Part shown: positions 1 through 64,000 of the stretch, one piece after another
How the letters are laid out: the number at the start of each line of letters is the position of its first letter
How positions within the stretch are numbered: position 1 is the stretch's first letter
Assembly: GCA_049325535.1 (NCBI GenBank)
Contig: JBMOKY010000001.1
Location: 877,942 to 941,941 of the forward strand
Direction: 5' to 3'
From: Patescibacteria group bacterium
GTDB lineage: Bacteria; Patescibacteriota; Patescibacteriia; UBA10025; JAHIVO01
Length of the DNA stretch: 64,000 bases
Translations under genes and position numbers: made by a program
The notes under the pieces: model-generated
What the model was told of the DNA's origin: nothing
Seen by the model: only the letters and a program-made list of their open reading frames with translations
Databases searched by the model: none

Positions 1-283
1 TGACCCCGTGACTGTCCTGGGAGGTGATATGGCTGCCATTGATGCCGACAAACACATGCTCAACGGGAACGCCAGTCATCCGCTCTACCTGCTCCAGCGC
101 GCTGGAAATGGAAGACACCGCATCTTCGATGCTGGTGATCGTGCCCTTGCTGACACCTTCCGCCGGGGTTTCCACCGCGCCTAATACATGCATTTTGCGG
201 TCTGCAGGGTTCATTTGTCCGACCACGATGCGAATCGCGGTCGATCCGACATCAAGTCCGGTAATAATATCTTCTCGTGCCAT
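1..283 (-). CDS. ftsA: Cell division protein FtsA, N-terminal part (gene continues beyond window start)
   Basis: Reverse-complement of 1-283 translates from ATG (cat at 281-283) as MAREDIITGLDVGSTAIRIVVGQMNPADRKMHVLGAVETPAEG..., the typical actin-like FtsA N-terminus (GLDVGS phosphate-1 motif). No stop before position 1. Confidence 0.65.
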   Translation of the reverse strand, partial: MAREDIITGLDVGSTAIRIVVGQMNPADRKMHVLGAVETPAEGVSKGTITSIEDAVSSISSALEQVERMTGVPVEHVFVGINGSHITSQDSHGV

Positions 284-389
284 AGGTGATAGGTATATGT
301 ATAGTCTATAGTATACCGAAAAAAGTCACAATATGCAAAATCCCCAGCTTGAACAAATTTTGTGTTTACTCCCCTGCCGATGAAAACAC

Positions 390-761
390 CTACCAGCGCG
401 CCCAAAAATAGGGGGCGAAAATGAGTATTCCCACGACAACTGCGCCGATTGACGTCACCAGCACCGCTGCCGCCATCACATCCTTTATGACTTCCGCATA
501 ATAGTGGATCCGCGGCCGTAAAATATCCACCATTTTTTCGAATATCGTATTGATCAGCTCCAATACCAGCACCAACATCATCACTAATATCAGGATGATG
601 GCCTGCCACAGTGCTACCTGGACATACACCATCAGAATAATGACCAGGAGGCTGGCGAGTAGATGCAAACGAATATTCTGCTCATTCCGTACTACGTACC
701 AAAATCCGCGAAAAGCAAAGCGGAAACTTTTTACTAACTTACGGATGTCCAGCGTTGGCAT
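390..761 (-). CDS. dgkA: Diacylglycerol/undecaprenol kinase (DgkA family) small integral membrane protein
   Basis: 123-aa ORF with three hydrophobic helices, the typical size and topology for prokaryotic DgkA. It sits directly downstream of ybeY, the conserved ybeY-dgkA arrangement. Confidence 0.7.
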   Translation of the reverse strand: MPTLDIRKLVKSFRFAFRGFWYVVRNEQNIRLHLLASLLVIILMVYVQVALWQAIILILVMMLVLVLELINTIFEKMVDILRPRIHYYAEVIKDVMAAAVLVTSIGAVVVGILIFAPYFWARW

Positions 762-764
762 AGA

Positions 765-1202
765 TTACCGATGTTCAAATGATGAAATAATTTTTTGTTC
801 AAGCGATTGCATCCGGCGTTGATCGGCGGGACGATGATGGTCGTACCCAATCAGATGAAGGAATCCATGGGCGAGCAGCCAAACCAGCTCTCGTCGGATG
901 GATACCCCCTGTATGGCCGCCTGACGACGGGCGTAGGGGTAGGCAATAATGATTTCCCCGACATATCCCGGTTCGAGTGATACACCCCGACTATCCCGCT
1001 CAGCAAATGAAAGAACATCGGTCACCGACGGCCGATGGCGGTAGCGGGTGTTCAATTTTTTCATTTCCCGATTATCCACAAAAGCAACCGACACCACGGC
1101 GTGGTCATACCGAGGCAGGTGCTGCCCAATCACCCGAAACAACTTTTGAATAAACGATGTCTGTATGCGAAATGGACTTGCCTGAATGACCTGTACCTGC
1201 AT
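765..1202 (-). CDS. ybeY: Endoribonuclease YbeY (rRNA maturation factor, metal-dependent)
   Basis: 145-aa ORF with the HGFLHLIGYDH (H-x3-H-x5-H) zinc-binding signature of the YbeY/UPF0054 family. Its start overlaps the stop of the upstream gene at 1202. Confidence 0.85.
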   Translation of the reverse strand: MQVQVIQASPFRIQTSFIQKLFRVIGQHLPRYDHAVVSVAFVDNREMKKLNTRYRHRPSVTDVLSFAERDSRGVSLEPGYVGEIIIAYPYARRQAAIQGVSIRRELVWLLAHGFLHLIGYDHHRPADQRRMQSLEQKIISSFEHR

Positions 1203-2293
1203 TACAGCCGATTGCTATTAGTATTCGTATTGCCAGTGTTTGTGTTAGTCCTGTTTGTATTGCTATTTGAATTCGTATTGGTTACTGCGTTGACATTGGC
1301 ATTGGTGGCGGTATTCGTATTGGACGAGGGGGTGGTTGCCGTGAGACTCTGGTACATCATGCTAAATGTGGTCAAATAATTTGCATCGCTCAGAATATTT
1401 GCCTTATAGCTCACCACATACACGTATGCCCCGAGGGTAAAATATACTGAGGTTCCATCCAGACTCTTCACCCCTTGGAGGGTATGATTCCAATTACTTA
1501 CGTTTTGCACCGCGGAAATATTCACTCCAGGAGATTTTGACAAATACCAATCCCGTGCCGACAGCAAAGCGGGATTATCCTGCACGCTGATCGATATAAA
1601 TTCCCCACTCGTGGAAAAAAGTTCACCGCGGGTATTCTGGGGATCTGCCGAAACGATCCATGACCGCGGATACAGTATGGTATACCCATTGGCCGTACTC
1701 GTATGGGTCTGAATGCCAGCATTGAGCGCAATTTTTTGTACCGGGGCATTGGGATCATATCCACTCACCACTTCCTGCCCATCCGCAAATCCATCCCCAT
1801 CGGTATCCGCTACGGACAAGCTGGTACCGTACAGCGCCTCCTCAACATTAGTCAAACCATCACTGTCAGAATCCTCACTACTGGTGAGAGTGACGGCATT
1901 CGTATTGGTCGAGGTATTGACATTGAGAAATACGCTGTTGGTACTCGCATTCACATTCAGGGTGGCGTTGGTATTTGTCTGATTTATATTTGTACTCGCA
2001 TTCACATTCAGGGTGGCGTTGGTATTTGTGACGGCGTTGATATTTGAATTTACCGGCTGATCATTGGTCACTACAGTATTGGTAGGGGCTGGTTTGTTTA
2101 ATTGTTTATAGACGACAAATCCACCACCACCGAGCACAGCCACTACTAAAATGAGTATCAATACGAACAAAAGCGGACTTTTCTTGCCGCCGCCGCTTTT
2201 GTCATCCACGTAGAATTTTTCCGGCATCGTATAGATACGCGCGGAACGGACCACGGGGGTTGGTGAAGATACTGGTACATCTGTTTTTACCAT
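1202..2293 (-). CDS. Hypothetical membrane-anchored Asn/Thr-rich surface protein with a thrombospondin-type-3-like Ca-binding repeat (DTDGDGFADGQE)
   Basis: 363-aa ORF with an N-terminal TM helix (LLFVLILILVVAVLGGGGFVVY), Asn/Thr-rich low-complexity segments bearing many N-x-T/S sequons, and one DxDxDG acidic Ca-binding loop. No recognisable enzyme motifs. Confidence 0.6.
   Translation of the reverse strand: MVKTDVPVSSPTPVVRSARIYTMPEKFYVDDKSGGGKKSPLLFVLILILVVAVLGGGGFVVYKQLNKPAPTNTVVTNDQPVNSNINAVTNTNATLNVNASTNINQTNTNATLNVNASTNSVFLNVNTSTNTNAVTLTSSEDSDSDGLTNVEEALYGTSLSVADTDGDGFADGQEVVSGYDPNAPVQKIALNAGIQTHTSTANGYTILYPRSWIVSADPQNTRGELFSTSGEFISISVQDNPALLSARDWYLSKSPGVNISAVQNVSNWNHTLQGVKSLDGTSVYFTLGAYVYVVSYKANILSDANYLTTFSMMYQSLTATTPSSNTNTATNANVNAVTNTNSNSNTNRTNTNTGNTNTNSNRL
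1941..2030. repeat. Tandem in-frame 51-nt duplication inside the 1202..2293 gene (peptide TNATLNVNASTN repeated)
   Basis: The 38-nt string gtactcgcattcacattcagggtggcgttggtatttgt occurs at 1941-1978 and again at 1992-2029, a 51-nt period. In translation it is NATLNVNASTN...NATLNVNASTN. Confidence 0.8.
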
Positions 2294-2306
2294 GGGACGA
2301 TATCCA

Positions 2307-2960
2307 TTAACTCTTATTCAATTCCTCGATGGCGGCATTGAGGTCGCGCAATAAACCGTCGCCATTTGGATTATAGCCGTATTTTACCTCAGTACCGTCA
2401 TTATTGCCATCGCCATCAGTATCGGGGTTGCGCGGATTCGTCCCATATATTTCTACCTCATCAAAATCCGGCAATCCATCTCGATCGGTATCCGCCTGTT
2501 GCGAATCAGTGCCAATCCGCTCTTCCTCATCGTCGCTGATACCATCACCATCGGTATCGATTATCGAGACGGTCACTACCGGAATATCAATACCACTGCC
2601 ACTATCAGCCGTAGTCGCCGACTGTCCTGGTTGGACGACCTGGTTCTCATTTGCTGATGGCGCGGGTGTAGCCAACGGATTCACGATACCAAAGGGTCCC
2701 AGTGCTAAGACGACAGCAACGATGGCCACAACCACCAGGGGTAACGTCACCAGCATCATCCGCCGGCGTCCGCTCCAGGTATGAACTGCGGTTGGCTTTG
2801 GTACGGCTGGACTTACCCGCGAACGGCTGGCGGGTACGGTACGTACCGGCCGCCGTTTTTGCCGCGCTGTCGGTTGTGCCGGAGCAGCACCAGGCGCATT
2901 GCTCGAATCAGATTCTGCAAATATATCCTCTACTTGGTTTGATGCGCCTGGTTTTGGCAT
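2307..2960 (-). CDS. Hypothetical membrane protein with three thrombospondin-type-3-like Ca-binding repeats
   Basis: 217-aa ORF with an Arg/Pro-rich N-terminus, one TM helix (MLVTLPLVVVAIVAVVLALG), then DTDGDGISDDEE, DTDRDGLPDFDE and DTDGDGNNDGTE, a DxDxDGxxDxxE pattern. It is paralogous in repeat type to the 1202..2293 gene. Confidence 0.6.
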   Translation of the reverse strand: MPKPGASNQVEDIFAESDSSNAPGAAPAQPTARQKRRPVRTVPASRSRVSPAVPKPTAVHTWSGRRRMMLVTLPLVVVAIVAVVLALGPFGIVNPLATPAPSANENQVVQPGQSATTADSGSGIDIPVVTVSIIDTDGDGISDDEEERIGTDSQQADTDRDGLPDFDEVEIYGTNPRNPDTDGDGNNDGTEVKYGYNPNGDGLLRDLNAAIEELNKS

Positions 2961-2978
2961 GAATATCCTCAGTGATGC

Positions 2979-4487
2979 CTAGATCTGTGGATTAGTAGGC
3001 TGGGTTGTCGCATTGGTACTGACGCAGTTCGTAGTGCTGGTGGATACGATGATCCCCAATTGCGAGCTCGGGGTAGCATTACCATCAGCGTCATAAGCCA
3101 TAGCGTAAATACTCCGCGGATCGGTATTGGTGGTGGTAGTACAATTTCCATTGGTCGTCGTCGATGTCGCCGCGTGCGCCACAGGTATGAATGTAAACCA
3201 AGGGCGCTCTGATTCCTGAGCAATCATCTGGTAGGGATCATAGGCAAAAGCGATAGCGCCTGCCAAAACCGGCACGGCAATATTGACGCTGGTACCAGAA
3301 GTAGTTACCTGACCGATGGGCCCACCGCCATTACTACTATACACCCGGACCTCGGTAACTGATATGTCATCCTGGGCCGATACGATGGCACTGAAGGTGG
3401 TTGAAGCGGAAAATGTAGTACCTGCCGCAGGACTGGTGATGGCCACGCTAAATGGGGCGGTCGTCGTGCGATTGACGATGACGGGCCGCACTGCCGTAGC
3501 CGACAGGGACACGCCATTGAACGCGCGTATGGTCAAGGTATGACTGCCATTTGACACGCCGGCCAGATCAAAAATCCAGTTATAAAACGTCGAACCGGCT
3601 GGTGAATCAAAATACTGCGTGTCCCGGGGAGCTGTCTCACTGTCCAGGAAAAATTCTACCCGGTCAATTCCTGATTCCGGATCTGTTGCTTCGGCAACCA
3701 CCTGGAACGTAGCGGTATTCAGTTCATCATTGTCATTATTGGGATACACGAAAGCGATGGAGGGTACAGTTGTATCACCGCAATCAGAATCGTTTGCAGA
3801 GGTGCAAGATGACGGGCAATAATCATCATTGTTCAGACACTGAGTGATGACGGTATTGGTACAAATAGCCGGGCATGTGGTCGTGGAGCAGGTGTCACTC
3901 GTACTGGGATCATTGTCATTGCATTCACTATTACTGGTACAGGTATTGGCAGCGCACGACCCGCTGCAGCAGCGTTCGCCTGCGGTCGTACAATCTGTAT
4001 CGACTGCGCAAGCACCGACACCGATGGCCAGCCGGACGACACCCGCAATGGTCACGGTGTTATTCAGCCGGTCGGTCAGCACGACATCGATCGGATATAA
4101 ACCATCAGCTTTATTACCAGCGTTCCAGGTATTTGAAAATACACCGTCGCTGGCCGCGCCATCGCCATGGATACCATCATCATAGAGGGTGACCTGCCCT
4201 GCTGCCTGAGTACTGCCCGGATTCTGAATGGTTACCGTCACGCTGCCGATTCCCGACACATCATAGGCTTCGACGGAGATGCGCACCGTCTCATTTTGCA
4301 CGATCTGTGCTGGATTCAGCGTCACCCCACTTCCGGTCAGCACGGGATTTGGATTTGTGGATACCTCAATGCTCGGCGTGGTTTGACCGTGCAACACTTC
4401 GGGATTGGCCAGCACAAACGCTGCGCCACCCAGCACCACCACCGAAAGGACCAAAATTAGTAATCTAAATTTGTACATATGATTCAT
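2979..4487 (-). CDS. Secreted Cys-rich surface protein with Ig-like (Big-type) domains
   Basis: 502-aa ORF with an N-terminal signal peptide (MNHMYKFRLLILVLSVVVLGGAAFVLA) and a central block of 21 Cys (CAVDTDCTTAGERCCSGSCAANTCTSNSECND...). Flanking segments have beta-rich Ig-like composition. Confidence 0.6.
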   Translation of the reverse strand: MNHMYKFRLLILVLSVVVLGGAAFVLANPEVLHGQTTPSIEVSTNPNPVLTGSGVTLNPAQIVQNETVRISVEAYDVSGIGSVTVTIQNPGSTQAAGQVTLYDDGIHGDGAASDGVFSNTWNAGNKADGLYPIDVVLTDRLNNTVTIAGVVRLAIGVGACAVDTDCTTAGERCCSGSCAANTCTSNSECNDNDPSTSDTCSTTTCPAICTNTVITQCLNNDDYCPSSCTSANDSDCGDTTVPSIAFVYPNNDNDELNTATFQVVAEATDPESGIDRVEFFLDSETAPRDTQYFDSPAGSTFYNWIFDLAGVSNGSHTLTIRAFNGVSLSATAVRPVIVNRTTTAPFSVAITSPAAGTTFSASTTFSAIVSAQDDISVTEVRVYSSNGGGPIGQVTTSGTSVNIAVPVLAGAIAFAYDPYQMIAQESERPWFTFIPVAHAATSTTTNGNCTTTTNTDPRSIYAMAYDADGNATPSSQLGIIVSTSTTNCVSTNATTQPTNPQI

Positions 4488-4552
4488 TCCTTAATAAGGA
4501 TAATATATTAGTTGATAGTTTCATTATAGTCGTATTCAGCGGCTGCGTAAAC

Positions 4553-7500
4553 TTATACCCCGCCACTGCAAGTACAATTGATCCGCGCTTCGCAGGCTGC
4601 TGCCGCACCATCATGGGTCGAGCAGTCATACGGCCGACAGCGGGCAGGCAGCGGAGTTGATTGCCAGACGCACTGATTAGCGGTACAAGTCGTCGAATTG
4701 GTGTACGATGAACAGTTGCCCGGACCATTATAGAAACATACCGGGCAGGTCGATGGATTACTGATAGTTACAGTCAGCGTCTGTGATGTCGTACCGGATG
4801 CATTGGTTGCGGAAATGACGATAGAAAACGTTCCTGTTCCGGTCGGCGTGCCTGACAGCACATTATTGGTCCGCGTCATCCAGGCAGGCATGCCCGTGGC
4901 ATTATACGAAGTCGGTGAATTTGTGGCCGTTATTGTATAGGAAAACGCCGTACCCACTGTGCCCGTGCGCGACAATGTACTGGTGATCACCGGCACCGCC
5001 CCGGGTGCACCACCCCCGCCGCACGCGCCCGTAGAGCCGACGATATTTTCAAATTGGCTGACATACCCGTCATTGCTCTCCGCCTCGATATCGACATAAT
5101 AGCTCCGCTCCGGTCCGCTGGACGGAGATGTCCATGAACCCTGATATGACACTGCTCCGGTGGCAGTCAGCGGCACCCGATCGATTTCCACCTCATCGGG
5201 ATACTGAATCACCGCTTCCACCCGAGCAATGCCGGTGGCACTAACGACGTCGGCCAGAATACAAAATGCCGTACCGGGTAGACCCGTCTCCGGATCGACC
5301 ACGCCATTGCTGATCGACGGTCCTCCGGGACCCCGGACATTGACCCGGATCTCGATACTGGGGCTGCGGTTTCCCACCGCATCGAGGGCATCCACCTGGA
5401 TACGGTGCCATCCATCAGATAATAGATTGGTATCTAATTGCCACTCCCAATATTCCGGAGGTGACGGCTCGCCTACCCAATCAATGCCGCGCTGCAAATA
5501 ATCCACATAGAAATTTACCCTGCTCACGGCGTTATTATCAACTGCGTCAACTCGGATAGTAAGTAATCCATCAACCGAGGTACCCGTAGCCGGCGTCGGG
5601 GGCACAAACGTGACGGTTGGCGGGGTGATGTCATTTTCCAGATTATCGACATTCACGGTCACCACCGATGACGCGGTATTGTTTCCCCAATCATCATACG
5701 CGTACGCCTGCAGCAGATGGTCGCCATTCGGGTAAATCTTGGTATTCCAGTCAAAACTGTACTCATCTGGATTGCCGGTCGGGCCGGCTCCACCGCGATA
5801 CTGCGAATCAATATATACATCCACGCGGGCGATCCCGACATTGTCCGTAGCGCTGATGATAATGGGGGTAGCATCGGCCACTGACGGCGGGCTGGCAGGC
5901 GGAGCGATGATGCTTACAGCCGGATCCACCAAATCGGGATTGCTGACATTAATACGTGCCGTCGCAGCGGCCAACCGAGCGCCATCATCGGCAACGGCGC
6001 GGATGCACACTGTTTCATTTGGTGCGGCTGTCGAATCCCAATTAAACGTATGTGACGCCTGGTTTTGCACGCCGGGAAATGCCATACTGTCATGACCGTA
6101 GTTCGGACTCCCCCCGCCTGTTGAGCAACTCGAGTTCAAAATATCATAATAGATATTAGCGATGTCCACATTATCCGATGCATCAATCTGAATGGATACC
6201 GCGCCGCTAACCGTGGCATTATTCTGCGGAACGATGATCCTGACAAAAGGTGCGGTGGTATCTGCTCCACCGGCGTTATTGATATCGAGCGTATAGGACA
6301 CCTCGGTGCGGTTACCGACGGTATCATAGGCCCTGACGGAAAACGTATGCTGGCCGTCCGGATACGCACCTGTACCGAGACTCCAGCTCCATCCGTCACT
6401 CCCATCGCTGTCGGTCGCCGTGCGGATGCCGTCCATATAGTACTCCACCCGGTCCACCCCACTCGGCACGTCGACCACATCGACGGTCATAGCGCGGGTA
6501 CCGGATATGAGATTGACGCCGGCGACGAGGCTATCGACGGAATTGATGATCGGACCCTGCCGATCAGTGGCTGTACCGGTGATACCGTATTCATAATTCA
6601 GACAGTTTGACGAGGCATTGGGGATGGCGGCATAGGGATCCCCGGCATAATTCACCCAGCTACCCGGACCGAGGTATTCCAGATTGGTAAATAAACTGGC
6701 AGCATCACCCGACGGCGTCACTAAATATTGGTATGAACGTGAACCAGCATAGCAAATATACCGCTTGTTCGTATCATCCCAGCACGTATTGGCATCATAG
6801 TCGCCACTGCAACTATTGAATTTATTTATCGGATCCGTAGGCATCGACCGGTTGAGAGCCGCCCCGAGTGTCTCCTGCCACGAGGGCCAGAGCGACGTGG
6901 ACACATTGGCGACGAAGGTGCCCCCGGCTAAGCGCGGGTATTCCTTCTGAGCTCCTTTGTAATCTATGAGCGATCCGGCGATGTCACTCAGATCAGCCAG
7001 CCGTTTGATGTCCCGCTGGATACGTCCCTTATTTTCACCGGAAATATTGGTATTAAATGACCAGTTCTTCAGCAGGCGATTGTATATCTCTATCGTCTCA
7101 CCTGATGCCTCTTCATTGTATGACATCAGATAAATATTGGCGTAGAGCACTCCCCCGACTAGATTCGTAGCGGCTACATACACCGTGCGGCCGGCGCGGA
7201 CTGCGGGATATCCATCCACCGTCAGTGACTGCGGTTCCGGCGCTGCCGGGCCGAACTGCCGGCGGTACCAGCTAAAGGGTGAAAGTCGGTTTTCATTTTC
7301 CATCACCCGGATGCCAATAGCATCATCGGTCCCGTCGCGCAGGAAGAAAAATTCCCGGATCAGCTCGTCCTCGCCCGGCACTGACGGCGCGCCGTCCTTG
7401 ATGACGATATCAGCTACGGACTTCAGCGCCGGCAATCCATCTTCACGACAGTACCACGTGGAAAAATTGGTGACGGCATCTACATAGGGGTGCGGATCAA

Positions 7501-10500
7501 TGCTCGGATCGGGCCATGGTGCCGTACAGAGAGTACCCAAGACTGGGACACTCTTCGTAAAAGTGCCCAGATCCCCAAACGTGGTACTCGTCCCATCCGC
7601 GGTAATATTGAAATACCCGGTTCCGTCATGGTTATCTGAAGTCAAGAAACAGTCCAATAAATCATCCGCTGGCGAAGGGCAGCCAGGGGTCGGTACTGGC
7701 GTGGTATGAGTCGGAGTAAAAACCTCCGCCGGATCTGTTTCCGTCCAGGTAATCTGTATCGGGCTCGTTCCGCCATTGAGAATATTGTCAAATTGATCAA
7801 GTGGGTAAGCAAAAAGATACAGGTTCGCGCCGGGCAGACCGAAATCACCGGGGAAGCAGCCAGCAAATGAGCAGATAAAAGTAGGCTTCAGTGGCGGATA
7901 CTCATTGATTCCCGGACGATAATCGATGAAATTAACCTCAATATCATCTATCCGGCATACGTCAGCGGCCGGAGCAATAGTCCAGGCGTGCGATGCCCAT
8001 CCGGGCGCCGCGGTCATGGCCACGCCATTATCGCTCTGAATAAGTTCCGTGCGCAACCGCACCTCATAGCTATGGCCATTGGCCAGCATCTCGGTCGAAT
8101 ACACGGTAATGCTGCTCACCTGCTTCCGCACCCGTGCCGGGACAGTCACGTTTGCTGTCGTATCGACTAAAAATACCGATTCATCCGCTCCCGGAGCTGT
8201 GACATCACTGCCGATGACAAAACTGCTGCCAAGCATCTGCTCGGAAAAATTCACGGTAAAGGCGGCATTGCGGCACTGGAGCGGTGATGTAGCGGGCAAC
8301 CACCCGGAGATAGCAGGACGGGCAGTACAGCAGGTGTCGGTACCGCATCCGGTACCGCCGGTGCACTGCGCATCGGCAGTGCAGCCGCAGTACATACCGC
8401 GGGTCGTGCCACTACAGGCACGGATATTCGTGGAACACGTCAATCCAGTACTGGATACCTGCCCCGGATAGCAGCAAGTACGGCAATCCTCCTCGCCTGC
8501 CGGCGGATAGCCGGCACCCAAGGGGACATTCGGATCACGATGGCCAGCCGGATCGATGCAACGATAGTCGCCGCCACTGCTGAGCGGGCCGACGGCGCAG
8601 GTGCCATTATTTGTGGCGTTGGCCGGCAGTTGGCATAGGGTGCCGACCGCTCCCGTACTGCAGTTACCGGCAGCCACGCAGATATTGCCCTGGCAGCATC
8701 CGGTAGAGCACTGGCTGTTGCGCGAGCAGCTGATACTAAATGTCTGGGAATTGGACGGACAATTATTGACCTGAACGCTCACCCCGCCGGTGACCGCACC
8801 ATCAGGTACCTGACTGCGGCTGATGCTCGTATTGGTCCAGGCTTGCGACCGGTCAGTCACCACCTCATCCCAGGTATCATCTCGCCCAGCATGGTAATAC
8901 ACCCGCGTGGTGGCTGGATTGAGCGTAGCCGGAGAAAAATTCTGCCCAGTGATGAGGACCGTGGTCCCTTCGCGCCCGGATGCCGGATCAAGCGGAGGGC
9001 AGATGCCCGGCGCCACGCCGCTCGGCGGCGGTACGCCTCCAGAACAGTTGCCGCTGGCACAGTCGGCGTTATCCTCACAGGCTTGATTGGCATTGGCACC
9101 GCCGACGCAGATGCCCGAACACATATTTGATACGTCGAAATAATACGTGTTGATATCCGTCTGATTGGCGCCGTAGGTAGAATTATCCGAGGTAGTAAAC
9201 CGTGTACACACCCCACCACCAGTACAGCTAGCGCTGTCCGTACAGATTGTACCGTCATTGGTCCCCCCGAGGCACCTTCCGTCTGGGCGGTGCACGTCTA
9301 TCAAATACCGGTTTGGCGCGGGATTGCCCGGTTCGCTCACCGTAATCGAATGATCACTCCACGCATTCACACACTCATACACGCCGGCATTACCACCGAA
9401 GTAGACCGTTCCTAAGGTATTGCCAAAATAGCACCCTTCAATGGTGACAAACGAACCACCGATGCCAGTCTGGGGTGAAATCATCTGGCCGTCTTCATTG
9501 TAATCAGCGATGACGGGAACGCAGCGGTCAGCATAGATGTCACACCGGCTGCCCGTACACTCATTCACCCCGTCCTGATCCGGATCAGCACACCGCGTCG
9601 GATTAAACGCGCATGAAGCAGGATCTACTTTCAATCTGCCACGGCCCGACTCACCTTCTGCTGACGCATTGATATACGTCGTACCCAGCGCATTACCCGT
9701 GGCAGTTTCATTTGGTGTCGTGCTGCCCGTGACTGATGCGATGATGGCACTGTCCGACGTCCACGACCACGTATAATCACTGGAGTCCAGCAGCGCGCAA
9801 TTTGGACCAATTGCGAGCGCGGAATACGCTTCGGTGTCACCAATATTGTAAATCACCGCATTGCCCGGCATGACCATCACGTCCTCCACCGGACAGGGTC
9901 CGGTATCCGCCTTGGTCTTCACCATCCAGACATAATCAGCATTCATACGCGCACCCGCCGCACTTTCTACCTGGCGACGGATAGTCACCCGATAGTACGT
10001 ATCCGGCTCGAGATCAATCGGCACGCCCGCAGCCACCCGCCGGGTAACAAACCAGTCCACCGGCGCGCCAGTCCACATATTATGTGGTTCGGCAACCGGG
10101 GCGGCACAGGTCGGATCAGATCCACAGCTATCGAGAAGAATATTCAGGGTACTGATGGTGGCGGGATTCATCAACATATTAAAGCGCGCACCAAACGCGG
10201 CATTGACACAGACGTCAGTGGCGCCTTTATACGGATTTGGTGAAGCCATGCTGATTTGACAAACGCCACCCAAGCCGCACTGGTCATCGTTATTACATAA
10301 ACTACCGGGAGTAGGACCCCCGACGCAGGTCGCGGCGCAACTGGGATTTTCCACTACGCGGGGAATATCACCGCACGGCACGGAAAATCCTTTTTCATTG
10401 CTGCCGACACCACCGGCGTCTTGCACATTGACGGTATAGCTGCCATTGGCGAGATTCGGCACACGCGCCGTGACTAATCCCTCGGTCCACGGTGGCAAAA

Positions 10501-12745
10501 CAGTCCCTAACGTTGGCGGATCATTGAAATACACCTGTCCGGCCGCCGTCCCAAAGGCTTCGCCAGTCAGGTTCACTGTGGCATTCTGAACGCCGCAATT
10601 CGGCACTGCTTCGCACAGGGTCGGACCGGGCGTTTCTGTGGTATAGATAAATTTAATAATATTGCTCGGCCATGCCCCGCCCGTACCATGTACCTGGATG
10701 CCTACCACGGAATTCGGCACGGCTGTGGGACATTCATACCAATGATGGATGGAAGTATCACAAGCGGTGATGCCGATGGATCCGAGATTATCAGGAACTT
10801 TGATCAGCACCTCATCATCCTCCCAGGTGGTGGTACAATTCGGATAATCAGCGCTCACCCGGGCATAGGAACTGAGATTGATGAAATCCACGGTGCCACC
10901 GGCAGTAAACCCGTTGTTCCCACCCGGCCGTTTTAATAGCGTCACGGCCTGCCCAATACCCCCATGCGCTTGTCCGCTCCGGCCTGACGCTTTACTGATC
11001 TGAGGACTCGATACATCGAATATTTGGTTGTTACTCACATCCTCTGGGTTTGGTCCGATGTCCACTCGGACATTGCCATCGGCAGCGCCGGCTGATGGTG
11101 TGGCACTGGCAAATGCTGCGGGACCCGCCGGAATCCGAGTAGTAATTTCGTCACCAGCGGGACTCCAGCTGACGAGACAGTTGAGATTCGGATTGCCGGT
11201 GCCATCCACGCAGCGCGAATCATGCATCACCTCGCTGTTAAATATGATGTCGCCGGTGATGGATAGATTGCTGCCGGAAATAGTCACTTCCGGTTCATCA
11301 TACCGGCGGCTGACTGGTGAGATGCTGGTAATTTCCGGAGTGCACTGGGTATTGGTCGTATCCGTATCCGCGAAGAAATTCCACGGCACCACCTCGCCGC
11401 CGTTCGGTTGATTTGCGATTGTCATGAAATCATCACCCGGGCTACCATCTTCGTTTGTATTGTAGTCACCGTCCAGATGGTTCAGGCAGACATCCATCAA
11501 ACCATTGGTCGGGTCGTTGTTGCCGGGCGTACCGGCCGTCAGCGTCATGGAATATTCATTACCGGCCGTCATGGTCACCGCCGGCCGCGTGGAAAAAGCA
11601 TCCCACGTGCTAGGAACACCAAACGGGGTTTTCAGGGCAGCCGCCGCACCCGCGGTCAGATCCGTGTAGGTAACGGTACTCGTGTTCATCGACGCTTTGC
11701 GCATCTTCTGGGAAAATGTCACGGCAATCGGCGTATTCAGACAGATATCAGTCGCATTATCCTGGGGGTATATGCCCGTTACCGTCGGGGGTTCATTCAG
11801 CGTCGACGTGCCAGTGGTGAAAAACCACACATGGCCGGCAAACGGCCGTGCGGCTGCAGGCGGCGTGGGCAATTCAGTAATCGCGTCAGTGCAGTTTGGT
11901 CCCGGAGCCGTGCCGCACAGATAGGCCATGTAGGTCGTGTTGGGCAGATGTTCCTGATTCGGCAGAAATTCCAGTACATCACCGCTGGCCTGCCACGTAC
12001 CCGGCACCCAATCGCCCTGGCAAACCCCAGCGCAGATTCCAGAGGCACACTCGGCATCGTTCCCACAGCCCGTTCCGGCTGGCGCGCCTCCGTCCACATA
12101 GAGGAAAGCCGCACCATTGACGTGGGCCGGGTCCACCGTACCGCTAAATTCCGCCTGGACGATGCTGCACATATAAACATTTATCTCGCCATCAGCCGGA
12201 TCGGTATTGGTCACACGGAATGAATTGCCACCGGACACGTCGCATCCCGGCCAGGCATTTTGGTACTGCCAGGTGCCGTCACCGCTGCCATTATCGATAC
12301 ACAGATAACAGCCATTGGCATCGCCAATCGTACAGCTGGATGCACTGGGGTTGGTCAATTCCAGCGCCCGATCAATAATAAACGTAACGATAGCCCAGGC
12401 AAACATGACAATCAACAGCCCGACCACCGCCCGGGTAATAATCTTTTTTGCTTTATCTACTTTGTCCGTATTGCCCGCCGCAGTCATCCAGATAAATCCG
12501 CCGTACATGATGAAAATGACGGCGATCAGCCCAAGAAACCCGAGCGCCCACTGGACGACGCGGATCACGGTGGACATCAGATCAGCAGTACCTAATCCAA
12601 AGGTTGCCCCAAAATTCGGATCAACATCGACCTGCGCCCACGCTGCCGGCGCAATCCCCATCGCCATCGCGGCCATCGCAGCGAAACCAAACAGGACCCC
12701 CGCCAGGGCAAACCAGAAATTTTTGTTTTTCATTCGATTATTCAT
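4553..12745 (-). CDS. Giant (2730 aa) surface protein: N-terminal VirB2/TrbC-like T4SS-pilin domain fused to a ~2600-aa Cys-rich extracellular region
   Basis: 8.2-kb ORF. The N-terminus has a signal peptide (ending AWAQ), then two long hydrophobic helices separated by a short polar loop (VIRVVQWALGFLGLIAVIFIMYGGFIWMTAAGNTDKVDKAKKIITRAVVGLLIVMFAWAIVTFII), the VirB2/TrbC conjugative-pilin organisation. The remainder is Thr/Gly/Cys-rich with Ig-like segments and a C-terminal Cys-rich knot. Confidence 0.6.
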   Translation of the reverse strand: MNNRMKNKNFWFALAGVLFGFAAMAAMAMGIAPAAWAQVDVDPNFGATFGLGTADLMSTVIRVVQWALGFLGLIAVIFIMYGGFIWMTAAGNTDKVDKAKKIITRAVVGLLIVMFAWAIVTFIIDRALELTNPSASSCTIGDANGCYLCIDNGSGDGTWQYQNAWPGCDVSGGNSFRVTNTDPADGEINVYMCSIVQAEFSGTVDPAHVNGAAFLYVDGGAPAGTGCGNDAECASGICAGVCQGDWVPGTWQASGDVLEFLPNQEHLPNTTYMAYLCGTAPGPNCTDAITELPTPPAAARPFAGHVWFFTTGTSTLNEPPTVTGIYPQDNATDICLNTPIAVTFSQKMRKASMNTSTVTYTDLTAGAAAALKTPFGVPSTWDAFSTRPAVTMTAGNEYSMTLTAGTPGNNDPTNGLMDVCLNHLDGDYNTNEDGSPGDDFMTIANQPNGGEVVPWNFFADTDTTNTQCTPEITSISPVSRRYDEPEVTISGSNLSITGDIIFNSEVMHDSRCVDGTGNPNLNCLVSWSPAGDEITTRIPAGPAAFASATPSAGAADGNVRVDIGPNPEDVSNNQIFDVSSPQISKASGRSGQAHGGIGQAVTLLKRPGGNNGFTAGGTVDFINLSSYARVSADYPNCTTTWEDDEVLIKVPDNLGSIGITACDTSIHHWYECPTAVPNSVVGIQVHGTGGAWPSNIIKFIYTTETPGPTLCEAVPNCGVQNATVNLTGEAFGTAAGQVYFNDPPTLGTVLPPWTEGLVTARVPNLANGSYTVNVQDAGGVGSNEKGFSVPCGDIPRVVENPSCAATCVGGPTPGSLCNNDDQCGLGGVCQISMASPNPYKGATDVCVNAAFGARFNMLMNPATISTLNILLDSCGSDPTCAAPVAEPHNMWTGAPVDWFVTRRVAAGVPIDLEPDTYYRVTIRRQVESAAGARMNADYVWMVKTKADTGPCPVEDVMVMPGNAVIYNIGDTEAYSALAIGPNCALLDSSDYTWSWTSDSAIIASVTGSTTPNETATGNALGTTYINASAEGESGRGRLKVDPASCAFNPTRCADPDQDGVNECTGSRCDIYADRCVPVIADYNEDGQMISPQTGIGGSFVTIEGCYFGNTLGTVYFGGNAGVYECVNAWSDHSITVSEPGNPAPNRYLIDVHRPDGRCLGGTNDGTICTDSASCTGGGVCTRFTTSDNSTYGANQTDINTYYFDVSNMCSGICVGGANANQACEDNADCASGNCSGGVPPPSGVAPGICPPLDPASGREGTTVLITGQNFSPATLNPATTRVYYHAGRDDTWDEVVTDRSQAWTNTSISRSQVPDGAVTGGVSVQVNNCPSNSQTFSISCSRNSQCSTGCCQGNICVAAGNCSTGAVGTLCQLPANATNNGTCAVGPLSSGGDYRCIDPAGHRDPNVPLGAGYPPAGEEDCRTCCYPGQVSSTGLTCSTNIRACSGTTRGMYCGCTADAQCTGGTGCGTDTCCTARPAISGWLPATSPLQCRNAAFTVNFSEQMLGSSFVIGSDVTAPGADESVFLVDTTANVTVPARVRKQVSSITVYSTEMLANGHSYEVRLRTELIQSDNGVAMTAAPGWASHAWTIAPAADVCRIDDIEVNFIDYRPGINEYPPLKPTFICSFAGCFPGDFGLPGANLYLFAYPLDQFDNILNGGTSPIQITWTETDPAEVFTPTHTTPVPTPGCPSPADDLLDCFLTSDNHDGTGYFNITADGTSTTFGDLGTFTKSVPVLGTLCTAPWPDPSIDPHPYVDAVTNFSTWYCREDGLPALKSVADIVIKDGAPSVPGEDELIREFFFLRDGTDDAIGIRVMENENRLSPFSWYRRQFGPAAPEPQSLTVDGYPAVRAGRTVYVAATNLVGGVLYANIYLMSYNEEASGETIEIYNRLLKNWSFNTNISGENKGRIQRDIKRLADLSDIAGSLIDYKGAQKEYPRLAGGTFVANVSTSLWPSWQETLGAALNRSMPTDPINKFNSCSGDYDANTCWDDTNKRYICYAGSRSYQYLVTPSGDAASLFTNLEYLGPGSWVNYAGDPYAAIPNASSNCLNYEYGITGTATDRQGPIINSVDSLVAGVNLISGTRAMTVDVVDVPSGVDRVEYYMDGIRTATDSDGSDGWSWSLGTGAYPDGQHTFSVRAYDTVGNRTEVSYTLDINNAGGADTTAPFVRIIVPQNNATVSGAVSIQIDASDNVDIANIYYDILNSSCSTGGGSPNYGHDSMAFPGVQNQASHTFNWDSTAAPNETVCIRAVADDGARLAAATARINVSNPDLVDPAVSIIAPPASPPSVADATPIIISATDNVGIARVDVYIDSQYRGGAGPTGNPDEYSFDWNTKIYPNGDHLLQAYAYDDWGNNTASSVVTVNVDNLENDITPPTVTFVPPTPATGTSVDGLLTIRVDAVDNNAVSRVNFYVDYLQRGIDWVGEPSPPEYWEWQLDTNLLSDGWHRIQVDALDAVGNRSPSIEIRVNVRGPGGPSISNGVVDPETGLPGTAFCILADVVSATGIARVEAVIQYPDEVEIDRVPLTATGAVSYQGSWTSPSSGPERSYYVDIEAESNDGYVSQFENIVGSTGACGGGGAPGAVPVITSTLSRTGTVGTAFSYTITATNSPTSYNATGMPAWMTRTNNVLSGTPTGTGTFSIVISATNASGTTSQTLTVTISNPSTCPVCFYNGPGNCSSYTNSTTCTANQCVWQSTPLPARCRPYDCSTHDGAAAACEARINCTCSGGV

Positions 12746-12800
12746 GCGTCTGCATGACCATTAGTGAAGCATGGAACCTATGGCATCGAATGGACGCAGC

Positions 12801-13244
12801 TCAGGCGTCCAGTTTTGTTTTCAGAATTTGAGAAACGAGCGCGCCGTCCGCCTGGCCTTTGGTCCGCGCCATGACCGCCTTCATCACCACGCCGAATTGT
12901 GGAACGCTCTCCTGCTCAGCCAGTACCGCATCGACAATGCTACCGATCGCGGCTTCATCGAGTTGCGCTGGTAAATATGATTCGATAATGCGTAATTCGG
13001 CCGCTTCTTGTGCAGCCAGTTCTGGTCGATTGCCCTGCTGATATGCCGCCATCGCCTCTTTCCGTTTCTTGGCTTCTGATTTGAGAACTTTCAGCACGGT
13101 ATCCTCGCTCAGCGCTTGTGTCCGGTCAGCGATGCCACGATTGTGTAATGCGTTTTTGAGCAAACGTAAAACTGATAGCCGATCCGCCTCTTTGCGGGTC
13201 ATAGCTTCCTTGATGTCTGCCTCTATGCGATCACGAATACTCAT
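12801..13244 (-). CDS. yqeY: GatB/YqeY domain protein
   Basis: 147-aa ORF with YqeY-family sequence (MSIRDRIEADIKEAMTRKEADRLSVLRLLKNAL...). It lies immediately downstream of rpsU, the conserved rpsU-yqeY operon. Confidence 0.85.
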   Translation of the reverse strand: MSIRDRIEADIKEAMTRKEADRLSVLRLLKNALHNRGIADRTQALSEDTVLKVLKSEAKKRKEAMAAYQQGNRPELAAQEAAELRIIESYLPAQLDEAAIGSIVDAVLAEQESVPQFGVVMKAVMARTKGQADGALVSQILKTKLDA

Positions 13245-13262
13245 GGAAATGCGGGGGACGGA

Positions 13263-13553
13263 TTATTTTTTGCCGATTCTAGCCTGGAGTAATTTCTTGA
13301 TAGTGCCGCGTTTATTGGGACGACGCGGATCGATGAATTCTTCCAGTTTACCAATCTTGCGTAGATATTCTTTTTTATCCTTGATCAGTAGGCGTCGTGC
13401 GGCTGCTTCTTTTTCCTGTAGTTTGCTTTTCTTCGGACTGTAATACCGGCCTTTTTTTGCCCGGAGCAACACGCCCGATGACTGCACTCGCTTGGTAAAT
13501 CGCCGCAAAAGGCTCTCTACTGACTCGCCATCGCGCTTCTTTACTTCAACCAC
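13263..13553 (-). CDS. rpsU: 30S ribosomal protein S21
   Basis: 96-aa basic protein whose LRRFTKRVQSSGVL core matches S21. The start is GTG (cac at 13551-13553), preceded by an AAAGGAAGGTGA ribosome-binding site. Confidence 0.8.
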   Translation of the reverse strand: MVEVKKRDGESVESLLRRFTKRVQSSGVLLRAKKGRYYSPKKSKLQEKEAAARRLLIKDKKEYLRKIGKLEEFIDPRRPNKRGTIKKLLQARIGKK

Positions 13554-13625
13554 GTGAATGTCACCTTCCTTTCTAAAAAATGTATTATGATTTCCCTCGG
13601 TTTTTTTATTCCGAAAATCAAACTT

Positions 13626-13655
13626 ACTATAACACTATTTTCCTGATATTGTCAA
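13626..13655 (-). promoter_or_regulatory. Sigma70-like promoter for rpsU-yqeY (TTGACA-N18-TATAGT)
   Basis: On the minus strand, TTGACA (13655-13650) and TATAGT (13631-13626) are separated by an 18-nt spacer, about 70 nt upstream of the rpsU start. Confidence 0.4.
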
Positions 13656-13707
13656 TTTACCCAAAAATTGCCCACTCTGGCTATGTCCACGAGAGCAAAC
13701 GATGGTT

Positions 13708-14052
13708 TTAAAACATAGAGGGGAGCTGGGCGCCACCCAAGAGATGTAGATGCAGATGCGGTATGGTCTGCCCACCATGTGCGCCTGTATTGATGACTAC
13801 CTTATACCCACCATCGCTGATCCTGAGCTGGGTTGCTACCTGCGGAATAGCTGCGAGCATTTCAGCCATCATGGGGTGATCTGCCGGGGTAATCTCCCGC
13901 AGTGACGGCACGTGCCGTTTGGATATAAATAACAGATGCACCGGCGCTTGCGGTTCGATATCCCGGATAACGATAAACGACTGGCCGTCGTGCACGCGCT
14001 CGGCACTGACGACTCCGCTCACGATCCGACAAAAAATGCAGTCATCGGTCAT
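13708..14052 (-). CDS. HIT-family (histidine triad) nucleotide hydrolase
   Basis: 114-aa ORF with the HLHLHLL histidine-triad motif. Its start overlaps the hisS stop by 4 nt. Confidence 0.9.
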   Translation of the reverse strand: MTDDCIFCRIVSGVVSAERVHDGQSFIVIRDIEPQAPVHLLFISKRHVPSLREITPADHPMMAEMLAAIPQVATQLRISDGGYKVVINTGAHGGQTIPHLHLHLLGGAQLPSMF

Positions 14053-15503
14053 AATAGTTTCTGCTGGTCAGCGTCCGTCTGCTCCGGCACTGACACCGCA
14101 GGTGATGCCGACCCGTTATTTTGTTTCACGCCGTGTTTCGACAGGCGCTTCTGTAATTCAGGAATCATTTTTTCCGCGTCAAACGTTTCCTGGATGCCAC
14201 TCTCCATGTCACGAATCAGGATGGTATGATCCATCAGCTCCTTCTGTCCGATGATAACCGTAAATTTCACCGCCAGTTTATGCGCCTGCTCCATCTGCGG
14301 CTTCAGACCATTTTTGGAAAAACTTTCCGCTACTCGAAATCCGGCGCTACGCAGCTGACCAAACACCTTAAGAGATTTTTTTCGAGCCTCATCACCGAGC
14401 TGCGCCACAAAAATGTCAGGTCCGGGCAGGGTGGGAATAGAAATGTTACGTTTCTTCAATTCATTGATCAGCCGCTCAATACCAATAGCAAACCCCATGG
14501 CCGACGTCGGTTGTCCGCCGAGCTCCTCGACCAGGTAATCATACCGTCCGCCTCCCCCCAGCGCGCTCTGCGCTGATGGCTTTTCTGTTGCATCAGCCAC
14601 GGCAGTCGCCTCTCCGGCATCGGCCGATGAATTATCAGCAGGAACTTCCGGCAAGTCACTGACCAGTGGCCAGATTTCAAATGCAGTGCGCGAATAATAG
14701 TCCAGCCCACGCACCAACCGGGGATTCAAAACGTAGGGGATATCCAGCTCGTCCAGATGTTCCAGTACTTTCACAAAATGCTGATTTGACTCTTCGTCCA
14801 GGTAGTCAACAATTTGCGGGGCTTCCTGTACCAGCGCCTGGGTATCAGGATGTTTGCTATCCAGGAGCCTCAGTGGGTTCGCCTGTAACCGGAGTGCATC
14901 CTCTTCCGGCAGTGAATTCTTCCGCGTTTTAAAATAATCATGCAACGCCTTGATGTAGTCTTTGCGCGCTTCCGGAGAACCGAGGCTATTGACCTGCAGC
15001 GACACCGGCAACCCCATATCGGCAAACATGGTATAAGCCATCATCATCAGCTGTGCGTCAATCACCGGATGCGCGTCCCCGAGCACCTCAAATCCGAACT
15101 GATAAAACTGCCGATACCGCCCTGCCTGCGGCCGATCATAGCGGAAAAACGGACCAATATAATATAATTTTACAGGCTGCGGACGATTGAGCATACCGTG
15201 TTCTATATAGGCGCGCACCACGCCGGCCGTCCCCTCCGGACGCAGCGCCACGGTTTCGCCGGATTTATCCTCGAACACGTACATCTCTTTTTCCACGATG
15301 TCAGTTTCTTTGCCGACCGAACGGATAAAGAGACTGGCGTCCTCGAGATAGGGCAAATCAATACGCTGAAAACTGAATGTCGAGGCGACCGCATCCACTG
15401 ACCGACGCACATAGTCCCAATACGGCTGCTCGTCAGGTAAAATATCCTTAAACCCTCGCAGCAACTGCGGAGTCTTTTTTGGTTTTTCAGATTTTTTGGG
15501 CAT
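14049..15503 (-). CDS. hisS: Histidyl-tRNA synthetase
   Basis: 484-aa ORF with class-II aaRS motifs matching HisRS (RGFKDILP, EKEMY, LRPEGTAGVVRAY). It carries an Ala/Asp-rich insertion and a C-terminal anticodon-binding domain. Confidence 0.9.
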   Translation of the reverse strand: MPKKSEKPKKTPQLLRGFKDILPDEQPYWDYVRRSVDAVASTFSFQRIDLPYLEDASLFIRSVGKETDIVEKEMYVFEDKSGETVALRPEGTAGVVRAYIEHGMLNRPQPVKLYYIGPFFRYDRPQAGRYRQFYQFGFEVLGDAHPVIDAQLMMMAYTMFADMGLPVSLQVNSLGSPEARKDYIKALHDYFKTRKNSLPEEDALRLQANPLRLLDSKHPDTQALVQEAPQIVDYLDEESNQHFVKVLEHLDELDIPYVLNPRLVRGLDYYSRTAFEIWPLVSDLPEVPADNSSADAGEATAVADATEKPSAQSALGGGGRYDYLVEELGGQPTSAMGFAIGIERLINELKKRNISIPTLPGPDIFVAQLGDEARKKSLKVFGQLRSAGFRVAESFSKNGLKPQMEQAHKLAVKFTVIIGQKELMDHTILIRDMESGIQETFDAEKMIPELQKRLSKHGVKQNNGSASPAVSVPEQTDADQQKLL

Positions 15504-15506
15504 ACA

Positions 15507-16154
15507 TTATGCGGGGGTTAATTGATAGGTCGGCGGGGTAAAAAGGGTAAACGTTTCAAACGGCCAGACGCGAAGCCACGCGCGTCCCACGATTTCCCGA
15601 CGCGGAAGCGGTCCGAAACTGCGCGAGTCGAGGCTCACCGGGCGGTTGTCACCCATCACAAAATACTGATCAGCGCCGAGTTCGACGCGCTGATTTCCGC
15701 TCGTCTGGATATAATCAGCCAGATACGATTCAGGTAAAGCAGCTCCTTCTGGATTCTGTTCATTGATAATCGTCACTCTGCCATCACCGATTTCCACGAC
15801 CTCATGGGGGAGGCCGATGATCCGCTTGATCAAAAATTCAGCTGTATTCTTTGGGTCCCGAATCACCACCACGTCACCTCGCTGCGGATCATTGAATCGA
15901 TAGGTGATTTCGTCGATAATCAAATACTGATTGTCTTCAAAATTCGGTTCCATCGAAGCGCCACGGACATAGAACGGCTGAAACAAAAAATAGCGGATGG
16001 GTATGATGATCACCACTGCGATCAGGACTATCTTAATGAGTTCTATCAAAAAACCCCGCGGCGATTTCGCGTACGCCGGCACGTCGTCTTTGGCTTTCGG
16101 CTTGGCGAGTGACGCCTCTTTTTGGATCGTCTCTCGGTCAGGCGTAATTTTCAT
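15507..16154 (-). CDS. lepB: Signal peptidase I (S26 family)
   Basis: 215-aa ORF with an N-terminal TM helix, the catalytic Ser box (RGASMEPNF) and the Lys box (GDNRPVSLDSR). Confidence 0.9.
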   Translation of the reverse strand: MKITPDRETIQKEASLAKPKAKDDVPAYAKSPRGFLIELIKIVLIAVVIIIPIRYFLFQPFYVRGASMEPNFEDNQYLIIDEITYRFNDPQRGDVVVIRDPKNTAEFLIKRIIGLPHEVVEIGDGRVTIINEQNPEGAALPESYLADYIQTSGNQRVELGADQYFVMGDNRPVSLDSRSFGPLPRREIVGRAWLRVWPFETFTLFTPPTYQLTPA

Positions 16155-16204
16155 ACTTCATACATTGTTAATATATCACCTGCGGTTGTGTTTGGGGATC
16201 GACA

Positions 16205-16278
16205 TGGGCGCGATAGGAGTCGAACCTATGACCTCACGAATGTGAATCGTGCGCTCTAACCAACTGAGCTACGCGCCC
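16205..16278 (-). tRNA. tRNA-Val (anticodon CAC)
   Basis: The reverse complement reads GGGCGCG-TA-GCTC-AGTTGGTTA-GAGC-G-CACGA-TTCACAT-TCGTG-AGGTC-ATAGG-TTCGACT-CCTAT-CGCGCCC-A, a canonical cloverleaf with anticodon CAC. CCA is not encoded. Confidence 0.85.
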
Positions 16279-16344
16279 GTGAGTTTTTTGTTAATATATC
16301 GTCTGCCTGCAGCGGACTTCAGGTTAAACTCTCTGATGTGCGCT

Positions 16345-16404
16345 CCCCGCCCGACCGGACGACTCCGGTCGTTCGGGCGGGTAACCAACTGAGCTAATCA
16401 CCCC
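16345..16404 (-). other. tRNA 5'-half-like fragment (GGGGTGATTAGCTCAGTTGGTTA) abutting a 37-nt GC-rich palindrome; no matching 3' half
   Basis: The reverse complement of 16380-16404 has an acceptor 5' strand and D-arm identical to the neighbouring tRNA-Val genes. The sequence then runs into the imperfect palindrome 16345-16381 (cccgcccgaACCGGAcgacTCCGGTcgttcgggcggg). No T-arm or acceptor 3' strand follows. Confidence 0.35.
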
Positions 16405-16519
16405 TGACCTTGGGGTCCCCACGAGCTGCGAAGCAGGTCGTGGGGAAAGGGGCGCACGAGCTGAGGGTGAAGTAGGATGGTGAAACCATCACACGAAACC
16501 CGAACCTCGTGATGACCCG

Positions 16520-16596
16520 TGGTGGGCGGTGGAGGATTCGAACCTCCGACCTTTACAATGTCAATGTAACGCTCTAACCAACTGAGCTAACCGCCC
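16520..16596 (-). tRNA. tRNA-Val (anticodon GAC), CCA encoded
   Basis: The reverse complement reads GGGCGGT-TA-GCTC-AGTTGGTTA-GAGC-G-TTACA-TTGACAT-TGTAA-AGGTC-GGAGG-TTCGAAT-CCTCC-ACCGCCC-A-CCA. Confidence 0.9.
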
Positions 16597-16684
16597 TCAA
16601 GGTTTTATTACTGTGACGCTCCCCGCCCGACTGGACGGCGTAAATAATTTCAAATAACCAAGAAAAATCAGCGAATTAGAGGCA

Positions 16685-16712
16685 GTATACCACGAAAAAA
16701 ACGATCGTCAAA
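16685..16712 (-). promoter_or_regulatory. Sigma70-like promoter (TTTGAC-N17-TATACT) upstream of the tRNA-Val cluster
   Basis: On the minus strand, TTTGAC (16712-16707) and TATACT (16690-16685) lie immediately after the stop of the 820-aa gene. The GC-rich motif 16613-16638 falls in the predicted leader. Confidence 0.4.
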
Positions 16713-19127
16713 CTACTCAGGCACGCCCGAATCCGTCTCTGGCGGCTTTTTTTTCGCGAAACTATCCTTCTTTTTTTCCACCGTATGTAGTTCAGGCGGC
16801 GCGAACGGGGACGCGCTCGCCTCTGCCGCCGATTGGGGTTTTTCTGATATCTCCGGCTCGAGCCCTTGTTCGACGTCTTGCAGCGGAGGCGGGGTAAACG
16901 CCTGATCAGTGGCGCCCATCTGTTCCAATTCTATTGTGGTAGTCCGGTGGGCTGCTTGCTCACCCGGTGCCGGCTTTTTGCGCAACTTCACCTTCAGTTC
17001 GATGATCCCCTTTTCCCTGGTCACCACGATCGGTTTGCTCTGGAATGATTCATAGCCCGATTTCACTACCACCAGATAGTATTTGCCCGGAGCGACCAGC
17101 GCCTGGAACAACCCCTCGCCGTTACTGACCCGGGTCCCAACCACATTACTCGTCTTCATATCATAGATACGCACCACCGCCAATCCCACCGGCTGACCAG
17201 TTGCAGCATCGGTGACTGCGCCCCATGATCGCTCATAATGGTGTGCAACTAAATATTTAAGGATGACCAACAAACCATACACCATCAGAAATAGATAGTT
17301 ATTCGTCGTCGGCTGGACGATCAGCGCGATCCAGCTGGCCAGCGTACCGACAATCAGCAAGGGTAAGCTCAGTCGCTCAAACACATTGCCGATCACATTC
17401 ATGACCCGCAACCACGTGACGCGCCGGACGGAAATATCACGCTGGTCCGGATCGATAGGTACATTGATAGCGAGCGACTGCTGATCCGGTTCTTTTACCG
17501 CAATCGTCTCACCGAGGTAAATATTCTCATATGGAGTAGCCGATGCTGAACGCAATAATTTCGAGGGAAACGTATATCCAGCATGGGCCGCCGTCACGAA
17601 GTATTGCCCCCGCTCAATCAGAAAGCCAAATCGACCCTCGGCATCAGTAATCTGCGTTTCCTTAAGCTTATTAAACTCCTTGGAAAAAATCCGGATGATA
17701 GTGCGGCGTACCGGCTGATTAGTGGTGCTATCAAACACCACACCCCAGGGTTTCCGCCGCTTGCCGACCGCCACCGGCACAAACCAGAGGTACCCCAGCC
17801 GGAGAAACAGGTAGACGACATTGCTCAGCTGGAGAGCAGTAATCGTCGAAGCGACACCGACGGCCGTCACGGCCGCGGTGGTACTCACCACCGGGGTGAT
17901 GATTTCCTCTACGATCCGCACCACCTGACTATTCTGCTGCAATTGTTTGACCACCCTACTCACCCGATCCGTCACATCCCGTACTGGTTTCGGGAGAATC
18001 TGGTTGATCGTATCGACGATGATACTATCCGGCTGATCTTCTTTTTCGATGACAATAACCGGTGGATTCGACCGGACAAAAGTAAATGATCCGGACGCCT
18101 CCCGGCTGTTTCCCGCCCGATCATAGGCTCGGACGATTATAGAATGCGCGCCCGAAGTAAAACCTGAATAGGTAAATGGGTCGGTTTCCCCGACCCCCAG
18201 CCTGATCAAACCAGCCTCGCCGGTGCTGAATTCATAATAATCCACTCCGGATAGTGCATCAGTCGCCACAAATCGCACACGTATGCTAGGTGAGGTGACC
18301 CGCGTACCGTCGAGAAATTCCAGGACAAATGTGTCCGGCGGGGTGATATCAATCTGTATACGAAAATGCGCCGTTTCCCCCCAACCATCGGCATTTTCCG
18401 CCCGGACGTGAAAATACCAGATGCCGTCACCAATAGCACTAAATGCATGTCCACCGCTCGTAGTGTCAGCAATAGTGTCAGGAATAGTGCCTGCCTGGTC
18501 GTCCAGTGCAAAACTAAACCCAGTGGCCCCATCAGGTGTCGTCCACGTAAATGACGGGTTCGCGTCACGGTACCAGGTATTTTCATCGGCGTGGGTACCA
18601 GAACTGACCGCCGGAGCATCAGGAAGGTTTACCACCGGCTCGGTGATGATGATATTGCCGATGGTAGCTTCTGCTACCAGCAAATCCGTCCCTTGCCCGT
18701 CATTGGCCAAAATCCTGCTCTGAGAAGTAACGATGGAAGCGGTACCAATGCCCGTGCCACGGAACGTGACGGTGATGATTGTACCAGCGGATCCACTGTA
18801 CCCCGGGGTAGGCAACCCACCGCTGAAGCTGATAGTGCCGTTTACATTTGAGTAGGTCGGTTCGACCGCCCAAAAGCTAAAAATACCCGTCCGGTCAATA
18901 CTCTCAACCTGCAGCAACGATGCGGGAAAGGTGATCGTCGACTCTGCGGCGTTCAGTGCCGTACCCTGCGCATCCACCTGGACGACGACGGCGAGCGTAT
19001 TACCTTCGGCTACTGATGCCGTGCCGGGCGACAAGGTAAATACAGCTGCATCAGCCGTTCCGGCCGTGCAAAAAATAATAATAATGGCCGCCGCTGTACC
19101 TATACCAAAAACAAATACTCGTTTCAT
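16713..19127 (-). CDS. Surface/membrane protein: signal peptide, cohesin-like beta-sandwich domain, polytopic membrane region, two carboxypeptidase-regulatory-like domains
   Basis: The ORF is called from 19175, but the likely start is MKRVFVFGIG (ATG at 19127), overlapping the upstream stop in an ATGA arrangement. The N-terminal domain is homologous to that of the adjacent 382-aa protein and fits the cohesin pattern. A middle region has about 6 TM helices. Two CarbopepD_reg-like segments follow (VVFDSTTNQPVRRTIIRIF... and VTDAATGQPVGLAVVRIYD...). Confidence 0.55.
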   Translation of the reverse strand: MKRVFVFGIGTAAAIIIIFCTAGTADAAVFTLSPGTASVAEGNTLAVVVQVDAQGTALNAAESTITFPASLLQVESIDRTGIFSFWAVEPTYSNVNGTISFSGGLPTPGYSGSAGTIITVTFRGTGIGTASIVTSQSRILANDGQGTDLLVAEATIGNIIITEPVVNLPDAPAVSSGTHADENTWYRDANPSFTWTTPDGATGFSFALDDQAGTIPDTIADTTSGGHAFSAIGDGIWYFHVRAENADGWGETAHFRIQIDITPPDTFVLEFLDGTRVTSPSIRVRFVATDALSGVDYYEFSTGEAGLIRLGVGETDPFTYSGFTSGAHSIIVRAYDRAGNSREASGSFTFVRSNPPVIVIEKEDQPDSIIVDTINQILPKPVRDVTDRVSRVVKQLQQNSQVVRIVEEIITPVVSTTAAVTAVGVASTITALQLSNVVYLFLRLGYLWFVPVAVGKRRKPWGVVFDSTTNQPVRRTIIRIFSKEFNKLKETQITDAEGRFGFLIERGQYFVTAAHAGYTFPSKLLRSASATPYENIYLGETIAVKEPDQQSLAINVPIDPDQRDISVRRVTWLRVMNVIGNVFERLSLPLLIVGTLASWIALIVQPTTNNYLFLMVYGLLVILKYLVAHHYERSWGAVTDAATGQPVGLAVVRIYDMKTSNVVGTRVSNGEGLFQALVAPGKYYLVVVKSGYESFQSKPIVVTREKGIIELKVKLRKKPAPGEQAAHRTTTIELEQMGATDQAFTPPPLQDVEQGLEPEISEKPQSAAEASASPFAPPELHTVEKKKDSFAKKKPPETDSGVPE

Positions 19128-20272
19128 ACCTTTTTTCGTCTCCGGATGACCATGGTACCCAGCACTCCGGCACACACTGCAAACACCACAGCCGCCAGCA
19201 GGAGTACATTTGAATCAAATGACGCCCGGGATGTGGAACCAGACCCCCCATGGACAACCGTTGTCTCAGATTTATTGCCGGCCCGGTCAAATGCCCGGAT
19301 GACAATATCCTGACGGTGTACCTGATCAGTCAATAAGTAAGGGCTCACGGCAGGTGATACCACTTGATTACCCTCTACTACTTCATAGTAGTCAATGCCC
19401 GAGGTGGTATCATACGAGCCAAAACTTAAATAATACCGGCCGCCAAACACATCCGGGTCAGTATCAATCTTTGCCGTGATGGAAAGCGGCGGGGTGCTAT
19501 CGATCTGCGCCCGCCGTACGCCGACGACTTGCCATTCATCACGAGTCAATTTTTCTCTCAATATGAAATAGTGTACCCCGTCCGCTACTGCTGCATAGGT
19601 AGCTGAATCCTGCGGTTCATCCACAAAATCATCTGGTACGGTGGTCGGTAACTCGCTCAGGGCGTAGCTATAAAACGCGCGGTCCCGCGGTTGCCACTGA
19701 GCAGTAAAGGTCGACCCCGGATACCACGTATCTTCATCCGGGTGCGTCGGCGACGTGATATCCAGTGCATAGGGTGACGCATTGACGATCGTATAGGTAC
19801 CGGCGACAGTCGTCAACGCCGCGGCGGTCCCCCGACCGTCATTCAGGTAGACTCCGCTCTGATCCGCGTCCACCACCACTGTGGCGGTACCCAGCGTCCG
19901 CGCCCGGAACGTCACTCGTATCAGCGGGCTATCCACCACCAAAGTACCATTTGGCTTGCCACCGGTAAAACTGATACTCCCCGCGTCGGCATTGATCGAC
20001 GGCTCATGCACCCACATGCTGAGGAATGACGTACTCCAATCCACCGATTCCACTTCCAAAAGGTCAGTGGGATAGGAAAGCGTCGCACTCACTGCATTGA
20101 TATATTCGCGCTCACTATCCAGATTGACCGTGACGATGAACGTATCGTTCACATCCACACTGGCAGTCTGCGGAGAGGGATTCATCACCGCCGCTTGTGC
20201 CGCCGATGCCACGGCCAGCAACGCGCCGCTCACGATGATGCTCCACATGAATTGTATAATCGTCCGACGCAT
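19124..20272 (-). CDS. Cell-surface protein with cohesin-like domain and a C-terminal TM anchor
   Basis: 382-aa ORF with a signal peptide (ending AAQAAV) and a cohesin-like domain paralogous to the 16713..19127 N-terminus. A second beta-domain follows, then a C-terminal hydrophobic anchor and a basic tail (LLLAAVVFAVCAGVLGTMVIRRRKKV). Confidence 0.55.
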   Translation of the reverse strand: MRRTIIQFMWSIIVSGALLAVASAAQAAVMNPSPQTASVDVNDTFIVTVNLDSEREYINAVSATLSYPTDLLEVESVDWSTSFLSMWVHEPSINADAGSISFTGGKPNGTLVVDSPLIRVTFRARTLGTATVVVDADQSGVYLNDGRGTAAALTTVAGTYTIVNASPYALDITSPTHPDEDTWYPGSTFTAQWQPRDRAFYSYALSELPTTVPDDFVDEPQDSATYAAVADGVHYFILREKLTRDEWQVVGVRRAQIDSTPPLSITAKIDTDPDVFGGRYYLSFGSYDTTSGIDYYEVVEGNQVVSPAVSPYLLTDQVHRQDIVIRAFDRAGNKSETTVVHGGSGSTSRASFDSNVLLLAAVVFAVCAGVLGTMVIRRRKKV

Positions 20273-20278
20273 AGGGAG

Positions 20279-21139
20279 TTACCCTGTCCAATAATAAAGT
20301 AATATGCTGAAATCAATGACATTCACGGTCGTATCGGCATTGATATCCGCCCGCGCCTGAGACGGGTTGGTCGCATTCCAAAAATACAATAGGATGCTGA
20401 AATCAACGATATCGACGCTGCCGTCACAATTGATATCGCCCGGAGTGGATGCGGCGCACTGATCCACGGCAGCTACTGCCAGCACAAGCGCGGGACCATC
20501 GACGGATGTTTGCGCACCACTGGTAGCGCGTGGAGTGATAATGTGAGAACCGGCGCTGAGTGTCGATCCGGCGATGGTACGTGTCCACGCACCTTGGGCG
20601 TTTGCCGTCACCGTGAATTGCTGGCTCGCGCTGCCTCCGCCAGCCAGGGTGGAAACGATATACATGGTCACGGTGCTACTGGGAACGCTGATACCCTGCA
20701 CCACGACTGATTCCGCTTCGGTAATGCTGGCGATAGACAGCGCCATGGTCGGCCCTAAAAAGATATTGCTTACCGCGGTCGTAGTTCCCTCGCCAAATGT
20801 CAATGTATACGACACCGTAGCGCCAATACGGCCCTGCGTATCCTGGCCAACTAATGTGTAGGTGTGTGTACCCGGAGTGACGATGGTGCTGGATGAAAAA
20901 GAAGCACTGCTATTTGCCGTCGGCGTGGCGATGACGATTCCATCCTGCCGAATCGTCACCGTTCCACCGGGATAGGCCAGACCACTGAACTGGATAATCG
21001 TGTCAGGATCTTCCGCCGGCGCTTCTGGTACGACCGCGCTGACCGTCACATCCACCGCCGATGCAAAACCAGCACTCATCAGCCATACAGCCATGAGTAC
21101 CAGCGTGCCGTACTGGAGTATAGTGCGCGGTCCCAGCAC
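20279..21139 (-). CDS. Secreted Ig-like protein with C-terminal type-I dockerin module
   Basis: 286-aa ORF with a signal peptide. It ends in two 22-aa Ca-binding dockerin repeats, GDINCDGSVDIVDFSILLYFW and ADINADTTVNVIDFSILLYYW, matching the D-x-N-x-D-G-x-V-D-x-x-D pattern. Confidence 0.65.
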   Translation of the reverse strand: MLGPRTILQYGTLVLMAVWLMSAGFASAVDVTVSAVVPEAPAEDPDTIIQFSGLAYPGGTVTIRQDGIVIATPTANSSASFSSSTIVTPGTHTYTLVGQDTQGRIGATVSYTLTFGEGTTTAVSNIFLGPTMALSIASITEAESVVVQGISVPSSTVTMYIVSTLAGGGSASQQFTVTANAQGAWTRTIAGSTLSAGSHIITPRATSGAQTSVDGPALVLAVAAVDQCAASTPGDINCDGSVDIVDFSILLYFWNATNPSQARADINADTTVNVIDFSILLYYWTG

Positions 21140-21150
21140 GATTGTATTGA

Positions 21151-22182
21151 TTACTTCTTATCGGTCGGGGGGGTGGATTGCGTATCGGTCGCACCGCGCT
21201 GCATAGCCTTGGCCACGATCCATTTATTGTACCGGCGCAGGAGCAGCCAGAGCAATACCAGGATAATGATGATGCCAATACCCCAAACGATCATCACATG
21301 CCAGGGCAACACCCAGAAGGTGAGCGTGGCTGATTTGTTTATGGTAGTATCGATACCCGCCTGCGTACTGATCGCTGCGGTATACCGGCCGATGGCGAAA
21401 TTTTTCCGCTCATTTTTGAATTCAGCCCAAAATCCAGTATCCGTCGACACGTCCCCTTTTTGCCATACCGTCTCATATTTACGGATAGTCTGCGGAAGCG
21501 TGGCGCCGTTTGACGGATTAAACTCCAGCGAAGCTACCGCATTGCCAAACATATTATTCACCTCAATCATACCGGTCGGCCGCAAATGGACGTTGCCCGA
21601 ATTTTCGTAGCGCGTAACAAATGTTAGCGGCAGCCGATTGGCGCTGGTCGCATCGTCCTGGAGTATAAATTCCTTGATGTCACCAGCTTCAATCACGTCG
21701 CCTGGCACCCGCGCCAGGAGAAGGATGCCAATCTTGGTGCCCACGGCGATCTGTCCGCCGCTCTGCGCCTCAGGCGGAGTATTGGAAAAAAACACTGCTG
21801 CATAGTGTCCGCCCGGTCCGGCATTTTCCGGAGGGGTGACGGTAATCGGAACGGTTATCCGATCCCCTGGTTCCAGATGAAACGGACCCTCTTCAATCGT
21901 CAACCACGAACTCAGGTCTTCCGGTTCCGCGTCGAACCGATACGACGGCTTGCCCGATTCTCCGGCAGCGCCAAAACTGGTCGCCTCGGTATAGAGATCC
22001 ACGGCGGCATCGGTTTCATTGAATAATTTGACTGACGTCTCATATTCCTGGCCCGGCGACACCTCAAACTCCAGCGACGGTGGGATAATCGTGATCGCCT
22101 GCGCGCCTGCCGCAGCCACCAGGCTGCCGGCAAACACCAGCGATGCTATGACAAGCATTTTTTTATACATACGTTCCTCCAA
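21151..22182 (-). CDS. DUF916/DUF3324-like cell-surface protein (CscA-like): signal peptide, beta-rich ectodomain, C-terminal TM anchor
   Basis: 343-aa ORF. Its size and architecture (signal peptide, two beta-rich domains including the segment ...ENAGPGGHYAAVFF..., C-terminal helix WVLPWHVMIVWGIGIIIILVLLWLLLRRYNKW) match the DUF916-DUF3324 proteins encoded in WxL clusters. The family assignment rests on architecture and motif resemblance only. Confidence 0.45.
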   Translation of the reverse strand: MEERMYKKMLVIASLVFAGSLVAAAGAQAITIIPPSLEFEVSPGQEYETSVKLFNETDAAVDLYTEATSFGAAGESGKPSYRFDAEPEDLSSWLTIEEGPFHLEPGDRITVPITVTPPENAGPGGHYAAVFFSNTPPEAQSGGQIAVGTKIGILLLARVPGDVIEAGDIKEFILQDDATSANRLPLTFVTRYENSGNVHLRPTGMIEVNNMFGNAVASLEFNPSNGATLPQTIRKYETVWQKGDVSTDTGFWAEFKNERKNFAIGRYTAAISTQAGIDTTINKSATLTFWVLPWHVMIVWGIGIIIILVLLWLLLRRYNKWIVAKAMQRGATDTQSTPPTDKK

Positions 22183-22246
22183 AAAAAGTATTAATAGAGC
22201 AATGACCTGATGCCGCTGTTCGTGTAGAAGCTCCGTGTCAGTATCA

Positions 22247-23287
22247 CTAGAATGTCGCGGTGGCGATGTAGGTCAGATCAGCGGTATAAGTGCCAGCCTC
22301 GGTATCAGAGGCGATATTGGCCACGTACCGGGCAGAATAGGTTGTGTCTGACGAAGGTCCGCCAACTGAAGCAACTTCATCCGGAAAATTTACGGTGTCA
22401 AAGGCAAAACCCGCAGCCGCATACGGCGCTGATACCGCTCCCGACCCGCCGGAGGCGGTAAAGCGAACGCCAAACTGTTCGGCACCACCGCCATTTGGCG
22501 CGGTATTGGTGCCACCAATAGCGGTGATGGTATCGAGTCCAGCCGAGGTCAGTGTAGCGCCGTCCAGGGTGATGGAATACCCACCGGTGGCATTGGTCCC
22601 AGCTACTAGATCATGTGCTCCTGTCTCAGTCGCCGATCCAGTGCCGGCGCCATTGGCATACCGGTCAGCCGTGGTACTGAGTGAACCAAATCCGACGGAT
22701 GTGTCAGAAATGCTGAAGGTCAATGACGGGTCTACTGTAGCACTGACCGTCACCGTGTCATCTGAGACAATAGCCACCGACAATGAGCCGGAATCTGATG
22801 TGGTGGTAATATCGATCTCGTACGTATCGGCTGATGAGGGATTGGTAATCTCACCATTGGCTATAGCAAGTGTCTTGGCTCCGGCCGTCACCGTATCTCC
22901 GGTACACACCGTTAGGGTAATATTTTCATCCGGCGCGCTGGTATCGACTGCTGCGGTTACTTCGGCAGCAGCGCCGGTACAAGCATCCACCACGGTCAGT
23001 CCTGTCCCGGTCATATCGGCGTAGTCCAGCGTACCTTTCAACACAAAAGCGTCTGCCGCCGGATCAAACTGGATTTTGATGGTCTGCCCTGCGGTCAGTG
23101 CGGTAGCGGTGGTAAAGGTAATCTCATGGTCTGAATCGGTCGATGCCTGTAGTCGAGTCATGGTATCACTCAGATTTGTCAAAGCATCCGCGTGGAGAGC
23201 CGCCCGGGGTATGCTGATGGTCGCCGCGACCAGGAGCACGAGCATGATGATGGAAAATCGTTTTGAATAACGTGTGGCTTGTTTCAT
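22247..23287 (-). CDS. Small secreted WxL-like-domain protein (CscB/D-like); C-terminal ~160-aa domain shared with the 4422-aa protein
   Basis: 346-aa ORF with a signal peptide. The C-terminal domain (FSISDTSVGFGSLSTTADRYANG...GGYSITLDG...AGTYTADLTYIATATF) aligns position by position with the C-terminus of the giant protein (FSISDTTIGFGSLSATQDRYATG...GGYSIDIDG...AGNYTSNITYIITPEF). The pattern resembles the WxL domain (F-x-F-G start, proximal G-x-G-WxL, distal AGTYTAxLTWTL), with W replaced by Y. Confidence 0.55.
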   Translation of the reverse strand: MKQATRYSKRFSIIMLVLLVAATISIPRAALHADALTNLSDTMTRLQASTDSDHEITFTTATALTAGQTIKIQFDPAADAFVLKGTLDYADMTGTGLTVVDACTGAAAEVTAAVDTSAPDENITLTVCTGDTVTAGAKTLAIANGEITNPSSADTYEIDITTTSDSGSLSVAIVSDDTVTVSATVDPSLTFSISDTSVGFGSLSTTADRYANGAGTGSATETGAHDLVAGTNATGGYSITLDGATLTSAGLDTITAIGGTNTAPNGGGAEQFGVRFTASGGSGAVSAPYAAAGFAFDTVNFPDEVASVGGPSSDTTYSARYVANIASDTEAGTYTADLTYIATATF

Positions 23288-23432
23288 AAAATTCTATTAT
23301 GAATGAATACTTAGGTTTTTCTTAAACCTCCTAGATCATTCCTCCTATTTTTATTTTATCCGTTTATAGTATATCATCTTTTGCTGTCTCCGTCAATAGT
23401 ATACACTATCACTGGCCAAATATCAACATACA

Positions 23433-26400
23433 TCAAAATTCCGGCGTTATGATATAAGTTATATTCGACGTATAATTCCCCGCCTCGGTCTGAGAGCTGA
23501 TATTACTCATATATCTGACTGAATAGGTGGTGGTGCTCGATGCGCCGGCTGATGTGGCAAATGTATCCGGAAAATTTATGAGATCATAAGCAAACCCCGC
23601 ATCGGCATACGGCGCGCTGACTGAGCCGCTCCCGCCGCTAGCGGTGGCGCGGATACCATACTGCTCGGTACCGGTCTGCGATGCGGTGTTGGTGCCACCA
23701 ATATAATCAATACTATCCCCCGCGCCTGAAGTCAGAGTAGTGCCGTCGATATCGATACTATACCCCCCGCCGCCACTGGTAGCAGCCGCCAGAGTATGCG
23801 CCTGCACTTCTGTGTCTGATCCCGTACCGTCGCCCGTGGCATACCGGTCCTGCGTGGCGCTCAATGAGCCAAATCCGATGGTAGTATCGGAGATACTGAA
23901 ACTCATACTATTGATCAACCAGCAGTCGTTATTGGTAGCGTCAAAATTCGTGCCATTGGACGCGTCGATATCGGGCGCCTGGCCGCAGGCGTCTGAATCG
24001 CGCACGTTGGTATTGGACACTGACCGGGTACCGGCCACATGGATATCCCACTGGGTGCCGGTGGAAGAACTGCGCAAGAAAACCCGGGTGCCCGTCGCCT
24101 GGCCATTGAAGGAAATATTCTGGAAGGTATAGGTCGATCCGGCATTGAAACGCAGCTTGGTATTGGCCGTCGTGGCAGTAAAATTATTATCCGTTTCAGC
24201 AGCGGCGCTGAATATTACCGAGGGACTGGTCTCTGGATTTGAGCCGGAGCTATTGGTGATGGTAAGATTATAAAATGCCGAAGCGCCGGTCATGGTGCCG
24301 GAAAATGTCTGCTGGTTGATGCCGTCGGCGGTAACCGTACCCGACCGCGCTTCAAAGATGTCATTATTGGTCCAGTTTCCCGCTAGATACACCGAATAAT
24401 TACTTAAATTTTTCGTATCCAGTGTACCGCCGGTAATGGTCAGGTTTCCATTGACATCCAGATTTGATTCCAGCTGAAAGGTGTCACCATTGGCACTGTC
24501 ATTTAATACGACGTGGAAAAAATCATCACACGCGGCACACTGTGCGCCGGATGAATCAATATAGATGGTACCGCCGGGTTTGGCCGCACCGGTAAAGGTG
24601 GCCGTCGCCAGCTGTGACGTGAATGTGTCAGCATTGGTCCAGTCCCCGCCGATAGTTATAGCATTGCTTTCTGTGGATTTGGTATCGAGTATACCATCGG
24701 TAATGGTGATGTCATTTTCCACGGTCAGCGGATCTTCGATCTCGACCGTCAAATCGTACGTGCCGCCGCCGTCATCGATCACCAGATCATACGGATTGCC
24801 GGTACCGGCGGTGATCAGATCGCTGGTCACATCGCTGACAGCGGTAGCCGGAATCGTGAATGCCAGCGTAGAGCCGACATTCGTGCCGTCGCTGTTATTC
24901 AGCTGGGCGCCGGACTGGAGGTCAAATTTTCCATCGGTGGCCATATAGGTCCCATCAGTCTCCACATCATCATCCACATCCAGCCGGCCACCGCCCGATC
25001 CCCCATCAGCCGCGATGGTGATGCCCCCGATCCCGATATCCAAATCATACCCATGGGTATTGAATACATCACCATCATTAATGGTCAAAGACTTAGCAGT
25101 CATGTCAGTGGCCAGGTCAGTCGTATCAGGCGACGTGCCAATATGCACGTCTCCGACGCTTGTTTGGGTGACGCGGTTATCGGCGTACGTCAGATCGCCG
25201 TCGAGAATCAGCAGACCGGACGTAGCGGGATTGAACGTAGCGCCGGATGCGATGGTAAAATCACCGGCCACATTCAGATTTGACGACGCGTGATGGGTAA
25301 ATGAGCCGCTGGACACCGTAAACGTACCATTGACATCCATGGCGTCAGCACTCGAAACTGATCCGACACCTACCTGAAAATTCGACAGAGTTTTTCCGCC
25401 TGACGTGATCACTTTACTGGCGCCATTCATCAGCAGCGTGTGCCCAGCGGTCGCCGTAAACGTGTCGCAATTGCTCAAGGTCGTATTGCCAGTCACGGTC
25501 CAGGTCGCAGTGCCAGTAGTCACGCTGTTTGTGCTGGCGCCGGCGGTGCAGGATAGATCGTTGCCCACCGTGATGACGGCATTGTTGCTGGCCGCATTCA
25601 GATGTACGTTATGTGACCCATCACCGACGACCAAATCATGGGTGATGCTGTTTGCCGTGGGGCTGGTGAAGGTATAGGCGGGTGTGGCGCCGCCGCTTGG
25701 TTGGACGTGCAGATTATAATAGTAACTATAATTCGACAGGCTCTGGATGTCGGTAGCGACCTCGCCGGTGTACCGGAACGTGGATGTATTTCCCACGATC
25801 CGACCATTATTGATCACCGGCCTTGATCCACCGGTGCCGCCCTGGGTGATCACCCACGTTTTTGATCCCGCATGCAGCGCGTGACCATAGCACGACTCCT
25901 CGGTACAGCCGCAAATCTCCAACGGGTCGTACACCGCATCGGTAGTGATGACGCCGGTCACCGTCATCTGTCCCGTGCCTGTCGCGGTGGTTATCCGGTC
26001 AGCGCACTGGGTGGTGGATGACAGATGGAAATTATTGATCGACCAGGCGGTGTCGCCACCAAAACTCCCGCTAGTCGAAGGTATGGTCAAAGTGCCGGCA
26101 GTCAGATTCAAAATCCCATCACCGGTAATATCACCACCAGTGACCGTCAGATTTTGCGCGCCGGTGACGGTCGTGCCGCTACCTACCACCATATCATTGG
26201 AAACGGTCATGGGATCATCCAGCGTAATCGTGCCACTGCCTGAAGTCTGGAAATTATACGGGGACGTGTCACTGCCATACACATTATCAACAAACAAGGT
26301 GCCGGTCCCGTTCATGATCAGGGTACTGCCCGTGTCTGGAATAAACTGACCACGGGTCAGCTCGACATCGCCGCCGACCGTCCAGGTGCCGGCGCCGGCG

Positions 26401-29400
26401 CCGATGGTGGTGATGCCACCAGCGCCGTTATTGCTGAAATCACCACCAATCGTCACGGATGGATCATAACCACTGGCGTCAGCGGTCAGCAAAAAATCGA
26501 AATCACTGTTTATCAAAGTCAGATTACCGGTAATATCCGGGGTTTGTGAACCCGCCGTACCGATGGTGACCTGGCGACTGGCGCCTCCGGGCATATAAAA
26601 TTCCACATCCCCGCCGTATGTCCGGTCGCTCATGATGGTATTGTTATTGGTACAATCGAACCGCAAGATAGAGCTAATCGTACCTGTCGTGGGAAATGCC
26701 GTCGCAGGCCGGTATGCAAGTCGTCCCGCGCCGGAAATAACCCCATTCAGGGTGAGGGACCCAGTCGAATTCAGAGTTACGGTCCGCCCGGACGGTATGC
26801 TCAGCGTATCGCTGGTATCAACAGTCATGGTATTTGACACGCTGAAATCGGTATTCTGAACCGTGACCGTACCGGTTCCCGAAGGATACACATCCAAATT
26901 ATATAATGTCTCATCATTCAGATCGAGCGTGACCGATGCCCCACCCACATACAAAGTACTGGTGCCAGCGCTCAGGGTCACATTGCTATTGACCGTCATA
27001 TTGGAATAAACTATCGTAGTGACGGCACTCTGCAGCGTATAGGTGGTGCTGCTGGATGGCTGGAGCTGGAGCGTACTATAAAAAGAATTATCCACGGTGA
27101 CGCTGGTACCAGTATACCGCACGATGGAGTTATTCACAGGCTGGCCAGCGAGGATGGCGTCCATGGGTGTGCCGCTGGACATGGTCAAAATAATCAGTTT
27201 GTCATTGGGGTCGATCACATGAGTCCAGGTTTCCAGATTGAAACAAGTATCAGTAGTCAGCGTGCCGGAAAAAGTAAATGAACCAGCGCCGGTAAATGAT
27301 GATGTTTTGCTGCCGCACGAGGCATGCGTAAACTCCATGCTGCTAAACGACCAATCTTCCGCGCCACCGATAGTTGACGTGTAGGGAAACGTCATGGTGC
27401 CGCCGGTCATAGCTACCGTACCGTTACCGGTTAGACTGCTCAGAATAGTGAAATCCCCCGTACCATCCATCGTGCCATTGACCGTCACTGTGCTAGTCAT
27501 GCTGGTCGCGTCCACGTGGAGTGCGGCGGGATCTGACAGTACATTGGCAATAGTAATACCGCCGCTGAAATACGTCGTCCCGGCATCGAACCACATCTCC
27601 GACCCATCTTCCAAATATAACTGGGAGCCGCCACCAGTGTTGATCTTACCACCCGGATCAAACGAATCACCGGACCATAGGAGTAAGTTTCGACCACTGT
27701 CGAGCTGCAGATATCCAGCATCATAGTAGATCACGCCCGCGTCGCCATTATCAGCAGCGAGCATGTCCGCATTGGTCATTGGTCCGGCGTTTTCGTGCCG
27801 GACGATGATCCAATTGTCATACAGCCGGGCGCCAGTGATGGCGGATGACGTATCGGCCGCCAGAGTCACGAAATTTGCCTGGATTGACTCCCCGCTGTCG
27901 ATATACAGGATGATGGGATCGCCGGCGCTCGATGGGGGCAATACACTGATACTGAATGTGCCGTCGCCGGAAGTACAGGTCGCCGTGTCAGCCGACTCAC
28001 CATTGGTCGCGCCATGGATCGTGATGTTATTTGCGCTGCAATTGTACAGCGTCGAACCTTGATCAGAATATATCGCGCCGCTAACCGTAACTCCAGTGAA
28101 TATCCAGCAGTTATTACTGCCGCCGTCATTGCTGGTGCCGTCATAGGCGCGGATCGAATCCCCGCCGCAGGCGCTGGAATTACTGGGATTGGCGTAGCGG
28201 ACTGACTGAGTGCCGGTCACTACCAGATTCCATGACCCTACCCCGCTGGATCGGGCCAGATCGATGCGCGTACCTACCGCCTGCCCGTTGATATTGATAT
28301 TCACCCACGTATGGGTGGTGCCACCGACGAACCCGAGATTCGTATTTGCCGTGGTAGCGGTGAAGGTGCCATCCACGTCAGTGGAGGAACTGAAGACGAC
28401 GCCACCGACCGAGGCATTGGTCACGATCAGATCATAAAATGAATTGACTCCCGTCAGGGTACCCGTGATGGTCTGGGTGCTGGTGCCATTCAGCGTGATA
28501 GTCGCCGTACCGGAGCTAAAATTACCGTCAACCGACATATTCCCGCCGATACTCATGGAGCTCCATCCCTGCAGCGAATCGCCAGACGGCAATGTGAAGC
28601 TGCCGGTAATGGTCACGGTCGGAGGTGTCATTTCTACCAAATTCGAACCTGATGGAGAATTCGATGAAAAATTCCCGCTGACGGTCAGTGTACCCGCGCC
28701 AGCTTCAAAAAGCCTGCTTCCTCCGCTGTTATTGTATAATTCCAAATCCCCGCCGTACGCCCGGGCGACAAACAATGTATCGTCAACCGGTCCGGCGGTC
28801 GCGTCGAGCCGGACGTCCACATCCAGCGTACCACCGGCGTCCAGATTTGCCGTGTCAGTGAATACTAATAACCCAGCGCCATTGATCGTACCATCACTCA
28901 GCCACAGCGGCGAGCCGGTAGTGACCGACCGACCGGAATTGATAGTCAGCGTGCTCCCGGACGAGACAATCAAGTAATTAGAGGTGGTAAAATCAGTATT
29001 GGCTACGGTAACGGTGTTATTCGTCCCATTCACATACACTCGATAAAACGTCTTACCGCCTGCATCTATGGTCTTCCCGTCACCAGCCATCTGCAGAGCT
29101 GTGCCTGACGTATGGGAAAAACTAACTAATGTGTCGATATATAAATCGCCATACAAACTGCCACCATTGAGGGTGTAGGATGGGGTGCCGCTGGCCGGAT
29201 CCAGGCGGAGATTGTACAGTGTGCCGCCATATACGTCGGTCGCGGCCGTCCCCTCGAAACTAAATGTCGATGCCCCCCAAGAACTTATATTCAGTCCGTA
29301 GGTAGGCGCACCGGTGCCGGTGCCGCTGCCGGTAAAATGCCAGATCTTATCGCCCGTCGCCAGTCGCGCATAGTAGGCACACTCCATGCCACAGGAGCAA

Positions 29401-32400
29401 CTCTCCGAGGTGAGCTGATGGCTGACGGTCATTTCCCCGCTCCCCTGGGCGGTCATGGTGTAGCTGGCCGTACAGGCCCCACTGTAGCCGGCAGTCAAAT
29501 TATAAAATGTCCAGTTGGTATTCCCGGCGATGGTCGAGGTGTTCTGCACTTCCACGGTGCCGCCGGTCATATTGACGGTGCCATTACCGCTGAAGTCCCC
29601 CAGCACGGTGATATTGCTGGTACCCTGGATAGTGCCGCCATTGGCGGTGATATTCCCCGTCACATTCAGCGCGTTGCTCACCACCAGCGTACCCAGCGTC
29701 ATGGTCACATTGCTATTCACTGTCGTGGCGGAATTCAGCGTCCACTGCCCGCCGGAGCCATTGAACACCACCGTATTCACATCAGCATCCGTGGCGCTCG
29801 TGCTGTCGATGGTTTCGGTAGTGGTTGATTCAAAAGTAATCGTCTCGCTCGCGGCGTTATAATCCCCATTATTATCCCAGGACCCAGATACGGTCACCGA
29901 CGCGGCCGGGGTCAATTGCCCGTTGATTTCCACATCATGCGCTTCGAGCAAATCACTCCCGGTCAAATCCAGATGCGATCCCGACAGGATGCGTAGTTTA
30001 TCATCAGCATACACATCGTCATCGTCGACGGTAAACACCGGGCCATCCAGAGATGTCCAGCAGGAAAACATGATGTCCTCATCATTCACATTTTGATAGG
30101 TCGTCGCCGTACAGTGGCTATCCGTCAGCGTGGGATTGTCATCACTGCCGATAGTCAGTACGTGCGTATCGAGCACCATGCCGGTGATGTGGCCACTGCC
30201 GTCGTAAATGGTGATAGCCGTCGATTCGTTATCATTACCCACGTTATCAATCCATACATAGACCTCATCCCCGGATGACGGAGCGGTCACACCGGAAATC
30301 GTCCAGGTGCCGGAGGAAATCGTGGTCGTGGATCCTTGGAGGGTGCTATTGTACGCGTACCGTACGGTCGCGCCTTCATTGCCATTGGCCGTGCCAGATA
30401 TGGCAAACCCAAAATTCCAGTTCGTATTGGTGCCACAGTTGGTATTGGTGCCGTCATCGGCACCGATCTCACTGCCGCTTGATGCGTCAGACCGGGCCAC
30501 ATCGACATATGAGACAGCCGTCTGGGTTCCGGAAACATTGAGCAGCCACGTGCCGGAGGTCAGATTTGAATTCCGAAATACGATGAAGTTACCTACTGAA
30601 CCCGCCCAATTGATATTATTGACGGTGTACGTAGATCCGGAATTGTACTCTACTTCCACGCTGCCAGTGGTGATAGTGTAGGTGCCGGAGATGGTAGCCG
30701 CGGCTGCGAAATCGATGCTGGGGTTAAAAGACGTGGAGCACCCGGACCATGAACCGGCGGTGTTGGTCAGGATCAGATTATAAAAATTATTAGTCGAGGT
30801 AGTCATCGATCCGGACAATGTCTGCTTGGCAGTTCCGGACAGAGTGACTGTACCGAGATTATCGGTAAACGTACCATTATTGGTGTAGTCTCCTTTCAGG
30901 TCAAACGAACCGGTATTACTCGCTTCCCATACGGTACCCGTACCGATAGTCAATGCTTGAGTAATGGTAAATGTCGGATCGTAGGTATTCACCTGCACGG
31001 TCAGGGTCCCGGCACCCGCCCGGGTAGTGGTCACCCCTCCAGTAATGCTGAACGTGCGGCCGGCGGTATCCCCGAGGGTGATCGTCCGTGATGAAGCGGA
31101 ATTATTATACAGTTCCAAGATTTTACCCGACCCGACAAGCGTCCGGGTGCTGGCGGTGCCATTGACAGTGATGTCATTTGACGTGGCGTCCAGCCGAATA
31201 TTAGCACTGATCGAAGGACTGGCCGGCAGTGTCGATGCCTGGACGATGAGAGTCCCGTCGCCGCTGATGATAGAGGACGAATTATTAGCCAGTGAACCCG
31301 TGCTGGCCACCGTCGCGCTGTATGAACTGGCGATATCCAGCTGGGTAAGAGACGCGATGCTTAAGGTGTTGGTTACGGTCATATTTCCCGCTTGCATGTG
31401 TGCCACAGTTCCAAATCCGGTCAGGGAAAAATTATAAAACGAAGTACCATTTGGATACAGCGCGTCATCATCATCACCATCCATAGCCAGCGTATTGCCG
31501 GACGTGGCAGTATATGTCCCACCGGTGAAATCGACGATGTTGCTCACGGTCCACGTGCCTGTGCCGGAAGTGATAGACTCGCTTCCGCCACCGGTGCCAG
31601 TGAAGTCCAAATCACCGCCGATAGTCACCGTCGGATTATTGGTATTTGCCGCTACCGCCATCGTCTGGGTGCCGGCTGCCAGTACATGAAAATGCGCGCC
31701 TGAACCGGACAGAGTATAGGTGCCCGAGGCCAGGGTGGCCGTGCGCGTCCCGGCACTACTGCTGGAATAAAACTCTACCGGCCCAGCATACGTCCGGGCG
31801 TCGATGGTCGTCGATGCCACATCGCCACTCGTCGCGTCATAGCGAGTGATGGCACTCAAGGTACCGGTCGTCCCCGGACCACCGGCGCCATTCGGATAGA
31901 CTAGCCGTCCCGCACCGGATACCGTGCCATTGAGGGTGGTGTTGGCCGCATTGGTATGGGTCACGGTCCGGTCCGATCCGATGGAAAGCACATCATCAGT
32001 ATCGATATTCAGAGTATTGGTCACGGTCACATCATTCGAGCCGCCGACCGTCACCGTACCGACGGTACTGTCACCGATGGTCAGATTATAAAATGTGGTG
32101 TCGGTGGTGCCATTGATAGCGCCATTGCCCACCAGTTGCACCGTACTGGTACCACCGGTATACGTGCCGCCGTTATTGGTGAAATCACCGGTCACCGCCA
32201 TGGTATTGTCATTGCCATTGAATGTCTTGCCGGAACTGATGATAAATGACCCGGCTAAGTTTAAGGTCTGCGTGGTACTGTCATTAAATTTACTGTCCTC
32301 ATCGACCTGAAAATTATAAAACGAATGTGCCGCTGCCTGCACGTCATAATACGTCCGGGACGAGGAATCACCGCCGCCATTCAGCCCTAAATGCAGCGTG

Positions 32401-35400
32401 CCGCCACTGGGCGCCCCCCCAAGTCCATTACCCGTCACCAGCGTGGCAGTATTGTACACCAGGAAACCCCGAGCATAGAGATGGCCTCCAGTCATATAAA
32501 AATTGACGGTGCCAGGAGTGGTGTTTGCCCATTCCACGATGGCATTGTTCCCGGCATACACGCTGGCACCGGCCAGATAGGTGGTCGACCCGGCGCGCAG
32601 ACGGATATGCGAACTGTTTGCCGTATCGCCGGTGATGGTACCTGCGCTCCAATACCCCGTGCCGCCGGTGGCCTGGTACTCACCAGTAAATATGACACTG
32701 GCGCCAGTATCAAATATCAGCGTTCCGCCGCTGTGAGCGATGGTGCTGCCAGTTCCATTGCCCCAGACATTGACCGCTGTACTGATGGTCGTCGTGCCAT
32801 TGCTGACCAGGAGGTCATCGGCGATATTGATAGTGCCACCAGACAATGTCGTGGTACCGGTAGACGATAAATCTTCAACCAATCCATCGCCAATCGCAAA
32901 TGTGCCTCCGCTTACATTGAGCGTGCCTGTGACAGTGACACCGCTGTCACCATTGGCATTTGTCGAGTTTTGGACATTGAGCGTGGCGCCGGTATCGATG
33001 GTCGTGCTGCCGGCGATGGTATTGGTCGCGGTATCCAGGTACATGGTGGCACTATCATCCACATGCAGCGAACCGGTCCCCTGAGTGGTCACGGTGCCGT
33101 TCGGATCATACGTATCACCGGTCCAGAGGTGCAGTTCGAAATTTGAATCAACCGTCAGATTTGATGAGGCGACGTCGAATTTCACGTCGCTGTCTCCGCC
33201 CTCCCGGTCGCCTGACTCCAGATTCGCATTGGTGATGGATGCCCCATAATCGTTGCGCACGATGACGCGATTTTGGTACAGGTGGGCATTGGTCTGCGTG
33301 GTGCCATCGCTCTTGAATACCGTAGTCGCTTCTTCCGTCTCCTCATCCACAAATATGGTGATGACATCCCCGGCTGAGGCAGTCACGTTTGCTATGGTAT
33401 AGTCCCCGCTCGAGGTTTCTGCCGTGCACGCCCCGCCACCGCACGCGTTCGCATTGCCATTGACCCACAGTACGATGGTCTTTGCCGATGCGGTTATCTT
33501 GGTCGATCCTTCGTCAGAATACAGCGATCCGCCGATGCTGATGCCGCTGGCGGCACCGCAGCCGCTGGCATTGGTACACTCGGCCAGGATCACGTCGAAA
33601 TACTGCGGCTTGTGGTCAGTGCTGGCATTGAACGATGCGGTGATGGTATGCGTGTGGGTGCTACGCGCCACACCAGTGCCAGCAGCCGTACCGCCTGAAT
33701 TGGCGGATGGGGTTCCGGTATTGCCGCTGGTCTGATTGGCCATGCTATGGGTATCGGCTGATTGGGGGGTAGCGGAATAGCTAGATGACCCGCGGATGAA
33801 TTGGCCATTGTACGTCTGGCTGGCGCCAGACACCGTGGTCCAGCCAGTCGGCGGCGCGGCGTCCCACATGGCGATCATATTTTGCGGCACGCTATTGTCC
33901 GCCGTGGCCTGATAGATGAGCGACTGGATGTAGGAAGGTAAAGAGGTATATGAAGTGGAATTGGTAGCGGTAGGCGCGGTATGGGTATGAGTAAAAGATG
34001 CGGACCGGTACGTTGCCAAACCGATATCCTCATCAGCCGAGCCTGATGCGGCGGTCAGTGATCCCCAGGTCAGCGAATGGGTGTGCGTGTTGGCCGTCCC
34101 GCCAGTCGCGTGGGAATTATTTATTTTTACCATGCGGTCGTCCGCGCTACTGAATTGGGACCAGCTGCCGCTGGGTGTGGTATCGAAAAACACAAACGCA
34201 TTATTCGGAATGGTAGTGGGATCTGTGGAATTGCTTTTCCACAGGTAAAACGTGTAATTGAGCGGATCATTATTAGCGCTGCCCACCGTCAGACTATTGA
34301 TCCCATGGGTATGACTGGTCAACGACATGATGGAACAAAAATCAGAGCATCCATGGTCAGATACTTCCGTGGACGGCGCGCTGATAGTCTGGCCGGAGAC
34401 GGTGTGCGTGTGCGATGTCGCACCGCCCGAGGGCGGGGTAGCATCGGTACTGGCCGCACCACGAGGATAGTAGCCATTGTAGGTCGTATCAGTCGTCCAC
34501 CCGGTGGGTGCCGAGCTGGAATTCCCCAGTACAAACATATAGGCCGGATCGATGACCAGCTGCCAGGCGCGCGCCTCCTGCCACTCACCCACCTGCGCCG
34601 GGCCAAAAGCAAATAGTGCCGGACTTTTTTCTGGCGATTTGAATGCATAGGTCAGCTCGGTATCGCTTCCCGCTGCCAGATCCACCTCCCACACGATGGA
34701 ATGCACGATGGCCGACCCGGTGTCATACGGCTCCACGCGCCCGCCCTGACCCGGCTCCACCGTAAATTCACCCGGGATGAGCTCACGTACTATGCCGGCG
34801 AAATCATCGCGCGCATGTACCCGCAGCGTCATCGGCTGAGGCACATTCGGGAAAACGCGGGTGGGACCCTGCCGGGTAATATAATACGCCGGGTCCTCAG
34901 CTACGGTAAACGAATCAGTCAGCCGCCGCTCGTCCCCCTGTACCGCGGCAACGAGCTCCACGCTATATCGCCCGATAACGGTCGGCGTGTACACGGCCAC
35001 ATAGTCCGGTCCCTCGTAGACGTCTTTCACCGAGCAATAGTCGGTGACCGCAATCGACCCATCGGCTGACGACAGGATGGAGACGGTGCCCTGAGGATCA
35101 GTGATCCTGAGCAGCATGTCCGCGGTACAGACGATATGGCCGGTGTCATCCACCGCGCCGAGAGAAAACGTGACGTCCTGCCCGAGCCGGTACTGCGCCT
35201 GGTCGGTATTCATGGCCAGTCCGCCCCAGACAAACTCATAGACGACCTCCTTGGTCCGGCCATCCTGCTCCACTGCCACGGTCACCGAGTATTTGCCCGG
35301 CCGGGTAAATGAACCAGTGCCCACCGTCACCGCTGCGGTCGTGTCACCGCCAGATTCTGATTCGGTGACAGCGATTCGCGCGTCCTGGGTGGTGCCATTG

Positions 35401-36701
35401 GGGTCGGTGATGGCCACGTTTTTGATTTCGCGGGTAGTCGGCTCGACGCCTAAGAATTCGAAATTGGACCCTTCTTTTATAGTGACGTCAATCACCGGCT
35501 GCTCATCCAGGGCGAAATTACCGTCACCCTCCACATCGACAAATGCGGTACTCTCCTCGATCTGCTGGATGACCGGGTCCGGCTCCTGCACCGTCGCCCG
35601 GACGGTCACCCCGTCTATCCATGCCGCCGTGGCTGCGTCCGCCGAGCCAGAAGCAAATGTTGCCCGGAATCGAACTTGGGTGATCTGGGCGATGCTGGTG
35701 ATATCAGGAAGCGGATAGATGAAAAAATCTCCATGAATAGCGTTGCTAAAATTTTCAGTGAGCGCCATCGATTCCAGTGCCATCCAGGTCTGGCCGGCAT
35801 CAGCCGAATACTCCAGTACCAGCACATCATCACTGGCAGAGTCCCCCTGGGCGGCTAATGAAATCGCGAGGGCCACCTCGGAAATAGTAGATGCTGGATC
35901 CACGCTGTCCGGCAGCCGGAACCCGCCAACCGTGAGGATTGGGTCAGAGGTATCCAGCGGCGCATCGGTGACCTCACCGATAGAAGCGGGCTGATCCTCG
36001 ATCACGGTAGTATGCTCTATCTCCACCGGCTGTTGGTCGGCCGGCTGCAATGCGTGGAAATGCGCAGCATTGTCATCGGTGAAATCGCCGATACCCGCCG
36101 TGGGCAGCGCATCGATCTCCATCACTGCCGCAGTCGCATCCCAGCCCGCAGCCGTACTCGGTGCCAGTGTGTATGTCTCTACCGGCGCCTGTCCAGCCCG
36201 AGCCAAATAAATATAGGCAAAGAAGCTGACCTGCACTACGGCAAACGTAAATGCGACGAGGAGGACGGAAAAAATGTATAGGGAAAATTTACGGCTCAAA
36301 AAATACAGCTGGAACCAGCGCCAGGAAAATCCCGGTTTGAGCACGTAGCGATTGTCATCTGATTCCGGCACGACTGGTGCGACAGGCACTACCACGATCC
36401 GCTTGTGCGGCGGCAGCGACTGATAGAAGGAGCGGATCGCTTCACGGTCATATCGTCGGTCCTGCCGGATACCGATGCGGACAGCACGAAGCCGACCAGA
36501 ACGGTCCCAGTTCCGGAGGGTATTTGGGTGCACGCCAAGGATTTCGCTGACCTGCTCTATGGTGAGCAAATGCGGCAGCGAATCAAAGTCTATGGAGCGT
36601 TCCTGTACGGTTGGCGTCTGTTTTTGTTTTTTCTTAAACCAAAACAGCTCCACGAATTTACTTTTTACTTTCGCTTCAATTAGCGAAAAATAATCATTCA
36701 C
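23433..36701 (-). CDS. Giant (4422 aa) surface protein: N-terminal excisionase/MerR-type HTH + TM segment, ~4000-aa Thr/Gly/Ser-rich beta-helix-like repeat region, C-terminal WxL-like domain
   Basis: 13.3-kb uninterrupted ORF with a GTG start at 36701. Residues ~45-95 (LLTIEQVSEILGVHPNTLRNWDRSGRLRAVRIGIRQDRRYDREAIRSF) match the HTH_17/excisionase DNA-binding domain. Residues ~130-165 form a TM helix. Internal repeated modules such as GTRIDLARSSGVGSWNLVVTGTQSVRYANPSNSSACGG recur several times. The C-terminal 160 aa are homologous to the 346-aa neighbour. Confidence 0.6.
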   Translation of the reverse strand: MNDYFSLIEAKVKSKFVELFWFKKKQKQTPTVQERSIDFDSLPHLLTIEQVSEILGVHPNTLRNWDRSGRLRAVRIGIRQDRRYDREAIRSFYQSLPPHKRIVVVPVAPVVPESDDNRYVLKPGFSWRWFQLYFLSRKFSLYIFSVLLVAFTFAVVQVSFFAYIYLARAGQAPVETYTLAPSTAAGWDATAAVMEIDALPTAGIGDFTDDNAAHFHALQPADQQPVEIEHTTVIEDQPASIGEVTDAPLDTSDPILTVGGFRLPDSVDPASTISEVALAISLAAQGDSASDDVLVLEYSADAGQTWMALESMALTENFSNAIHGDFFIYPLPDITSIAQITQVRFRATFASGSADAATAAWIDGVTVRATVQEPDPVIQQIEESTAFVDVEGDGNFALDEQPVIDVTIKEGSNFEFLGVEPTTREIKNVAITDPNGTTQDARIAVTESESGGDTTAAVTVGTGSFTRPGKYSVTVAVEQDGRTKEVVYEFVWGGLAMNTDQAQYRLGQDVTFSLGAVDDTGHIVCTADMLLRITDPQGTVSILSSADGSIAVTDYCSVKDVYEGPDYVAVYTPTVIGRYSVELVAAVQGDERRLTDSFTVAEDPAYYITRQGPTRVFPNVPQPMTLRVHARDDFAGIVRELIPGEFTVEPGQGGRVEPYDTGSAIVHSIVWEVDLAAGSDTELTYAFKSPEKSPALFAFGPAQVGEWQEARAWQLVIDPAYMFVLGNSSSAPTGWTTDTTYNGYYPRGAASTDATPPSGGATSHTHTVSGQTISAPSTEVSDHGCSDFCSIMSLTSHTHGINSLTVGSANNDPLNYTFYLWKSNSTDPTTIPNNAFVFFDTTPSGSWSQFSSADDRMVKINNSHATGGTANTHTHSLTWGSLTAASGSADEDIGLATYRSASFTHTHTAPTATNSTSYTSLPSYIQSLIYQATADNSVPQNMIAMWDAAPPTGWTTVSGASQTYNGQFIRGSSSYSATPQSADTHSMANQTSGNTGTPSANSGGTAAGTGVARSTHTHTITASFNASTDHKPQYFDVILAECTNASGCGAASGISIGGSLYSDEGSTKITASAKTIVLWVNGNANACGGGACTAETSSGDYTIANVTASAGDVITIFVDEETEEATTVFKSDGTTQTNAHLYQNRVIVRNDYGASITNANLESGDREGGDSDVKFDVASSNLTVDSNFELHLWTGDTYDPNGTVTTQGTGSLHVDDSATMYLDTATNTIAGSTTIDTGATLNVQNSTNANGDSGVTVTGTLNVSGGTFAIGDGLVEDLSSTGTTTLSGGTINIADDLLVSNGTTTISTAVNVWGNGTGSTIAHSGGTLIFDTGASVIFTGEYQATGGTGYWSAGTITGDTANSSHIRLRAGSTTYLAGASVYAGNNAIVEWANTTPGTVNFYMTGGHLYARGFLVYNTATLVTGNGLGGAPSGGTLHLGLNGGGDSSSRTYYDVQAAAHSFYNFQVDEDSKFNDSTTQTLNLAGSFIISSGKTFNGNDNTMAVTGDFTNNGGTYTGGTSTVQLVGNGAINGTTDTTFYNLTIGDSTVGTVTVGGSNDVTVTNTLNIDTDDVLSIGSDRTVTHTNAANTTLNGTVSGAGRLVYPNGAGGPGTTGTLSAITRYDATSGDVASTTIDARTYAGPVEFYSSSSAGTRTATLASGTYTLSGSGAHFHVLAAGTQTMAVAANTNNPTVTIGGDLDFTGTGGGSESITSGTGTWTVSNIVDFTGGTYTATSGNTLAMDGDDDDALYPNGTSFYNFSLTGFGTVAHMQAGNMTVTNTLSIASLTQLDIASSYSATVASTGSLANNSSSIISGDGTLIVQASTLPASPSISANIRLDATSNDITVNGTASTRTLVGSGKILELYNNSASSRTITLGDTAGRTFSITGGVTTTRAGAGTLTVQVNTYDPTFTITQALTIGTGTVWEASNTGSFDLKGDYTNNGTFTDNLGTVTLSGTAKQTLSGSMTTSTNNFYNLILTNTAGSWSGCSTSFNPSIDFAAAATISGTYTITTGSVEVEYNSGSTYTVNNINWAGSVGNFIVFRNSNLTSGTWLLNVSGTQTAVSYVDVARSDASSGSEIGADDGTNTNCGTNTNWNFGFAISGTANGNEGATVRYAYNSTLQGSTTTISSGTWTISGVTAPSSGDEVYVWIDNVGNDNESTAITIYDGSGHITGMVLDTHVLTIGSDDNPTLTDSHCTATTYQNVNDEDIMFSCWTSLDGPVFTVDDDDVYADDKLRILSGSHLDLTGSDLLEAHDVEINGQLTPAASVTVSGSWDNNGDYNAASETITFESTTTETIDSTSATDADVNTVVFNGSGGQWTLNSATTVNSNVTMTLGTLVVSNALNVTGNITANGGTIQGTSNITVLGDFSGNGTVNMTGGTVEVQNTSTIAGNTNWTFYNLTAGYSGACTASYTMTAQGSGEMTVSHQLTSESCSCGMECAYYARLATGDKIWHFTGSGTGTGAPTYGLNISSWGASTFSFEGTAATDVYGGTLYNLRLDPASGTPSYTLNGGSLYGDLYIDTLVSFSHTSGTALQMAGDGKTIDAGGKTFYRVYVNGTNNTVTVANTDFTTSNYLIVSSGSTLTINSGRSVTTGSPLWLSDGTINGAGLLVFTDTANLDAGGTLDVDVRLDATAGPVDDTLFVARAYGGDLELYNNSGGSRLFEAGAGTLTVSGNFSSNSPSGSNLVEMTPPTVTITGSFTLPSGDSLQGWSSMSIGGNMSVDGNFSSGTATITLNGTSTQTITGTLTGVNSFYDLIVTNASVGGVVFSSSTDVDGTFTATTANTNLGFVGGTTHTWVNININGQAVGTRIDLARSSGVGSWNLVVTGTQSVRYANPSNSSACGGDSIRAYDGTSNDGGSNNCWIFTGVTVSGAIYSDQGSTLYNCSANNITIHGATNGESADTATCTSGDGTFSISVLPPSSAGDPIILYIDSGESIQANFVTLAADTSSAITGARLYDNWIIVRHENAGPMTNADMLAADNGDAGVIYYDAGYLQLDSGRNLLLWSGDSFDPGGKINTGGGSQLYLEDGSEMWFDAGTTYFSGGITIANVLSDPAALHVDATSMTSTVTVNGTMDGTGDFTILSSLTGNGTVAMTGGTMTFPYTSTIGGAEDWSFSSMEFTHASCGSKTSSFTGAGSFTFSGTLTTDTCFNLETWTHVIDPNDKLIILTMSSGTPMDAILAGQPVNNSIVRYTGTSVTVDNSFYSTLQLQPSSSTTYTLQSAVTTIVYSNMTVNSNVTLSAGTSTLYVGGASVTLDLNDETLYNLDVYPSGTGTVTVQNTDFSVSNTMTVDTSDTLSIPSGRTVTLNSTGSLTLNGVISGAGRLAYRPATAFPTTGTISSILRFDCTNNNTIMSDRTYGGDVEFYMPGGASRQVTIGTAGSQTPDITGNLTLINSDFDFLLTADASGYDPSVTIGGDFSNNGAGGITTIGAGAGTWTVGGDVELTRGQFIPDTGSTLIMNGTGTLFVDNVYGSDTSPYNFQTSGSGTITLDDPMTVSNDMVVGSGTTVTGAQNLTVTGGDITGDGILNLTAGTLTIPSTSGSFGGDTAWSINNFHLSSTTQCADRITTATGTGQMTVTGVITTDAVYDPLEICGCTEESCYGHALHAGSKTWVITQGGTGGSRPVINNGRIVGNTSTFRYTGEVATDIQSLSNYSYYYNLHVQPSGGATPAYTFTSPTANSITHDLVVGDGSHNVHLNAASNNAVITVGNDLSCTAGASTNSVTTGTATWTVTGNTTLSNCDTFTATAGHTLLMNGASKVITSGGKTLSNFQVGVGSVSSADAMDVNGTFTVSSGSFTHHASSNLNVAGDFTIASGATFNPATSGLLILDGDLTYADNRVTQTSVGDVHIGTSPDTTDLATDMTAKSLTINDGDVFNTHGYDLDIGIGGITIAADGGSGGGRLDVDDDVETDGTYMATDGKFDLQSGAQLNNSDGTNVGSTLAFTIPATAVSDVTSDLITAGTGNPYDLVIDDGGGTYDLTVEIEDPLTVENDITITDGILDTKSTESNAITIGGDWTNADTFTSQLATATFTGAAKPGGTIYIDSSGAQCAACDDFFHVVLNDSANGDTFQLESNLDVNGNLTITGGTLDTKNLSNYSVYLAGNWTNNDIFEARSGTVTADGINQQTFSGTMTGASAFYNLTITNSSGSNPETSPSVIFSAAAETDNNFTATTANTKLRFNAGSTYTFQNISFNGQATGTRVFLRSSSTGTQWDIHVAGTRSVSNTNVRDSDACGQAPDIDASNGTNFDATNNDCWLINSMSFSISDTTIGFGSLSATQDRYATGDGTGSDTEVQAHTLAAATSGGGGYSIDIDGTTLTSGAGDSIDYIGGTNTASQTGTEQYGIRATASGGSGSVSAPYADAGFAYDLINFPDTFATSAGASSTTTYSVRYMSNISSQTEAGNYTSNITYIITPEF

Positions 36702-36720
36702 TTACCAAAAAACTGATTAC

Positions 36721-36749
36721 AGTATAGCAGAAAAAAAAGAATTTGTCTA
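36721..36749 (-). promoter_or_regulatory. Candidate promoter (TAGACA-N17-TATACT) for the giant-protein operon
   Basis: On the minus strand, TAGACA (36749-36744), a 17-nt spacer and TATACT (36726-36721) lie about 20 nt upstream of the GTG start. A weak hairpin plus T-run for the upstream GT2 gene precedes it. Confidence 0.35.
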
Positions 36750-36834
36750 CTCAATGGCTACAATAAATAAACGCGATTTTCTCGCGCCCCGTCATATCTC
36801 TGAATGAGGCATAAATTATGGGCCGAAGACTCAA

Positions 36835-37557
36835 TTACTTAACAACTTTTTTCCTGCCTAAACGGAGCAAAATCACCTGCCAAAAGCTCTCAAACATGAT
36901 CCCTATACTAAACTTTGATTTACCGGCCCGCCGTTCTACGAATGTGATGGGAATTTCCCGGATATGCCATCCGGCGCGATAGGCACGGTAGGTAAGCTCA
37001 ATCTGAAAATTATACCCGCGCGAGGCTACGGCCGCTAAATCCATTTTTTCCAGCACCACCCGGCGAAAACATTTATAGCCCCCGGTGAGGTCATGAATCG
37101 GGGACCCGAGAATCAGCCGGATGAGCCGGTTTGCAGTCGAAGAAATGAATAGCCGCATGGCATGCCAGTTCTCTACCCCGCCGCCCTGGATATACCGAGA
37201 CCCGAGGACGATATCGGCGCTTTCGATGGCGCGCAGGAAATCCGGGATATACCGCGGCTGATGGGAAAAATCAGCATCCATCTCAAAGACATACGCCACC
37301 GTCGGATCGCGTAGTACCTGCTGGAATCCCGCCACATACGCTTTACCCAGCCCTTCTTTCTCTTTCCGGTGCAGTACCGCTACGCGGGACTCACGCCGGG
37401 CAATGTCATCCGCCAGCTGACCCGTCCCATCCGGGGAATTGTCATCGACCACCAGCACCGAAAGCTCGGGTACCGGAAGCGCCAGCAAAGCCCTGACGAT
37501 ATCCTCGAGGTTATCGCGCTCATTGTACGTCGGAAGAATGACCGTTGCTTTAGCCAT
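36835..37557 (-). CDS. GT2-family polyprenyl-phosphate glycosyltransferase (dolichyl/undecaprenyl-phosphate mannosyl- or glucosyltransferase-like)
   Basis: 240-aa ORF containing ILPTYNERDNLE, VDDNSPDGT and a DAD motif, the GT-A fold of DPM1/Ppm1-like enzymes. Confidence 0.85.
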   Translation of the reverse strand: MAKATVILPTYNERDNLEDIVRALLALPVPELSVLVVDDNSPDGTGQLADDIARRESRVAVLHRKEKEGLGKAYVAGFQQVLRDPTVAYVFEMDADFSHQPRYIPDFLRAIESADIVLGSRYIQGGGVENWHAMRLFISSTANRLIRLILGSPIHDLTGGYKCFRRVVLEKMDLAAVASRGYNFQIELTYRAYRAGWHIREIPITFVERRAGKSKFSIGIMFESFWQVILLRLGRKKVVK

Positions 37558-37651
37558 AGAATGAACTCAGTGTAGCACGCTAAACGAAAAAAGTGTATTG
37601 GCACCTTTTGACGCACGGCCTCTATTTTATTATAATAACCCCACTCAACCT

Positions 37652-39136
37652 ATGCCCGACCTCCTCAAGCCCAACGAAAAACAAGCGCAAAAGATTCGGA
37701 AATTTGACCCATCGATTTATCAGCCGTCCGAATCGTCTGGAGCCGCACCGCGTACTTCCACCCGCCGAGGATCACGCCTGCTTTTGTGGTCTTCAGTTAG
37801 TTTGGTGGTGGTCATCATCATGATCGGCGCAGTATTCATGACTCGCGTCATCGCGGCGGTAAACAGTACCAATACTGAAACCGGGGAAAAAGTGGGCCTC
37901 TTCGACCAGATCCGCCATCTCATCAGCAATCCCGAACAACAGCTCAATGGAGAGGCTGACGACCGAATCAATATTCTGCTGGCCGGCATCGGTGGCGCCG
38001 GACATCAGGGTGCCTATCTGGCCGATACTATCATCCTCATGAGCATCAAGCCGTCCACCAATGATATCGCCATGATGTCCATTCCACGCGACCTCTACGT
38101 AGAAATACCCGACTACGGCTTCCGCAAAATCAATAATGCGCTGGCATTCGGCGTTCAGTCAGACTATCCGGGCGGGGGTGAGGCGCTGCTCGCCCAGGTG
38201 GTATCTGATACCTTTGACGTGCCCGTTCATTATTTCGCTCGCATTGATTTTGAAGGCTTTCGCAAAGCCATCGATAATCTCGGCGGCATCGATGTCACTA
38301 TTGATGCTGCGTTTACCGACTACGAATACCCGGACTACAACTACGGCTACCAAGTAATCTCATTCAAAAAAGGTATCGAACACATGACCGGCGAACGGGC
38401 GCTCCAGTTTGTCCGCTCGCGCCACGGTAATAATGGCGAGGGGTCTGATTTCGCCCGCTCCCAGCGCCAACAAAAAGTCCTCTTTGCCCTGAAAAATCAA
38501 TTTTTCTCCGTCAATAACCTGATTAACCCATCGAGTGTGGTATCCGCTCTAGAAAGCCTGGGGCAGCACAATCAAACCAACATGGAAATATGGGAAATCG
38601 TCCGGCTGGCAAAAATGTCCGAACCAGTACAGAAAAGCGACATCATCACCATCACCCTCGACACGAGTGAAGAGGGATACCTCTATTCTGACCATACCCT
38701 GGACGGGGCTTACATCCTACGCCCCACCGCCGGTGATTTTACGGAAATACAGCTTCGGCTCGCCACTATCTTTGACACCAGCAATATCAGCCGTGAACAC
38801 GCGCGGATCGAAGTGCAAAATGGCACCACTACTGAAGGTTTGGCCACTCAAACGGCTGATCTGCTGCGGCAGGAGCACTTCAATGTGGTGCAGGTGGGCA
38901 ATGTCGACAGCGAAAACGAGGTCAGTACCACCACGATCTATGATCTGTCCAACGGCACCAAACCGTACACACTGGCCAGTTTGAAAAATCTGCTCAATGC
39001 CCGCATCGCCCCGGCGACGCCAGCGGCAGCCACCAACACTGGAATCCCCACGGCAGTCGACGACTCAGCCGACATACTTATCATTATCGGCGCTGATTAC
39101 ATCCAGCCATCCCAACTGACGCAAGCCACCAATTAA
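37652..39136 (+). CDS. LytR-CpsA-Psr (LCP) family cell-envelope phosphotransferase with C-terminal LytR_C domain
   Basis: The ORF is called from a TTG at 37598; the first ATG is at 37652 (MPDLLK...). It has an N-terminal TM helix and the LCP core (DRINILLAGIGGAGHQGAYLADTIILMSI...SIPRDLYVEIPDYGFRKINNA). Confidence 0.85.
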   Translation: MPDLLKPNEKQAQKIRKFDPSIYQPSESSGAAPRTSTRRGSRLLLWSSVSLVVVIIMIGAVFMTRVIAAVNSTNTETGEKVGLFDQIRHLISNPEQQLNGEADDRINILLAGIGGAGHQGAYLADTIILMSIKPSTNDIAMMSIPRDLYVEIPDYGFRKINNALAFGVQSDYPGGGEALLAQVVSDTFDVPVHYFARIDFEGFRKAIDNLGGIDVTIDAAFTDYEYPDYNYGYQVISFKKGIEHMTGERALQFVRSRHGNNGEGSDFARSQRQQKVLFALKNQFFSVNNLINPSSVVSALESLGQHNQTNMEIWEIVRLAKMSEPVQKSDIITITLDTSEEGYLYSDHTLDGAYILRPTAGDFTEIQLRLATIFDTSNISREHARIEVQNGTTTEGLATQTADLLRQEHFNVVQVGNVDSENEVSTTTIYDLSNGTKPYTLASLKNLLNARIAPATPAAATNTGIPTAVDDSADILIIIGADYIQPSQLTQATN

Positions 39137-39146
39137 CACAGGATCT

Positions 39147-40466
39147 ATGACCCGTTCCGTTCCGCATGTCGTGCTCGTAGGCAGAATCAATGCCGGGAAA
39201 TCAACGCTCTACAATAAACTCACCGAACAATTTTCGGCGATTGTTTCCGATGTCCCGGGAACGACGCGTGATATCAATGAGACGCTGATGCACTGGCGCC
39301 ATGCCACGTTTGCTTTAGTCGATACCGGGGGTCTCGATGCGGCCAGCCTCGGTTTGGTCGAAAAAAAAGTTCAAGAGCAGGCGTTTCGCGCAGTCAAATC
39401 GGCTACGCTCATCCTCTACGTCATCGACGGGAAGGGCGACGTCACGGCTATCGACCGGACGCTTGCCCGCTCGCTGCGCCAAGGTACCACGCCAGTCATC
39501 CTAGTCGCTACGAAACTCGATGGTCCCCGGTGGCGACGCCGCGTCTCTCCCCAGCTGTATTCCCTCGGCCTGGGCGACCCGCATCTCGTCTCAGGAACGA
39601 GCGGAGTGGGTACCGGTGACCTGCTCGATGCGATCGTCGAACGGCTACCAGCGAAAGCCTTTCGTGCCCGCACGTCAGAACTATTCATATCCATAGTCGG
39701 CAAAACAAATGTCGGCAAATCGTCCCTTTTCAATGCGCTCATCGGCGAAGAACGGGCCATCGTCACCCCCATTCCTCATACTACCCGGGATCCACACGAT
39801 GTCATCCTCACCTACCACGGAACCCCTCTGACCATCGTCGACACGGCGGGCCTGCGCCGTGACCGCAAACAATCAAGCGCCATCGAACATGTCAGCAGTA
39901 TGAAAACAAAGCAGATGATTGACCGATCGGATTTGTGCTGGCTGGTGACCGATGTCTCCGAACCATTGAGCGTCCAGGATCAAATCATCGCCCAGCACGC
40001 GCTCGATGCGCACAATAGCATCATCATCGTGGCAAACAAATGGGATCGCATCGCCAATAAAACCCCGCTCTCTATCCCCGAACATACCAAACGGTACCGA
40101 AATTTTTTCGCAGCGCTCGGCTGGGCGCCCATTCTCTTCGTTTCCGCCACGGAAAAGCAGCGCCTCGGCCAGCTGCTCAAGCTCACCATCGCTGTGGCCA
40201 GCGGCCGCAGACGAACACTGACACCACAACAGTTGAAATCGATGCTGACGATTTCCCCGCCCAAAAAGGCGGCACCGCGGAAAGGCACCAAATCAGCCAC
40301 TGACCTCAGGCTTAAACAAACGCGCTCTAACCCGCCGGTATTTACTCTGGCCACTCGGCATCCGGATCGCATCCATCCGGCGTATTGCAATTTTCTGGAG
40401 CGGCTGCTGCGTCAGCGGTATGATTTTACCGGCACCCCAATCCAGGTACAATTACAGAAAAACTAA
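39147..40466 (+). CDS. der: Ribosome-associated GTPase Der (EngA), tandem GTPase domains
   Basis: Two G-domains with P-loops GRINAGKST and GKTNVGKSS, DTGG/DTAG G3 motifs and a C-terminal KH-like domain. Confidence 0.9.
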   Translation: MTRSVPHVVLVGRINAGKSTLYNKLTEQFSAIVSDVPGTTRDINETLMHWRHATFALVDTGGLDAASLGLVEKKVQEQAFRAVKSATLILYVIDGKGDVTAIDRTLARSLRQGTTPVILVATKLDGPRWRRRVSPQLYSLGLGDPHLVSGTSGVGTGDLLDAIVERLPAKAFRARTSELFISIVGKTNVGKSSLFNALIGEERAIVTPIPHTTRDPHDVILTYHGTPLTIVDTAGLRRDRKQSSAIEHVSSMKTKQMIDRSDLCWLVTDVSEPLSVQDQIIAQHALDAHNSIIIVANKWDRIANKTPLSIPEHTKRYRNFFAALGWAPILFVSATEKQRLGQLLKLTIAVASGRRRTLTPQQLKSMLTISPPKKAAPRKGTKSATDLRLKQTRSNPPVFTLATRHPDRIHPAYCNFLERLLRQRYDFTGTPIQVQLQKN

Positions 40467-40477
40467 AGACGCACCCT

Positions 40478-41026
40478 ATGCGCTGCATCATCGGCCTCGG
40501 CAACCCAGAACCAATCTATGAAAAAACCCGGCATAACGCTGGCTGGATGACGCTCGATGCCCTGGCACCGGAACCGTGGGAATTGAAGAAAAAATTCAAT
40601 GCCGCCCTGCTGAAAACCATACGCCACGGCCAAGAGCTGCTGCTGGTCAAGCCGCACACCTATATGAACCGATCAGGAGAAGCCATCGCGGCCATCGCGG
40701 CTTTTTACCAGCTGCGCCCGGAAGAGTGCTGGCTGGTGCACGATGATATTGATTTACCCTGGGGCGTGATCCGCATCAGCCAGAATCGATCCGCGGGGGG
40801 GCACCGCGGAGTAGAATCAATATTTAATGCTCTGCATTCGCAGGCTTGTCCCCGATTCAGAATCGGTATCCGCCCGGAACATCCGTTTGATACCGAAGCG
40901 TACGTCCTGCAAAAATTCTCACCGGATCAGGCAGCACTATTGCCCGATATCATGACCAAAACCGTCGCTGCCATTGACCTGGCGCTTATATCCTCGCCAG
41001 CAGCAGCTGCCACGCGCTATAATTAA
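40478..41026 (+). CDS. pth: Peptidyl-tRNA hydrolase
   Basis: 182-aa ORF with the Pth N-terminal signature (MRCIIGLGNPEPIYEKTRHNAGW) and the catalytic His. Confidence 0.9.
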   Translation: MRCIIGLGNPEPIYEKTRHNAGWMTLDALAPEPWELKKKFNAALLKTIRHGQELLLVKPHTYMNRSGEAIAAIAAFYQLRPEECWLVHDDIDLPWGVIRISQNRSAGGHRGVESIFNALHSQACPRFRIGIRPEHPFDTEAYVLQKFSPDQAALLPDIMTKTVAAIDLALISSPAAAATRYN

Positions 41027-41029
41027 TCT

Positions 41030-42103
41030 ATGGACACCCAAACAAAACTCAGCATTGAACACATCCTCACCAAGACGGCCGAAAAGCGCTCGGCTGACCT
41101 GCACTTGTCCGTGGGGACACCCCCGGCACTCCGCGTCCATGACCAGCTCGTGCCCATGCCCGACGAACCGGTGGTGACGAAAGATTTTATGGAAACATTT
41201 GTCGAGATGATTCTGGACAATGAACAAGAACGAGTTCTGCAGGAACAGCGGGAGATTGTCATCGCCTACCAGCTCAACCGTCAAACCAGGTATCGAATAA
41301 ATATCTTCTACCAGCGTGGCGTGCTCGGTGCGTATCTGCGCCTGATCGGCAATGACATCATCGTCCTGGATAAACTCGGCCTACCCCCGTCCATCGAACA
41401 ATTCACGGCCGCCACCCGCGGGCTGATACTCGTCAGCGGTGCGTTTGGATCCGGAAAAACAACGACCTCAGCGTCCCTGATAGATTTTTATAATAAAAAC
41501 CGATCTGCCTACATATTAACCATCGAACGGCCAATCGAGTACCTGTTTACCAGCCAGCGCAGCATCGTCGAGCAGCGCGAGGTCGGACGCGACGCATTGT
41601 CATTTGACCACGCACTCCGTACTATTACTCAGGAGGATGTCGACATCCTATTTATTTCCGATCTCTCCGCACCAGAGGTGATAGCCAGCGCCATTTCCAT
41701 CGCTGCTTCAGGCCGGCTGGTCATCGGTAATGTCGAGGCTGACACCACGGTAAAAACTATCGAGCACCTGACCAATGCCTTTCCGGGAAATGAACAACAG
41801 CGTATCCGGGAACAATTAGCATCAAATCTGACGGGCATCATCTGCCAGCGGCTCGTACCGCGAGTTGGCGGCGGAACAGTGCCGGTAGCTGAAATAACCT
41901 TTGGCACACCGGCAATTCAGGCACATATAAAGGACGGTTCGCTCTACCAGATTCCTACTGTCATTCAGACGTCACGCGCCGAAGGGATGGTATCGCTCGA
42001 CTGGTCGCTGGCTGAACTGGTCAAAACAAATGAAGTCACCATTGAGACCGCATTGGAGCAAGCCAGTGACGAGCAGCAGCTCCGCTATATGTTGAATGCC
42101 TAA
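41030..42103 (+). CDS. pilT: Type IV pilus retraction ATPase PilT
   Basis: 357-aa ORF with a PilT-type N-terminus (ADLHLSVGTPPALRVHDQLVPM), Walker A GAFGSGKTTT and secretion-ATPase Asp/His boxes. The size fits PilT rather than PilB. Confidence 0.85.
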   Translation: MDTQTKLSIEHILTKTAEKRSADLHLSVGTPPALRVHDQLVPMPDEPVVTKDFMETFVEMILDNEQERVLQEQREIVIAYQLNRQTRYRINIFYQRGVLGAYLRLIGNDIIVLDKLGLPPSIEQFTAATRGLILVSGAFGSGKTTTSASLIDFYNKNRSAYILTIERPIEYLFTSQRSIVEQREVGRDALSFDHALRTITQEDVDILFISDLSAPEVIASAISIAASGRLVIGNVEADTTVKTIEHLTNAFPGNEQQRIREQLASNLTGIICQRLVPRVGGGTVPVAEITFGTPAIQAHIKDGSLYQIPTVIQTSRAEGMVSLDWSLAELVKTNEVTIETALEQASDEQQLRYMLNA

Positions 42104-42115
42104 TCAGCAGCGCCA

Positions 42116-43168
42116 ATGAAACTATTTGCAAAAAAATCACCGGATATCATCGGACTTGAGCTTGGCTCATCCGCCATCAAATTGGTGCAGCTCCGCATCG
42201 AACAAAACAAACACCAGTTGGTCACCTTTGGCATGGCCTTTCATGACCGCAGTGCCGTCCGCACCAGCGCGCTGGCTGATACTGCTCAGGTGCAGGAAAC
42301 GCTTACCCGAGTGCTGCAGCAGGCGCGGGTCACCACTGATCGGGTCGTGGTATCATTGCCAGCTATCAACGTATTTCATACCACCCTGGAAATTCCAAAC
42401 ATGCCAAAAAAAGACCTAGCCTCAGCCGTCCAGTGGGAAGCCAAAAGAACCATACCGCTCCCCCTGGAAAAAATGTCACTCGACTGGCAGGTTATCCCCA
42501 ATGCCTCCGGTGTACATGATACGCTCAACGTCATTCTCACCGCCGCTCCACGGACGGTGGTGGACCACTATGTCACCCTGATCAAAACCACCGGACTTTC
42601 ATTGGTCGGACTGGAAACCGAGGTCAATGCGCTTCAGCGCTCGATCTTGCCACGGGACCCGGGTACCTATCTGGTCATTGACATGGGGGCCAGTAATACG
42701 AACGCCATCGTCTTCAATAACCATATCCCCGTGGTCGTCCGGAATATCAGCGTCGGCGCTGATGTCATCGTCCAGCAAATCGCCAATACGCTCAATATAT
42801 CCGCCGAACGCGCGGCCATGATCCAGAAAGAGCTGGGTATACCATCCCGGCAAGCAAGCCATCCGGCTGCCGATACCATCCGGTTTGTCATGGAAACCCA
42901 AATCGCCAAGGAAATCCAGCGAGTGATTGGCGCTACCACCGGCACTGCTCAGCCCACCCGTATCATCCTGGTAGGCGGCGCCGCCCATCTCGCCCACGCT
43001 CCTGAGTATTTCACAGAACAGCTCGGCATCCCAGCAAGTATCGGGAACCCGTGGCAATACGTGCAATCCCACCCCGATCTAGCCGCAACCCTAGCTGAAC
43101 ACGGACCGGAATGTGCGGTAGCGGTCGGTTTAGCGCTCAAAACAAAAACTCCCGCACCGATTGCGTGA
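42116..43168 (+). CDS. pilM: Type IV pilus assembly protein PilM (actin-like ATPase)
   Basis: 350-aa ORF whose N-terminus IIGLELGSSAIKLVQL is typical for PilM/FtsA-fold proteins. It immediately follows pilT. Confidence 0.8.
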   Translation: MKLFAKKSPDIIGLELGSSAIKLVQLRIEQNKHQLVTFGMAFHDRSAVRTSALADTAQVQETLTRVLQQARVTTDRVVVSLPAINVFHTTLEIPNMPKKDLASAVQWEAKRTIPLPLEKMSLDWQVIPNASGVHDTLNVILTAAPRTVVDHYVTLIKTTGLSLVGLETEVNALQRSILPRDPGTYLVIDMGASNTNAIVFNNHIPVVVRNISVGADVIVQQIANTLNISAERAAMIQKELGIPSRQASHPAADTIRFVMETQIAKEIQRVIGATTGTAQPTRIILVGGAAHLAHAPEYFTEQLGIPASIGNPWQYVQSHPDLAATLAEHGPECAVAVGLALKTKTPAPIA

Positions 43169-43408
43169 GCAGATTACTGCCTCCAAGCGTAAGATTATAT
43201 AGTATTGACTACACAACCTTATCTTAAGGCTACTGACAAAGGTTAGGAGGGGTGTCTTTGAGTTCGCCGCTTGGTAGGCAGAAATGTGGTCACGATGGAG
43301 TACGAGAGTTATGCACTTGCCTTTTTTCAAAAAACTGTAATAATACACCGTAGCAGACCCTGTCGATCCTGTCAAGCCTCATCACCGGCGCAGGGTATGT
43401 TTCGGTAA

Positions 43409-46400
43409 TTGCTACTGAATTTTCGTTCTTATAATTCACTCACTGTGCCTGCCCACCACTCTGAGAATGGAGACGTCGGCTCGCTGTTTCAGCCTATCAA
43501 CCGCCTCTTGTCCCAACAGGCGGAAATCGCGGTAAGCGGACTCCCAAATCTCACTACCCAGTCATATGTCCTCACGCGGAACCCCGAACTCCATAGTCGG
43601 GTGATTTTCTGGTTATTAAGCAGCGAGGAGATCGCCTCGGCGCACAAACTGTTGGCTTACTGGCACCGGATTTTTAAGATAAAACGTCACCTCTGGCTAC
43701 TCCATGACATCAGCCCCGTGCGCCTTTTCCAGCTCGGACGGCATGAGCCGCAAATCATACTCACGGATATCGCTGATTTGGAAGAGCGCTTCCCGTCGCT
43801 CCAGACCATGGATGAGCACACCCTCCAGCTGACCACCGGCCAATCACTCCAACCAGCCCAGCTCTCCCAGCAACTCATCAGCATGGGATATGACTTTTCT
43901 AGCCACGCCAGCGAAGCGGGGTATTTTGCCCGCCGCGGCGGCATTCTCGACGTCTATCCGGTCAATAGCGACTTGCCGGTACGATTGGAATTCACTGCCA
44001 CCGGAATTGAACAGATGCAGCGCTACAATCCCGTCGAGAAGAGGCTCACCCAACCGATCACCGAGCTGACCATCGTCGCTCAGCGATTCAAATCCCACCA
44101 TGCCCGCACCACCTGCCTCAATTATATGAGCGCCATCGCCAATCCCATACTACTCTATAATGAAATCACCGAACCGCCCGGCACTATCTCAAATTGGGAA
44201 CCGATCCAGCGGGCGCTGGAACAGTATACTCGGATCGTGGTCAAGGATTTCGATCAAAAGGCGGCACACATCGGCTTCGAACACGCGCCGCTCTACCACC
44301 AGGAGTTTACCCAGCTGATTGAGGATATCCGCACCTACCACCGGCAGCACTGGCGCATCGCGATCGCCACCCAGCGATCGCACGAACTGGAACAGCTGTT
44401 TAAAGCTTCGAAGATAAGCGTTCCAGTCAGCATCTGGCCAATCATGCGCGAATTGTCTGGCTTTGCCAATGATCGCGCCAAACTGGTGATGCTGACTGAC
44501 CGAGAAATATTTGGCGATATCATCGAGGAGCAGTCCCCGCGTAAACAGGTCGATCAAGCATTTATCATGGAATTGCAGCCGGGTGACTACATCGTGCACC
44601 TGGATCATGGCATCGGCCAATTCGTCGGCATGGCAAAAAACGTGGTCGAGGAAATCACCAAAGAATATTTTGTCCTTGAATACGCCGAAAAAGACAAACT
44701 CTACGTACCCGTCGAAACGGCGGATAAGATATCGAAATACATCGGGGTCGCCAATCCGAAACTGCACCGTCTCTCAGGCGGACAGTGGTACCAGCTCACC
44801 CGAAAGGTCAAACAAGAAGCGAAAGTGCTGGCCCAAGAATTGCTTAAAATATATGCCCAGCGGGAAATGACAAAGATCGCCCCCTTCGGCAAGGACACCC
44901 CTGAGGAAATTGAGCTGGCCACATCATTTCCCTACCGGGAAACTCCGGACCAGCACAAAGCCATCGCCGAAGTGCAGGCCGATCTGGAAAAAGAAACACC
45001 CATGGACCGACTCATCTGCGGAGATGTGGGTTTCGGCAAAACTGAAGTAGCGGTACGGGCAGCACTCAAAGCAGTGATGAACAAAACCCAAGTGGCACTA
45101 TTGTCGCCCACCACCATCCTCACCCAGCAGCACTATGACACCTTTCGGAAGCGACTGAAAAAATTCCCACTCCGCGTCGGCATCCTATCCCGGTTTGAAA
45201 CGGACCGGGAACAGAAAGAAACTATCCTCGGACTGAAAGCGGGGACCATCGATATCGTCATCGGTACGCATCGCCTCCTCTCCCACGACGTCCAGTTCAA
45301 ACGCCTCGGCCTGATCATCATCGATGAAGAGCAACGATTTGGCGTCAAGGCAAAAGAACGCCTCAAATCCCTGCGAACCCAGGCGCATGTCCTCACACTT
45401 ACGGCCACCCCTATCCCCCGGACGCTCAATATCGCCCTATCCGGCGTGCGAGATGTCAGTATCATCGAGACGCCACCCGAGGGACGACTGCCCATCGAGA
45501 CGCATATCGAGCCATACACCGATACTGCAGCGCAGGCAGTGCTGAAACGAGAGCTCGATCGAGGCGGACAGGCCTATTTCCTGCACAACAAAGTAGAAAC
45601 CATCGCTTTTGCCGCCCAGGAAATCCAAAAGCTCATTCCAAACGCCCGTCTCGGCATCGCTCACGGCCGGCTACCGGAAAAGGATCTGGCAAAAGCCATG
45701 GCGGATTTTGACAACATGAAAACGAACATTTTAGTTTGTTCCACTATCATCGAAAATGGTCTCGACCTGCCAAATGTCAATACTATGGTAGTGGATAATG
45801 CCACCAATTTTGGATTGGCCCAGCTGTACCAATTGCGGGGACGCATTGGCCGGGGTGACCGCCAAGCATACGCCTACTTCTTTTACCACCGCAAAAAACT
45901 AAAAGGCAATGCCAAAAAAAGATTACAGGCACTGATGGCCGCCAAGCGGCTAGGAAGCGGTTTCCAGTTAGCGTTGCGGGATCTGGAAATTCGCGGAGCT
46001 GGCAATATCCTCGGCAAAGAGCAACACGGCAAGGTATCGGCCATCGGCCTGTCCCTCTACACGCGGCTGCTGGCACAGGCAATCGAGGAACTGAAACATG
46101 GCAAAGTCCAAGAGCCAATCCGCGACATCGTGCTGGATCTGCCGATGGAAGCGTACATCCCCAAAGAATTCGTCGGTGAGGAAGAACGGATGGTGCTCTA
46201 TCAAAAAATGGCCGGAGTGACCACGACCGAGGATCTCAATGATATCAAAGATGCCATTATCCGCTCCCGCACCCGCGAGGAACAATTGCATATACCTGCA
46301 CCGCTACTCAATTTGTTTGAGGTGCTGGAAATCAAGCTGATGGCCCAGAAAACGGATATCTCACACATCGATACTACCCAAATAACCGACGACCAGGGTA

Positions 46401-46600
46401 TCCGCAGACGCCGCCTCGTCATCAAATTCCTATTTCCCCTCAAACCGGAAAATCTGGCGCGCCTGCTCCAACGCAACGCCGATTGGCAATTTACCGATGA
46501 CGCCCTGAAGATTGACCTCGAAAAACTGGGCGACCATTGGCTGGAGGAATTGAAAAAGGTCATCCGGCTCTACCAGCACCCCGAAAAACAAAAAAAATAG
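43409..46600 (+). CDS. mfd: Transcription-repair coupling factor Mfd
   Basis: 1063-aa ORF with an N-terminal UvrB-like region, an RNAP-interaction domain and SF2 translocase motifs (GDVGFGKTEVAVRA, DEEQRFG, TATPIPRT). The called start is TTG; there is no in-frame ATG for about 130 codons. Confidence 0.9.
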   Translation: MLLNFRSYNSLTVPAHHSENGDVGSLFQPINRLLSQQAEIAVSGLPNLTTQSYVLTRNPELHSRVIFWLLSSEEIASAHKLLAYWHRIFKIKRHLWLLHDISPVRLFQLGRHEPQIILTDIADLEERFPSLQTMDEHTLQLTTGQSLQPAQLSQQLISMGYDFSSHASEAGYFARRGGILDVYPVNSDLPVRLEFTATGIEQMQRYNPVEKRLTQPITELTIVAQRFKSHHARTTCLNYMSAIANPILLYNEITEPPGTISNWEPIQRALEQYTRIVVKDFDQKAAHIGFEHAPLYHQEFTQLIEDIRTYHRQHWRIAIATQRSHELEQLFKASKISVPVSIWPIMRELSGFANDRAKLVMLTDREIFGDIIEEQSPRKQVDQAFIMELQPGDYIVHLDHGIGQFVGMAKNVVEEITKEYFVLEYAEKDKLYVPVETADKISKYIGVANPKLHRLSGGQWYQLTRKVKQEAKVLAQELLKIYAQREMTKIAPFGKDTPEEIELATSFPYRETPDQHKAIAEVQADLEKETPMDRLICGDVGFGKTEVAVRAALKAVMNKTQVALLSPTTILTQQHYDTFRKRLKKFPLRVGILSRFETDREQKETILGLKAGTIDIVIGTHRLLSHDVQFKRLGLIIIDEEQRFGVKAKERLKSLRTQAHVLTLTATPIPRTLNIALSGVRDVSIIETPPEGRLPIETHIEPYTDTAAQAVLKRELDRGGQAYFLHNKVETIAFAAQEIQKLIPNARLGIAHGRLPEKDLAKAMADFDNMKTNILVCSTIIENGLDLPNVNTMVVDNATNFGLAQLYQLRGRIGRGDRQAYAYFFYHRKKLKGNAKKRLQALMAAKRLGSGFQLALRDLEIRGAGNILGKEQHGKVSAIGLSLYTRLLAQAIEELKHGKVQEPIRDIVLDLPMEAYIPKEFVGEEERMVLYQKMAGVTTTEDLNDIKDAIIRSRTREEQLHIPAPLLNLFEVLEIKLMAQKTDISHIDTTQITDDQGIRRRRLVIKFLFPLKPENLARLLQRNADWQFTDDALKIDLEKLGDHWLEELKKVIRLYQHPEKQKK

Positions 46601-46645
46601 ACGGGCATTTGCCGAAAGCTACCACTGTGCTATAGTTCCAGTTGA

Positions 46646-46673
46646 GACCTTCCCCGCTTAAGGTCTTTTTTTT
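46646..46673 (+). terminator. Rho-independent terminator after mfd (GACCTT-loop-AAGGTC + T8), directly abutting the dprA start codon
   Basis: A 6-bp stem (46646-46651 / 46660-46665) and an 8-nt loop are followed by TTTTTTTT (46666-46673), then ATG (46674). Confidence 0.55.
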
Positions 46674-47774
46674 ATGGACACTACGCAATCAGATCTCCCC
46701 TACTGGATCGCCTTTGCCTCCGGACGTTCTATCGGCGCGCGAACAATACATCAGCTAGCCGAATATTTTGGTACGCTCGAGGCGGCATGGCATGCGGACA
46801 TCACTGAACTGCTCGACGCAGGATTACCCCCTGTGCGTGCGGAACGGCTGGCGTCAGAACGGTTGACTATTGATCCCTTCAGCGTACTGGCCTCGCTCGA
46901 GCGCTTGCACATACAGACGGTCACCCCCCGCGACCAGGCCTATCCCCGCCTTCTCAAGGAAATATATGACCCGCCCGCAGTTATTTTTTACCGGGGCACA
47001 CTCCCGGCTCATGACGCACTGAGTGTGGCCATCGTCGGTTCCCGCAAAACATCCCCCTATGGTCGCCGAGTCACTCCACAGATCACCCAGCCGCTGGCGG
47101 CGGCGGGTATCGTCATCGTATCGGGTTTGGCCCTGGGGATCGACGCGCTGGCGCACCAGGCCGCGCTCGATAGCCAGGGCATCACCATCGGCGTACTGGC
47201 CTGCGGGGTGGACGCGCCCTACCCCCGGGCAAATGCGGGGTTAGCCGAAGCGATAATCACCCGGGGCGGTGCGATCATTTCTGAATTCCCGCCCGGCACT
47301 CCGCCCCTCAAACAACATTTCCCCATTCGTAACCGTATCATCGCCGGACTGGCGGCGGCAGTAGTAGTCATCGAAGGGGCGGAGGATTCCGGTTCGCTCA
47401 TTACTGCCCGCTGTGCCGCGGACAGTAACCGCGAAGTGTGCGCCGTACCTGGCAGCATCGAATCCGCTACCGCCCGCGGTCCGCACCGATTACTGCAAAT
47501 GGGTGCGCATCTGATCACCAGTGCAGCTGATGTGTGCGCCATCCTTCAGCTTGACAATACCCAGACAACGGTCCAGAATAGAACAATCTTACCCAGTACC
47601 GAAGCAGAACGTACAGTACTGGCGAGCATCGAGACTGAGCCAACTGATATTGACGAAATTTTTCAGCATAGTAGACTACCTAGCAGTATCGTCAATACCG
47701 CACTGACAACATTGGAAATGAAAGGATTGGTCCGTCATGAGGGCGGCACACGCTATAGTAAAACAAATACATAG
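46674..47774 (+). CDS. dprA: DNA-processing protein A (DprA/Smf), natural-transformation DNA protection
   Basis: 366-aa ORF with the Rossmann-like DprA core (VAIVGSRKTSPYG...IVSGLALGIDALAHQAAL...) and a C-terminal winged-helix extension. Confidence 0.9.
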   Translation: MDTTQSDLPYWIAFASGRSIGARTIHQLAEYFGTLEAAWHADITELLDAGLPPVRAERLASERLTIDPFSVLASLERLHIQTVTPRDQAYPRLLKEIYDPPAVIFYRGTLPAHDALSVAIVGSRKTSPYGRRVTPQITQPLAAAGIVIVSGLALGIDALAHQAALDSQGITIGVLACGVDAPYPRANAGLAEAIITRGGAIISEFPPGTPPLKQHFPIRNRIIAGLAAAVVVIEGAEDSGSLITARCAADSNREVCAVPGSIESATARGPHRLLQMGAHLITSAADVCAILQLDNTQTTVQNRTILPSTEAERTVLASIETEPTDIDEIFQHSRLPSSIVNTALTTLEMKGLVRHEGGTRYSKTNT

Positions 47775-47873
47775 AACACTCTCTATTTACATGCATGGCG
47801 TATTGAAAACCGCGTTCCTGAACCGCTCCCGATTCCATCAGGATGCGCTTTTTCATACCTTCCCCCCGACACT

Positions 47874-50060
47874 ATGAAATTATTGATCGTCGAATCGCCC
47901 ACCAAGGCAAAAACCGTCACTAAATTCCTCGGGGACAAATCTCCCTATACCGTCGCTGCCAGCGTCGGGCATATTCGTGACTTGCCCAAAAGCAATACGA
48001 AGGCGATCGACATAGAGGCGGGCTTCGTCCCTCATTACGAAATTCCGGAAAAAAAGAAAGAGGTCGTCAGTCAGCTCAAATCGCTAGCAAAAAAAGCGGA
48101 GGAAATCATCCTGGCCACCGATCCTGATCGTGAAGGTGAGGCTATCGCTTGGCATATCGCCGAAGTACTCGACCATAGCAATCATATAAACCCCGACTCG
48201 ATCAAACGGGTGGTTTTTCATGAAATTACCCAATCGGCAATCGAAGAAGCCATGGCCCATCCCCGCGCTATCGACCAAAACCTGCGTATCGCTCAGGAAG
48301 CACGGCGGGTGCTGGATCGACTCGTGGGATACGACCTGAGCGGTCTCATCTGGAAAAAAGTGCGCTATGGGCTGTCTGCCGGACGCGTACAATCGCCAGC
48401 CCTGAGGATTCTGGCAGAACGTGAACGAGAAGTACGGGCGTTTGTTCCCGAGACGTTCTGGGTGATCCAGGCAGAGGTTGCCACCCAGTCCCAGGACGTG
48501 ATGCTGCTTACCTGCAGCGTCGAACCCCGCGAACGAACCCAAGTGGACACGATACTTACCGCCGGCAAAAAAGGTGACTGGAAAATTTCCGACGTGAAAA
48601 CCGCAGAAGGAAAGCGTACTCCGAAGCCACCCTTCATCACCTCGTCGCTGCAGCAGACTGCCAGCAGCCGACTTGGCTTTACCCCATCGCGTACTATGCG
48701 CGCAGCGCAGAAACTCTACGAAGCTGGCTATATCACCTACATGCGCACTGACAGCACCAATCTCAGCACCGAGGCGCTGGGACACGCGGCGCAAGTGATT
48801 GAAAAAGAATTTGGAAAAGAAAATCTGCAGCTCCGCCAATTTAAGACCACATCAAAGAACGCCCAAGAGGCTCACGAAGCTATCCGGCCGACGAACAGTA
48901 CGAAAAAATCAGCGGGTGCCAGTGACGACCAAAAACGCCTCTACCAGCTGATCCGCCAGCGCACCCTGGCCTCTCAGATGATTGACGCTCGGATACTCAA
49001 AACCAAAATCACCGCAAACATCACCACCGCGGCCATTCCCGATTTTACGGTCACCGGATCACACGTGGTCACTCCCGGCTGGTTGCTGGCTGACCCGGAA
49101 GCGCGGGGCGAGGACGTGGATCTTCCCCGCGTCACTGCTGGTGAACCGCTCCAGCTCAGAGCTATGACCGACGTGGAAAAACAAACCCAGCCGCCCGCAC
49201 GCTATTCTGAAGCAGGACTGATCCGCGAACTGGAAAAAAGAGGCATCGGCCGACCCAGCACGTACGCCTCTATTATCCAGACGCTCCTTGATCGGGGGTA
49301 CGTCACCAAAGACCGCTCCCGGCTCCAGCCGACCGATACCGGTGAAGTGGTCAGTGAATTTTTAGAAAAATATTTTGCCCAATATATCAGCGACTCATTC
49401 ACTGCCGAGATGGAAGATGAACTCGATGACATAGCGAATGGCAAGCGGGAGTACGTCAATACCCTCAAAAGTTTCTACGAGCCTTTTTCCCGCGATATCC
49501 GAGAAAAAGAAAACATCCCAAAAATTACCAATCTCGGCAATGCTGATGCGGCACATACCTGCCCGAAATGCAGCTCCCCGATGATTATCAAACTGGGAAA
49601 AAACGGAAAATTCCTCAGCTGTTCCCGTTTCCCCGAGTGTGATGGCGCCTTGCTAATCAATGGCGAGGAACTCAAAGGGCCACAAACCCTGGGTACTCAT
49701 CCGGATACCGGAGAAAAAATATTTGTTTTAGACGGCCGGTTTGGTCCGTACCTGCAGGTCGGTGAAAAAACAAAAGCCCAGCCCAAACCAAAACGCGCCA
49801 GCATCCCGGCCGATATAGATCCGTCGACCATCACCATGGAACAGGCGCAAAAGCTCCTGAGCTTGCCACGACTCCTGGGCGTCCATCCGCAGACCGGCAA
49901 AGACATTCTGGCCAATAAGGGCCGGTTTGGTCCGTACATCGTGCATGACGGGGATTTCCGGTCGCTGAAGAAGGACGACGTATACACCATCGCCCTTCCA
50001 CGTGCCCTCGAAATTCTGGCTGAGGAAAAAAAGACCCGGCGCGGCAAGAAGAAAAAATAA
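47874..50060 (+). CDS. topA: DNA topoisomerase I
   Basis: 728-aa ORF with a TOPRIM N-terminus (MKLLIVESPTKAKT) and the active-site Tyr region. C-terminal zinc ribbons (CPKCSSPMIIKLGKNGKFLSCSRFPEC) are followed by a Lys-rich tail. Confidence 0.95.
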   Translation: MKLLIVESPTKAKTVTKFLGDKSPYTVAASVGHIRDLPKSNTKAIDIEAGFVPHYEIPEKKKEVVSQLKSLAKKAEEIILATDPDREGEAIAWHIAEVLDHSNHINPDSIKRVVFHEITQSAIEEAMAHPRAIDQNLRIAQEARRVLDRLVGYDLSGLIWKKVRYGLSAGRVQSPALRILAEREREVRAFVPETFWVIQAEVATQSQDVMLLTCSVEPRERTQVDTILTAGKKGDWKISDVKTAEGKRTPKPPFITSSLQQTASSRLGFTPSRTMRAAQKLYEAGYITYMRTDSTNLSTEALGHAAQVIEKEFGKENLQLRQFKTTSKNAQEAHEAIRPTNSTKKSAGASDDQKRLYQLIRQRTLASQMIDARILKTKITANITTAAIPDFTVTGSHVVTPGWLLADPEARGEDVDLPRVTAGEPLQLRAMTDVEKQTQPPARYSEAGLIRELEKRGIGRPSTYASIIQTLLDRGYVTKDRSRLQPTDTGEVVSEFLEKYFAQYISDSFTAEMEDELDDIANGKREYVNTLKSFYEPFSRDIREKENIPKITNLGNADAAHTCPKCSSPMIIKLGKNGKFLSCSRFPECDGALLINGEELKGPQTLGTHPDTGEKIFVLDGRFGPYLQVGEKTKAQPKPKRASIPADIDPSTITMEQAQKLLSLPRLLGVHPQTGKDILANKGRFGPYIVHDGDFRSLKKDDVYTIALPRALEILAEEKKTRRGKKKK

Positions 50061-50073
50061 CACCCTTTTTATT

Positions 50074-51024
50074 ATGTCTCATATTCTCATCACGGGTGCT
50101 GCGGGCCAAGTCGGCTCCGCACTGCTCTCGGCACTCATCACGAAATATGGCGCGGACAATATCGTCATCACCATCCACAAAACGCCCGCGCAGGAATCGC
50201 CGTGCGCCACGGAAACAGTAGACACGACTGACCGGGAAGCATTACGAACCGTTATCAATAAATATCAGATTGATACCGTCTATCACCTCTCAGGCATGCT
50301 CTCCGCAGCGAGCGAAAAATACCCCGATCGCGCCTGGCAGGTTAATTTTACCAGTCTCAAAAACATTTTAGACCTGGCTCGTGAACTGCCTATTTCCAAA
50401 ATTTTCTGGCCCAGCTCCATCGCCGCATTTGGCCCGAATACCCCAAAAGAGGACACCCCCCAATCAACCATCCTCGAACCCAGTACCATGTACGGGGTAG
50501 CAAAAGTAGCCGGAGAACTGCTGTGCAACTACTACTACCACAAATTTAAGGTCGATATTCGAAGTGTCCGATACCCCGGCCTGATCAGTCATGCCGCGCC
50601 TCCGGCTGATGGGACGACTGAGTATTCCATCGCCATGTTTTATGCTGCACTTGAGGGAAAGCCATTCAGCTGTTTTCTCAAAGCAGATACCGCCCTCCCC
50701 ATGATGTACATGGATGACGCTATCAAGGGTACGATCGATCTAATGGAAGCCGATCCGAATCGACTGTCCACGCGTATGAGCTACAATCTGACCGCCTTGA
50801 GCTTCACTCCGGCTGAGCTGACCGCCGCCATACAGAAACACATCCCGAATTTTACGGTCTCGTATCAACCGGATTTCCACCAGGCCATCGCAGATTCCTG
50901 GCCGCGGTCCATCGATGATTCGGTCGCCCGACGTGACTGGGACTGGCAACCGGCGTTTGATCTCGAAACCATGACCGCCGACATGTTCCTGCACTTGCGA
51001 AAAAAACTGAATATTCCGGCATAA
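50074..51024 (+). CDS. NAD-dependent epimerase/dehydratase (extended SDR; L-threonine 3-dehydrogenase-like)
   Basis: The called ORF (from 50002) overlaps topA; the real ATG is at 50074 (MSHILITGAAGQVGSALL, a Rossmann GxxGxxG). A YxxxK catalytic dyad lies in the SDR core. Confidence 0.75.
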   Translation: MSHILITGAAGQVGSALLSALITKYGADNIVITIHKTPAQESPCATETVDTTDREALRTVINKYQIDTVYHLSGMLSAASEKYPDRAWQVNFTSLKNILDLARELPISKIFWPSSIAAFGPNTPKEDTPQSTILEPSTMYGVAKVAGELLCNYYYHKFKVDIRSVRYPGLISHAAPPADGTTEYSIAMFYAALEGKPFSCFLKADTALPMMYMDDAIKGTIDLMEADPNRLSTRMSYNLTALSFTPAELTAAIQKHIPNFTVSYQPDFHQAIADSWPRSIDDSVARRDWDWQPAFDLETMTADMFLHLRKKLNIPA

Positions 51025-51034
51025 CCGCCAACAA

Positions 51035-51061
51035 CCACCCTGATCATGAGGGTGGTTTTTT
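51035..51061 (+). terminator. Rho-independent terminator (CCACCCT-GATCATG-AGGGTGG + T-run) between the convergent epimerase and Wzy_C/TPR genes
   Basis: A 7-bp GC-rich perfect stem (51035-51041 / 51049-51055) is followed by TTTTTT. Confidence 0.8.
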
Positions 51062-51074
51062 CGCTCACCGCTCA

Positions 51075-53378
51075 TCACGGTACCGACGGCTGTACACTGT
51101 TCTGCAACTGATTAAGTCGATCCGCCGCTTGGGTATTTCCCGGATCCAATTGCATCAGAGACTGTAATTCGGTCATCGCCCGGTCCCTCTGGTCCTGGGC
51201 CTCATAGATCAGCGAGCGCTGCCAGTACACACCTAGGTACCCCGGGGCCATATCCAGCACCTGCTGATAGCCCTGCAGCGCCGTATCATACTGCCCGGCC
51301 TCATAGTGGAGCGTGGCAAGCGCATACCGGGCATCGGGATTGTCCGGATACCGTGCGATTGTGGACTCTAAATGAGTGATGGCCTGCTCGGTATCTCCCA
51401 GCGTTTGATAGGCAAGGGCGATATTGAAATCCGCAATGATGAAATCCCGTTTCATCCCGGCAGCTTGACGAAAATCACCGATCGCCTGGGTGATGGCCGA
51501 CCGCGCTTCGTCGTTCAGCGCATCAGACTGCGGTGACTGCGCTGCCAGGAGCCGCGCCCGCCCGAGATTGAGCCGAATCAGTGGATCAGTAGGATTAAGC
51601 ACCGCGGCTTTTGCATATGCGGACACCGAGAGTTGATCGACATTGCTGACCACACCACGCAGCGTATCGTATACCGACGCTTCCCGCTCGGGAATCGTCG
51701 GATCAGCGACAAACCGAGTCTGCACGGAAATCAAAGTATCAATCACGACTTGGGCATACTGCTGAACCACCCCGTCAGTCTCGGCTCCCGATTCCTGGAT
51801 GGACCGTGCGTGCGCTGCGTATCCCTGAGCTTTCAGTAGATACAACCGCGCATCCCAGGGATTGTGACGCAATGCCACAGTGATTTCATCCACGATATCC
51901 TGAAACGGCGCCTGAGCAGCTATCTCGTCCTGAGCCCGAATAAAGTGCCGATCGGCATTCCAAACCATATACCCTCTCGCCACCACGACGACCAGTACCC
52001 CAGCGACTACGACTACCGGAACGATCCGCCACGGACCAAAACCCCCGGTGAATTTCCATATACCGCGTATGCGCCATACTCCATGCAATTCTCCGACACC
52101 GAGTATCAGCGCCAGCAATGCCCACCACCAGACCCAGTACACCACACTGACGTTTGCTACCATGCCAAATACCGTCATGCCCAGCCACGCAATACCCACG
52201 GTGCCAAGCCACATGTCCGACGGCGAATGCCGTTTGGATGGTCGTACTGCCTGATATACATGCCATACCACCCATCCACTGAGGAGCACCAGAAAAAACA
52301 CCGCGCCAACCCCCAGCATACTGACCATACCCAACCATTCACTGGACGATTTGACGAACCGGACATTCCACAGTGCCGTATCATTGAAACGCACTGGTCG
52401 CAATGAAGAAAAATCATAATAAAACGTCTGTGGCCCGCTCCCCCACAGTGGCGACTCAATCAAACGCTGTTGCGTGAGATATAATCCCGTATCAGCATCG
52501 AGGCTGACCTGCTCACTCACAACCGATGGCCGAAATGAGAAACCGGTACTCAGTAGCAATCCAGCGGCAATAACCACAGTAATCGTCGGTAGCACCACCC
52601 ACCAGCGTGAAAGCAGCCGGGAATGGATACTGGCATAGACAAACCACAACAGCCCCATGCCACCCAATAGGTACATCGGCACCACGACCTGATAACGATA
52701 TAGGACCACTGCTCCGAGGAGAGCAAGTGCCGCCGGTGCGATACGCCACTGTCGTGGAGCATACTGCAGGGTAACCATCCCGAAAAAAAGGACCACAGCA
52801 CTGATCAGCGATACCACGGCACTGGTGTTTGATAGGGGATTAAATTGGACACTATCAGTAATCCCCCCCGGGAGGATAAAACGCGATGACACCTGCAGCA
52901 GTGCGCTGCCCAATGCCAGACCGCTCCCTGCCAAAAGGGCGATGAAATACTGCCAGACGACACGCCACGTCGTGAGCGTATGGATTATGATCCAGGCACA
53001 TACGACGTAAGCCAGCATGATAATCATACCGGCATGATGAAATCCGCTTACCCCAACCAGACTGACGTACCAATTAAAGGAGAACGCGCCAGACACTACT
53101 ACAAACACGACGAAACCGCCGATGAGCCAGCCAAATGGCCGGCGGATCAATGGAAGCTGGTGCCGAAGTGCAGCATCAATGCAGAGCGCCACGGCCGCTA
53201 GACCAGTGATGATAACGAAAAAGAATGCCTTTGGGAATTCCACAGGTGCGCTGTTGCCCGGATAAAAAAAGAGTGGCACGCCAGCCAGCAAACAGATGAT
53301 CAGCCATTGTGCTACCGCAAGCCAAATCGTGGGCTGGTCACGATGAAATACGGACATGAATCGACTGAATACGCCCAT
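51075..53378 (-). CDS. Polytopic membrane protein with O-antigen-ligase-like (Wzy_C) domain and C-terminal TPR repeats (PglL/TfpO-like O-oligosaccharyltransferase candidate)
   Basis: 767-aa ORF with about 12 TM helices and an extracytoplasmic Wzy_C-type loop region. The C-terminal 300 aa contain TPR repeats (YLLKAQGYAAHARSIQ..., ALAYQTLGDTEQAITHLE..., YALATLHYEAGQYDTAL...). Confidence 0.7.
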   Translation of the reverse strand: MGVFSRFMSVFHRDQPTIWLAVAQWLIICLLAGVPLFFYPGNSAPVEFPKAFFFVIITGLAAVALCIDAALRHQLPLIRRPFGWLIGGFVVFVVVSGAFSFNWYVSLVGVSGFHHAGMIIMLAYVVCAWIIIHTLTTWRVVWQYFIALLAGSGLALGSALLQVSSRFILPGGITDSVQFNPLSNTSAVVSLISAVVLFFGMVTLQYAPRQWRIAPAALALLGAVVLYRYQVVVPMYLLGGMGLLWFVYASIHSRLLSRWWVVLPTITVVIAAGLLLSTGFSFRPSVVSEQVSLDADTGLYLTQQRLIESPLWGSGPQTFYYDFSSLRPVRFNDTALWNVRFVKSSSEWLGMVSMLGVGAVFFLVLLSGWVVWHVYQAVRPSKRHSPSDMWLGTVGIAWLGMTVFGMVANVSVVYWVWWWALLALILGVGELHGVWRIRGIWKFTGGFGPWRIVPVVVVAGVLVVVVARGYMVWNADRHFIRAQDEIAAQAPFQDIVDEITVALRHNPWDARLYLLKAQGYAAHARSIQESGAETDGVVQQYAQVVIDTLISVQTRFVADPTIPEREASVYDTLRGVVSNVDQLSVSAYAKAAVLNPTDPLIRLNLGRARLLAAQSPQSDALNDEARSAITQAIGDFRQAAGMKRDFIIADFNIALAYQTLGDTEQAITHLESTIARYPDNPDARYALATLHYEAGQYDTALQGYQQVLDMAPGYLGVYWQRSLIYEAQDQRDRAMTELQSLMQLDPGNTQAADRLNQLQNSVQPSVP

Positions 53379-53380
53379 GA

Positions 53381-54223
53381 CTAGGTAATTTTCTTAATAA
53401 TAGCGGTTAGTTCCTCCGCAGAATAAAAATGTATGGTAATGGTCCCCTGCCCACCCGATCGCCGCAGCTCAACTTTTGTCCCCAGTGCTTCCCGCAGGCG
53501 ATCTTCCTGAGCCGCCAGATTCGGATCTGCCTGAGTTCGCCGAGTATGCGTCCGTACCGTCACCCGTCGTGCCTGGGATTCGGCTACCCGCACCGTCAGT
53601 TTCTTTTCCATGATTTCCTTAAATAACCGATCGCGCTCCGCCTCATTGCGCACACTCAGCAGCACTTTGGCATGGCCCTCAGTCAACCGTCCGTCAGCCA
53701 GCGCTTCCTGCACCGGTCGCGGCAAACTCAGCATACGGACGGCATTGGCTACCGCTGCGCGGCTCTGGCCTACCTGTTTGGCCACCGCATCCTGAGTCAT
53801 ATTGAATTCATCGATCAATCGCTGATACCCCACCGCCTTATCAATCGGATTGAGGTTTTGGCGCTGTACATTTTCCACCAAAGCCAATTCCAGTTTTTGC
53901 TGCTCCGTTGCCGTCCGGACGATAGCTGGTACTTTTTTCTTGCCCAATATTTTTGCTGCGCGCAAGCGGCGTTCACCGGCAATCAGCTGGTACTGGCCAC
54001 CGTCCGCGATGACCACCAGCGGCTGGATGATGCCGTGTTCTTTGATAGACTGCACCAGATCTTCGAGCGCGTCATGGTCAAACTGCTGACGCGGCTGCTG
54101 TGAATTCGGCTTAATACGCTCCACCGGTACCTGTAGTACCGCATCAGCCGACGATCCCGCTGCCTGACCCGGGACCGGTGGGATCAATGAATTGAGACCA
54201 CGGCCGAGAGTTGTCGTGTTCAT
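53381..54223 (-). CDS. parB: Chromosome partitioning protein ParB (Spo0J)
   Basis: The ParB box (GERRLRAAK) and HTH are present, and the gene sits immediately downstream of parA. Confidence 0.9.
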   Translation of the reverse strand: MNTTTLGRGLNSLIPPVPGQAAGSSADAVLQVPVERIKPNSQQPRQQFDHDALEDLVQSIKEHGIIQPLVVIADGGQYQLIAGERRLRAAKILGKKKVPAIVRTATEQQKLELALVENVQRQNLNPIDKAVGYQRLIDEFNMTQDAVAKQVGQSRAAVANAVRMLSLPRPVQEALADGRLTEGHAKVLLSVRNEAERDRLFKEIMEKKLTVRVAESQARRVTVRTHTRRTQADPNLAAQEDRLREALGTKVELRRSGGQGTITIHFYSAEELTAIIKKIT

Positions 54224-54235
54224 AGCATTAGCTCC

Positions 54236-55021
54236 TTACCATTGAGATGGTATTTGTTGTTCATGATAATCAATAAATTCTTTCGCCAATCGCTCATAGG
54301 CTTTGGCGCCGGGCGACCGCTTGTCATAGTGAAAAATGCTTTTGCCAAAACTGGGGGCCTCAGCCAATTTCACGTTTCGCGGAATCACTGTCCGGAAAAT
54401 TTTATTGGGGAAATATTTATACAGCTCGTTGAAAATATCCTGGGACAATCGGTTCCGGTCATCGTACATCGTCATCACCGCTCCCAAAACTTGTAAATTT
54501 GGCTGCAACCGCTCCTGTATCAGCTGCACGGTCTGCAGCAGCTGCCCGAGCCCTTCCAGTGCATAGTACTCAGTCTGGACAGGGATAAGCACTTCGTCGG
54601 CGGCTACTAAACCATTGATGGTGAGCAGGCATAGTGACGGCGGATTATCGATGATGATGTAGTCATAATCATTGCGTACTTCAAGCGTAGCAGTATGCAG
54701 CCGATGCTCACGGCGCTCCAGACCGACCAATTCTACCCGCGCCCCCGCCAGATCAGCCGTAGCCGGCGCCAGGCTCAAACCATCGACGGTGGTCGGCTGA
54801 ATCACTTCCTTGATTGACACCTCAGTGACCAGGGGATGGTAGATACCCTGTTCTACCTGACGATAGTCGACGCCCAATCCTGAAGAAGCGTTGCCCTGAG
54901 GATCGAGGTCTACCAGCAATACATATTTACCCTGCCGTGCTAAATACACCGCAAGGTTAACCGCCGTGGTGGTCTTGCCGACGCCTCCTTTTTGATTCAC
55001 GATTGAGATAACTTTTGGCAT
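54236..55021 (-). CDS. parA: Chromosome partitioning ATPase ParA (Soj)
   Basis: Deviant Walker A motif KGGVGKTT in IVNQKGGVGKTTTAVNLA, typical ParA/Soj, at 261 aa. Confidence 0.95.
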   Translation of the reverse strand: MPKVISIVNQKGGVGKTTTAVNLAVYLARQGKYVLLVDLDPQGNASSGLGVDYRQVEQGIYHPLVTEVSIKEVIQPTTVDGLSLAPATADLAGARVELVGLERREHRLHTATLEVRNDYDYIIIDNPPSLCLLTINGLVAADEVLIPVQTEYYALEGLGQLLQTVQLIQERLQPNLQVLGAVMTMYDDRNRLSQDIFNELYKYFPNKIFRTVIPRNVKLAEAPSFGKSIFHYDKRSPGAKAYERLAKEFIDYHEQQIPSQW

Positions 55022-55052
55022 ACGATAGTGGCCTTAGTATAGCAGAAAAACG

Positions 55053-55082
55053 TTGACAAAAACAGTGGATTTCTAGTAGAAT
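55053..55082 (+). promoter_or_regulatory. Sigma70-like promoter TTGACA-N18-TAGAAT upstream of the tRNA-Leu fragment / GIY-YIG / tRNA-Leu unit
   Basis: TTGACA at 55053-55058 and TAGAAT at 55077-55082, about 25 nt upstream of the tRNA-Leu-like 5' fragment. Confidence 0.45.
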
Positions 55083-55107
55083 CATTCAGTATACACTCGT
55101 CACTCAG

Positions 55108-55168
55108 GCCGCCGTGGTGGAACTGGTAGACACGCACGACCTGCCTGCCGGCAGGCAGGCTCAAAATC
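55108..55168 (+). pseudogene. Duplicated 5' half of tRNA-Leu(CAA) interrupted by a 20-nt perfect palindrome; no 3' half
   Basis: 55108-55140 is identical over 33 nt to tRNA-Leu 55428-55460 (GCCGCCGTGGTGGAACTGGTAGACACGCACGAC). Next comes CTGCCTGCCGGCAGGCAGGC (palindrome 55140-55159), then the anticodon-loop sequence TCAAAATC. After that the sequence diverges into the GIY-YIG gene. Confidence 0.7.
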
Positions 55169-55188
55169 CCATGGAGCCAATCGCCAAC

Positions 55189-55422
55189 ATGTACGTCACC
55201 TACGCAATTAAGAGTCAAACAAAAAAATACCTCTACGTCGGACTTACCAATAATTTGACGAGGCGGTTAAAAGAACATAATCAGGGTCAGAATAAAACCA
55301 CAAGACCCTACAGGCCATTCAAGCTCGTTCTCCAGGAAACATATCAATCGCGAATTGAAGCAAGAAAACGAGAAAAGCAATTAAAAAGTGGGTACGGAAG
55401 AGAATATTTGAAAAAATTGTGA
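55189..55422 (+). CDS. Small GIY-YIG nuclease (YhbQ/UPF0213-like)
   Basis: The ORF is called from 55114, inside the tRNA fragment. Plausible starts are ATG 55171 (MEPIAN...) or ATG 55189 (MYVTYAIKSQTKKYLYVGLTNNLTRRLKEHN...). It carries the GIY (YVTY) and YIG (LYVGLT) motifs plus the conserved Arg and Glu, in a 77-83 aa protein like E. coli YhbQ. Confidence 0.8.
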   Translation: MYVTYAIKSQTKKYLYVGLTNNLTRRLKEHNQGQNKTTRPYRPFKLVLQETYQSRIEARKREKQLKSGYGREYLKKL

Positions 55423-55427
55423 CACAT

Positions 55428-55512
55428 GCCGCCGTGGTGGAACTGGTAGACACGCACGACTCAAAATCGTGTGAGGCGACTCATGTCGGTTCGAGTCCGA
55501 CCGGCGGCACCA
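55428..55512 (+). tRNA. tRNA-Leu (anticodon CAA), long variable arm, CCA encoded
   Basis: The sequence reads GCCGCCG-TG-GTGG-AACTGGTAGA-CACG-CACGA-CTCAAAA-TCGTG-[TGAGGCGACTCAT]-GTCGG-TTCGAGT-CCGAC-CGGCGGC-A-CCA, a type II tRNA. Confidence 0.85.
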
Positions 55513-55550
55513 CAAAAACCCCATACTCTTTCACGGGGTTATTTTTAGTC

Positions 55551-55627
55551 TGGTACCAGGGGTGGGATTCGAACCCACGACCTCGGGCTTATGAGTCCCA
55601 CGCTCTAACCAACTGAGCTACCCTGGC
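55551..55627 (-). tRNA. tRNA-Met (anticodon CAT; elongator Met or Ile2-lysidine type), CCA encoded
   Basis: The reverse complement reads GCCAGGG-TA-GCTC-AGTTGGTTA-GAGC-G-TGGGA-CTCATAA-GCCCG-AGGTC-GTGGG-TTCGAAT-CCCAC-CCCTGGT-A-CCA, with a G1-U72 pair. Confidence 0.8.
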
Positions 55628-55646
55628 TCATTGTTTTATGTCGGCT

Positions 55647-55721
55647 TGGTTGCGGGGGCGGGATTTGCACCCGCGATCTCCGGATTATGAGCCCGGCGAG
55701 ATTCTACTTCTCCACCCCGCG
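55647..55721 (-). tRNA. Initiator tRNA-fMet (anticodon CAT), CCA encoded
   Basis: The reverse complement reads C-GCGGGG-TG-GAGA-AGTAGAA-TCTC-G-CCGGG-CTCATAA-TCCGG-AGATC-GCGGG-TGCAAAT-CCCGC-CCCCGCA-A-CCA. The C1xA72 mismatch and G-C rich anticodon stem are initiator hallmarks. Confidence 0.8.
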
Positions 55722-55856
55722 ATATTGATAAGAGTCAGGCAGTGCGCCATTGACCGCCATACTGATGTGGTTGGCATTGTAATGGATATGACTCAATCGG
55801 TCAAGTGATGTCCGACGGGACTGGTCGCTTGAGAGAATATTCGCTATAGTTACGCC

Positions 55857-56747
55857 ATGCATACCCGTGCCTCACGAACGCCTATCGGCATCCTCATATA
55901 CACCCATGATCGAGTGGAGGATGCCCGGATTAATATGGATATCATCCGGAGTCTCTGGCACCATGCTGGGTTATTTTCGAATGTACGGATCGTCCACGCA
56001 TACAATGGGAAACGCAGCTGGTATCCCGAAAAATACCGGGAGGATATCGTGGTGAGAATAAAAAATACTGACCACTACCGTGGAGCGGCTGAACTCATCG
56101 ACGCAGGATGGTACGCGGTACGGCGGCACTATCCCGGCATCCGATACCTGGTGATTCTCGCGGCGGACACGTGGTGCATCAAACCCGCCTTTATCCGATC
56201 GATAATTGACCGAATGCAGCGCCAGCAAACGGTTTGGGCTACCTGCCCCTGGGGTCTGCCCGGCCGCTTCCGAGAAACCAATGTAGGCATGGCCACTGAT
56301 TTTCACATCGTGGACGTGGCCTGGGCAAACCGTTATGGATTTCTCCCGCTCCGGTACCGACAATTCTGGAATCAGTACCACGAAATAGTTTCATACCTCA
56401 GGCCCGGTGCCAATGTGTCAGTTGAAAAGCTGGCGCTGGCCCGATTTCACGATGCCTGCTTTCGTGAACACGGTGATGCCATTCACCGCAAAGAACAGGC
56501 TCGTCGTCGCACGCAGCTGATTACCGAACGCATGCCCGTACACTCCGGAAAAGACCGCCGAGGGTACTGGATTCGTTCCTGGTACTGGCCGCGCATCGGA
56601 CTGGTGACGCACCACCAACCAGGACCAAAACGAGTAATTCTCCGCCGCACAAAAAATATCTCTGGCTACGCGGTTGAAAAGCTCTTGCATGCCAAACGCC
56701 TCGACTACTACCAGACGTTTGCTACGACGAGGCAGTCATATGATTAG
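55857..56747 (+). CDS. Hypothetical Trp/Arg-rich cytoplasmic protein, no recognisable family
   Basis: 296-aa ORF with host-like GC and no TM helix or signal peptide. The N-terminal segment IGILIYTHDRVEDARINMDII...YLVILAADTW is vaguely nucleotide-binding/GT-A-like. It lies between the tRNA cluster and lgt. Confidence 0.5.
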   Translation: MHTRASRTPIGILIYTHDRVEDARINMDIIRSLWHHAGLFSNVRIVHAYNGKRSWYPEKYREDIVVRIKNTDHYRGAAELIDAGWYAVRRHYPGIRYLVILAADTWCIKPAFIRSIIDRMQRQQTVWATCPWGLPGRFRETNVGMATDFHIVDVAWANRYGFLPLRYRQFWNQYHEIVSYLRPGANVSVEKLALARFHDACFREHGDAIHRKEQARRRTQLITERMPVHSGKDRRGYWIRSWYWPRIGLVTHHQPGPKRVILRRTKNISGYAVEKLLHAKRLDYYQTFATTRQSYD

Positions 56748-57420
56748 GATGAGTAACGCGACGCCGTCTCGCCCAAAACACGATCGCCACGGCAATAAAC
56801 AGCAATGAAAGCCACTGTGACACGAGTAATGGGCCGACGTGCAGCATGCCCAGGCGGAGAAAATCTAAAAAAAATCGAACGCTTGGAAACAGCAAAAAAT
56901 ACAACAATACGTATTCGCCGGTACGAAGCGATTGCCGCCAGTACAGGAAAAACAACACACCGAACACGACCGCCATCAGCAGTGACTCGTAGAGAAAAAG
57001 CGGATGGAAATGGGTTGCGGTGACGTACCCCGGCAGGCGGTACGCTGGCTCTATCGGGATCGCCCAGGCCACGTCCGTCGGCCCACCATATAATTCTTGA
57101 TTAAAATAATTCCCCCACCGACCGATTGCCTGGGCTAGCGGAGCGGCCACCGCCAATATGTCCGCGATGCCCCAAAAAGCAAGCCGGTGGCGCCGCGTAT
57201 ACCACCAGAGCGTCAATATGTCGGCGATGAGTACCCCCTGGATGGCGATGCCGCCCCGCAGAAAAGAATCAAGAGTTTTTCTGATCGCCAGAGGCGGATC
57301 CGCTGTAGGAGAAAAAATAGGTTCTAATTTGGTTGTAAAGCAATACCAACGCAAACTTAAGTCGGCTTTTTTCGGCGTGACTAAAATACACACCCTGCAA
57401 TCAGTATAAACAGAATACAA
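56722..57420 (-). pseudogene. lgt: 5'-truncated lgt paralog (prolipoprotein diacylglyceryl transferase fragment); called N-terminal 54 codons derive from low-GC island DNA
   Basis: From 57259 leftwards it encodes the Lgt core and C-terminus, including the GRWGNYFNQELYG signature. It lacks the N-terminal ~90 aa (two TM helices) present in the full copy at 58751..59539. Upstream of 57260 the reading frame continues into AT-rich unrelated sequence. Confidence 0.65.
57063..57259. repeat. 197-bp perfect direct repeat (copy 1) shared by the two lgt genes
   Basis: 57063-57259 is 100% identical to 59071-59267. Identity decays gradually on the 3' side (about 85-90% for a further ~80 bp) and stops abruptly at 57260. 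Confidence 0.9.
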
Positions 57421-57425
57421 ATCGC

Positions 57426-58049
57426 CTATTTGCTATCCGCAACTACCTGTTCAAGTTTATTCTGATAACTATCAAGGCTAGTTTCAACGGCACCATCTTC
57501 ATGATTGATTCCGCGCACAACTCCATTCTCTATTGATAACTTGCCGAATGAGCCGTAATTAACATAGTATTCACCGACGATGCCTTCTTGATCTACCTGA
57601 CCAAGAAACAAAATGACACTTTCTGACTCCTCAAACGATGGAATATTCATACCCCAATACCACGCCTCCTCCGTTTCCCCTCCCTCAACTGCCACCGTTA
57701 TCTCCTTTCCGACCTTTATGTTTTCATTACTTTTATAGATTTTCTCCAATTTCAGGACAACAGAATGATACACTTCGCCTTGCGCTGTCTTATACGGTTT
57801 TTCAATTTTCTGGACTTGGCCTTGCACGATAATATCCGCTTGAGTAGCAATATTTGTAGTACTCGGATCGTTGGGTAAAAGACCGCTGATTTCAACCGAT
57901 GTTTTTCCTAAAAAATCAGTAGGTATGCGCTGCTGTAGATATGAATTAATTTCCTCTGCGTTTTCCTTTTGATCTAATTTCCACCAAATACCAACGCCGA
58001 TGAATAATATGATAAGGAACAATGGAATTACTAAATATTTTTTATTCAT
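57426..58049 (-). CDS. Hypothetical membrane-anchored protein (island cargo)
   Basis: 207-aa ORF with an N-terminal TM helix (YLVIPLFLIILFIGVGIWW) and a beta-rich ectodomain. The gene is AT-rich. Confidence 0.5.
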   Translation of the reverse strand: MNKKYLVIPLFLIILFIGVGIWWKLDQKENAEEINSYLQQRIPTDFLGKTSVEISGLLPNDPSTTNIATQADIIVQGQVQKIEKPYKTAQGEVYHSVVLKLEKIYKSNENIKVGKEITVAVEGGETEEAWYWGMNIPSFEESESVILFLGQVDQEGIVGEYYVNYGSFGKLSIENGVVRGINHEDGAVETSLDSYQNKLEQVVADSK

Positions 58050-58082
58050 ATATTATTTCTGTTACTTATAAAGTCAATCAAG

Positions 58083-58664
58083 CTAATAAATATAGTTAAT
58101 CCCATTAATATCGTCTCCTGCTAAAGTCCGCTTCCGAGTTTCACCCTCATAAGTAGTATAATACATGGTATCAAAAAAATCCCAATCGTTATACTGATCC
58201 CCAAGAACCAACCAGTGGCCAAACTCATGCGTAGTAACATTCCTGACATCATACATATCAGGCTCTCCACAGCACCCCCAGTCATATTTTGTATTAATAA
58301 TTAAGTCAACCTCAGTCAGAACTGAACCAGATCGACTTACAATATAAGTCTTTGCAACATCATCAAAGCTGCGATAATATCTCGAAACAGTATTCTTTCC
58401 ATCTCCCATATATAGAACATTATTCCCTTTAAACACAAACCGAAATGGTGACCCCGCAAAGCTCCAGGTGTCACCAGGAGCTGTTATTAAATTTGGATCC
58501 CAGCCAGCGATGTCATTATAGAATTCAGCCCTCGCGCCGCTCCAATAATAGCCGCCGTAGGTATAGGCCTCCCCGTCACCTGCTGGCACAAGAATAACAC
58601 CCAGTAAAACTAATATCGGCAACAAAAAAATCAACAATATACCTCTGCTTGAGATTTGTCGCAT
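58083..58664 (-). CDS. Secreted metzincin-like zinc metalloprotease (matrixin/snapalysin-like; HEFGHWLVLGD)
   Basis: 193-aa ORF with a signal peptide and an HExxHxxGxxD zinc site (the third ligand is Asp, as in M7 snapalysin). A Met-turn candidate DTMYY is present. The C-terminal GDDINGINYIY resembles the MMP DDxxGIQxLYG segment. Confidence 0.6.
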   Translation of the reverse strand: MRQISSRGILLIFLLPILVLLGVILVPAGDGEAYTYGGYYWSGARAEFYNDIAGWDPNLITAPGDTWSFAGSPFRFVFKGNNVLYMGDGKNTVSRYYRSFDDVAKTYIVSRSGSVLTEVDLIINTKYDWGCCGEPDMYDVRNVTTHEFGHWLVLGDQYNDWDFFDTMYYTTYEGETRKRTLAGDDINGINYIY

Positions 58665-58750
58665 ATATATTGATATATCAACTTAATAATAGCCCATTCC
58701 TGTAAAAAAAAATAATGACGACTTATCCACAGAGCTCATTACTAAATTAA

Positions 58751-59539
58751 TTAACCCTTACGCCTACTGCGACGGTACCACCACAATCCGATTGCACCAA
58801 TAATAAATGCAATACTAATCCACTGCGACAAGAGCAGCGGGCCCACCGCCAACATATCAATCCTCAGGAAATCCAACGAAAACCGAACCACGGGAAATAG
58901 CATAAAGTACAACAAGGTATATTCACCAGGTCGTAATGCTTGTTTGCAATATAACACATACATAACAATAAACAACTCCAGCATCAAGAGTGACTCATAG
59001 AGAAACAGCGGATGAAAATGGGTTGCGGCGGCGTACCCCGATAGGCGGTATGCTGGCTCTATCGGGATGGCCCAGGCCACGTCCGTCGGCCCACCATATA
59101 ATTCTTGATTAAAATAATTCCCCCACCGACCGATTGCCTGGGCTAGCGGAGCGGCCACCGCCAATATGTCCGCGATGCCCCAAAAAGCAAGCCGGTGGCG
59201 CCGCGTATACCACCAGAGCGTCAATATGTCGGCGATGAGTACCCCCTGGATGGCGATGCCGCCCCGCCAAAGCGCGGGGATCGCCCCTGGATTGGAACTG
59301 TAATATGACCATTCACCGATGATATGGCCGATGCGCCCACCAATCACACCAAAAACCAACAGCCAAAACAAGAGGCCATACATGTAGTCAAGCGATACAC
59401 CGCGTCGCACGAACCAGAACCGCGCCACCGCTAGTGCGGCCAGAACAGCGCCCGCGATGATAATTCCATACCAGGACAAGGTAAAAAACCCCAACTGAAA
59501 CGCCACGGCGGAAGGGCTAAACGTATGCCACCAATCCAT
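58751..59539 (-). CDS. lgt: Prolipoprotein diacylglyceryl transferase (full length)
   Basis: 262-aa ORF with 7 predicted TM helices, the Lgt signature GRWGNYFNQELYG and N-terminal MDWWHTFSP...LSWYGIII. Its 3' ~300 nt is low-GC. Confidence 0.9.
   Translation of the reverse strand: MDWWHTFSPSAVAFQLGFFTLSWYGIIIAGAVLAALAVARFWFVRRGVSLDYMYGLLFWLLVFGVIGGRIGHIIGEWSYYSSNPGAIPALWRGGIAIQGVLIADILTLWWYTRRHRLAFWGIADILAVAAPLAQAIGRWGNYFNQELYGGPTDVAWAIPIEPAYRLSGYAAATHFHPLFLYESLLMLELFIVMYVLYCKQALRPGEYTLLYFMLFPVVRFSLDFLRIDMLAVGPLLLSQWISIAFIIGAIGLWWYRRSRRKG
59071..59267. repeat. 197-bp perfect direct repeat (copy 2) inside the intact lgt
   Basis: Identical to 57063-57259. Confidence 0.9.
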
Positions 59540-59560
59540 ATGGTACGCGCCCGTCTGCCG

Positions 59561-60313
59561 CTAGAGCAGGCTGTCGATCATGGTCTGGAAGCTGCTGAAG
59601 GGAACCGCTCCAGAAACCAGCTGGCCATTGACAAACGTCGCCGGCGTCCCCTCCACGCCATAGGCTACCCCCGAATCAAATGAATCCTGAACTTTTTGCG
59701 CATACGTGCCCGTATCGAGACAGGTGTCAAATGTTGTTTGATTAAGCCCCAATTCACCGGCAGCCGATTTGAAACTATCCACGCTCAAAGAACCGGCGTC
59801 ATTCAGGGCAAAAAGTTTATCATGCATTTCCCAAAATTTACCCTGCGCCGCGGCACACTCTGATGCCTCAGCTGCTTTTTGAGCATTCTGGTGGAATGAC
59901 AATGGAAAATGACGGAAAATCACTCGCACCTGATCTGGATATGCGTCGAGGATCTGTTCGATTGTCGGCGTATGCCGAGAACAATACGGACACTCAAAAT
60001 CAGAATACTCCACGATGGTAATAGGCGCATCAGCCGCACCACGGATATGATCCTCGTCAGTGATGACAATATCCACCGGGGCCGGAGCGGCAGTATTGGT
60101 TCCCGCTTGGTCAGTATCATCTACGCCGGCAACGATGCCCACATTTGAATTTGTAGTTTTCGACGGAGCATCATCTCCACGGAGCGCCGCGAGCGTTACG
60201 CCAAATCCGATAGTGGACAGCACCGCGACACCAGCCAGGATGCCCATGGCAAAAGCAACCTTGGGAGAGGTCCGATACACGACACGTTCCGACATTCCTT
60301 GTTGATCGTTCAT
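59561..60313 (-). CDS. DsbA-family thiol:disulfide oxidoreductase (membrane-anchored, CPYC active site)
   Basis: 250-aa ORF with an N-terminal TM helix, a thioredoxin fold carrying FECPYCSRH, and the DsbA helical insertion (GKFWEMHDKLF). Confidence 0.85.
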   Translation of the reverse strand: MNDQQGMSERVVYRTSPKVAFAMGILAGVAVLSTIGFGVTLAALRGDDAPSKTTNSNVGIVAGVDDTDQAGTNTAAPAPVDIVITDEDHIRGAADAPITIVEYSDFECPYCSRHTPTIEQILDAYPDQVRVIFRHFPLSFHQNAQKAAEASECAAAQGKFWEMHDKLFALNDAGSLSVDSFKSAAGELGLNQTTFDTCLDTGTYAQKVQDSFDSGVAYGVEGTPATFVNGQLVSGAVPFSSFQTMIDSLL

Positions 60314-60456
60314 AATATTTCAATAATAGTAAGTGGAGATTAGATTGGTTAATTCTATCAGCCAGCCCCCGGCTGTCAAGCGTAGACTGCGTATCCCATT
60401 AACAAAATAACAATCATTCCTGATTGCATGATGCGGAGCGCCATATCAGTCGCCGA

Positions 60457-61137
60457 CTAATTGAGAACCTTCAGCTGGTCAATAATTTGCGCGAACTGAT
60501 CGTAGGTAATCGAGCCGGTGAACGGCCGACCATTGATGAAAAAAGTAGGCGTGCCAGTCACCCCCGCGGTCAGGCCATCGATAAAATCCTGCTCTACTTC
60601 AGCGGCAAACTGCCCCCCGTCCAAGCATTGATTAAATAGCTCCGTATCGAGTCCGATTTCATTGGCATATTCCTTCAGCGCGTCCACCGCCAAATTATCG
60701 TGATTCAGGAACATCTTATCATGCATCTCCCAAAACCTCCCCTGCGCTTGCGCGCACTCTCCCGCTTCAGCAGCTTTTCGCGCGTTCGGATGTGAACTGT
60801 CAATCGGGAAATCCCGATAGACAAAATAGATGTCTTGGCTGTAATTATCCAATAGCTGCCGAACTACCGGAAACGCCTGAAAACAGAACGGGCACTCAAA
60901 ATCAGCGAATTCAACTATCACAATTTTTGCCTGAGGATTGCCGCTCGACGGGTCGTCCTCCGTGGCAAATGTGGTAGTGCCGCCTTGGTTGCTGTTATTG
61001 ATAGAATCAACATTTTGCCGAACGAGCATGTAAAAATAAATCACCCCAATGACGAGGAGAATGGCGATGATGAGTATAATATAAAACCACCGTCGGTACG
61101 GGTTGCGGGAAATAGGTGATCCGGGTTGGATGGTCAT
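60457..61137 (-). CDS. DsbA-family thiol:disulfide oxidoreductase paralog (CPFC active site)
   Basis: 226-aa ORF with an N-terminal TM helix, FECPFCFQAF and GRFWEMHDKMF. It is a tandem paralog of the 59561..60313 gene. Confidence 0.85.
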   Translation of the reverse strand: MTIQPGSPISRNPYRRWFYIILIIAILLVIGVIYFYMLVRQNVDSINNSNQGGTTTFATEDDPSSGNPQAKIVIVEFADFECPFCFQAFPVVRQLLDNYSQDIYFVYRDFPIDSSHPNARKAAEAGECAQAQGRFWEMHDKMFLNHDNLAVDALKEYANEIGLDTELFNQCLDGGQFAAEVEQDFIDGLTAGVTGTPTFFINGRPFTGSITYDQFAQIIDQLKVLN

Positions 61138-61173
61138 ACCCGTTTGATTGGCTCCGGTTAGCGTGCTGAAATT

Positions 61174-61383
61174 TTAGGGGACGAGCTGCGTTCCCTGATC
61201 ATCGTAGATCTCTATTGCCTGAGTCGGACAGGATCGCGCCGCATCCAGAATGGTCTGTTCATCGGCTCCGTTTGGATCGATCAATTTGACCTTACCCTCT
61301 TCATCCAGCTCAAATACCCCGGGAGCGATCGCCACACAGGTAGCGGCGGAAATACATTTATCTCGCTTGAGTTCGATTTTCAT
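61174..61383 (-). CDS. Small single-cluster ferredoxin
   Basis: The start is taken at MKIELKRDKC (ATG at 61383-61381) rather than the called 61428. The Cys pattern C-x5-C...CP is typical of 3Fe-4S/4Fe-4S ferredoxins of about 70 aa. Confidence 0.7.
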   Translation of the reverse strand: MKIELKRDKCISAATCVAIAPGVFELDEEGKVKLIDPNGADEQTILDAARSCPTQAIEIYDDQGTQLVP

Positions 61384-61508
61384 ATGCTGGTGGGGTAAAA
61401 AAATTAGAAACGAATAATCGTACACCACCAGTATACCATGTTTTTACCCAAAAATCAACAGCGTAACATACGTTCGATGTGCGTAGTTCACCTGACGGAT
61501 AGCGCGAA

Positions 61509-62126
61509 TCATGCTGCCGCAGAAAATTTTTCGGCGACTTTTTTCCAATTGACCACCTGCCACCACGCTGCGATGTACTCAGGCCGACGGTTTTGATATG
61601 CTAAATAATACGCGTGTTCCCACACATCGAGCGCGAGAATCGGCGTGCGGCCGTCAGACAGCGGCGTGTCCTGATTGGATGTTTTTTCCACCTGGAGCGA
61701 CCCGTCCGCGGCCACCGTCAACCATGCCCACCCGGAACCAAACTGGGTGGTAGCCGCATCGGTAAATTGCTCCTGGAATTTAGAAAAACTACCAAATTTT
61801 TTTGCTATCGCGGTTGCCAAAGCGCCACTCGGTTCACCGCCAGCGTGCGGCCCCATTATCTCCCAAAACAGCGCATGGTTGACATGTCCGCCGCCGTTAT
61901 TTCGTACCGCGGTACGGATATCCACCGGTACCTGCTCGAGCGTACGGAGTAAATCTTCAGGGGCTCTATCAAAAAGTTCGGGATGCTGTTCCAGCGCCGC
62001 GTTCAGCTTGGTGGTATAGGCAACATGATGCTTGTCATGATGAATCTCCATCGTCTGTTTGTCGATCGCCGGTTCCAAGGCATCATAGGCATAGGGTAAT
62101 GCGGGGGTGCTATAGTGCTCTTTCAT
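61509..62126 (-). CDS. sodA: Fe/Mn superoxide dismutase
   Basis: Starting at [19 protein letters not shown], it has the His ligands (HHDKHH) and the D...WEHAYYL motif. Confidence 0.9.
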
Positions 62127-62189
62127 AATAAAAATCATTACTGATTAGTGAATACACGGTACCAGGTCTCTATGCAATGGTCAAAACGT

Positions 62190-62570
62190 TCATTCGACTA
62201 TTTTTGCGATTTTGCCCCGCAGCGTCCGCAATGCCAATAAAGCACACTTCTTTCGAGCAGGCGTAACCGGGACACCCAAATCAGCAATAAACGCATCATC
62301 AGTATAGTGCGCTATTTCTTCCAGTGCCCTCCCTTTCACTTGTTCCGTCAGTACCGAGGCCCCTGCTTTAGTCAGGCTACAACCAGTTCCGGTAAATTTA
62401 ATATCCGTCAGTATCTTTTTCTTGAAATCAATTTGATACTGTAAGTCTACGTTATCACCGCACGAAGGATTGTCAGCCGAAGCAGTTCCGTCAGGTTTAT
62501 CCAGTGTGCCAAAATTACGCGGGTTCTTGGCGTGGTCGATGATAATTTCGCGATACATGTCGAATGTCAT
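62190..62570 (-). CDS. sufU: SUF Fe-S cluster assembly scaffold SufU (NifU-like)
   Basis: 126-aa ORF with three conserved Cys (SCGD, GCS, KKC). It overlaps sufS by 4 nt. Confidence 0.9.
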   Translation of the reverse strand: MTFDMYREIIIDHAKNPRNFGTLDKPDGTASADNPSCGDNVDLQYQIDFKKKILTDIKFTGTGCSLTKAGASVLTEQVKGRALEEIAHYTDDAFIADLGVPVTPARKKCALLALRTLRGKIAKIVE

Positions 62571-63796
62571 ACGCCGAATAGTTTCAAGGCTTTATGTAGA
62601 CCGACAATCAATGCATCAATATCCTCGGTGGTATTGTACACGTAGATGCTGGCACGAGCCGTGGCCTCAAGCTCTAGTTTCTGATGCATAGGCTGGGCGC
62701 AGTGGTGACCGGCGCGGATGGCGATGCGCTGCTCGTCTAATATTGAAGCAAGGTCATGTGGGTGCACCTCCGGCAACGTGAAGGAAAATATTGCACCACG
62801 CTGTTCAGTCGTCGCCGGACCAATCAGCTGTAATCCCGGAATTTCTTTCAACCGCCGTAGACCGTAGTCCGTCAGTTGGTGTTCATGATCAGTAATCGCC
62901 TCCATACCCAATCTTTCTAAATAATCAATCGCTGCGGCCAGGCCAACGGCGCCGGCAATATGCGGTGTGCCAGCCTCAAATTTATAGGGCAATTCATTCC
63001 ATTTCGCTTCAGTAAACGTCACACGGGAAATCATATCCCCACCGGTGAGAAATGGCGGCATGGCTTCGAGCAACTCTTTGCGCCCGTACAATACACCCAT
63101 GCCTGAAGGCCCTAACATCTTATGAGATGAAAAAGCAAAGAAATCAGGCTGTATGATATTCATTGATACGGGCAGGTGCGGAGTACTCTGAGCGCCGTCA
63201 ATCAGAATAACAATATCTTTATTATACGTACGTATGGCACTGATAATATCCGATACTGGATTAATAGTGCCAAGTACATTGGACATATGGGTACAAGCGA
63301 CCAGCTTCGTTTTTGCAGATAATAACTTCGTTAGGTCAGCCAGATCTAATCGATATTCGGCTGTCACCGGCCACCACTTGAGGATGGCGCCCGTGCGCAG
63401 GGCAAGCTGCTGCCACGGTACGATATTGGCGTGGTGCTCCATTTCGGTAATGATGATCTCATCCCCTGATTTCAGATTGGCATTGCCCCAGGTATAAGCA
63501 ACTAAGTTAATACTCTCGGTGGCATTGCGCGTAAAAATTACCTCGGTGGGATCGGCGCCGATAAATCGTGCTACGGTCGCCCGGGACTGTTCGTAGGCTT
63601 CGGATGCCTTTTCTGATAATTTGTAAATGCCCCGGTGCACATTAGCATACGACGTGCTATAGAGGCTGCTCATGGCATCGATCACTGATTGCGGCTTCTG
63701 GCTGGACGCAGTCGAATCTAAATACACCAGTCCAGCATTGTCCGGGTGATAGAAAATCGGGAAATCTTTTTTGACGATCGCTGGATCAAAGCTCAT
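62567..63796 (-). CDS. sufS: Cysteine desulfurase SufS (PLP-dependent, class II)
   Basis: 409-aa ORF with the PLP-Lys region (SSHKMLGPSGMG) and the active-site Cys loop (HHCAQP). Confidence 0.9.
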   Translation of the reverse strand: MSFDPAIVKKDFPIFYHPDNAGLVYLDSTASSQKPQSVIDAMSSLYSTSYANVHRGIYKLSEKASEAYEQSRATVARFIGADPTEVIFTRNATESINLVAYTWGNANLKSGDEIIITEMEHHANIVPWQQLALRTGAILKWWPVTAEYRLDLADLTKLLSAKTKLVACTHMSNVLGTINPVSDIISAIRTYNKDIVILIDGAQSTPHLPVSMNIIQPDFFAFSSHKMLGPSGMGVLYGRKELLEAMPPFLTGGDMISRVTFTEAKWNELPYKFEAGTPHIAGAVGLAAAIDYLERLGMEAITDHEHQLTDYGLRRLKEIPGLQLIGPATTEQRGAIFSFTLPEVHPHDLASILDEQRIAIRAGHHCAQPMHQKLELEATARASIYVYNTTEDIDALIVGLHKALKLFGV

Positions 63797-64000
63797 AACG
63801 CTTTCATAAATGAGGTGAGTTGGGCTTGTTGGGCTTCAGGCGCGTTTGCCAATACTGGCTGAAAAAATCCCTGGATGATCATGTACCGCGCCTGCTGGTA
63901 GGATAGACCGCGCGACTGCAGATAAAATAATTGATCGCTATTGACTCGTCCGGTGGTCGACCCATGCGAGGCGCGGACATCGTCCGCCTCGATCTCCAGC
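63793..64000 (-). CDS. sufD: SufD/SufB-family Fe-S assembly protein, C-terminal end (gene continues beyond window)
   Basis: The reverse complement translates ...ASHGSTTGRVNSDQLFYLQSRGLSYQQARYMIIQGF..., the conserved SufB/D C-terminus. Its TGA overlaps the sufS ATG in an ATGA arrangement. Confidence 0.65.
   Translation of the reverse strand, partial: LEIEADDVRASHGSTTGRVNSDQLFYLQSRGLSYQQARYMIIQGFFQPVLANAPEAQQAQLTSFMKAL

Follow-up and report, generated by a model that had tools for sequence, protein, structure and literature searches.

The window, i.e., the whole 64 kb stretch of DNA analyzed, comes from an uncultured Patescibacteria (CPR) bacterium and carries on its reverse strand the gene for a giant protein, listed mechanically as an open reading frame (ORF) of 4422 aa with a GTG start (23433..36701), whose translation is the one quoted in a preliminary description of the locus. 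This GTG (36701) lies only ~13 nt past the predicted transcription start and within a conserved non-coding leader motif. The start conserved in an alignment of orthologous 5′ regions is GTG 36653 (MELFWFKKKQKQ..., matching VDLRWFQKNKNQ of L003), which would give a protein of 4406 aa and is probably the true start rather than 36701. The features of the gene and its upstream region are collected in Table 1; residue numbers refer to the 4422-aa ORF.

Table 1. Features of the giant gene and its upstream region (window coordinates).
Feature	Position	Strand	Evidence
Upstream motif copy TTGTTAAGT, ~120 nt ahead of the -10, where it overlaps the end of a GT2 gene	36837..36845	-	Motif scan of the window
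-35 hexamer TAGACA of the gene's own sigma-70-type promoter	36744..36749	-	Promoter scan, orthologue comparison
Extended -10 element TGCTATACT	36721..36729	-	Promoter scan; leader alignment (TnTATAnT columns invariant)
Leader motif TTGGTAAGT, 14 nt past the -10, candidate operator for the HTH	36700..36708	-	Conservation and enrichment near HTH genes
Second conserved stretch of the leader, CGCTAATTGAAGCG (consensus GCTAAnnTAAGC), in part an inverted repeat of the first motif	36672..36685	-	Leader alignment
Probable true CDS, giant precursor of 4406 aa	23433..36653	-	ORF list, start re-assigned by orthologous 5′ alignment (mechanical ORF runs to GTG 36701)
Winged helix-turn-helix (HTH_17/MerR-like, BldC/Xis-like), residues 45-94, cytoplasmic	36420..36569	-	Pfam, AlphaFold, Foldseek, phmmer, alignment, selection
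Conserved, positively charged juxtamembrane segment RYVLKPGFSWRWFQLYFLSRK, residues 118-138	36288..36350	-	Alignment; AlphaFold; positive-inside statistics
Single hydrophobic segment, residues 139-166; TM anchor or h-region of a very long signal peptide	36204..36287	-	Kyte-Doolittle; AlphaFold helix; h-region alignment
Ala-Arg-Ala, residues 167-169, signal-peptidase-I-type AXA; putative cleavage A169/G170	36195..36203	-	Homologue comparison
Membrane-proximal extracellular module, first 431 residues past AXA, Ig/MG-like beta-sandwiches	34902..36194	-	Profile search; AlphaFold; Foldseek
Rest of the extracellular giant: HxH-rich region and Thr/Gly/Asn-rich repeats	23433..34901	-	Translation; no Pfam match

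The preliminary description had claimed an N-terminal HTH_17 domain fused in frame, through a single transmembrane (TM) helix, to the giant protein, and each part of this claim was borne out. Residues 45-94 match Pfam HTH_17 (PF12728) at E=1.8e-11 (44.6 bits against a cut-off of 27 bits); MerR_1 and MerR match the domain as well, while the NCBIfam excisionase and BldC-family models give weak matches under their own cut-offs. Pfam matches elsewhere in the 4422-aa ORF were not found. The Kyte-Doolittle profile displays exactly one hydrophobic segment (residues ~139-168) in all 4422 residues, over which AlphaFold predicts a helix, preceded directly by a short helix in the juxtamembrane segment. 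The reading frame runs from the HTH into the remainder of the protein without a stop codon, and although GTG or TTG codons occur in frame at codon positions 103, 105, 111, 120, and 135, none of them is conserved in the orthologue alignment, in line with the earlier impression that no obvious internal start is present. Across 26 homologues the mean number of Lys and Arg residues is 3.5 on the N-terminal side of the segment vs. 1.3 on its C-terminal side. The giant precursor is a type-II (N-in, C-out) protein composed of a ~60-residue winged HTH (wHTH), a 40-residue linker, the hydrophobic segment, and an ectodomain of ~4,250 residues. The membrane-proximal module is modeled with a mean pLDDT of 89.6 and matches in Foldseek the Sap S-layer protein, RbmA, PrgB, AgI/II, and the MG domains of alpha-2-macroglobulin; the ectodomain is best read as adhesin- or S-layer-like.

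We found that this architecture recurs, with 32–50% identity, in at least 13 independent Patescibacteria genomes, a check which the preliminary description had called for. The HTH-TM-giant ORF is uninterrupted in L003-L012 and L014-L017; it is 3870 aa long and closed by a stop codon in L008, and at least 3900–4011 aa long in L009, L011, L015, and L016. A profile comprising the HTH, the TM segment, and the membrane-proximal module as a whole matched 4231 library proteins at E<=1e-3, and most of the best 150 of these matches were through the extracellular module only. Of the best 150 cluster representatives, 28 have both HTH and TM segment, the longest being 6677 aa, whereas most homologous giants among these 150 carry no HTH of any kind. 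At least two other HTH types occupy the same position in homologous giants. The fusion is almost certainly real and translated.

The HTH is predicted by AlphaFold with pLDDT values of 95–97 and a beta-alpha-alpha-beta-beta-alpha topology. Its best structural matches in Foldseek are Pukovnik Xis (TM 0.82) and BldC (TM 0.81–0.87), with RacA also among the matches, and its best sequence matches in phmmer are again Pukovnik Xis (E=9.6e-6) and BldC (E=2e-4). Thirteen residues are invariant across the 26 aligned homologues, and the recognition-helix arginine, which aligns with the base-contacting arginine of BldC (PMC5859096), is invariant too. Between 35 and 44 of the 58 HTH residues are identical (60–76% amino acid identity), while third codon positions are saturated at 24–40% identity; on this codon comparison the domain is under purifying selection as a protein. 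The same HTH subfamily is common in Patescibacteria as stand-alone genes of 58–67 aa, and it also occurs as an N-terminal fusion to a polytopic GT2 synthase (L018) and to a C5 DNA methylase (L056). Judging from these contexts, the HTH is most likely a portable unit of self-regulation.

In alignments, the hydrophobic segment corresponds to the h-regions of cleavable signal peptides in HTH-less homologues, with the AXA site kept: the -1 residue is alanine in 26 of 27 HTH-bearing and in 28 of 31 HTH-less homologues, and in most of them the site stands 14–17 residues before a conserved C-x-G-W. Position 36195, the lower coordinate given in the preliminary description, does not just mark where a TM helix ends; it is the last base of the A169 codon, i.e., the -1 residue of this conserved Ala-x-Ala. 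Given the homology of the membrane segment to a signal-peptide h-region followed by AXA, the mature adhesin may not carry the HTH at all, and the HTH may represent an N-terminal extension of the signal peptide, severed from the giant after export. Signal peptidase is known to cut type-II regulatory proteins such as RsiV and RsiP (PMC4183432, PMC8844934). The window encodes a signal peptidase I (15507-16154), and no gene for a site-2 protease was seen there. The uncharged span before AXA counts 28 residues in the clade of the window protein, against 17–23 in the distant HTH clade and a median of 14.5 in HTH-less homologues; since it exceeds typical signal peptides, it may serve in this clade as an uncleaved anchor. 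Cleavage of the window protein after AXA appears to be close to an even question, leaning slightly toward the negative.

Upstream of the gene, the promoter scan recognized a strong sigma-70-type promoter (10/12 matches, TG before the -10). The arrangement T[AG]GACA-N17-TAYAHT followed by [GA][GT]TAAGT is present in all 17 orthologues examined, the motif being placed at +14/+15 after the -10 in 13 of them and at +32/+33 in the other four, and TAAGT is invariant in the leader alignment. L001, L005, and L015 possess an extra copy at +6, which produces a 9-bp period, the same as that of the BldC repeat unit. The window has just one good copy in the leader, one of only three TKGKTAAGT sites in its 64 kb, plus the one further upstream, for which L003, L004, and L009 have a same-strand counterpart at comparable spacing (-118 to -133). 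The motif is absent from the other promoters of the window.

The TAAGT motif was first spotted by eye in the orthologues and the later independent tests, though strong, are correlative: over the 200 nt that precede 62 small HTH genes of the same subfamily its density is 2.85/kb vs. 0.27/kb overall, an enrichment ranking first among 210 composition-matched permutations, and across 0.92 Mb of CPR DNA its background density is close to chance expectation. Moreover, 21 of the 45 TAAGT..ACTTA inverted pairs fall within the 2% of the DNA located just upstream of HTH genes. Among distant HTH-bearing giants, two of three are preceded by TTGGTAAGTTA and the third by a variant of it, whereas none of five HTH-less giants is. 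In two distant homologues, the nearest promoter-like site follows the motif instead of preceding it. A/C-rich leader words, e.g., AACAAAA, likewise show enrichment ahead of the small HTH genes, and a scan of the whole collection with one 18-mer from the leader returned mostly chance or coding matches, uninformative as to a regulon.

It is this co-occurrence that points to DNA binding by the HTH and to TAAGT as its putative target. We favor, with modest confidence, the reading of the giant protein as a membrane-tethered BldC-like autoregulator, and from comparative sequence evidence autoregulation through the TAAGT leader seems probable. The HTH, held at the membrane, would bind the TAAGT repeats at about +8 to +50 of its own transcript region, just downstream of the promoter, and exert negative feedback on its own gene. 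If true, such feedback would curb the synthesis of a very costly protein. The hydrophobic segment would act as the h-region of a Sec signal peptide and signal peptidase I would cut after Ala-Arg-Ala, each exported giant leaving behind one membrane-anchored HTH stub of ~150 residues.

The preliminary description had proposed a transmembrane signaling or autoregulatory device similar in topology to ToxR or to RsgI-type anti-sigma factors. Its autoregulatory half gains support from the comparison, as TAAGT is found at the own promoter of all orthologues, is enriched near stand-alone HTH genes, and is lacking at HTH-less giants; the sensor half does not. A true one-component sensor of the ToxR/CadC type, whose ectodomain would perceive host contact, load, or a ligand and whose uncleaved HTH would act on a regulon of other genes, is in our view unlikely. 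The layout of a cytoplasmic DNA-binding domain, one TM segment, and an extracellular part does correspond to the topology described for transmembrane transcriptional regulators (TTRs; PMC10269533), and the long hydrophobic span of the clade to which the window protein belongs suits an uncleaved anchor. Furthermore, the window and 10 other HTH-bearing loci, but none of five HTH-less ones, have a divergent LytR-CpsA-Psr gene upstream, which makes this gene a plausible second target. However, the membrane-proximal ectodomain consists of generic Ig/MG-like beta-sandwiches in which AlphaFold and Foldseek revealed no recognizable ligand-sensing domain, the AXA site is conserved, and the HTH is of the MerR/Xis/BldC type, not an OmpR-type or anti-sigma domain, with neither a dimerization nor an effector domain for an obvious signal relay. 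That most homologous giants do without an HTH implies that sensing is not what the ectodomain evolved for.

It is quite improbable that the TAAGT leader has nothing to do with the HTH, being instead an mRNA-level element that affects stability or translation, or else a feature found near promoters in general, with the HTH targets elsewhere. The motif does reside in the transcribed leader, the partial inverted repeat pairs in 72% of cells, and the A/C-rich words share the enrichment. RNA structure in the leader is nevertheless not supported, as RNAalifold predicted none on the leader alignment, none of nine candidate pairs displayed a compensatory change, and the leader has no match in Rfam; the chance-level background of the motif and its absence from the five HTH-less homologues and from other window promoters also argue against this option. 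Very improbable, too, is that the HTH is not a transcription factor but a protein-protein or nucleoid-tethering module, comparable with RodZ and RacA, that positions the export site or holds the gene at the membrane while transcription, translation, and insertion are coupled. The structural match to RacA agrees with such a role, as does the frequency, among catalogued TTRs, of RodZ-type HTH-TM-periplasmic proteins (HTH_25 and DUF4115), and the occurrence of several HTH types in the same position suggests that selection favors contact with DNA or the nucleoid in itself. Yet no variation is seen in the recognition-helix and wing residues that characterize sequence-specific binding of the MerR/BldC kind, and co-occurrence of a specific DNA motif with the HTH subfamily in two unrelated gene contexts is left unexplained by a pure protein-protein role. 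The alternative raised in the preliminary description, that a frameshift or mis-assembly in this contig joined a separate small HTH gene to the giant, could draw on the stand-alone relatives, on the orthologue L002/L013 split into 543 and 5954 aa, and on P0001 (L001) ending at residue 1053 near a contig end, but is effectively refuted, as both breaks are far downstream of the HTH and TM segment, within the ectodomain, the three parts share one frame in 28 cluster representatives and in no fewer than 13 independent assemblies, and the HTH, linker, and juxtamembrane segment are conserved as protein.

As a membrane-tethered autoregulator, the giant would be a TTR whose output gene is its own, possibly together with the divergent LytR-CpsA-Psr gene. 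TTRs, among them ToxR, TcpP, CadC, and the classes of Demey et al. 2023, are widespread and likewise combine a cytoplasmic DNA-binding domain, one membrane pass, and an extracytoplasmic C-terminal part in a single polypeptide; in that survey, HTH_17 is a minor DNA-binding domain (151 of 50,302, with MerR at 386 of 50,302) and the term "Patescibacteria" does not appear in the searchable text of its files (PMC10269533). The giant differs from them in its MerR/Xis/BldC-type rather than OmpR-type DNA-binding domain, in having a structural protein of ~4,250 residues in place of a small sensor domain, in its likely target, and in the signal-peptidase motif of its membrane segment. BldC and the phage/ICE excisionases (Xis, RdfS) share with its HTH the minimal MerR-like winged fold devoid of a coiled-coil dimerization or effector domain, and the stand-alone 58–67-aa relatives resemble ordinary members of this group. 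BldC binds 9-bp units head-to-tail, and the candidate sites of the giant include direct repeats of the same spacing (PMC5859096), but the candidate repeat [G/T]TAAGT differs from the BldC unit AATTxxxx(C), and the HTH here stands at the N-terminal end of a giant precursor that is membrane-bound or secreted. The anti-sigma factors RsiV and RsiP, in which signal peptidase performs site-1 cleavage, are also type-II single-pass proteins whose regulatory domain is cytoplasmic and whose signal-peptidase-type site sits directly outside the membrane (PMC4183432, PMC8844934). In the giant, by contrast, this domain is an HTH and not an anti-sigma domain, and the putative cleavage has no evident ligand control. 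RodZ consists of an N-terminal Xre-type HTH that binds MreB, one TM segment, and an extracytoplasmic domain, and thereby resembles the giant in layout; RacA, a soluble protein with a MerR-like wHTH as in the giant, tethers the chromosome to the cell envelope by binding DivIVA via a coiled coil, but neither is fused to an adhesin. In some enzymes and transporters, SsoII-type C5 DNA methyltransferases among them, an N-terminal HTH represses the gene that encodes it, and the logic proposed for the giant is the same, that of a portable N-terminal HTH for self-repression; its cargo, however, is an exported surface giant, so the HTH must act from the membrane.

The ORF listing of the window gives the giant gene as one 4422-aa minus-strand frame with a GTG start, and its translation begins with the sequence quoted in the preliminary description. 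Residues 45-94 match Pfam HTH_17 (PF12728; E=1.8e-11, 44.6 bits vs a cut-off of 27 bits); MerR_1 (31.7 vs a threshold of 21.6) and MerR are also matched, and the NCBIfam excisionase and BldC-family models give weak matches under their cut-offs. The sole hydrophobic segment of the whole protein was located by a Kyte-Doolittle scan at residues ~139-168, and translation of the ORF revealed no stop codon between the HTH, this segment and the remaining ~4,250 residues. The one-frame arrangement of HTH, TM helix and giant ectodomain described earlier is thus borne out.

A word-index homology search with residues 1-200 gave no match, which reflects a sensitivity problem and not a true absence, because the query of residues 1-700 found two related proteins (P0001 and P0002), each with the HTH, the TM helix and the same ectodomain in one chain. 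Scanning one genome per species returned 228 matching stretches, and in the related loci L003-L012 and L014-L017 a single uninterrupted frame runs from the HTH through one hydrophobic segment (~residues 100-160) into a giant ORF (the L008 orthologue has 3870 aa, with a stop; the ORFs of L009, L011, L015 and L016, at least 3900-4011 aa, extend past the fetched flank). When 1.84 billion cluster representatives were searched with a profile, 4231 relatives of the N-terminal region emerged; of the best 150, 28 (up to 6677 aa long) show this HTH subtype and then a TM helix, and most others begin with an ordinary signal peptide or anchor. The architecture thus recurs in related genomes, and the close relatives of the giant gene all come from Patescibacteria (CPR) assemblies. 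The records of L010, L011, L012, L026, L039, L040 and L053 say 'uncultured Gammaproteobacteria' or 'Zixiibacteriota' despite clear Patescibacteria-type orthologues; these contigs are probably mis-binned or mislabelled.

Comparison of the window with its orthologues shows 35-44 of 58 HTH residues identical, with third codon positions just 24-40% identical; therefore, the domain is maintained as translated protein. The alternative that a separate HTH gene had been joined to the giant gene by a frameshift or assembly error is ruled out by this conservation and by the one-frame fusion in many loci, and the two broken orthologues (L002/L013 and P0001) are both interrupted within the ectodomain, far 3' of the HTH and TM helix. 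An internal start between HTH and TM was likewise rejected, in agreement with the earlier reading, since candidate GTG codons are not conserved in the orthologue alignment and position 120 is Ile in several orthologues. The giant gene hence encodes a conserved, translated precursor composed of HTH, linker, hydrophobic segment and giant ectodomain. No additional copies of this HTH were found within the 64-kb window.

As for the broken genes, the single-cell-genome orthologue L002/L013 is split into 543 aa (HTH, TM and first domains) and 5954 aa by a frame-shifting deletion of ~25 codons at ~window residues 597-622, and the ATGA overlap of its two ORFs is of the kind seen in translational coupling. 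P0001 has an in-frame TGA, near the contig end, at a position where the window protein has Gly; beyond it, homology goes on in frame as far as another TGA, at the contig end. A contig-end sequencing error could explain this, or possibly TGA read as sense; the remaining genes on that contig look normal under table 11.

Alignment of the 5' regions showed a T[AG]GACA-N17-(TG)nTAYAHT promoter upstream of all orthologues (17/17). The listed GTG lies ~13 nt past the transcription start expected near 36714, within a conserved non-coding motif; the start shared by the orthologues is GTG 36653 (MELFWFKKKQKQ; cf. VDLRWFQKNKNQ in L003), which gives a protein of 4406 aa and to which the annotated start codon should be moved. 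Between the -10 and the start codon, TT[G]G/TTAAGT is kept in all 17 orthologues: 13 have it +14/+15 after the -10, and four have it at +32/+33. A second leader element, ~15 nt beyond the TAAGT motif, is kept in all 17 as well. An extra GTTAAGT at +6 in L001, L005 and L015 yields two copies spaced 9 bp, and a further copy stands ~120 nt upstream of the -10 in the window, at a distance similar to that of same-strand copies in L003, L004 and L009. Upstream of parA in the window we observed an identical extended -10 (TGCTATACT) with a TTGTCA -35, which suggests a standard strong promoter form in this genome.

An RNA structure was also considered for the leader. In the obvious inverted repeat 72% of cells can pair and both arms are conserved as sequence, RNAalifold predicted 0 consensus pairs, the hand-drawn hairpin has 0 compensatory changes among its 9 pairs, and an Rfam scan of the leader returned chance-level miRNA/snoRNA hits only. 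RNA structure was rejected as the main explanation on account of the missing consensus pairs and compensatory changes; the data favour a putative protein-binding DNA site.

The motif was examined in 62 loci that encode stand-alone 58-67-aa proteins of this HTH subfamily, mainly in Saccharibacteria, Doudnabacteria and Moranbacteria. In the 200 nt upstream of these genes G[GT]TAAGT reaches 2.85 per kb vs 0.27 per kb overall, GTTAAGT and GGTAAGT each rank first of 210 composition-matched permutations, and TAAGTT occurs in 42 of 59 non-redundant upstream regions. Nearly half of the TAAGT..ACTTA inverted pairs (21/45 in 1.31 Mb) lie immediately 5' of HTH genes, in 2% of the DNA. The DNA preceding the genes of giant homologues served as a control: TTGGTAAGTTA is present in 2/3 distant HTH-bearing giants (in P0019 again at +14 after a -10), with the variant TTGGTAACTT in the third, and the motif is absent upstream of HTH-less giants, i.e., ectodomain homologues without the N-terminal HTH (5/5). 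The promoter is conserved, the TAAGT leader element is specific to genes for this HTH subfamily, and the co-occurrence of this element with the HTH, though correlative, is what one would expect of a transcription factor paired with its own operator. Many of the stand-alone genes (L019-L082) have the near-palindrome AAACTTA-TGG-TAAGTTT within ~30 nt of the start codon, and in others an A/C-rich leader (GAAACAAAAACA) comes after GTTAAGTTA...TAACTTAAC; L024, L045, L062, L057 and L078 exemplify the leader motifs. A whole-metagenome scan with the 18-mer GTTAAGTTTGKTAAGTTA, which says nothing on a regulon, gave 120 hits, nearly all in chance, coding or microsatellite contexts, with orthologous leaders in L087 (same contig as L015) and L185 only.

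AlphaFold (26 homologues) models the HTH with pLDDT 95-97 as a beta-alpha-alpha-beta-beta-alpha winged helix (E29-31, H32-39, H43-52, E58-60, E65-69, H70-79), followed by a low-confidence linker, a short juxtamembrane helix and a long TM helix; the model has no coiled coil after helix 3. The top structural matches are mycobacteriophage Pukovnik Xis and BldC (TM-score ~0.8-0.87, 30-32% identity), which also lead the PDB sequence search (E=9.6e-6 and E=2e-4, respectively), followed by MerR N-domains, RacA, GlnR and lambda gpNu1. The fold is BldC/Xis-like, and 13 residues are invariant across the 26 homologues (LP.LL..., H.NT.R.WD, R.G.R.DRR), including a recognition-helix Arg aligned with the base-contacting Arg of BldC (PMC5859096). 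Apart from stand-alone relatives of 58-67 aa in other genomes, the subfamily occurs in fusions with other domains (see table), of which those in L018 and L056 suit a portable self-regulatory module. At the same position before the TM, homologous giants have N-terminal cytoplasmic HTHs of at least two other types: a divergent HTH_17-like type ('KYISLKEAAKISGYSSDYIGYLIRKGKI'), sometimes in tandem or duplicated, and two to four transposase-like HTH_23/HTH_28 domains (giants with other types: P0057, P0081, P0086, P0106, P0113, P0115, P0119, P0126; P0072, P0093).

The hydrophobic segment carries an N-in topology signal: across the 26 homologues, K+R averages 3.5 on the N side and 1.3 on the C side, the corresponding averages for D+E being 0.35 and 1.6, from which the positive-inside rule predicts an N-in/C-out orientation with a cytoplasmic HTH. 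The segment ends in small-x-Ala (A167-R168-A169, before G170, in the window), 14-17 residues upstream of a conserved C-x-G-W in most homologues; the -1 residue is Ala in 26/27 HTH-bearing and 28/31 HTH-less homologues, and HTH-less proteins with textbook cleavable signal-peptide N-termini share this register with the HTH-bearing ones. Typical Sec signal peptides have a short n-region and an h-region of ~10-15 residues. The window protein displays a charged n-region (SRK), an h-region (FSLY...IYL) and small -3/-1 residues (A-R-A before G), with an n-region of ~120 residues that contains a folded domain. By homology, the 'TM helix' would be the h-region of a signal peptide whose n-region is extended N-terminally by the HTH. 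The exported protein may be cut away from the HTH stub by signal peptidase, yet cleavage is plausible but uncertain because the uncharged span before AXA varies by group: 17-23 residues, signal-peptide-like, in the distant HTH clade and 28 in the window's own clade; for HTH-less homologues the median is 14.5. A signal peptidase I gene closes a run of surface-protein genes ~7 kb downstream, on the same strand as the giant gene.

The first 431 residues after AXA form beta-sandwich domains (AlphaFold mean pLDDT 89.6) that resemble Sap S-layer domains 4-5, RbmA, PrgB Ig-like domains, AgI/II adhesins and alpha-2-macroglobulin MG domains. The fold search found no sensor-type fold in this part, just Ig/MG-like stalk domains, and a sensor domain was rejected on that basis; the rest of the giant protein has no Pfam match. 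It includes His-x-His repeats (SHTHT, SHTHG, THTHS, THTHT, STHTHT) in a region conserved with P0001 and likewise without a Pfam match, recalling the metal-binding HxH repeats of phage tail fibres.

The window is an ordinary bacterial chromosome, with genes for GT2, LytR-CpsA-Psr, Der, Pth, a T2SSE-type ATPase, PilM, Mfd, DprA, TopA, ParAB, Lgt, DsbA, SOD and NifS/IscS. The LytR-CpsA-Psr gene is divergent and upstream of the giant gene, with a GT2 gene between them in some loci. This organization is found in the window and in 10 HTH-bearing loci (L002-L005, L009, L014, L017, L208-L210) and in none of the 5 HTH-less loci; the gene may be a second HTH target or a functional partner in cell-wall attachment. 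The neighbouring cohesin and dockerin genes make a cohesin-dockerin surface assembly in a CPR bacterium possible.

Features of the giant gene, its surroundings and related loci (window positions unless a locus is named)
Feature	Position	Strand	Remarks
Second giant protein gene	4553-12745	-	2730 aa, no HTH; T4SS_pilin-like (56-123), then Big_5, Big_7, Big_3_3
Signal peptidase I gene	15507-16154	-	Peptidase_S26, E=2e-44
Cohesin-domain protein gene	19124-20272	-	adjoins dockerin gene
Dockerin + Big_13 protein gene	20279-21139	-	adjoins cohesin gene
Two Pfam-less genes	21151-22182, 22247-23287		~345 aa; between cohesin/dockerin pair and giant gene
Giant gene, ORF as listed	23433-36701	-	4422 aa
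His-x-His repeats	~33600-34400	-	residues ~770-1030
Second leader element	36672-36685	-	GCTAAnnTAAGC
TAAGT leader motif	36700-36708	-	candidate operator
Extended -10 of giant gene	36729-36721	-	promoter scan
-35 of giant gene	36749-36744	-	promoter scan
Terminator-like hairpin of upstream GT2 gene	36789-36769		
Further motif copy	36837-36845		TTGTTAAGT
LytR-CpsA-Psr gene	37598-39136	+	
Promoter upstream of parA	55030-55070	-	
Break in split orthologue	L002/L013 11600-11640		
In-frame TGA of P0001	L001 10920-10995		
HTH + polytopic GT2 (cellulose-synthase-like)	L018 9998-14893		1632 aa, N-terminal fusion
HTH + C5 cytosine DNA methylase	L056 9998-11230		N-terminal fusion
HTH + C-terminal TM	L019 9995-10351		119 aa

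From these data we infer that the giant protein would be a TTR whose target is itself, and perhaps also the LytR-CpsA-Psr gene, with the HTH binding the TAAGT leader element and repressing its own gene from the membrane; the neighbouring gene would then be the second target. A possible though unlikely elaboration is a secretion-coupled feedback, with the HTH on the n-region of a cleavable signal peptide. Each export of a giant protein would leave, after signal peptidase cleavage, one BldC-like repressor stub in the membrane, from which it might later be freed by intramembrane proteolysis; the stub would act on its own gene by binding the TAAGT operator, and transcription of the 13-kb gene would be throttled by the number of successful exports. 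Given at least two other HTH types at the same position in CPR giants, such a circuit would have arisen more than once. No site-2 protease gene was seen among the annotated ORFs of the window. RsiV and RsiP provide examples of type-II regulatory proteins cut by signal peptidase (PMC4183432, PMC8844934).

We found no literature description of HTH-headed giant surface proteins in CPR or of HTH-bearing signal peptides. The tiny CPR/Patescibacteria, most of them epibiotic, have few recognisable regulators, and their giant surface proteins are thought to mediate host attachment. A conserved, gene-encoded link between a surface giant and a DNA-binding domain offers a testable handle on the control of the costliest CPR products, and the comparative data point to the fragment of residues 17-100, the DNA of 36660-36760 and the TAAGT repeats as testable pieces. 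An HTH within a cleaved signal peptide, if true, would link secretion to transcription in a new manner. Such genes should not be split in annotation, nor called 'HTH domain-containing protein' without mention of the giant ectodomain.

Among known systems, TTRs are a well-known class in which HTH_17 is a minor DNA-binding domain (PMC10269533). The window protein resembles them in combining a DNA-binding domain and a TM region in one chain (Pfam, Kyte-Doolittle, AlphaFold), with the former predicted from flanking charges on the cytoplasmic side, and regulation from the membrane is suggested by the operator-like motif. The ToxR- or RsgI-type sensing device proposed in the preliminary description finds no support in the domain content, i.e., an HTH_17/MerR head and an ectodomain that starts with Ig/MG-like beta-sandwiches: ToxR-like receptors have an OmpR-type (Trans_reg_C) domain, whereas Pfam detects HTH_17 and MerR only, and neither RsgI_N nor the carbohydrate-sensing ectodomain of RsgI-type anti-sigma factors was matched in the window protein (Pfam, NCBIfam). 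BldC lacks both a dimerisation and an effector domain and sits head-to-tail on 9-bp direct repeats (PMC5859096), and the 9-bp spacing of the GTTAAGT copies in L001, L005 and L015 is suggestive of such binding. The window HTH is likewise a MerR-like wHTH without a coiled-coil dimerisation helix or effector-binding domain; yet, BldC is a stand-alone protein of ~68 aa, whereas the window domain forms the N-terminus of a 4406-aa precursor.

Follow-up and report, generated by a model that had tools for sequence, protein, structure and literature searches.

In the window, i.e., the whole 64-kb stretch of DNA that was analyzed, a small nuclease gene is nested in a gene for tRNA-Leu(CAA), together with a palindrome and a partial duplication of the tRNA (Table 1). 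ARAGORN and Rfam agree on a single tRNA-Leu(CAA) at 55428-55512 on the plus strand, the outcome of a search that had been proposed in an earlier reading of the letters (the sequence-only reading). Upstream of it, tRNA positions 1-33 are present a second time (55108-55140, 100% identity with blastn-short), and this copy runs into a perfect palindrome composed of the halves CCTGCCTGCC and GGCAGGCAGG (55140-55159). The palindrome is located between tRNA positions 32 and 33, where the 5' strand of the anticodon stem passes into the loop; the junction is ambiguous by one base, because position 33 and the first base of the palindrome are both C. The anticodon loop resumes behind it with CTCAAAATC (55160-55168), after which the similarity to the tRNA ends. 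The sequence-only reading had described this exact copy, the palindrome at the stem/loop junction, the resumed loop with the subsequent divergence, and a promoter of the form TTGACA-N18-TAGAAT (55053-55082, 11/12 matches), all of which were recovered. It had given the ORF a length of 77-83 amino acids, of which the 77-aa version starting at ATG 55189 stands, while the 83-aa version runs through the palindrome and the remnant. It had also placed the intact tRNA six nucleotides after the stop codon; the close adjacency holds, and the spacing is corrected to five bases (CACAT).

Table 1. Features of the tRNA-Leu(CAA) locus, in coordinates of the window.
Feature	Position	Strand	Evidence or remark
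Promoter-like site, TTGACA, 18-nt spacer, TAGAAT	55053..55082	+	Promoter scan, 11/12 matches
tRNA-Leu(CAA) remnant, positions 1-32, at the original place of the gene	55108..55139	+	100% identical to intact copy
320-bp insertion, one possible convention: palindrome to position 32 of second tRNA copy	55140..55459	+	Alignment to L081
Perfect 20-nt palindrome CCTGCCTGCCGGCAGGCAGG	55140..55159		At anticodon stem/loop junction, between 32 and 33
Remnant continued: tRNA positions 33-41, CTCAAAATC (anticodon loop + 2 nt)	55160..55168	+	Sequence
Spacer with GGAG (55174-55177), 11 nt ahead of ATG	55169..55188	+	Sequence
Gene for 77-aa single-domain GIY-YIG nuclease (predicted), Slx1/UPF0213 type	55189..55422	+	Pfam, homologue alignment, AlphaFold2
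Leader-like 9 nt GTGACACAT before intact tRNA, overlapping the stop codon	55419..55427	+	6/9 match to resident leader GTCACTCAG
Intact tRNA-Leu(CAA)	55428..55512	+	ARAGORN; Rfam 57.7 bits; first 41 nt are part of the duplicated segment
Terminator-like hairpin with T-run, after the tRNA	55517..55547	+	Common to window and empty allele

A repeat search extended the duplication to 42 nt at 93% identity (55099-55140 versus 55419-55460), which reaches beyond the tRNA and therefore includes 9 nt of leader. The leader-like 9 nt in front of the intact tRNA presumably stem from a donor, and the GGAG ahead of the ORF is probably its Shine-Dalgarno motif. The resident tRNA promoter is the sole promoter-like site on the plus strand at the locus, and the identical sequence is found before the tRNA of the empty alleles (L081-L085) that are described below. 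This putative tRNA-Leu promoter would now also drive the remnant and the ORF. The leader as a whole does not fold better than shuffled sequences (z = -0.16), and only the hairpin of the palindrome itself forms, both as RNA and as DNA. Neither a second copy of the ORF nor a second palindrome was found within the 64-kb window; the palindrome is unique there even when three mismatches are allowed, and the chance expectation is 0.01 per window.

The empty site is present in four independent assemblies of the same species (L081, L082, L083, and L085), which have a 100% identical ParA. In these alleles promoter and leader are directly followed by the intact tRNA, and both the ORF and the palindrome are absent. 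After subtraction of 320 bp the window aligns to L081 in a single ungapped block, with 3077/3080 identical positions (99.9%). Because the flanks are nearly identical and the empty alleles lack ORF and palindrome, the window represents the empty site plus exactly 320 bp, the boundaries of which can be slid anywhere inside the repeat. The remnant is 87 nt away from the start of parA, the same distance as for the intact tRNA in the empty alleles. The insertion carries the ORF and fresh tRNA positions 1-41, and therefore an intact tRNA is rebuilt 5 nt past the stop codon; it is identical to the tRNA of the empty allele over 85 nt. The sequence-only reading had regarded the locus as the scar of an insertion into, or a duplication of, a tRNA gene, and had named the search for empty sites in relatives as the test of this idea. 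Both the four empty alleles and farther relatives that are likewise empty (ParA 85% and 83% identical) bear it out. This is thus a precise presence/absence polymorphism within one species. The ORF has a GC content of 38%, compared to 53% for the window, and this low-GC composition is foreign. The 77-aa ORF is the sole content of the 320-bp insert, in which no gene for a tyrosine or serine recombinase was found. The filled allele of this species is represented by one MAG contig, and its other assemblies are all empty.

The start codon of the ORF, and thus the length of 77 aa, follows from an alignment with 30 homologues. The 83- and 102-aa readings pass through the palindrome and the tRNA remnant; the GenBank protein at this locus corresponds to the 102-aa reading. 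The protein matches the GIY-YIG family PF01541 with an E-value of 4.8e-17 and 62.5 bits (cut-off 22.6) over profile positions 1-74 of 78, so that the domain spans the entire protein, which is a catalytic domain alone; a separate DNA-binding module was not found in the 77 aa. In 31 aligned sequences Y5, Y16, R26, and E62 (77-aa numbering) are invariant, and H30 is nearly so. The AlphaFold2 model (pLDDT 94) consists of a three-stranded sheet with flanking helices (E2-9, E15-20, H23-32, E44-52, H55-66, H68-75). It superposes on SLX1 with a TM-score of 0.74 (1.9 Å over 77 alignment columns), compared to 0.57 for I-TevI (E 0.75). A profile search of the PDB ranked 1ywl (4.9e-9), 1zg2 (1.3e-7), and SLX1 (1e-4) before I-TevI (0.013), and Foldseek found 1zg2 and SLX1 at E-values of 7e-4 to 9e-3, UvrC at 0.39, and I-TevI at 0.75. 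By sequence and predicted fold, the putative nuclease belongs to the Slx1/UPF0213 (YhbQ-like) branch and not to the UvrC/I-TevI lineage. This agrees with the YhbQ-like assignment of the sequence-only reading, and speaks against the kinship to classic homing endonucleases that it had suggested. When the 77-, 83-, and 102-aa readings and P0001 were looked up as exact sequences, there was no match, and NCBIfam, PADLOC, and PHROGs contained no specific family for the nuclease.

The locus is a member of a very large family, which lay beyond the view of the sequence-only reading. A search with a 9-sequence alignment was used to gather related loci, and 81 relatives were examined; 4567 protein cluster representatives match at E<=1e-10. 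A co-oriented tRNA-Leu gene, with one of five anticodons, lies within 200 nt in 76/81 loci, and the tRNA starts a median 16.5 nt past the stop codon in 60/81. The same 20-mer, or a variant within five edits, is found at most 300 bp from the ORF in 78/81 loci, mostly on only one side of it, and in 78/81 relatives the palindrome sits inside a partial second copy of the local tRNA, which the remnant matches. The palindrome junctions cluster at the normalized tRNA positions 15, 23, 32, 39, and 68/69, all of which fall within the D-, anticodon-, or T-loop or at a boundary of these loops, and the inner ends of the remnants are most frequent at the next junction hot spot. The outer homology starts at tRNA position 0 or +1 in 20/50 cases. 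Junction 15, at the conserved GGAA^TTGGTAGAC, is shared by the five isoacceptors, and in a single ORF clade position 22/23 serves as the junction in CAA as well as in CAG genes. The T-loop class restores the 3' part of the tRNA, the other classes the 5' part. In more distant relatives the same layout is found in genes for tRNA-Asn, -Ser, -Lys, -Arg, and -Val.

About 80 genomes from several phyla share the layout. The carriers include Patescibacteria, Bacteroidota, and Ignavibacteriota, with isolate records among them (Ekhidna lutea DSM 19307, Flagellimonas hadalis, and Muricauda sp. TY007); E. lutea and Allomuricauda ruestringensis DSM 13258 are carriers that can be cultivated. No relative was found in plasmid records, and those in cultured phages are all weak (38-50% identity). 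Within the genus Ohtaekwangia the elements occupy different isoacceptors (L017, L027, L063, and L078), and in the Muricauda/Flagellimonas and Cytophagales clades an element has long been retained at a tRNA-Gly/tRNA-Leu(TAA) site (dS about 1 in Muricauda). Purifying selection on the ORFs is strong, with a median dN/dS of 0.075 at dS 0.3-2.4, and 86/86 were intact. Remnants have accumulated, some palindrome-bearing pieces lack an ORF, and in L227 the ORF has decayed. Double palindrome insertions 9-10 nt apart were found in L222 and L227. Local recombination is indicated by tandem palindrome-ORF units that are 90-100% identical to one another, by L069 with its four palindrome-bearing tRNA pieces in tandem, and by concerted evolution of the two copies of the leader in Muricauda/Flagellimonas.

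The palindrome itself is conserved to at least 91% at each position except the pairing partners 8 and 13, and it is nearly invariant across phyla, at a divergence at which the synonymous sites of the ORF are saturated. It also occurs alone at many other sites. In a palindrome-led search, 126/141 copies on metagenome contigs had neither an ORF of the family nor a tRNA nearby, although for 43 of these 126 a neighbor may have been lost, because they lie within 450 nt of a contig end; in viral contigs all copies but one lack both. Most copies found in this way are solitary, and therefore the palindrome has a life of its own, which a homing model leaves unexplained. The suggestion of the sequence-only reading that it could be the site of the nuclease is strengthened by these sequence comparisons, and the palindrome is now a better candidate for this role.

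In our view the 320-bp insertion in the tRNA-Leu(CAA) gene is almost certainly a mobile insertion that belongs to a family of tRNA-targeting nuclease genes with an associated palindrome. The locus is probably a minimal selfish element, which consists of the gene for a 77-aa Slx1-like nuclease and a co-travelling 20-bp palindrome. The ORF would lack a promoter of its own and would be transcribed from the tRNA promoter, and cleavage by RNase P at the 5' end of the tRNA would separate the mRNA from the tRNA. Co-transcription of tRNA and nuclease mRNA fits the predicted architecture, because the only promoter-like site is that of the resident tRNA and because short gaps between stop codon and tRNA are typical (60/81). 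For the way in which the nuclease moves the element we infer a break-induced copying process. The tRNA gene would be broken where it is single-stranded when a DNA strand folds in a tRNA-like manner, and a filled allele would then act as the template for repair, to which the conserved tRNA sequence would supply the homology at either side of the break. Such a process would account for the frequent start of the homology between remnant and intact tRNA exactly at the tRNA 5' end; the chances that the elements spread in this way are about even. The nuclease would recognize the palindrome as a hairpin and cut beside it or in nearby single-stranded loops. By analogy to the Ssn nucleases and their hairpin repeats, such recognition and nearby cleavage by the predicted nuclease may equally well be true or false.

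Several observations do not sit easily with a selfish element. The rebuilt tRNA equals the empty allele, and a nuclease that cuts empty genes would cut the copy of its host, too. No mechanism of immunity is visible; the palindrome splits the remnant, but the rebuilt tRNA is unaltered. It is also not obvious how a catalytic domain of 77 aa could read a long DNA target. In addition, a purely selfish homing gene would not usually be under strong purifying selection or persist vertically for so long at one locus, and this could indicate a function at the level of the host.

Alternatives exist for the role of the nuclease. A classic, protein-guided homing endonuclease would cut the double-stranded DNA of the tRNA-Leu gene, and the palindrome would be a passenger instead of a site, which interrupts what is left of the target or keeps the direct repeat short and thereby prevents loss by recombination. 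Precise empty and filled alleles are in agreement with such an enzyme, as are a junction 15 shared by five isoacceptors and an ORF clade with position 22/23 as junction on the CAA and the CAG genes, and tandem palindrome-ORF arrays are expected if a regenerated tRNA is cut repeatedly. However, the regenerated tRNA would then stay a target, the protein is nothing but a 77-aa catalytic domain with an Slx1-like and not an I-TevI-like fold, the junctions fall into at least five classes, and the same palindrome is found with other tRNA species, too. A mere spacer would also not remain identical across phyla while synonymous sites saturate, and we regard this explanation as unlikely. The same holds for a domesticated module that benefits the host, for example by restriction of incoming single-stranded DNA, defense, or local genome maintenance, that no longer moves, and for which the tRNA site would merely be strongly transcribed. 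The low dN/dS, the intactness of all 86 ORFs, and the long retention in Muricauda/Flagellimonas and Cytophagales would suit it, and the dispersed palindromes without ORF resemble the NTS repeats around the genome of Neisseria meningitidis, where SsnA, which acts with these repeats, modulates transformation and has been proposed to restrict single-stranded DNA (PMC11893778). Domestication is hard to reconcile with the polymorphism within one species and the foreign composition, with the piled-up remnants, the decayed ORF in L227, and the palindrome-bearing pieces without ORF, and with the occupation of different isoacceptors within Ohtaekwangia; the defense models of PADLOC did not match, either.

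That the locus is the remnant of an integrase-type genomic island, with the direct repeats as attachment sites, or an intron that is spliced out of the tRNA, is extremely improbable. Direct repeats of a tRNA do flank the insert, as at the ends of islands, but they represent the 5' part of the tRNA and not the 3' part, and this reading is contradicted by the gene content, i.e., a 77-aa nuclease and no recombinase in 320 bp, and by the Rfam result, which at E<=1 comprised tRNA matches and sub-threshold chance hits and no intron or ribozyme. Splicing is also unneeded, because a complete tRNA is present downstream. A chance resemblance or an assembly artefact is very improbable. The filled allele of the species is indeed confined to a single MAG contig, but the same architecture is present in 78/81 independent genomes, isolate records among them, and a palindrome like this is hardly expected by chance in one window. 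An assembly of the window through the conserved tRNA sequence is conceivable, and the foreign segment would then originate from a strain that shares the 32-nt 5' part of the tRNA; a chimera that needs such a donor means that a close relative carries the element. Two further derivations of the repeats were rejected. Irrespective of the junction that is used, the repeat is fixed on its outer side to the tRNA 5' end, and its length therefore varies from about 15 to 41 nt, in conflict with a target-site duplication from a staggered cut. A composite transposon with the order palindrome-ORF-palindrome, an order that L049, L052, L054, L055, and L067 share, was rejected on the basis of the flanks in L067, where the second palindrome is again flanked by a 5' piece of the tRNA.

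A selfish element in a tRNA gene thus remains our preferred reading, and it can tentatively be taken further. It is possible, if somewhat doubtful, that the family represents an undescribed class of ultra-small mobile elements, in which an Slx1-like nuclease and a 20-nt hairpin are the whole machinery and targets are chosen by DNA structure, namely, the single-stranded loops that form when a strand of a tRNA gene folds like the tRNA. It would be the hairpin that is excised as a unit and placed into nicks, and this would account for the precise insertions at loop boundaries without duplication, the double insertions 9-10 nt apart, and the many solitary copies. The nuclease gene would be taken along by bringing a replacement piece of the tRNA, and the conserved tRNA sequence would be a portable homology that lets the element cross phyla. 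A selfish element of this kind would add to the repertoire of mobile DNA one that is both very small, with about 300 bp, and very widespread, and the minimal bacterial nucleases of the Slx1/UPF0213 type, which have hitherto been taken for repair proteins, would gain a biological role. It would also mean that a selfish element can inhabit an essential gene harmlessly by carrying the displaced piece, and a natural pair of a nuclease and a hairpin with a fixed 20-nt site would resemble the tools that are sought for cutting single-stranded DNA. There are practical consequences for annotation, too. Gene callers prolong such ORFs across palindrome and tRNA remnant, which is evident from the translated palindrome (LPAGRQ or PACRQAG) in mis-called extensions of 22 of the best 148 cluster representatives, and assemblies tend to break at such tRNA-nested nuclease loci.

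In the literature that was searched no description was found of a GIY-YIG gene with a palindrome in a tRNA gene and restoration of the tRNA, but parts of this arrangement are familiar from other systems. Integrative elements that target tRNA genes also insert inside the gene, are flanked by direct repeats of the tRNA, and keep its function because the element carries the displaced part. In contrast to them, the element described here has no integrase, is only about 300 bp long, restores the 5' part (the 3' part in the T-loop class), and leaves a piece that is marked by the palindrome. With the free-standing GIY-YIG homing genes of phages (Seg and Mob of T4; I-TevI as structural type) it shares a nuclease gene in or beside a conserved gene and the precise presence/absence polymorphism between close relatives, and break repair from the filled allele is the natural model for its spreading. 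However, it lacks a DNA-binding domain, its predicted fold is nearer to SLX1 than to I-TevI, its target is rebuilt unchanged and apparently not made immune, and a conserved palindrome is part of it. The UPF0213/YhbQ proteins and the eukaryotic structure-specific endonuclease SLX1 are the best matches in the PDB by both sequence and structure and have the same catalytic Tyr, Tyr, Arg, and Glu. While UPF0213 proteins are regarded as vertically inherited and of the repair type (PMC1564403), the gene described here resides in an insertion that is polymorphic within a species and tied to a specific palindrome and to tRNA genes.

REP/RAYT systems and the IS200/IS605 family likewise combine a dispersed short palindromic repeat with one small nuclease-type gene, and recognition of a hairpin in single-stranded DNA is the expected theme. 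They use an HUH transposase, whereas the nuclease here is of the hydrolytic GIY-YIG type, and a GIY-YIG nuclease cannot join DNA strands by itself. The closest known system is that of the Ssn nucleases with their hairpin repeats (cd10448), from which the locus is set apart by the published description and consensus. The repeat of the window is a perfect palindrome without a loop and lies outside the published SRM consensus (HGTCWY..YYVSBRH..WNVSBRG..RNCYNB); in 81 loci this consensus was matched nowhere up to 400 bp from the ORF, and the palindrome with its flanks did not match it, either. The palindrome is bordered by tRNA sequence and therefore lacks a conserved oriented flank, and it is usually present on only one side of the gene. 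Unlike the ssn genes, the gene resides within a tRNA gene, and the tRNA is restored by a partial duplication; tRNA is not mentioned in the Ssn paper (PMC11893778). Common to both are a small single-domain GIY-YIG protein (77 aa here) and a gene that is accompanied by a hairpin-capable inverted repeat of 20-50 nt, which is also present at many other sites of the genome. The single-domain Ssn proteins bind their hairpin repeats on single-stranded DNA and cut beside the hairpin, and the succession of repeat, gene, and repeat reminded the authors of an insertion sequence (PMC11893778).

The tRNA-Leu(CAA) locus of the window is one case of a large family of loci in which a small GIY-YIG nuclease gene and a palindrome interrupt a tRNA gene, and the finding in the window is real. 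All elements described by the sequence-only reading, namely the tRNA, the copy of its 5' half, the palindrome at a stem/loop junction, the promoter, and the GIY-YIG ORF, turned out to be correct, and ARAGORN and Rfam agree on one tRNA-Leu(CAA) at the locus. The palindrome separates tRNA position 32 from position 33, where stem and loop meet on the 5' side of the anticodon arm, and is followed by CTCAAAATC (tRNA positions 33-41), after which the sequence departs from that of the tRNA. It has a single copy in the window even when 3 mismatches are allowed (chance expectation 0.01). Between the promoter and the tRNA, a scan of the plus strand revealed no further promoter-like site. The ATG start of the ORF is found at the same position in 30 of 30 aligned homologs; longer readings, including the 102-aa GenBank protein P0001, run across the palindrome and the tRNA remnant.

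Coordinates of features in the window and in fetched homologous or palindrome-bearing loci (L numbers)
Feature	Position	Strand	Basis or remark
Very long ORF, 2730 aa	4553-12745	-	with the next ORF, occupies much of the window
Very long ORF, 4422 aa	23433-36701	-	
ParA	54236-55021	-	
Promoter-like TTGACA-18-TAGAAT	55053-55082	+	promoter scan
Extended repeat including 9 nt of leader	55099-55140 vs 55419-55460	+	93% identity
tRNA remnant, positions 1-33	55108-55140	+	100% identity to intact tRNA
P0001, public 102-aa call	55114-55422		GTG start inside tRNA remnant; palindrome translated as …DLPAGRQ…
Perfect palindrome CCTGCCTGCC-GGCAGGCAGG	55140-55159		repeat and motif search of window
GIY-YIG ORF, 77 aa	55189-55422	+	PF01541, E=4.8e-17
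Intact tRNA-Leu(CAA)	55428-55512	+	ARAGORN; Rfam 57.7 bits; sole tRNA-Leu(CAA) of window
296-aa ORF	55857-56747	+	between tRNA-Met pair and lgt; no Pfam match
Degenerate derivative TCATGCCTACGGCAGACAAG	~20-60 nt before palindrome and before intact tRNA		L016, L025, L038, L043, L045, L058, L059, L064
Four tandem 192-bp units	L069:3236-4100		3' of ORF and intact tRNA-Leu(CAA)
Palindrome in tRNA-Met variable loop	L095:8600-8650		viral contig
Palindrome in tRNA-Met variable loop	L118:2239-2330		viral contig
Remnant-palindrome-ORF-copy layout	L125:490-860		viral contig; tRNA-like sequence not called by ARAGORN
Tandem 21-nt units CCATGCCTACCGGCAGGCAGG, at least ten	L127:3915-4124		at end of the stretch
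More distant GIY-YIG ORF, then 147-bp tandem repeats	L218:5250-5538		palindrome in each repeat; no tRNA nearby

The interpretation of the locus as the scar of a GIY-YIG-associated insertion into, or duplication of, a tRNA gene was essentially right, because empty alleles of the same species were found. A 100% identical ParA is encoded on five more contigs from other sequencing runs, and the interval between parA and the tRNA is readable in four of these (L081, L082, L083, L085). They contain the promoter of the window and its leader ...GTCACTCAG, directly followed by an intact tRNA-Leu(CAA) that begins 87 nt from the parA start, and both the GIY-YIG ORF (tblastn) and the palindrome are absent. 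After removal of 320 bp, the window aligns with L081 in a single ungapped block (3077/3080 identical), and the tRNAs of both are identical over 85 nt. Relatives with a ParA of 85% (Kerfeldbacteria GCA_016214565.1) and 83% identity, which have parA, tRNA-Leu(CAA), and two tRNA-Met genes, are also empty. Given the empty site in the same species and in relatives, the empty state is ancestral and the window holds a recent insertion. The GC content is 38% in the ORF, 53% in the window, and 51-56% in the neighboring genes. The 9 nt ahead of the rebuilt tRNA, GTGACACAT, match the resident leader GTCACTCAG at 6/9 positions, as would be expected if a related donor had been the template for the copied segment.

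The filled allele of this species is represented by one Patescibacteria MAG contig (1.15 Mb), and it may be a mis-assembly through the conserved tRNA sequence. However, the donor would still need an identical 32-nt tRNA 5' part, and it would therefore be a close relative carrying the element. Several short-read assemblies of the species and its relatives (L082-L085, L088, L092) break off at the tRNA cluster, within 100-270 nt of where parA begins; the locus tends to break assemblies. In the relatives L087 and L089 the tRNA genes directly follow lgt and the 296-aa ORF of the window is missing, which makes this ORF a second insertion at the cluster that is specific to the lineage.

The insertion of such an element is a recurrent event. 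The closest proteins, those of Bacteroidota, Ignavibacteriota, and Patescibacteria, have at most 70% identity. When one genome per species was scanned, 265 relatives emerged, and the best 80 loci together with the window were analyzed. A same-strand tRNA-Leu is present within 200 nt of the ORF at 76 of these 81 loci, directly downstream in 60 (median gap 16.5 nt), directly upstream in 15 (median gap 43 nt), and flanked by two tandem ORFs in one. All five anticodons are in use (TAA 30, CAA 30, GAG 7, CAG 6, TAG 3), and the ORF always has the direction of the tRNA. The palindrome is found within 300 bp of the ORF at 78 of the 81 loci with up to 5 edits (67 with up to 2 edits, 37 as exact 20-mer), always inside an incomplete second copy of the tRNA at that locus, with the ORF between this copy and the intact gene. 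The remnant agrees in sequence with the local tRNA, often at 100% identity and also in the isoacceptor-specific anticodon stem. Neither the family nor the sequence of its palindrome was found to be described in the literature searched.

When the anticodon start is set to position 35, the palindrome junctions fall in the D-loop at position 15 (n=44; GGAA^TTGGTAGAC) and on its 3' edge at position 23 (n=13; GGTAGA^C), in the T-loop at 68/69 (n=9), and at positions 32 (two loci, one of them the window) and 39 (three loci); a few more lie in the leader. The main positions are thus all in or at the edge of a cloverleaf loop. At junction-15 loci the inner remnant end, where the ORF cassette starts, peaks at 23-24, the next hot spot; the window has two breaks, 32/33 and 39-41, on either side of the anticodon loop, and in L222 (12 and 22) and L227 (15 and 24) a single remnant contains a pair of palindromes at a spacing of 9-10 nt. 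In tRNA-Leu loci, the base 5' of the palindrome is nearly always an A. A duplication of a target of fixed length was considered, but in 20 of 50 cases the outer edge of homology between the remnant and the intact copy coincides with tRNA position 0 or +1, in 10 more it is at most 6 nt upstream, and this anchoring at the tRNA 5' end is independent of the junction position, which argues against it. The pattern rather argues for acquisition of the element by recombination within the tRNA sequence, and the leader of the rebuilt gene would then be derived from the donor.

In a profile search against PDB sequences, bacterial UPF0213 proteins ranked at the top (1ywl, 4.9e-9; 1zg2, 1.3e-7), followed by SLX1 (~1e-4) and I-TevI (0.013). 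In structure, the AlphaFold2 model of the 77-aa protein (pLDDT 94) resembles 1zg2 and the nuclease domain of SLX1 (TM 0.74, 1.9 A over 77 alignment columns), and UvrC and I-TevI match only at E 0.4-0.75. Y5, Y16, R26, and E62 are invariant among homologs. In a profile search of 50%-identity cluster representatives, E-value thresholds of 1e-10 and 1e-3 gave 4567 and 18401 matches, respectively. Among the 148 best representatives, 22 have, like P0001, a mis-called extension at the N or C terminus in which the palindrome is translated as LPAGRQ or PACRQAG, often after a translated tRNA-Leu 5' part (VAELVD), which independently confirms the linkage between ORF and palindrome.

All 86 of 86 ORFs are intact, and for ORF pairs with 75-97% amino-acid identity dS ranges from 0.3 to 2.4 and the median dN/dS is 0.075. 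The palindrome is conserved to at least 91% at each position except position 8, where G becomes A, and position 13, where C becomes T; these two pair with one another, and either change leaves a G-T pair on one strand. Selection thus acts on the protein and on the palindrome, which would best be explained by the nuclease reading the palindrome. The element looks fixed in some clades, with strong selection on the ORF there. The common variants at positions 8/13 of the 81 ORF-linked loci, CCTGCCTACCGGCAGGCAGG and CCTGCCTGCCGGTAGGCAGG, are mutual reverse complements; the former occurs mostly where the palindrome is upstream of the ORF and the latter mostly where it is downstream, in cases that are not phylogenetically independent, and the palindrome may therefore be oriented with respect to the interior of the element.

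Several loci bear marks of ongoing local recombination. At five of them (L034, L042, L057, L070, L078) palindrome-ORF units stand in tandem and are 90-100% identical, the units of L069 consist of a tRNA copy minus its first 5 nt with the palindrome at position 15 and then a terminator, L051 has a hybrid remnant with junction 15 joined to junction 39, and the two leader copies show concerted evolution in the Muricauda/Flagellimonas clade. A species-specific leader SNP that the two copies of a genome have in common indicates that they undergo gene conversion. In the same clade, a degenerate version of the palindrome, 20 nt long, is located exactly at the -1/+1 boundary of tRNA-Leu(TAA); close relatives differ in whether the remnant, the intact copy, both, or neither contains it, and all four combinations occur.

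In a search for the exact 20-mer, viral contigs yielded 35 stretches and metagenome contigs at least 120, and most copies among the matches listed have neither a family ORF nor a tRNA close by; 83 metagenome copies belong to this group, together with 43 at most 450 nt from a contig end, of 141 listed. The layout with a family ORF recurs on tRNA-Asn (L172), tRNA-Ser (L178), tRNA-Lys (L201), and tRNA-Arg (L222), and on a tRNA-like sequence in L125. The palindrome also interrupts pieces of tRNA-Val (L207, at a contig end) and tRNA-Ala (L163, T-loop), both with no family ORF within 400 bp, and two viral tRNA-Met genes. Therefore, the palindrome is a repeat with a dispersed distribution, of which the tRNA-Leu elements form one specialized branch. 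At the 162 distinct metagenome and viral sites listed (L094-L248), the 5' neighbor, counted for both strands, is A 115, G 96, C 78, and T 35 times, and the 20-nt flanks share a direct repeat of at least 7 nt in 12% (control 1.2%) and an inverted one in 8% (control 1.5%). Solitary palindromes are thus often accompanied by short local duplications or located in the loop of a larger hairpin.

We propose that the ORF would be expressed from the tRNA promoter and that RNase P would part the mRNA from the tRNA. The nuclease would recognize the palindrome hairpin, and a break at a loop-coding position of an empty tRNA gene would be repaired from a filled allele, with the tRNA sequence providing homology on both sides.

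The closest described system is the Ssn family of single-domain GIY-YIG proteins (CDD cd10448), which bind a hairpin on single-stranded DNA and cut beside it, and whose genes are flanked by hairpin repeats in a layout that the authors noted to be IS-like (PMC11893778). A small nuclease with an associated, dispersed hairpin repeat is common to both. However, the published SRM repeat consensus has 0 matches to the present repeat, which, unlike Ssn repeats, has no oriented flank, and nesting of the gene in a tRNA gene with a restoring duplication is not mentioned in the Ssn paper (PMC11893778). An earlier survey of the superfamily described bacterial Slx1-like proteins as vertically inherited and assigned the origin of the selfish members to the other lineage (PMC1564403), a view that the data of the present family do not fit. 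With classic homing endonuclease genes the element shares the presence/absence polymorphism, but it has no DNA-binding domain and its target is rebuilt unchanged. The present element is thus a variant on the nuclease plus hairpin repeat theme with a homing-type insertion.

Follow-up and report, generated by a model that had tools for sequence, protein, structure and literature searches.

How did a member of the Patescibacteria come to carry two copies of lgt, one intact and one truncated, on either side of a small low-GC island? The question arose from the 64,000-nucleotide stretch of DNA analysed here (the window), in which positions 57062-57259 and 59070-59267 form an exact direct repeat of 198 bp at an offset of 2008 bp. 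One repeat copy lies within the intact lgt and the other within a 5'-truncated lgt remnant, with ~1.8 kb that holds two low-GC genes between them. The parts of the locus are as follows.

59561..60313, minus strand: DsbA-like thioredoxin-fold gene upstream of lgt (Pfam Thioredoxin_4/DSBA)
59279..59752, minus strand: D1, dsbA 3' end, spacer and lgt codons 1-87, window-only
58751..59539, minus strand: chimeric lgt, intact, encoding 262 aa (full-length Pfam LGT match, 206.7 bits)
59070..59267, minus strand: C1, repeat copy in the intact lgt, codons 91-157, host-like
58983..59069, minus strand: D2, intact lgt codons 158-186, ~11-13% diverged, host-lineage-like
58751..58982, minus strand: F, new lgt tip, codons 187-262 (nucleotide and amino acid comparison)
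58665..58750, minus strand: spacer from the lgt stop to the protease gene, AT-rich, 25.6% GC
58083..58664, minus strand: cargo gene 1, matrixin-like zinc protease, 193 aa, secreted or membrane-anchored (Pfam Peptidase_M10)
57426..58049, minus strand: cargo gene 2, the partner, 207 aa (neighbour conservation and predicted fold)
57260..57425, minus strand: insert tail, 166 nt, 39.8% GC
57062..57259, minus strand: C2, copy of the exact repeat with which the remnant begins
56722..57259, minus strand: displaced lgt remnant, ancestral codons 91-269 (Pfam and strain comparison)

Both lgt copies matched Pfam PF01790. The intact gene (58751-59539) covered profile positions 2-240 with 206.7 bits, whereas the open reading frame at 56722-57420 covered positions 79-239 only and is therefore a fragment; the remnant lacks the first 90 codons of the ancestral 269-aa Lgt, and its frame is still open. 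The product of the intact gene is identical to P0002 (NCBI MFZ6036428.1), encoded on a 1.148-Mb contig of a metagenome-assembled genome (MAG), and the 210-aa remnant product (P0136, MFZ6036425.1) is labelled lgt on the same contig. The public record, which lists two lgt genes of which one is a 5'-truncated remnant, is thus an annotation trap. In the alignment with Escherichia coli Lgt (5azb, residues 11-260), which includes GRWGNYFNQELYG and VRFSLDFLR, the chimeric Lgt has the GRxGNxxNxExxG signature and the C-terminal R-x3-[ED]-x2-R motif; in this alignment the catalytic motifs are kept.

An earlier note on this DNA had described a perfect 197-bp repeat whose identity ended abruptly on one side and decayed gradually on the other. 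The exact direct repeat is real, with a corrected size of 198 bp, and so is the abrupt edge: past 57260/59268, on the 5' side as read along the minus-strand gene, the match drops sharply to 5-9/30 nt. On the 3' side, however, the fall was stepwise (27/30, 27/30, 24/30, then 16-21/30), and the supposed gradual decay resolved into two steps, a block of ~13% divergence over codons 158-186 followed by ~40% divergence from codon 187 onwards.

The existence of the arrangement was further assessed with independent assembly data. Logan contig L001 (SRR32167788), 1870 bp in length, matched window 57230-59099 exactly, and both island-repeat junctions are therefore present in the SRR32167788 reads. L001 ends 30 nt inside each repeat copy, and by itself it fits the integrated form and a circle plus an empty site equally well. 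The locus could thus be an assembly artefact or a mixed consensus, in which an uninterrupted lgt was combined with a separate 2-kb circle or with another strain's locus, or in which the contig switched between strains: the 198-bp repeat is longer than short-read k-mers, the breaks of L001 within both copies mean that the graph permits host5'-R-host3' plus a circle, the source MAG is metagenome-derived, and the mosaic pattern of D1 could in principle reflect an assembly switch among co-occurring strains with no biological crossover. We nevertheless regard this as quite unlikely, since an independent read assembly contains both junctions, since the abrupt tail-core junction must be real DNA, and since three variants are common to both repeat copies and absent from six strains with an empty site. 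Moreover, the second repeat copy runs straight into host-type sequence, the contig is 1.148 Mb long, and a circle of 2 kb that lacks a replication gene is implausible as a stable replicon.

Six conspecific Logan contigs from different runs share the synteny of the window (SOD-ferredoxin-DsbA-DsbA-lgt), and each holds a single uninterrupted lgt of 269 aa; P0001, P0137 and P0138 are Lgt proteins of these empty-site strains. Against a background identity of 99.6% between the window and the six strains, the remnant was 99-100% identical to their lgt 3' end over codons 158-246 and 96% identical over the last 23 codons, whereas the 3' end of the intact gene showed 60% identity to the host type. Furthermore, P0001 was 97% identical to the host 5' part, the core and the remnant 3' part taken together, and the occupied site has lost no recipient DNA compared with the empty one. 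As the single lgt 3' end of the six strains matches the remnant, the arrangement arose by an insertion specific to this strain, which pushed the original lgt 3' end aside. The comparison thereby confirmed what the earlier note had proposed, namely an insertion into lgt, a replacement 3' end on the intact gene that is foreign, and the old 3' end left behind as a remnant; the two-copy arrangement, looked for in relatives, was present in none of the six strains.

The opposite order of events, in which an ancestral two-copy arrangement gave rise to the single-copy strains by deletion, is highly improbable. Recombination across the 198-bp direct repeat would indeed yield a single full-length lgt, but such a deletion would keep the D1 allele of the window, and all six single-copy strains share a different allele over 59752-59279. 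In addition, a more distant Kerfeldbacteria MAG, which shares the synteny, has one lgt and lacks the cassette.

The foreign tract is not confined to the insert. Positions 59268-59752 are 92.8% identical to the six empty-site strains, as opposed to the 99.6% background, and 59752-59279 (~480 bp) contains 37 differences from these strains, mostly unique to the window and mostly synonymous. Lgt codons 1-90 include 18 synonymous and 4 non-synonymous codon changes, and the last ~190 bp of dsbA (from 59752) carry window-specific donor-type variants, with 10 synonymous and 2 non-synonymous codon differences in dsbA against L017. On the other side of C1, the D2 block (59069-58983) of the intact gene is diverged at the level of D1 (77/87 identical to the remnant, 12 variant sites against the six strains, host-like GC of 0.54), and the remnant has exactly the allele of the strains. 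C1 itself differs from the six strains at 3 sites, all three of which are also found in C2. The divergence of this repeat copy from the strains is significantly lower than that of its flanks (3/198 vs. 49/563, Fisher p = 2e-4), which points to conversion or crossover in the repeat and not to an att core. In L016, window-type alleles occupy a short stretch (59523, 59450, 59443 and 59441), indicating that such alleles recombine within the population.

The earlier note had interpreted the insert as an element integrated into lgt. Of this, the insertion stood and an element with att sites did not: a small integrative element composed of lgt core, replacement 3' end and cargo, inserted site-specifically, with its integrase lost or acting in trans and the repeat as attL/attR, is unlikely. 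It would explain an insert flanked by direct repeats, the replaced 3' end of the target and the empty site in relatives, and an F-type tip on the different lgt core of the Kerfeldbacteria MAG is as expected of a travelling tip; that locus, however, has neither cargo nor remnant. Because the ~480-bp D1 tract upstream of the repeat, reaching dsbA, differs from the six strains, simple integration at the repeat was rejected, and an integrative element leaves the donor-type tract 59752-59279 unexplained. An empty site reconstructed as flank, one att copy and flank also fails, as both 59752-59279 and 59069-58983 differ in the six strains. The right edge of the repeat is the point at which the remnant switches to the host allele inside 89% homologous sequence, with no recognisable core site. 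A Pfam scan of 33 ORFs of the window gave no recombinase, integrase or transposase, and the island carries none, in agreement with the previous remark that no integrase remains. Moreover, homologues of the protease and the partner elsewhere occupy unrelated contexts, and the cassette is absent from viral contigs (IMG/VR). Elements and prophages that insert into gene ends likewise have direct repeats at their ends, an element-borne 3' end that reconstitutes the target and an empty site in relatives. Unlike them, the present insert has no integrase and consists of 1.8 kb with two ordinary genes, its flank outside the repeat is also donor-type, and the cassette was seen at lgt in no other genome. 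A duplicated gene end on both sides of an insert does not necessarily signal an integrase-type element.

The GC content was 39.5% in the unique insert (57260-58982), 61% in the repeat, 50-55% in the flanks and 53.2% in the whole window, which bears out the low-GC island of ~1.8 kb. Codon usage gave a divided result, in that the cargo genes are foreign and the low-GC lgt 3' end is near the host in GC3. The new lgt 3' end (43.5% GC) is low mostly at codon positions 1 and 2 and has a GC3 of 0.51, whereas host genes have 0.53-0.60 and the two cargo genes 0.38; on these values, only 57260-58750 is clearly foreign in composition. Over codons 187-246, the F tip showed 60-62% nucleotide identity to the host tip, but 78-88% nucleotide identity and 56/60 identical amino acids to lgt of the Kerfeldbacteria MAG GCA_016214565.1, whereas the remaining parts of the two lgt genes, that of the window and that of the MAG, are 50-68% identical. 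The Kerfeldbacteria lgt likewise falls in GC at codon 187, and its locus combines the same synteny with a single lgt bearing an F-type tip. The insert tail meets C2 at the abrupt junction 57259/57260, and its 166 nt showed no resemblance to the lgt 5' region or the remaining window. By sequence comparison, the insert is a mosaic of three sources, with D1 and D2 host-lineage-like, F Kerfeldbacteria-like and the cargo of low GC3.

The island holds two genes, which are overlapped by its remaining ORFs of at least 50 aa, and its Pfam matches are the peptidase and a weak DUF. The protease matched Peptidase_M10 (PF00413, MEROPS M10) with 26.5 bits at a gathering threshold of 24, and its profile matched the catalytic domains of MMP-9 and MMP-8 in the PDB (E about 1e-6). 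In its zinc-site sequence, HEFGHWLVLGD, compared with HExxHxxGxxH, the third ligand position is Asp and the Gly is shifted; Met167 is invariant in the family alignment, and the AF2 model, at a pLDDT of 43.5, was too poor for use. The partner, whose gene always adjoins the protease gene in other Patescibacteria, has an N-terminal transmembrane helix and no cysteine; it gave no Pfam or PDB sequence match and belongs to no known family. Foldseek matched its AF2 model (pLDDT 62.8) to the agrin NtA, TIMP-1 and PCOLCE NTR domains in the PDB with E of 1.6e-4 to 1e-3, at TM 0.4-0.63 and an rmsd of about 5 Å, which is a modest likeness. The predicted core thus modestly resembles TIMP/NTR-type OB folds, and assignment of the partner as a TIMP/NTR module was ruled out, given that it has no cysteine, no sequence match and only this modest fold likeness. 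Neither the protease nor the partner was found beside lgt in 80 GTDB lgt loci.

Some metzincins form pairs with adjacent proteinaceous inhibitors, such as serralysin AprA with AprI/Inh and MMP with TIMP. The cassette is similar in placing a putative M10-type HExxH...Met-turn protease beside a small, beta-rich protein with a predicted TIMP/NTR OB-like fold. In contrast to the inhibitors of such pairs, the partner has no cysteines or free N-terminal Cys and no TIMP/I38 sequence similarity. The partner may be a putative inhibitor of the protease, according to a model of moderate confidence, and the protease with a partner of possibly TIMP-like fold represents an uncharacterised module of Patescibacteria.

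Our preferred reading, to which we assign a probability of about 0.6, is that the host's own homologous recombination brought in ~2 kb of DNA of a diverged relative, perhaps through one illegitimate join, and that this DNA, which is not a self-mobile element, displaced the lgt 3' end. DNA of the diverged relative would have entered the cell, plausibly by natural transformation, which has been shown experimentally, via homologous recombination, in Saccharibacteria, with com genes conserved across the CPR (PMC10633639). The window encodes DprA (TIGR00732, 260 bits, cut-off 191), as well as PilM and a T2SSE ATPase. The incoming DNA, from ~59752 down to 57260, would have comprised a mosaic lgt allele followed by the two-gene protease/partner cassette, with one end anchored by homologous recombination in dsbA/lgt. 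The other end would have met the resident lgt at codon 91 by one of two routes: a direct join of the kind known from homology-facilitated illegitimate recombination, or a second crossover inside a partial lgt duplication already present in the donor, comparable to the circular or repeat-bearing intermediate proposed for rhs. Resident codons 91-269 would thereby have been shunted downstream as a promoterless remnant, and the 198-bp identity would reflect gene conversion or crossover between the copies, the abrupt edge of the tract being the end of homology and its other edge stopping within sequence that is still homologous. What we infer from the arrangement is how the DNA entered, in what order the events occurred and that a conversion step took place; this recombination history rests on a single genome of one strain of an uncultured species. 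The model requires at least two steps (import and conversion) or a donor with a prior duplication, and also a donor lgt that was already mosaic. Neither a donor lineage nor a second instance was found in the protein database, 80 GTDB lgt loci, 80 JGI lgt-tip loci or IMG/VR.

Import by host recombination has close parallels in the displacement of rhs, cdiA and T6SS effector tips. In rhs C-terminal displacement, which involves no recombinase, the core fragment that has become dissociated is identical to the one still attached (Jackson et al., 2009, PMC2935791), and T6SS effector displacement was ascribed to homology-facilitated illegitimate recombination (Kirchberger et al., 2017, PMC5361080). 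Common to these systems and the present locus are a conserved 5' part that is kept while a new 3' tip and downstream cargo are gained, an old tip located downstream on a fragment of core identical to that of the intact gene, incoming DNA with its own GC signature, the lack of a dedicated recombinase, and the possibility that recombination between core copies reactivates the displaced tip; the mechanisms proposed for them are homologous recombination via a repeat-bearing or circular intermediate and homology-facilitated illegitimate recombination. As in rhs, the cores are identical here, over 198 bp, with ancestral codons 91-269 as the remnant, and the F tip on the Kerfeldbacteria lgt core provides a single example of one tip on different cores. 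Unlike rhs, cdiA and T6SS genes, lgt is a single-copy housekeeping enzyme with one displaced tip and no array, its cargo is a protease and partner and not a demonstrated toxin/immunity pair, and the host is a Patescibacteria MAG with one known instance. A polymorphic toxin with immunity cargo was ruled out, as the gene is lgt (PF01790 and the E. coli Lgt alignment).

Homology-facilitated illegitimate recombination in transformation has been described by de Vries and Wackernagel (2002), Prudhomme et al. (2002) and Meier and Wackernagel (2003), as cited in PMC5361080, and is a further subject of PMC3240628. The locus resembles these events in its diverged-homology anchor (59752-59279), its non-homologous abrupt joint at 57259/57260 and the competence-associated DprA in the window. 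Classical events, in contrast, delete recipient DNA between anchor and joint. In the present locus the joint coincides with the anchor's end or lies behind it, and the target gene thus keeps a 3' portion as a partial duplicate; a later conversion step would be needed for perfect identity.

The insertion is reversible through the 198-bp repeat, since recombination between its two copies would remove 2008 bp and leave a full-length lgt of the host type. The locus offers a well-resolved case, backed by mapped breakpoints and the empty site of six conspecific strains, of an ultrasmall, probably competent bacterium that has probably gained accessory genes by host recombination. More speculatively, and with a rather low likelihood, Patescibacteria may routinely gain small cassettes, of which the present one may be a matrixin with a TIMP/NTR-like inhibitor, by means other than mobile-element machinery, with the conserved cores of essential genes (lgt and possibly the neighbouring tRNA-Leu) serving as homology anchors for end displacement driven by transformation and a spare gene end left behind that makes the gain reversible.

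Two copies of lgt were delimited in the window. The intact gene and a remnant ORF share an exact run of 198 bp (57062-57259 = 59070-59267, offset 2008 bp), which the earlier note had recognised as a perfect repeat and sized at 197 bp. Identity between the copies was lost at once towards the gene 5' end, as that note described, and fell stepwise, not gradually, towards the 3' end.

Features of the lgt locus
58751-59539, minus strand: intact lgt (262 aa; Pfam LGT 206.7 bits, profile positions 2-240)
58083-58664, between the repeat copies: matrixin-like protease gene (193 aa)
57426-58049, between the repeat copies: membrane-anchored protein, here the partner (207 aa)
86 nt, between the repeat copies: AT-rich spacer
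57260-57425, between the repeat copies: insert tail (166 nt)
56722-57420, minus strand: lgt remnant ORF (Pfam LGT profile positions 79-239 only)

The intact Lgt is identical to MFZ6036428.1 (P0002), from an NCBI Patescibacteria MAG contig of 1.148 Mb, and the 210-aa remnant product (P0136, MFZ6036425.1) is likewise annotated as lgt. The intact protein, a chimera, aligned end to end with its E. coli counterpart; both the signature motif and the C-terminal R...D...R motif are retained, and it is probably functional as far as its sequence indicates. A promoter and terminator scan of 56600-59700 performed no better than shuffled sequence, and Rfam returned three tRNAs and nothing else.

A hypothetical ancestral Lgt, assembled from the host 5' part, the core and the remnant 3' part, was used as a query and recovered proteins of 269 aa that are 97% identical to it (P0001 and, of the same cluster, P0137 and P0138). 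Their genes lie on six Logan contigs, assembled from different runs, which carry the Suf-SOD-ferredoxin-DsbA-DsbA-lgt synteny and a single uninterrupted lgt. Since the six contigs were 99.6% identical to the window outside the locus, an empty site exists in conspecific strains, confirming the proposed insertion in lgt and supplying the uninterrupted relative that had been sought. Furthermore, the remnant corresponds to the lgt 3' end of these strains (99-100% identity over codons 158-246 and 96% over the last 23 codons), in agreement with the view that the original 3' end was left behind. Derivation of the six strains by deletion was rejected, because their allele upstream (59279-59752) is unlike that of the window.

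The window was then compared site by site with the six strains. From 59752, inside dsbA, to 59279, 37 differences were found, mostly unique to the window and mostly synonymous, and identity over 59268-59752 was 92.8%. Codons 158-186 of the intact lgt (59069-58983) showed 12 differences from the strains, whose allele is matched exactly by the remnant. Between these two diverged blocks, the repeat showed only three differences, all in both copies, and the heterogeneity of divergence was significant (3/198 in the repeat vs 49/563 in the flanks, p = 2e-4). One empty-site strain (L016, SRR8357215) carries a short patch of window-type alleles in the lgt 5' region, at window positions 59523, 59450, 59443 and 59441, which shows that recombination of the divergent allele takes place in this population.

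An artefact of assembly or of strain mixing is quite unlikely. The three repeat variants occur in both copies and are absent from the empty-site strains, and independent evidence for the junctions was obtained: a Logan contig from SRR32167788 matches window 57230-59099 exactly and ends 30 nt into each repeat copy, so both junctions are present in reads, although the contig graph alone does not prove the integrated topology.

From codon 187 onwards, the intact lgt shares only about 60% identity with the host type, consistent with the claimed replacement 3' end. This new tip showed 78-88% nucleotide identity and 56/60 identical residues to the lgt of a Kerfeldbacteria MAG, GCA_016214565.1, whose gene is 50-68% identical to that of the window elsewhere and lacks both cassette and remnant. 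Tandem duplication followed by divergence was rejected in view of the identity steps (100%, 89%, 60%) and of this kinship of the tip. In the Kerfeldbacteria gene itself (L004 10001-10807), GC drops from 0.54 before codon 187 to 0.46 after it, at the same breakpoint as in the chimeric gene and at the conserved HPLFLYESLLM motif; the tip may have been exchanged repeatedly among these lineages. The low-GC island of the earlier note holds for the unique insert as a whole (57260-58982, 39.5% vs 53.2% for the window). Codon-position analysis restricted the low GC3 to the two cargo genes (0.38), whereas the tip (0.51) is close to host genes (0.53-0.60). Taken together, the two diverged blocks, the Kerfeldbacteria-like tip and the cargo-only low GC3 indicate, at the level of sequence, that the foreign tract is a mosaic of at least three sources, reaching about 480 bp past the host-like repeat.

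These results do not support a decayed integrative element with the repeat as att sites, because divergence continues past the repeat, the repeat is host-like and no recombinase was found. The last point had been noticed before: no recombinase is encoded within the island, and a Pfam scan of 33 window ORFs gave no match to integrase or transposase families. An integrase-type element mobilised in trans would account for that absence; it found no positive support and is unlikely. No donor was found in the protein database, GTDB, JGI or IMG/VR searches. GTDB species genomes scanned with the chimeric Lgt gave only relatives of <=53% identity, with no second lgt fragment and no cassette at 80 lgt loci; JGI metagenomes scanned with the new tip gave matches of <=47%; and IMG/VR scanned with protease and partner alignments gave nothing. 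Exact-protein look-ups of the intact lgt and the window DsbA allele also returned no match.

The cargo was characterised by sequence and structure comparison. The protease scored above the Pfam M10 threshold, it matched MMP catalytic domains in the PDB, and its motif HEFGHWLVLGD places Asp at the third-ligand position; the Met is invariant. The partner family is small (40 cluster representatives in 1.84 billion proteins); the protein has zero cysteines, belongs to no sequence family and gave no Pfam or PDB sequence match. Its AF2 model (pLDDT 62.8, moderate confidence; core mostly 75-90) resembles TIMP/NTR-type OB folds, with TIMP-1/-2, agrin NtA, the PCOLCE NTR domain and complement C345C domains as best PDB matches (Foldseek E 1.6e-4 to 1e-3). 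That the cargo may be a bacterial protease/inhibitor pair is an attractive idea suggested by this model. A functional connection of the cargo with Lgt was rejected, since the N-terminal regions of both cargo proteins lack a lipobox cysteine.

Protease and partner are also conserved as a two-gene module elsewhere in the Patescibacteria, where the surroundings are unrelated: flanked by a 23S_rRNA_IVP gene and ssb, adjoining a LAGLIDADG ORF, or as two tandem copies in GCA_964415025.1 (L100 6310-9220). It adjoined lgt in none of the other Patescibacteria loci examined, nor in the 80 GTDB lgt loci. Island DNA matched the closest cassette locus, L007, in coding regions only (67%), with no flank homology. 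The three loci closest to the window cassette each carry a free-standing LAGLIDADG-like ORF immediately downstream, on the other strand (1.3e-8 in our own scan for L007; a faint precomputed match only for L100 and L101).

Partner homologues and LAGLIDADG-like ORFs in comparison loci
L007 979-1599: partner homologue
L100 8600-9220 and 6908-7486: partner homologues
L008 8606-9217: partner homologue
L012 8627-9226: partner homologue
L007 2136-2786: LAGLIDADG-like ORF
L100 9628-10305: LAGLIDADG-like ORF
L101 1732-2409: LAGLIDADG-like ORF

Several neighbouring features were also recorded. Less than 2 kb from the lgt duplication lies a second gene-end duplication around an insert, that of the 5' half of tRNA-Leu(CAA) (55099-55512): 55108-55140 repeats, without mismatch, the beginning of the genuine tRNA (55428-55512); next come a perfect palindrome of 18-19 nt (CTGCCTGCCGGCAGGCAG) and the sequence of the anticodon loop. 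The partial and intact tRNAs are separated by an ORF for a GIY-YIG nuclease (55114-55422, Pfam 62.5 bits); syntenic Kerfeldbacteria loci have the tRNA-Leu and gave no tblastn match to this gene. A 296-aa ORF (55857-56747, plus strand) converges on lgt, overlapping the remnant 3' end by 26 nt. It has no convincing family (weak NTP_transf_3 match). Those conspecific strains whose contigs run on beyond lgt have it (L002 and L003 at full length), and the syntenic Kerfeldbacteria loci lack it. The Logan contigs L016, L017 and L019 all stop 4 nt past the lgt stop codon, which suggests that strains vary at this very point. Tandem DsbA-like paralogues (59561-60313 and 60457-61137), kept in all relatives examined, form repeat families spaced about 900 bp apart at 72-75% identity. 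Two giant minus-strand ORFs, 4553-12745 (2730 aa) and 23433-36701 (4422 aa), presumably encode surface proteins and lie among genes with TSP3, Big_7, cohesin and dockerin domains.

The pattern at lgt fits import mediated by host recombination, with displacement of the gene 3' end. Homologous anchoring would have been provided by the diverged tract that runs from dsbA into the lgt 5' region, 57259/57260 would be the non-homologous joint, and resident lgt codons 91-269 would have been shunted downstream. For the perfect repeat block, the best reading is a tract of conversion or crossover, which would be bounded by the end of homology on one side and have stopped within homologous sequence on the other. 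The duplication may have arisen by a one-sided illegitimate join in this lineage, or may already have been present in the donor and been brought in by two homologous crossovers. The window encodes DprA, PilM and a T2SSE ATPase. Saccharibacteria have been shown to take up DNA by natural transformation and to integrate it homologously, and conservation of com genes extends throughout the CPR (PMC10633639).

The same topology is seen in rhs C-terminal displacement, where the dissociated core fragment is identical to the attached one and the proposed mechanism uses recombination only, via a circular intermediate (PMC2935791), and in T6SS effector displacement, which has been explained by homology-facilitated illegitimate recombination (PMC5361080). 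A recombination event between the two repeat copies would remove 2008 bp and restore a host-type lgt. The lgt locus of the window offers one clear case of a recombination footprint of a known kind, of modest interest, in an unusual host and an unusual gene.
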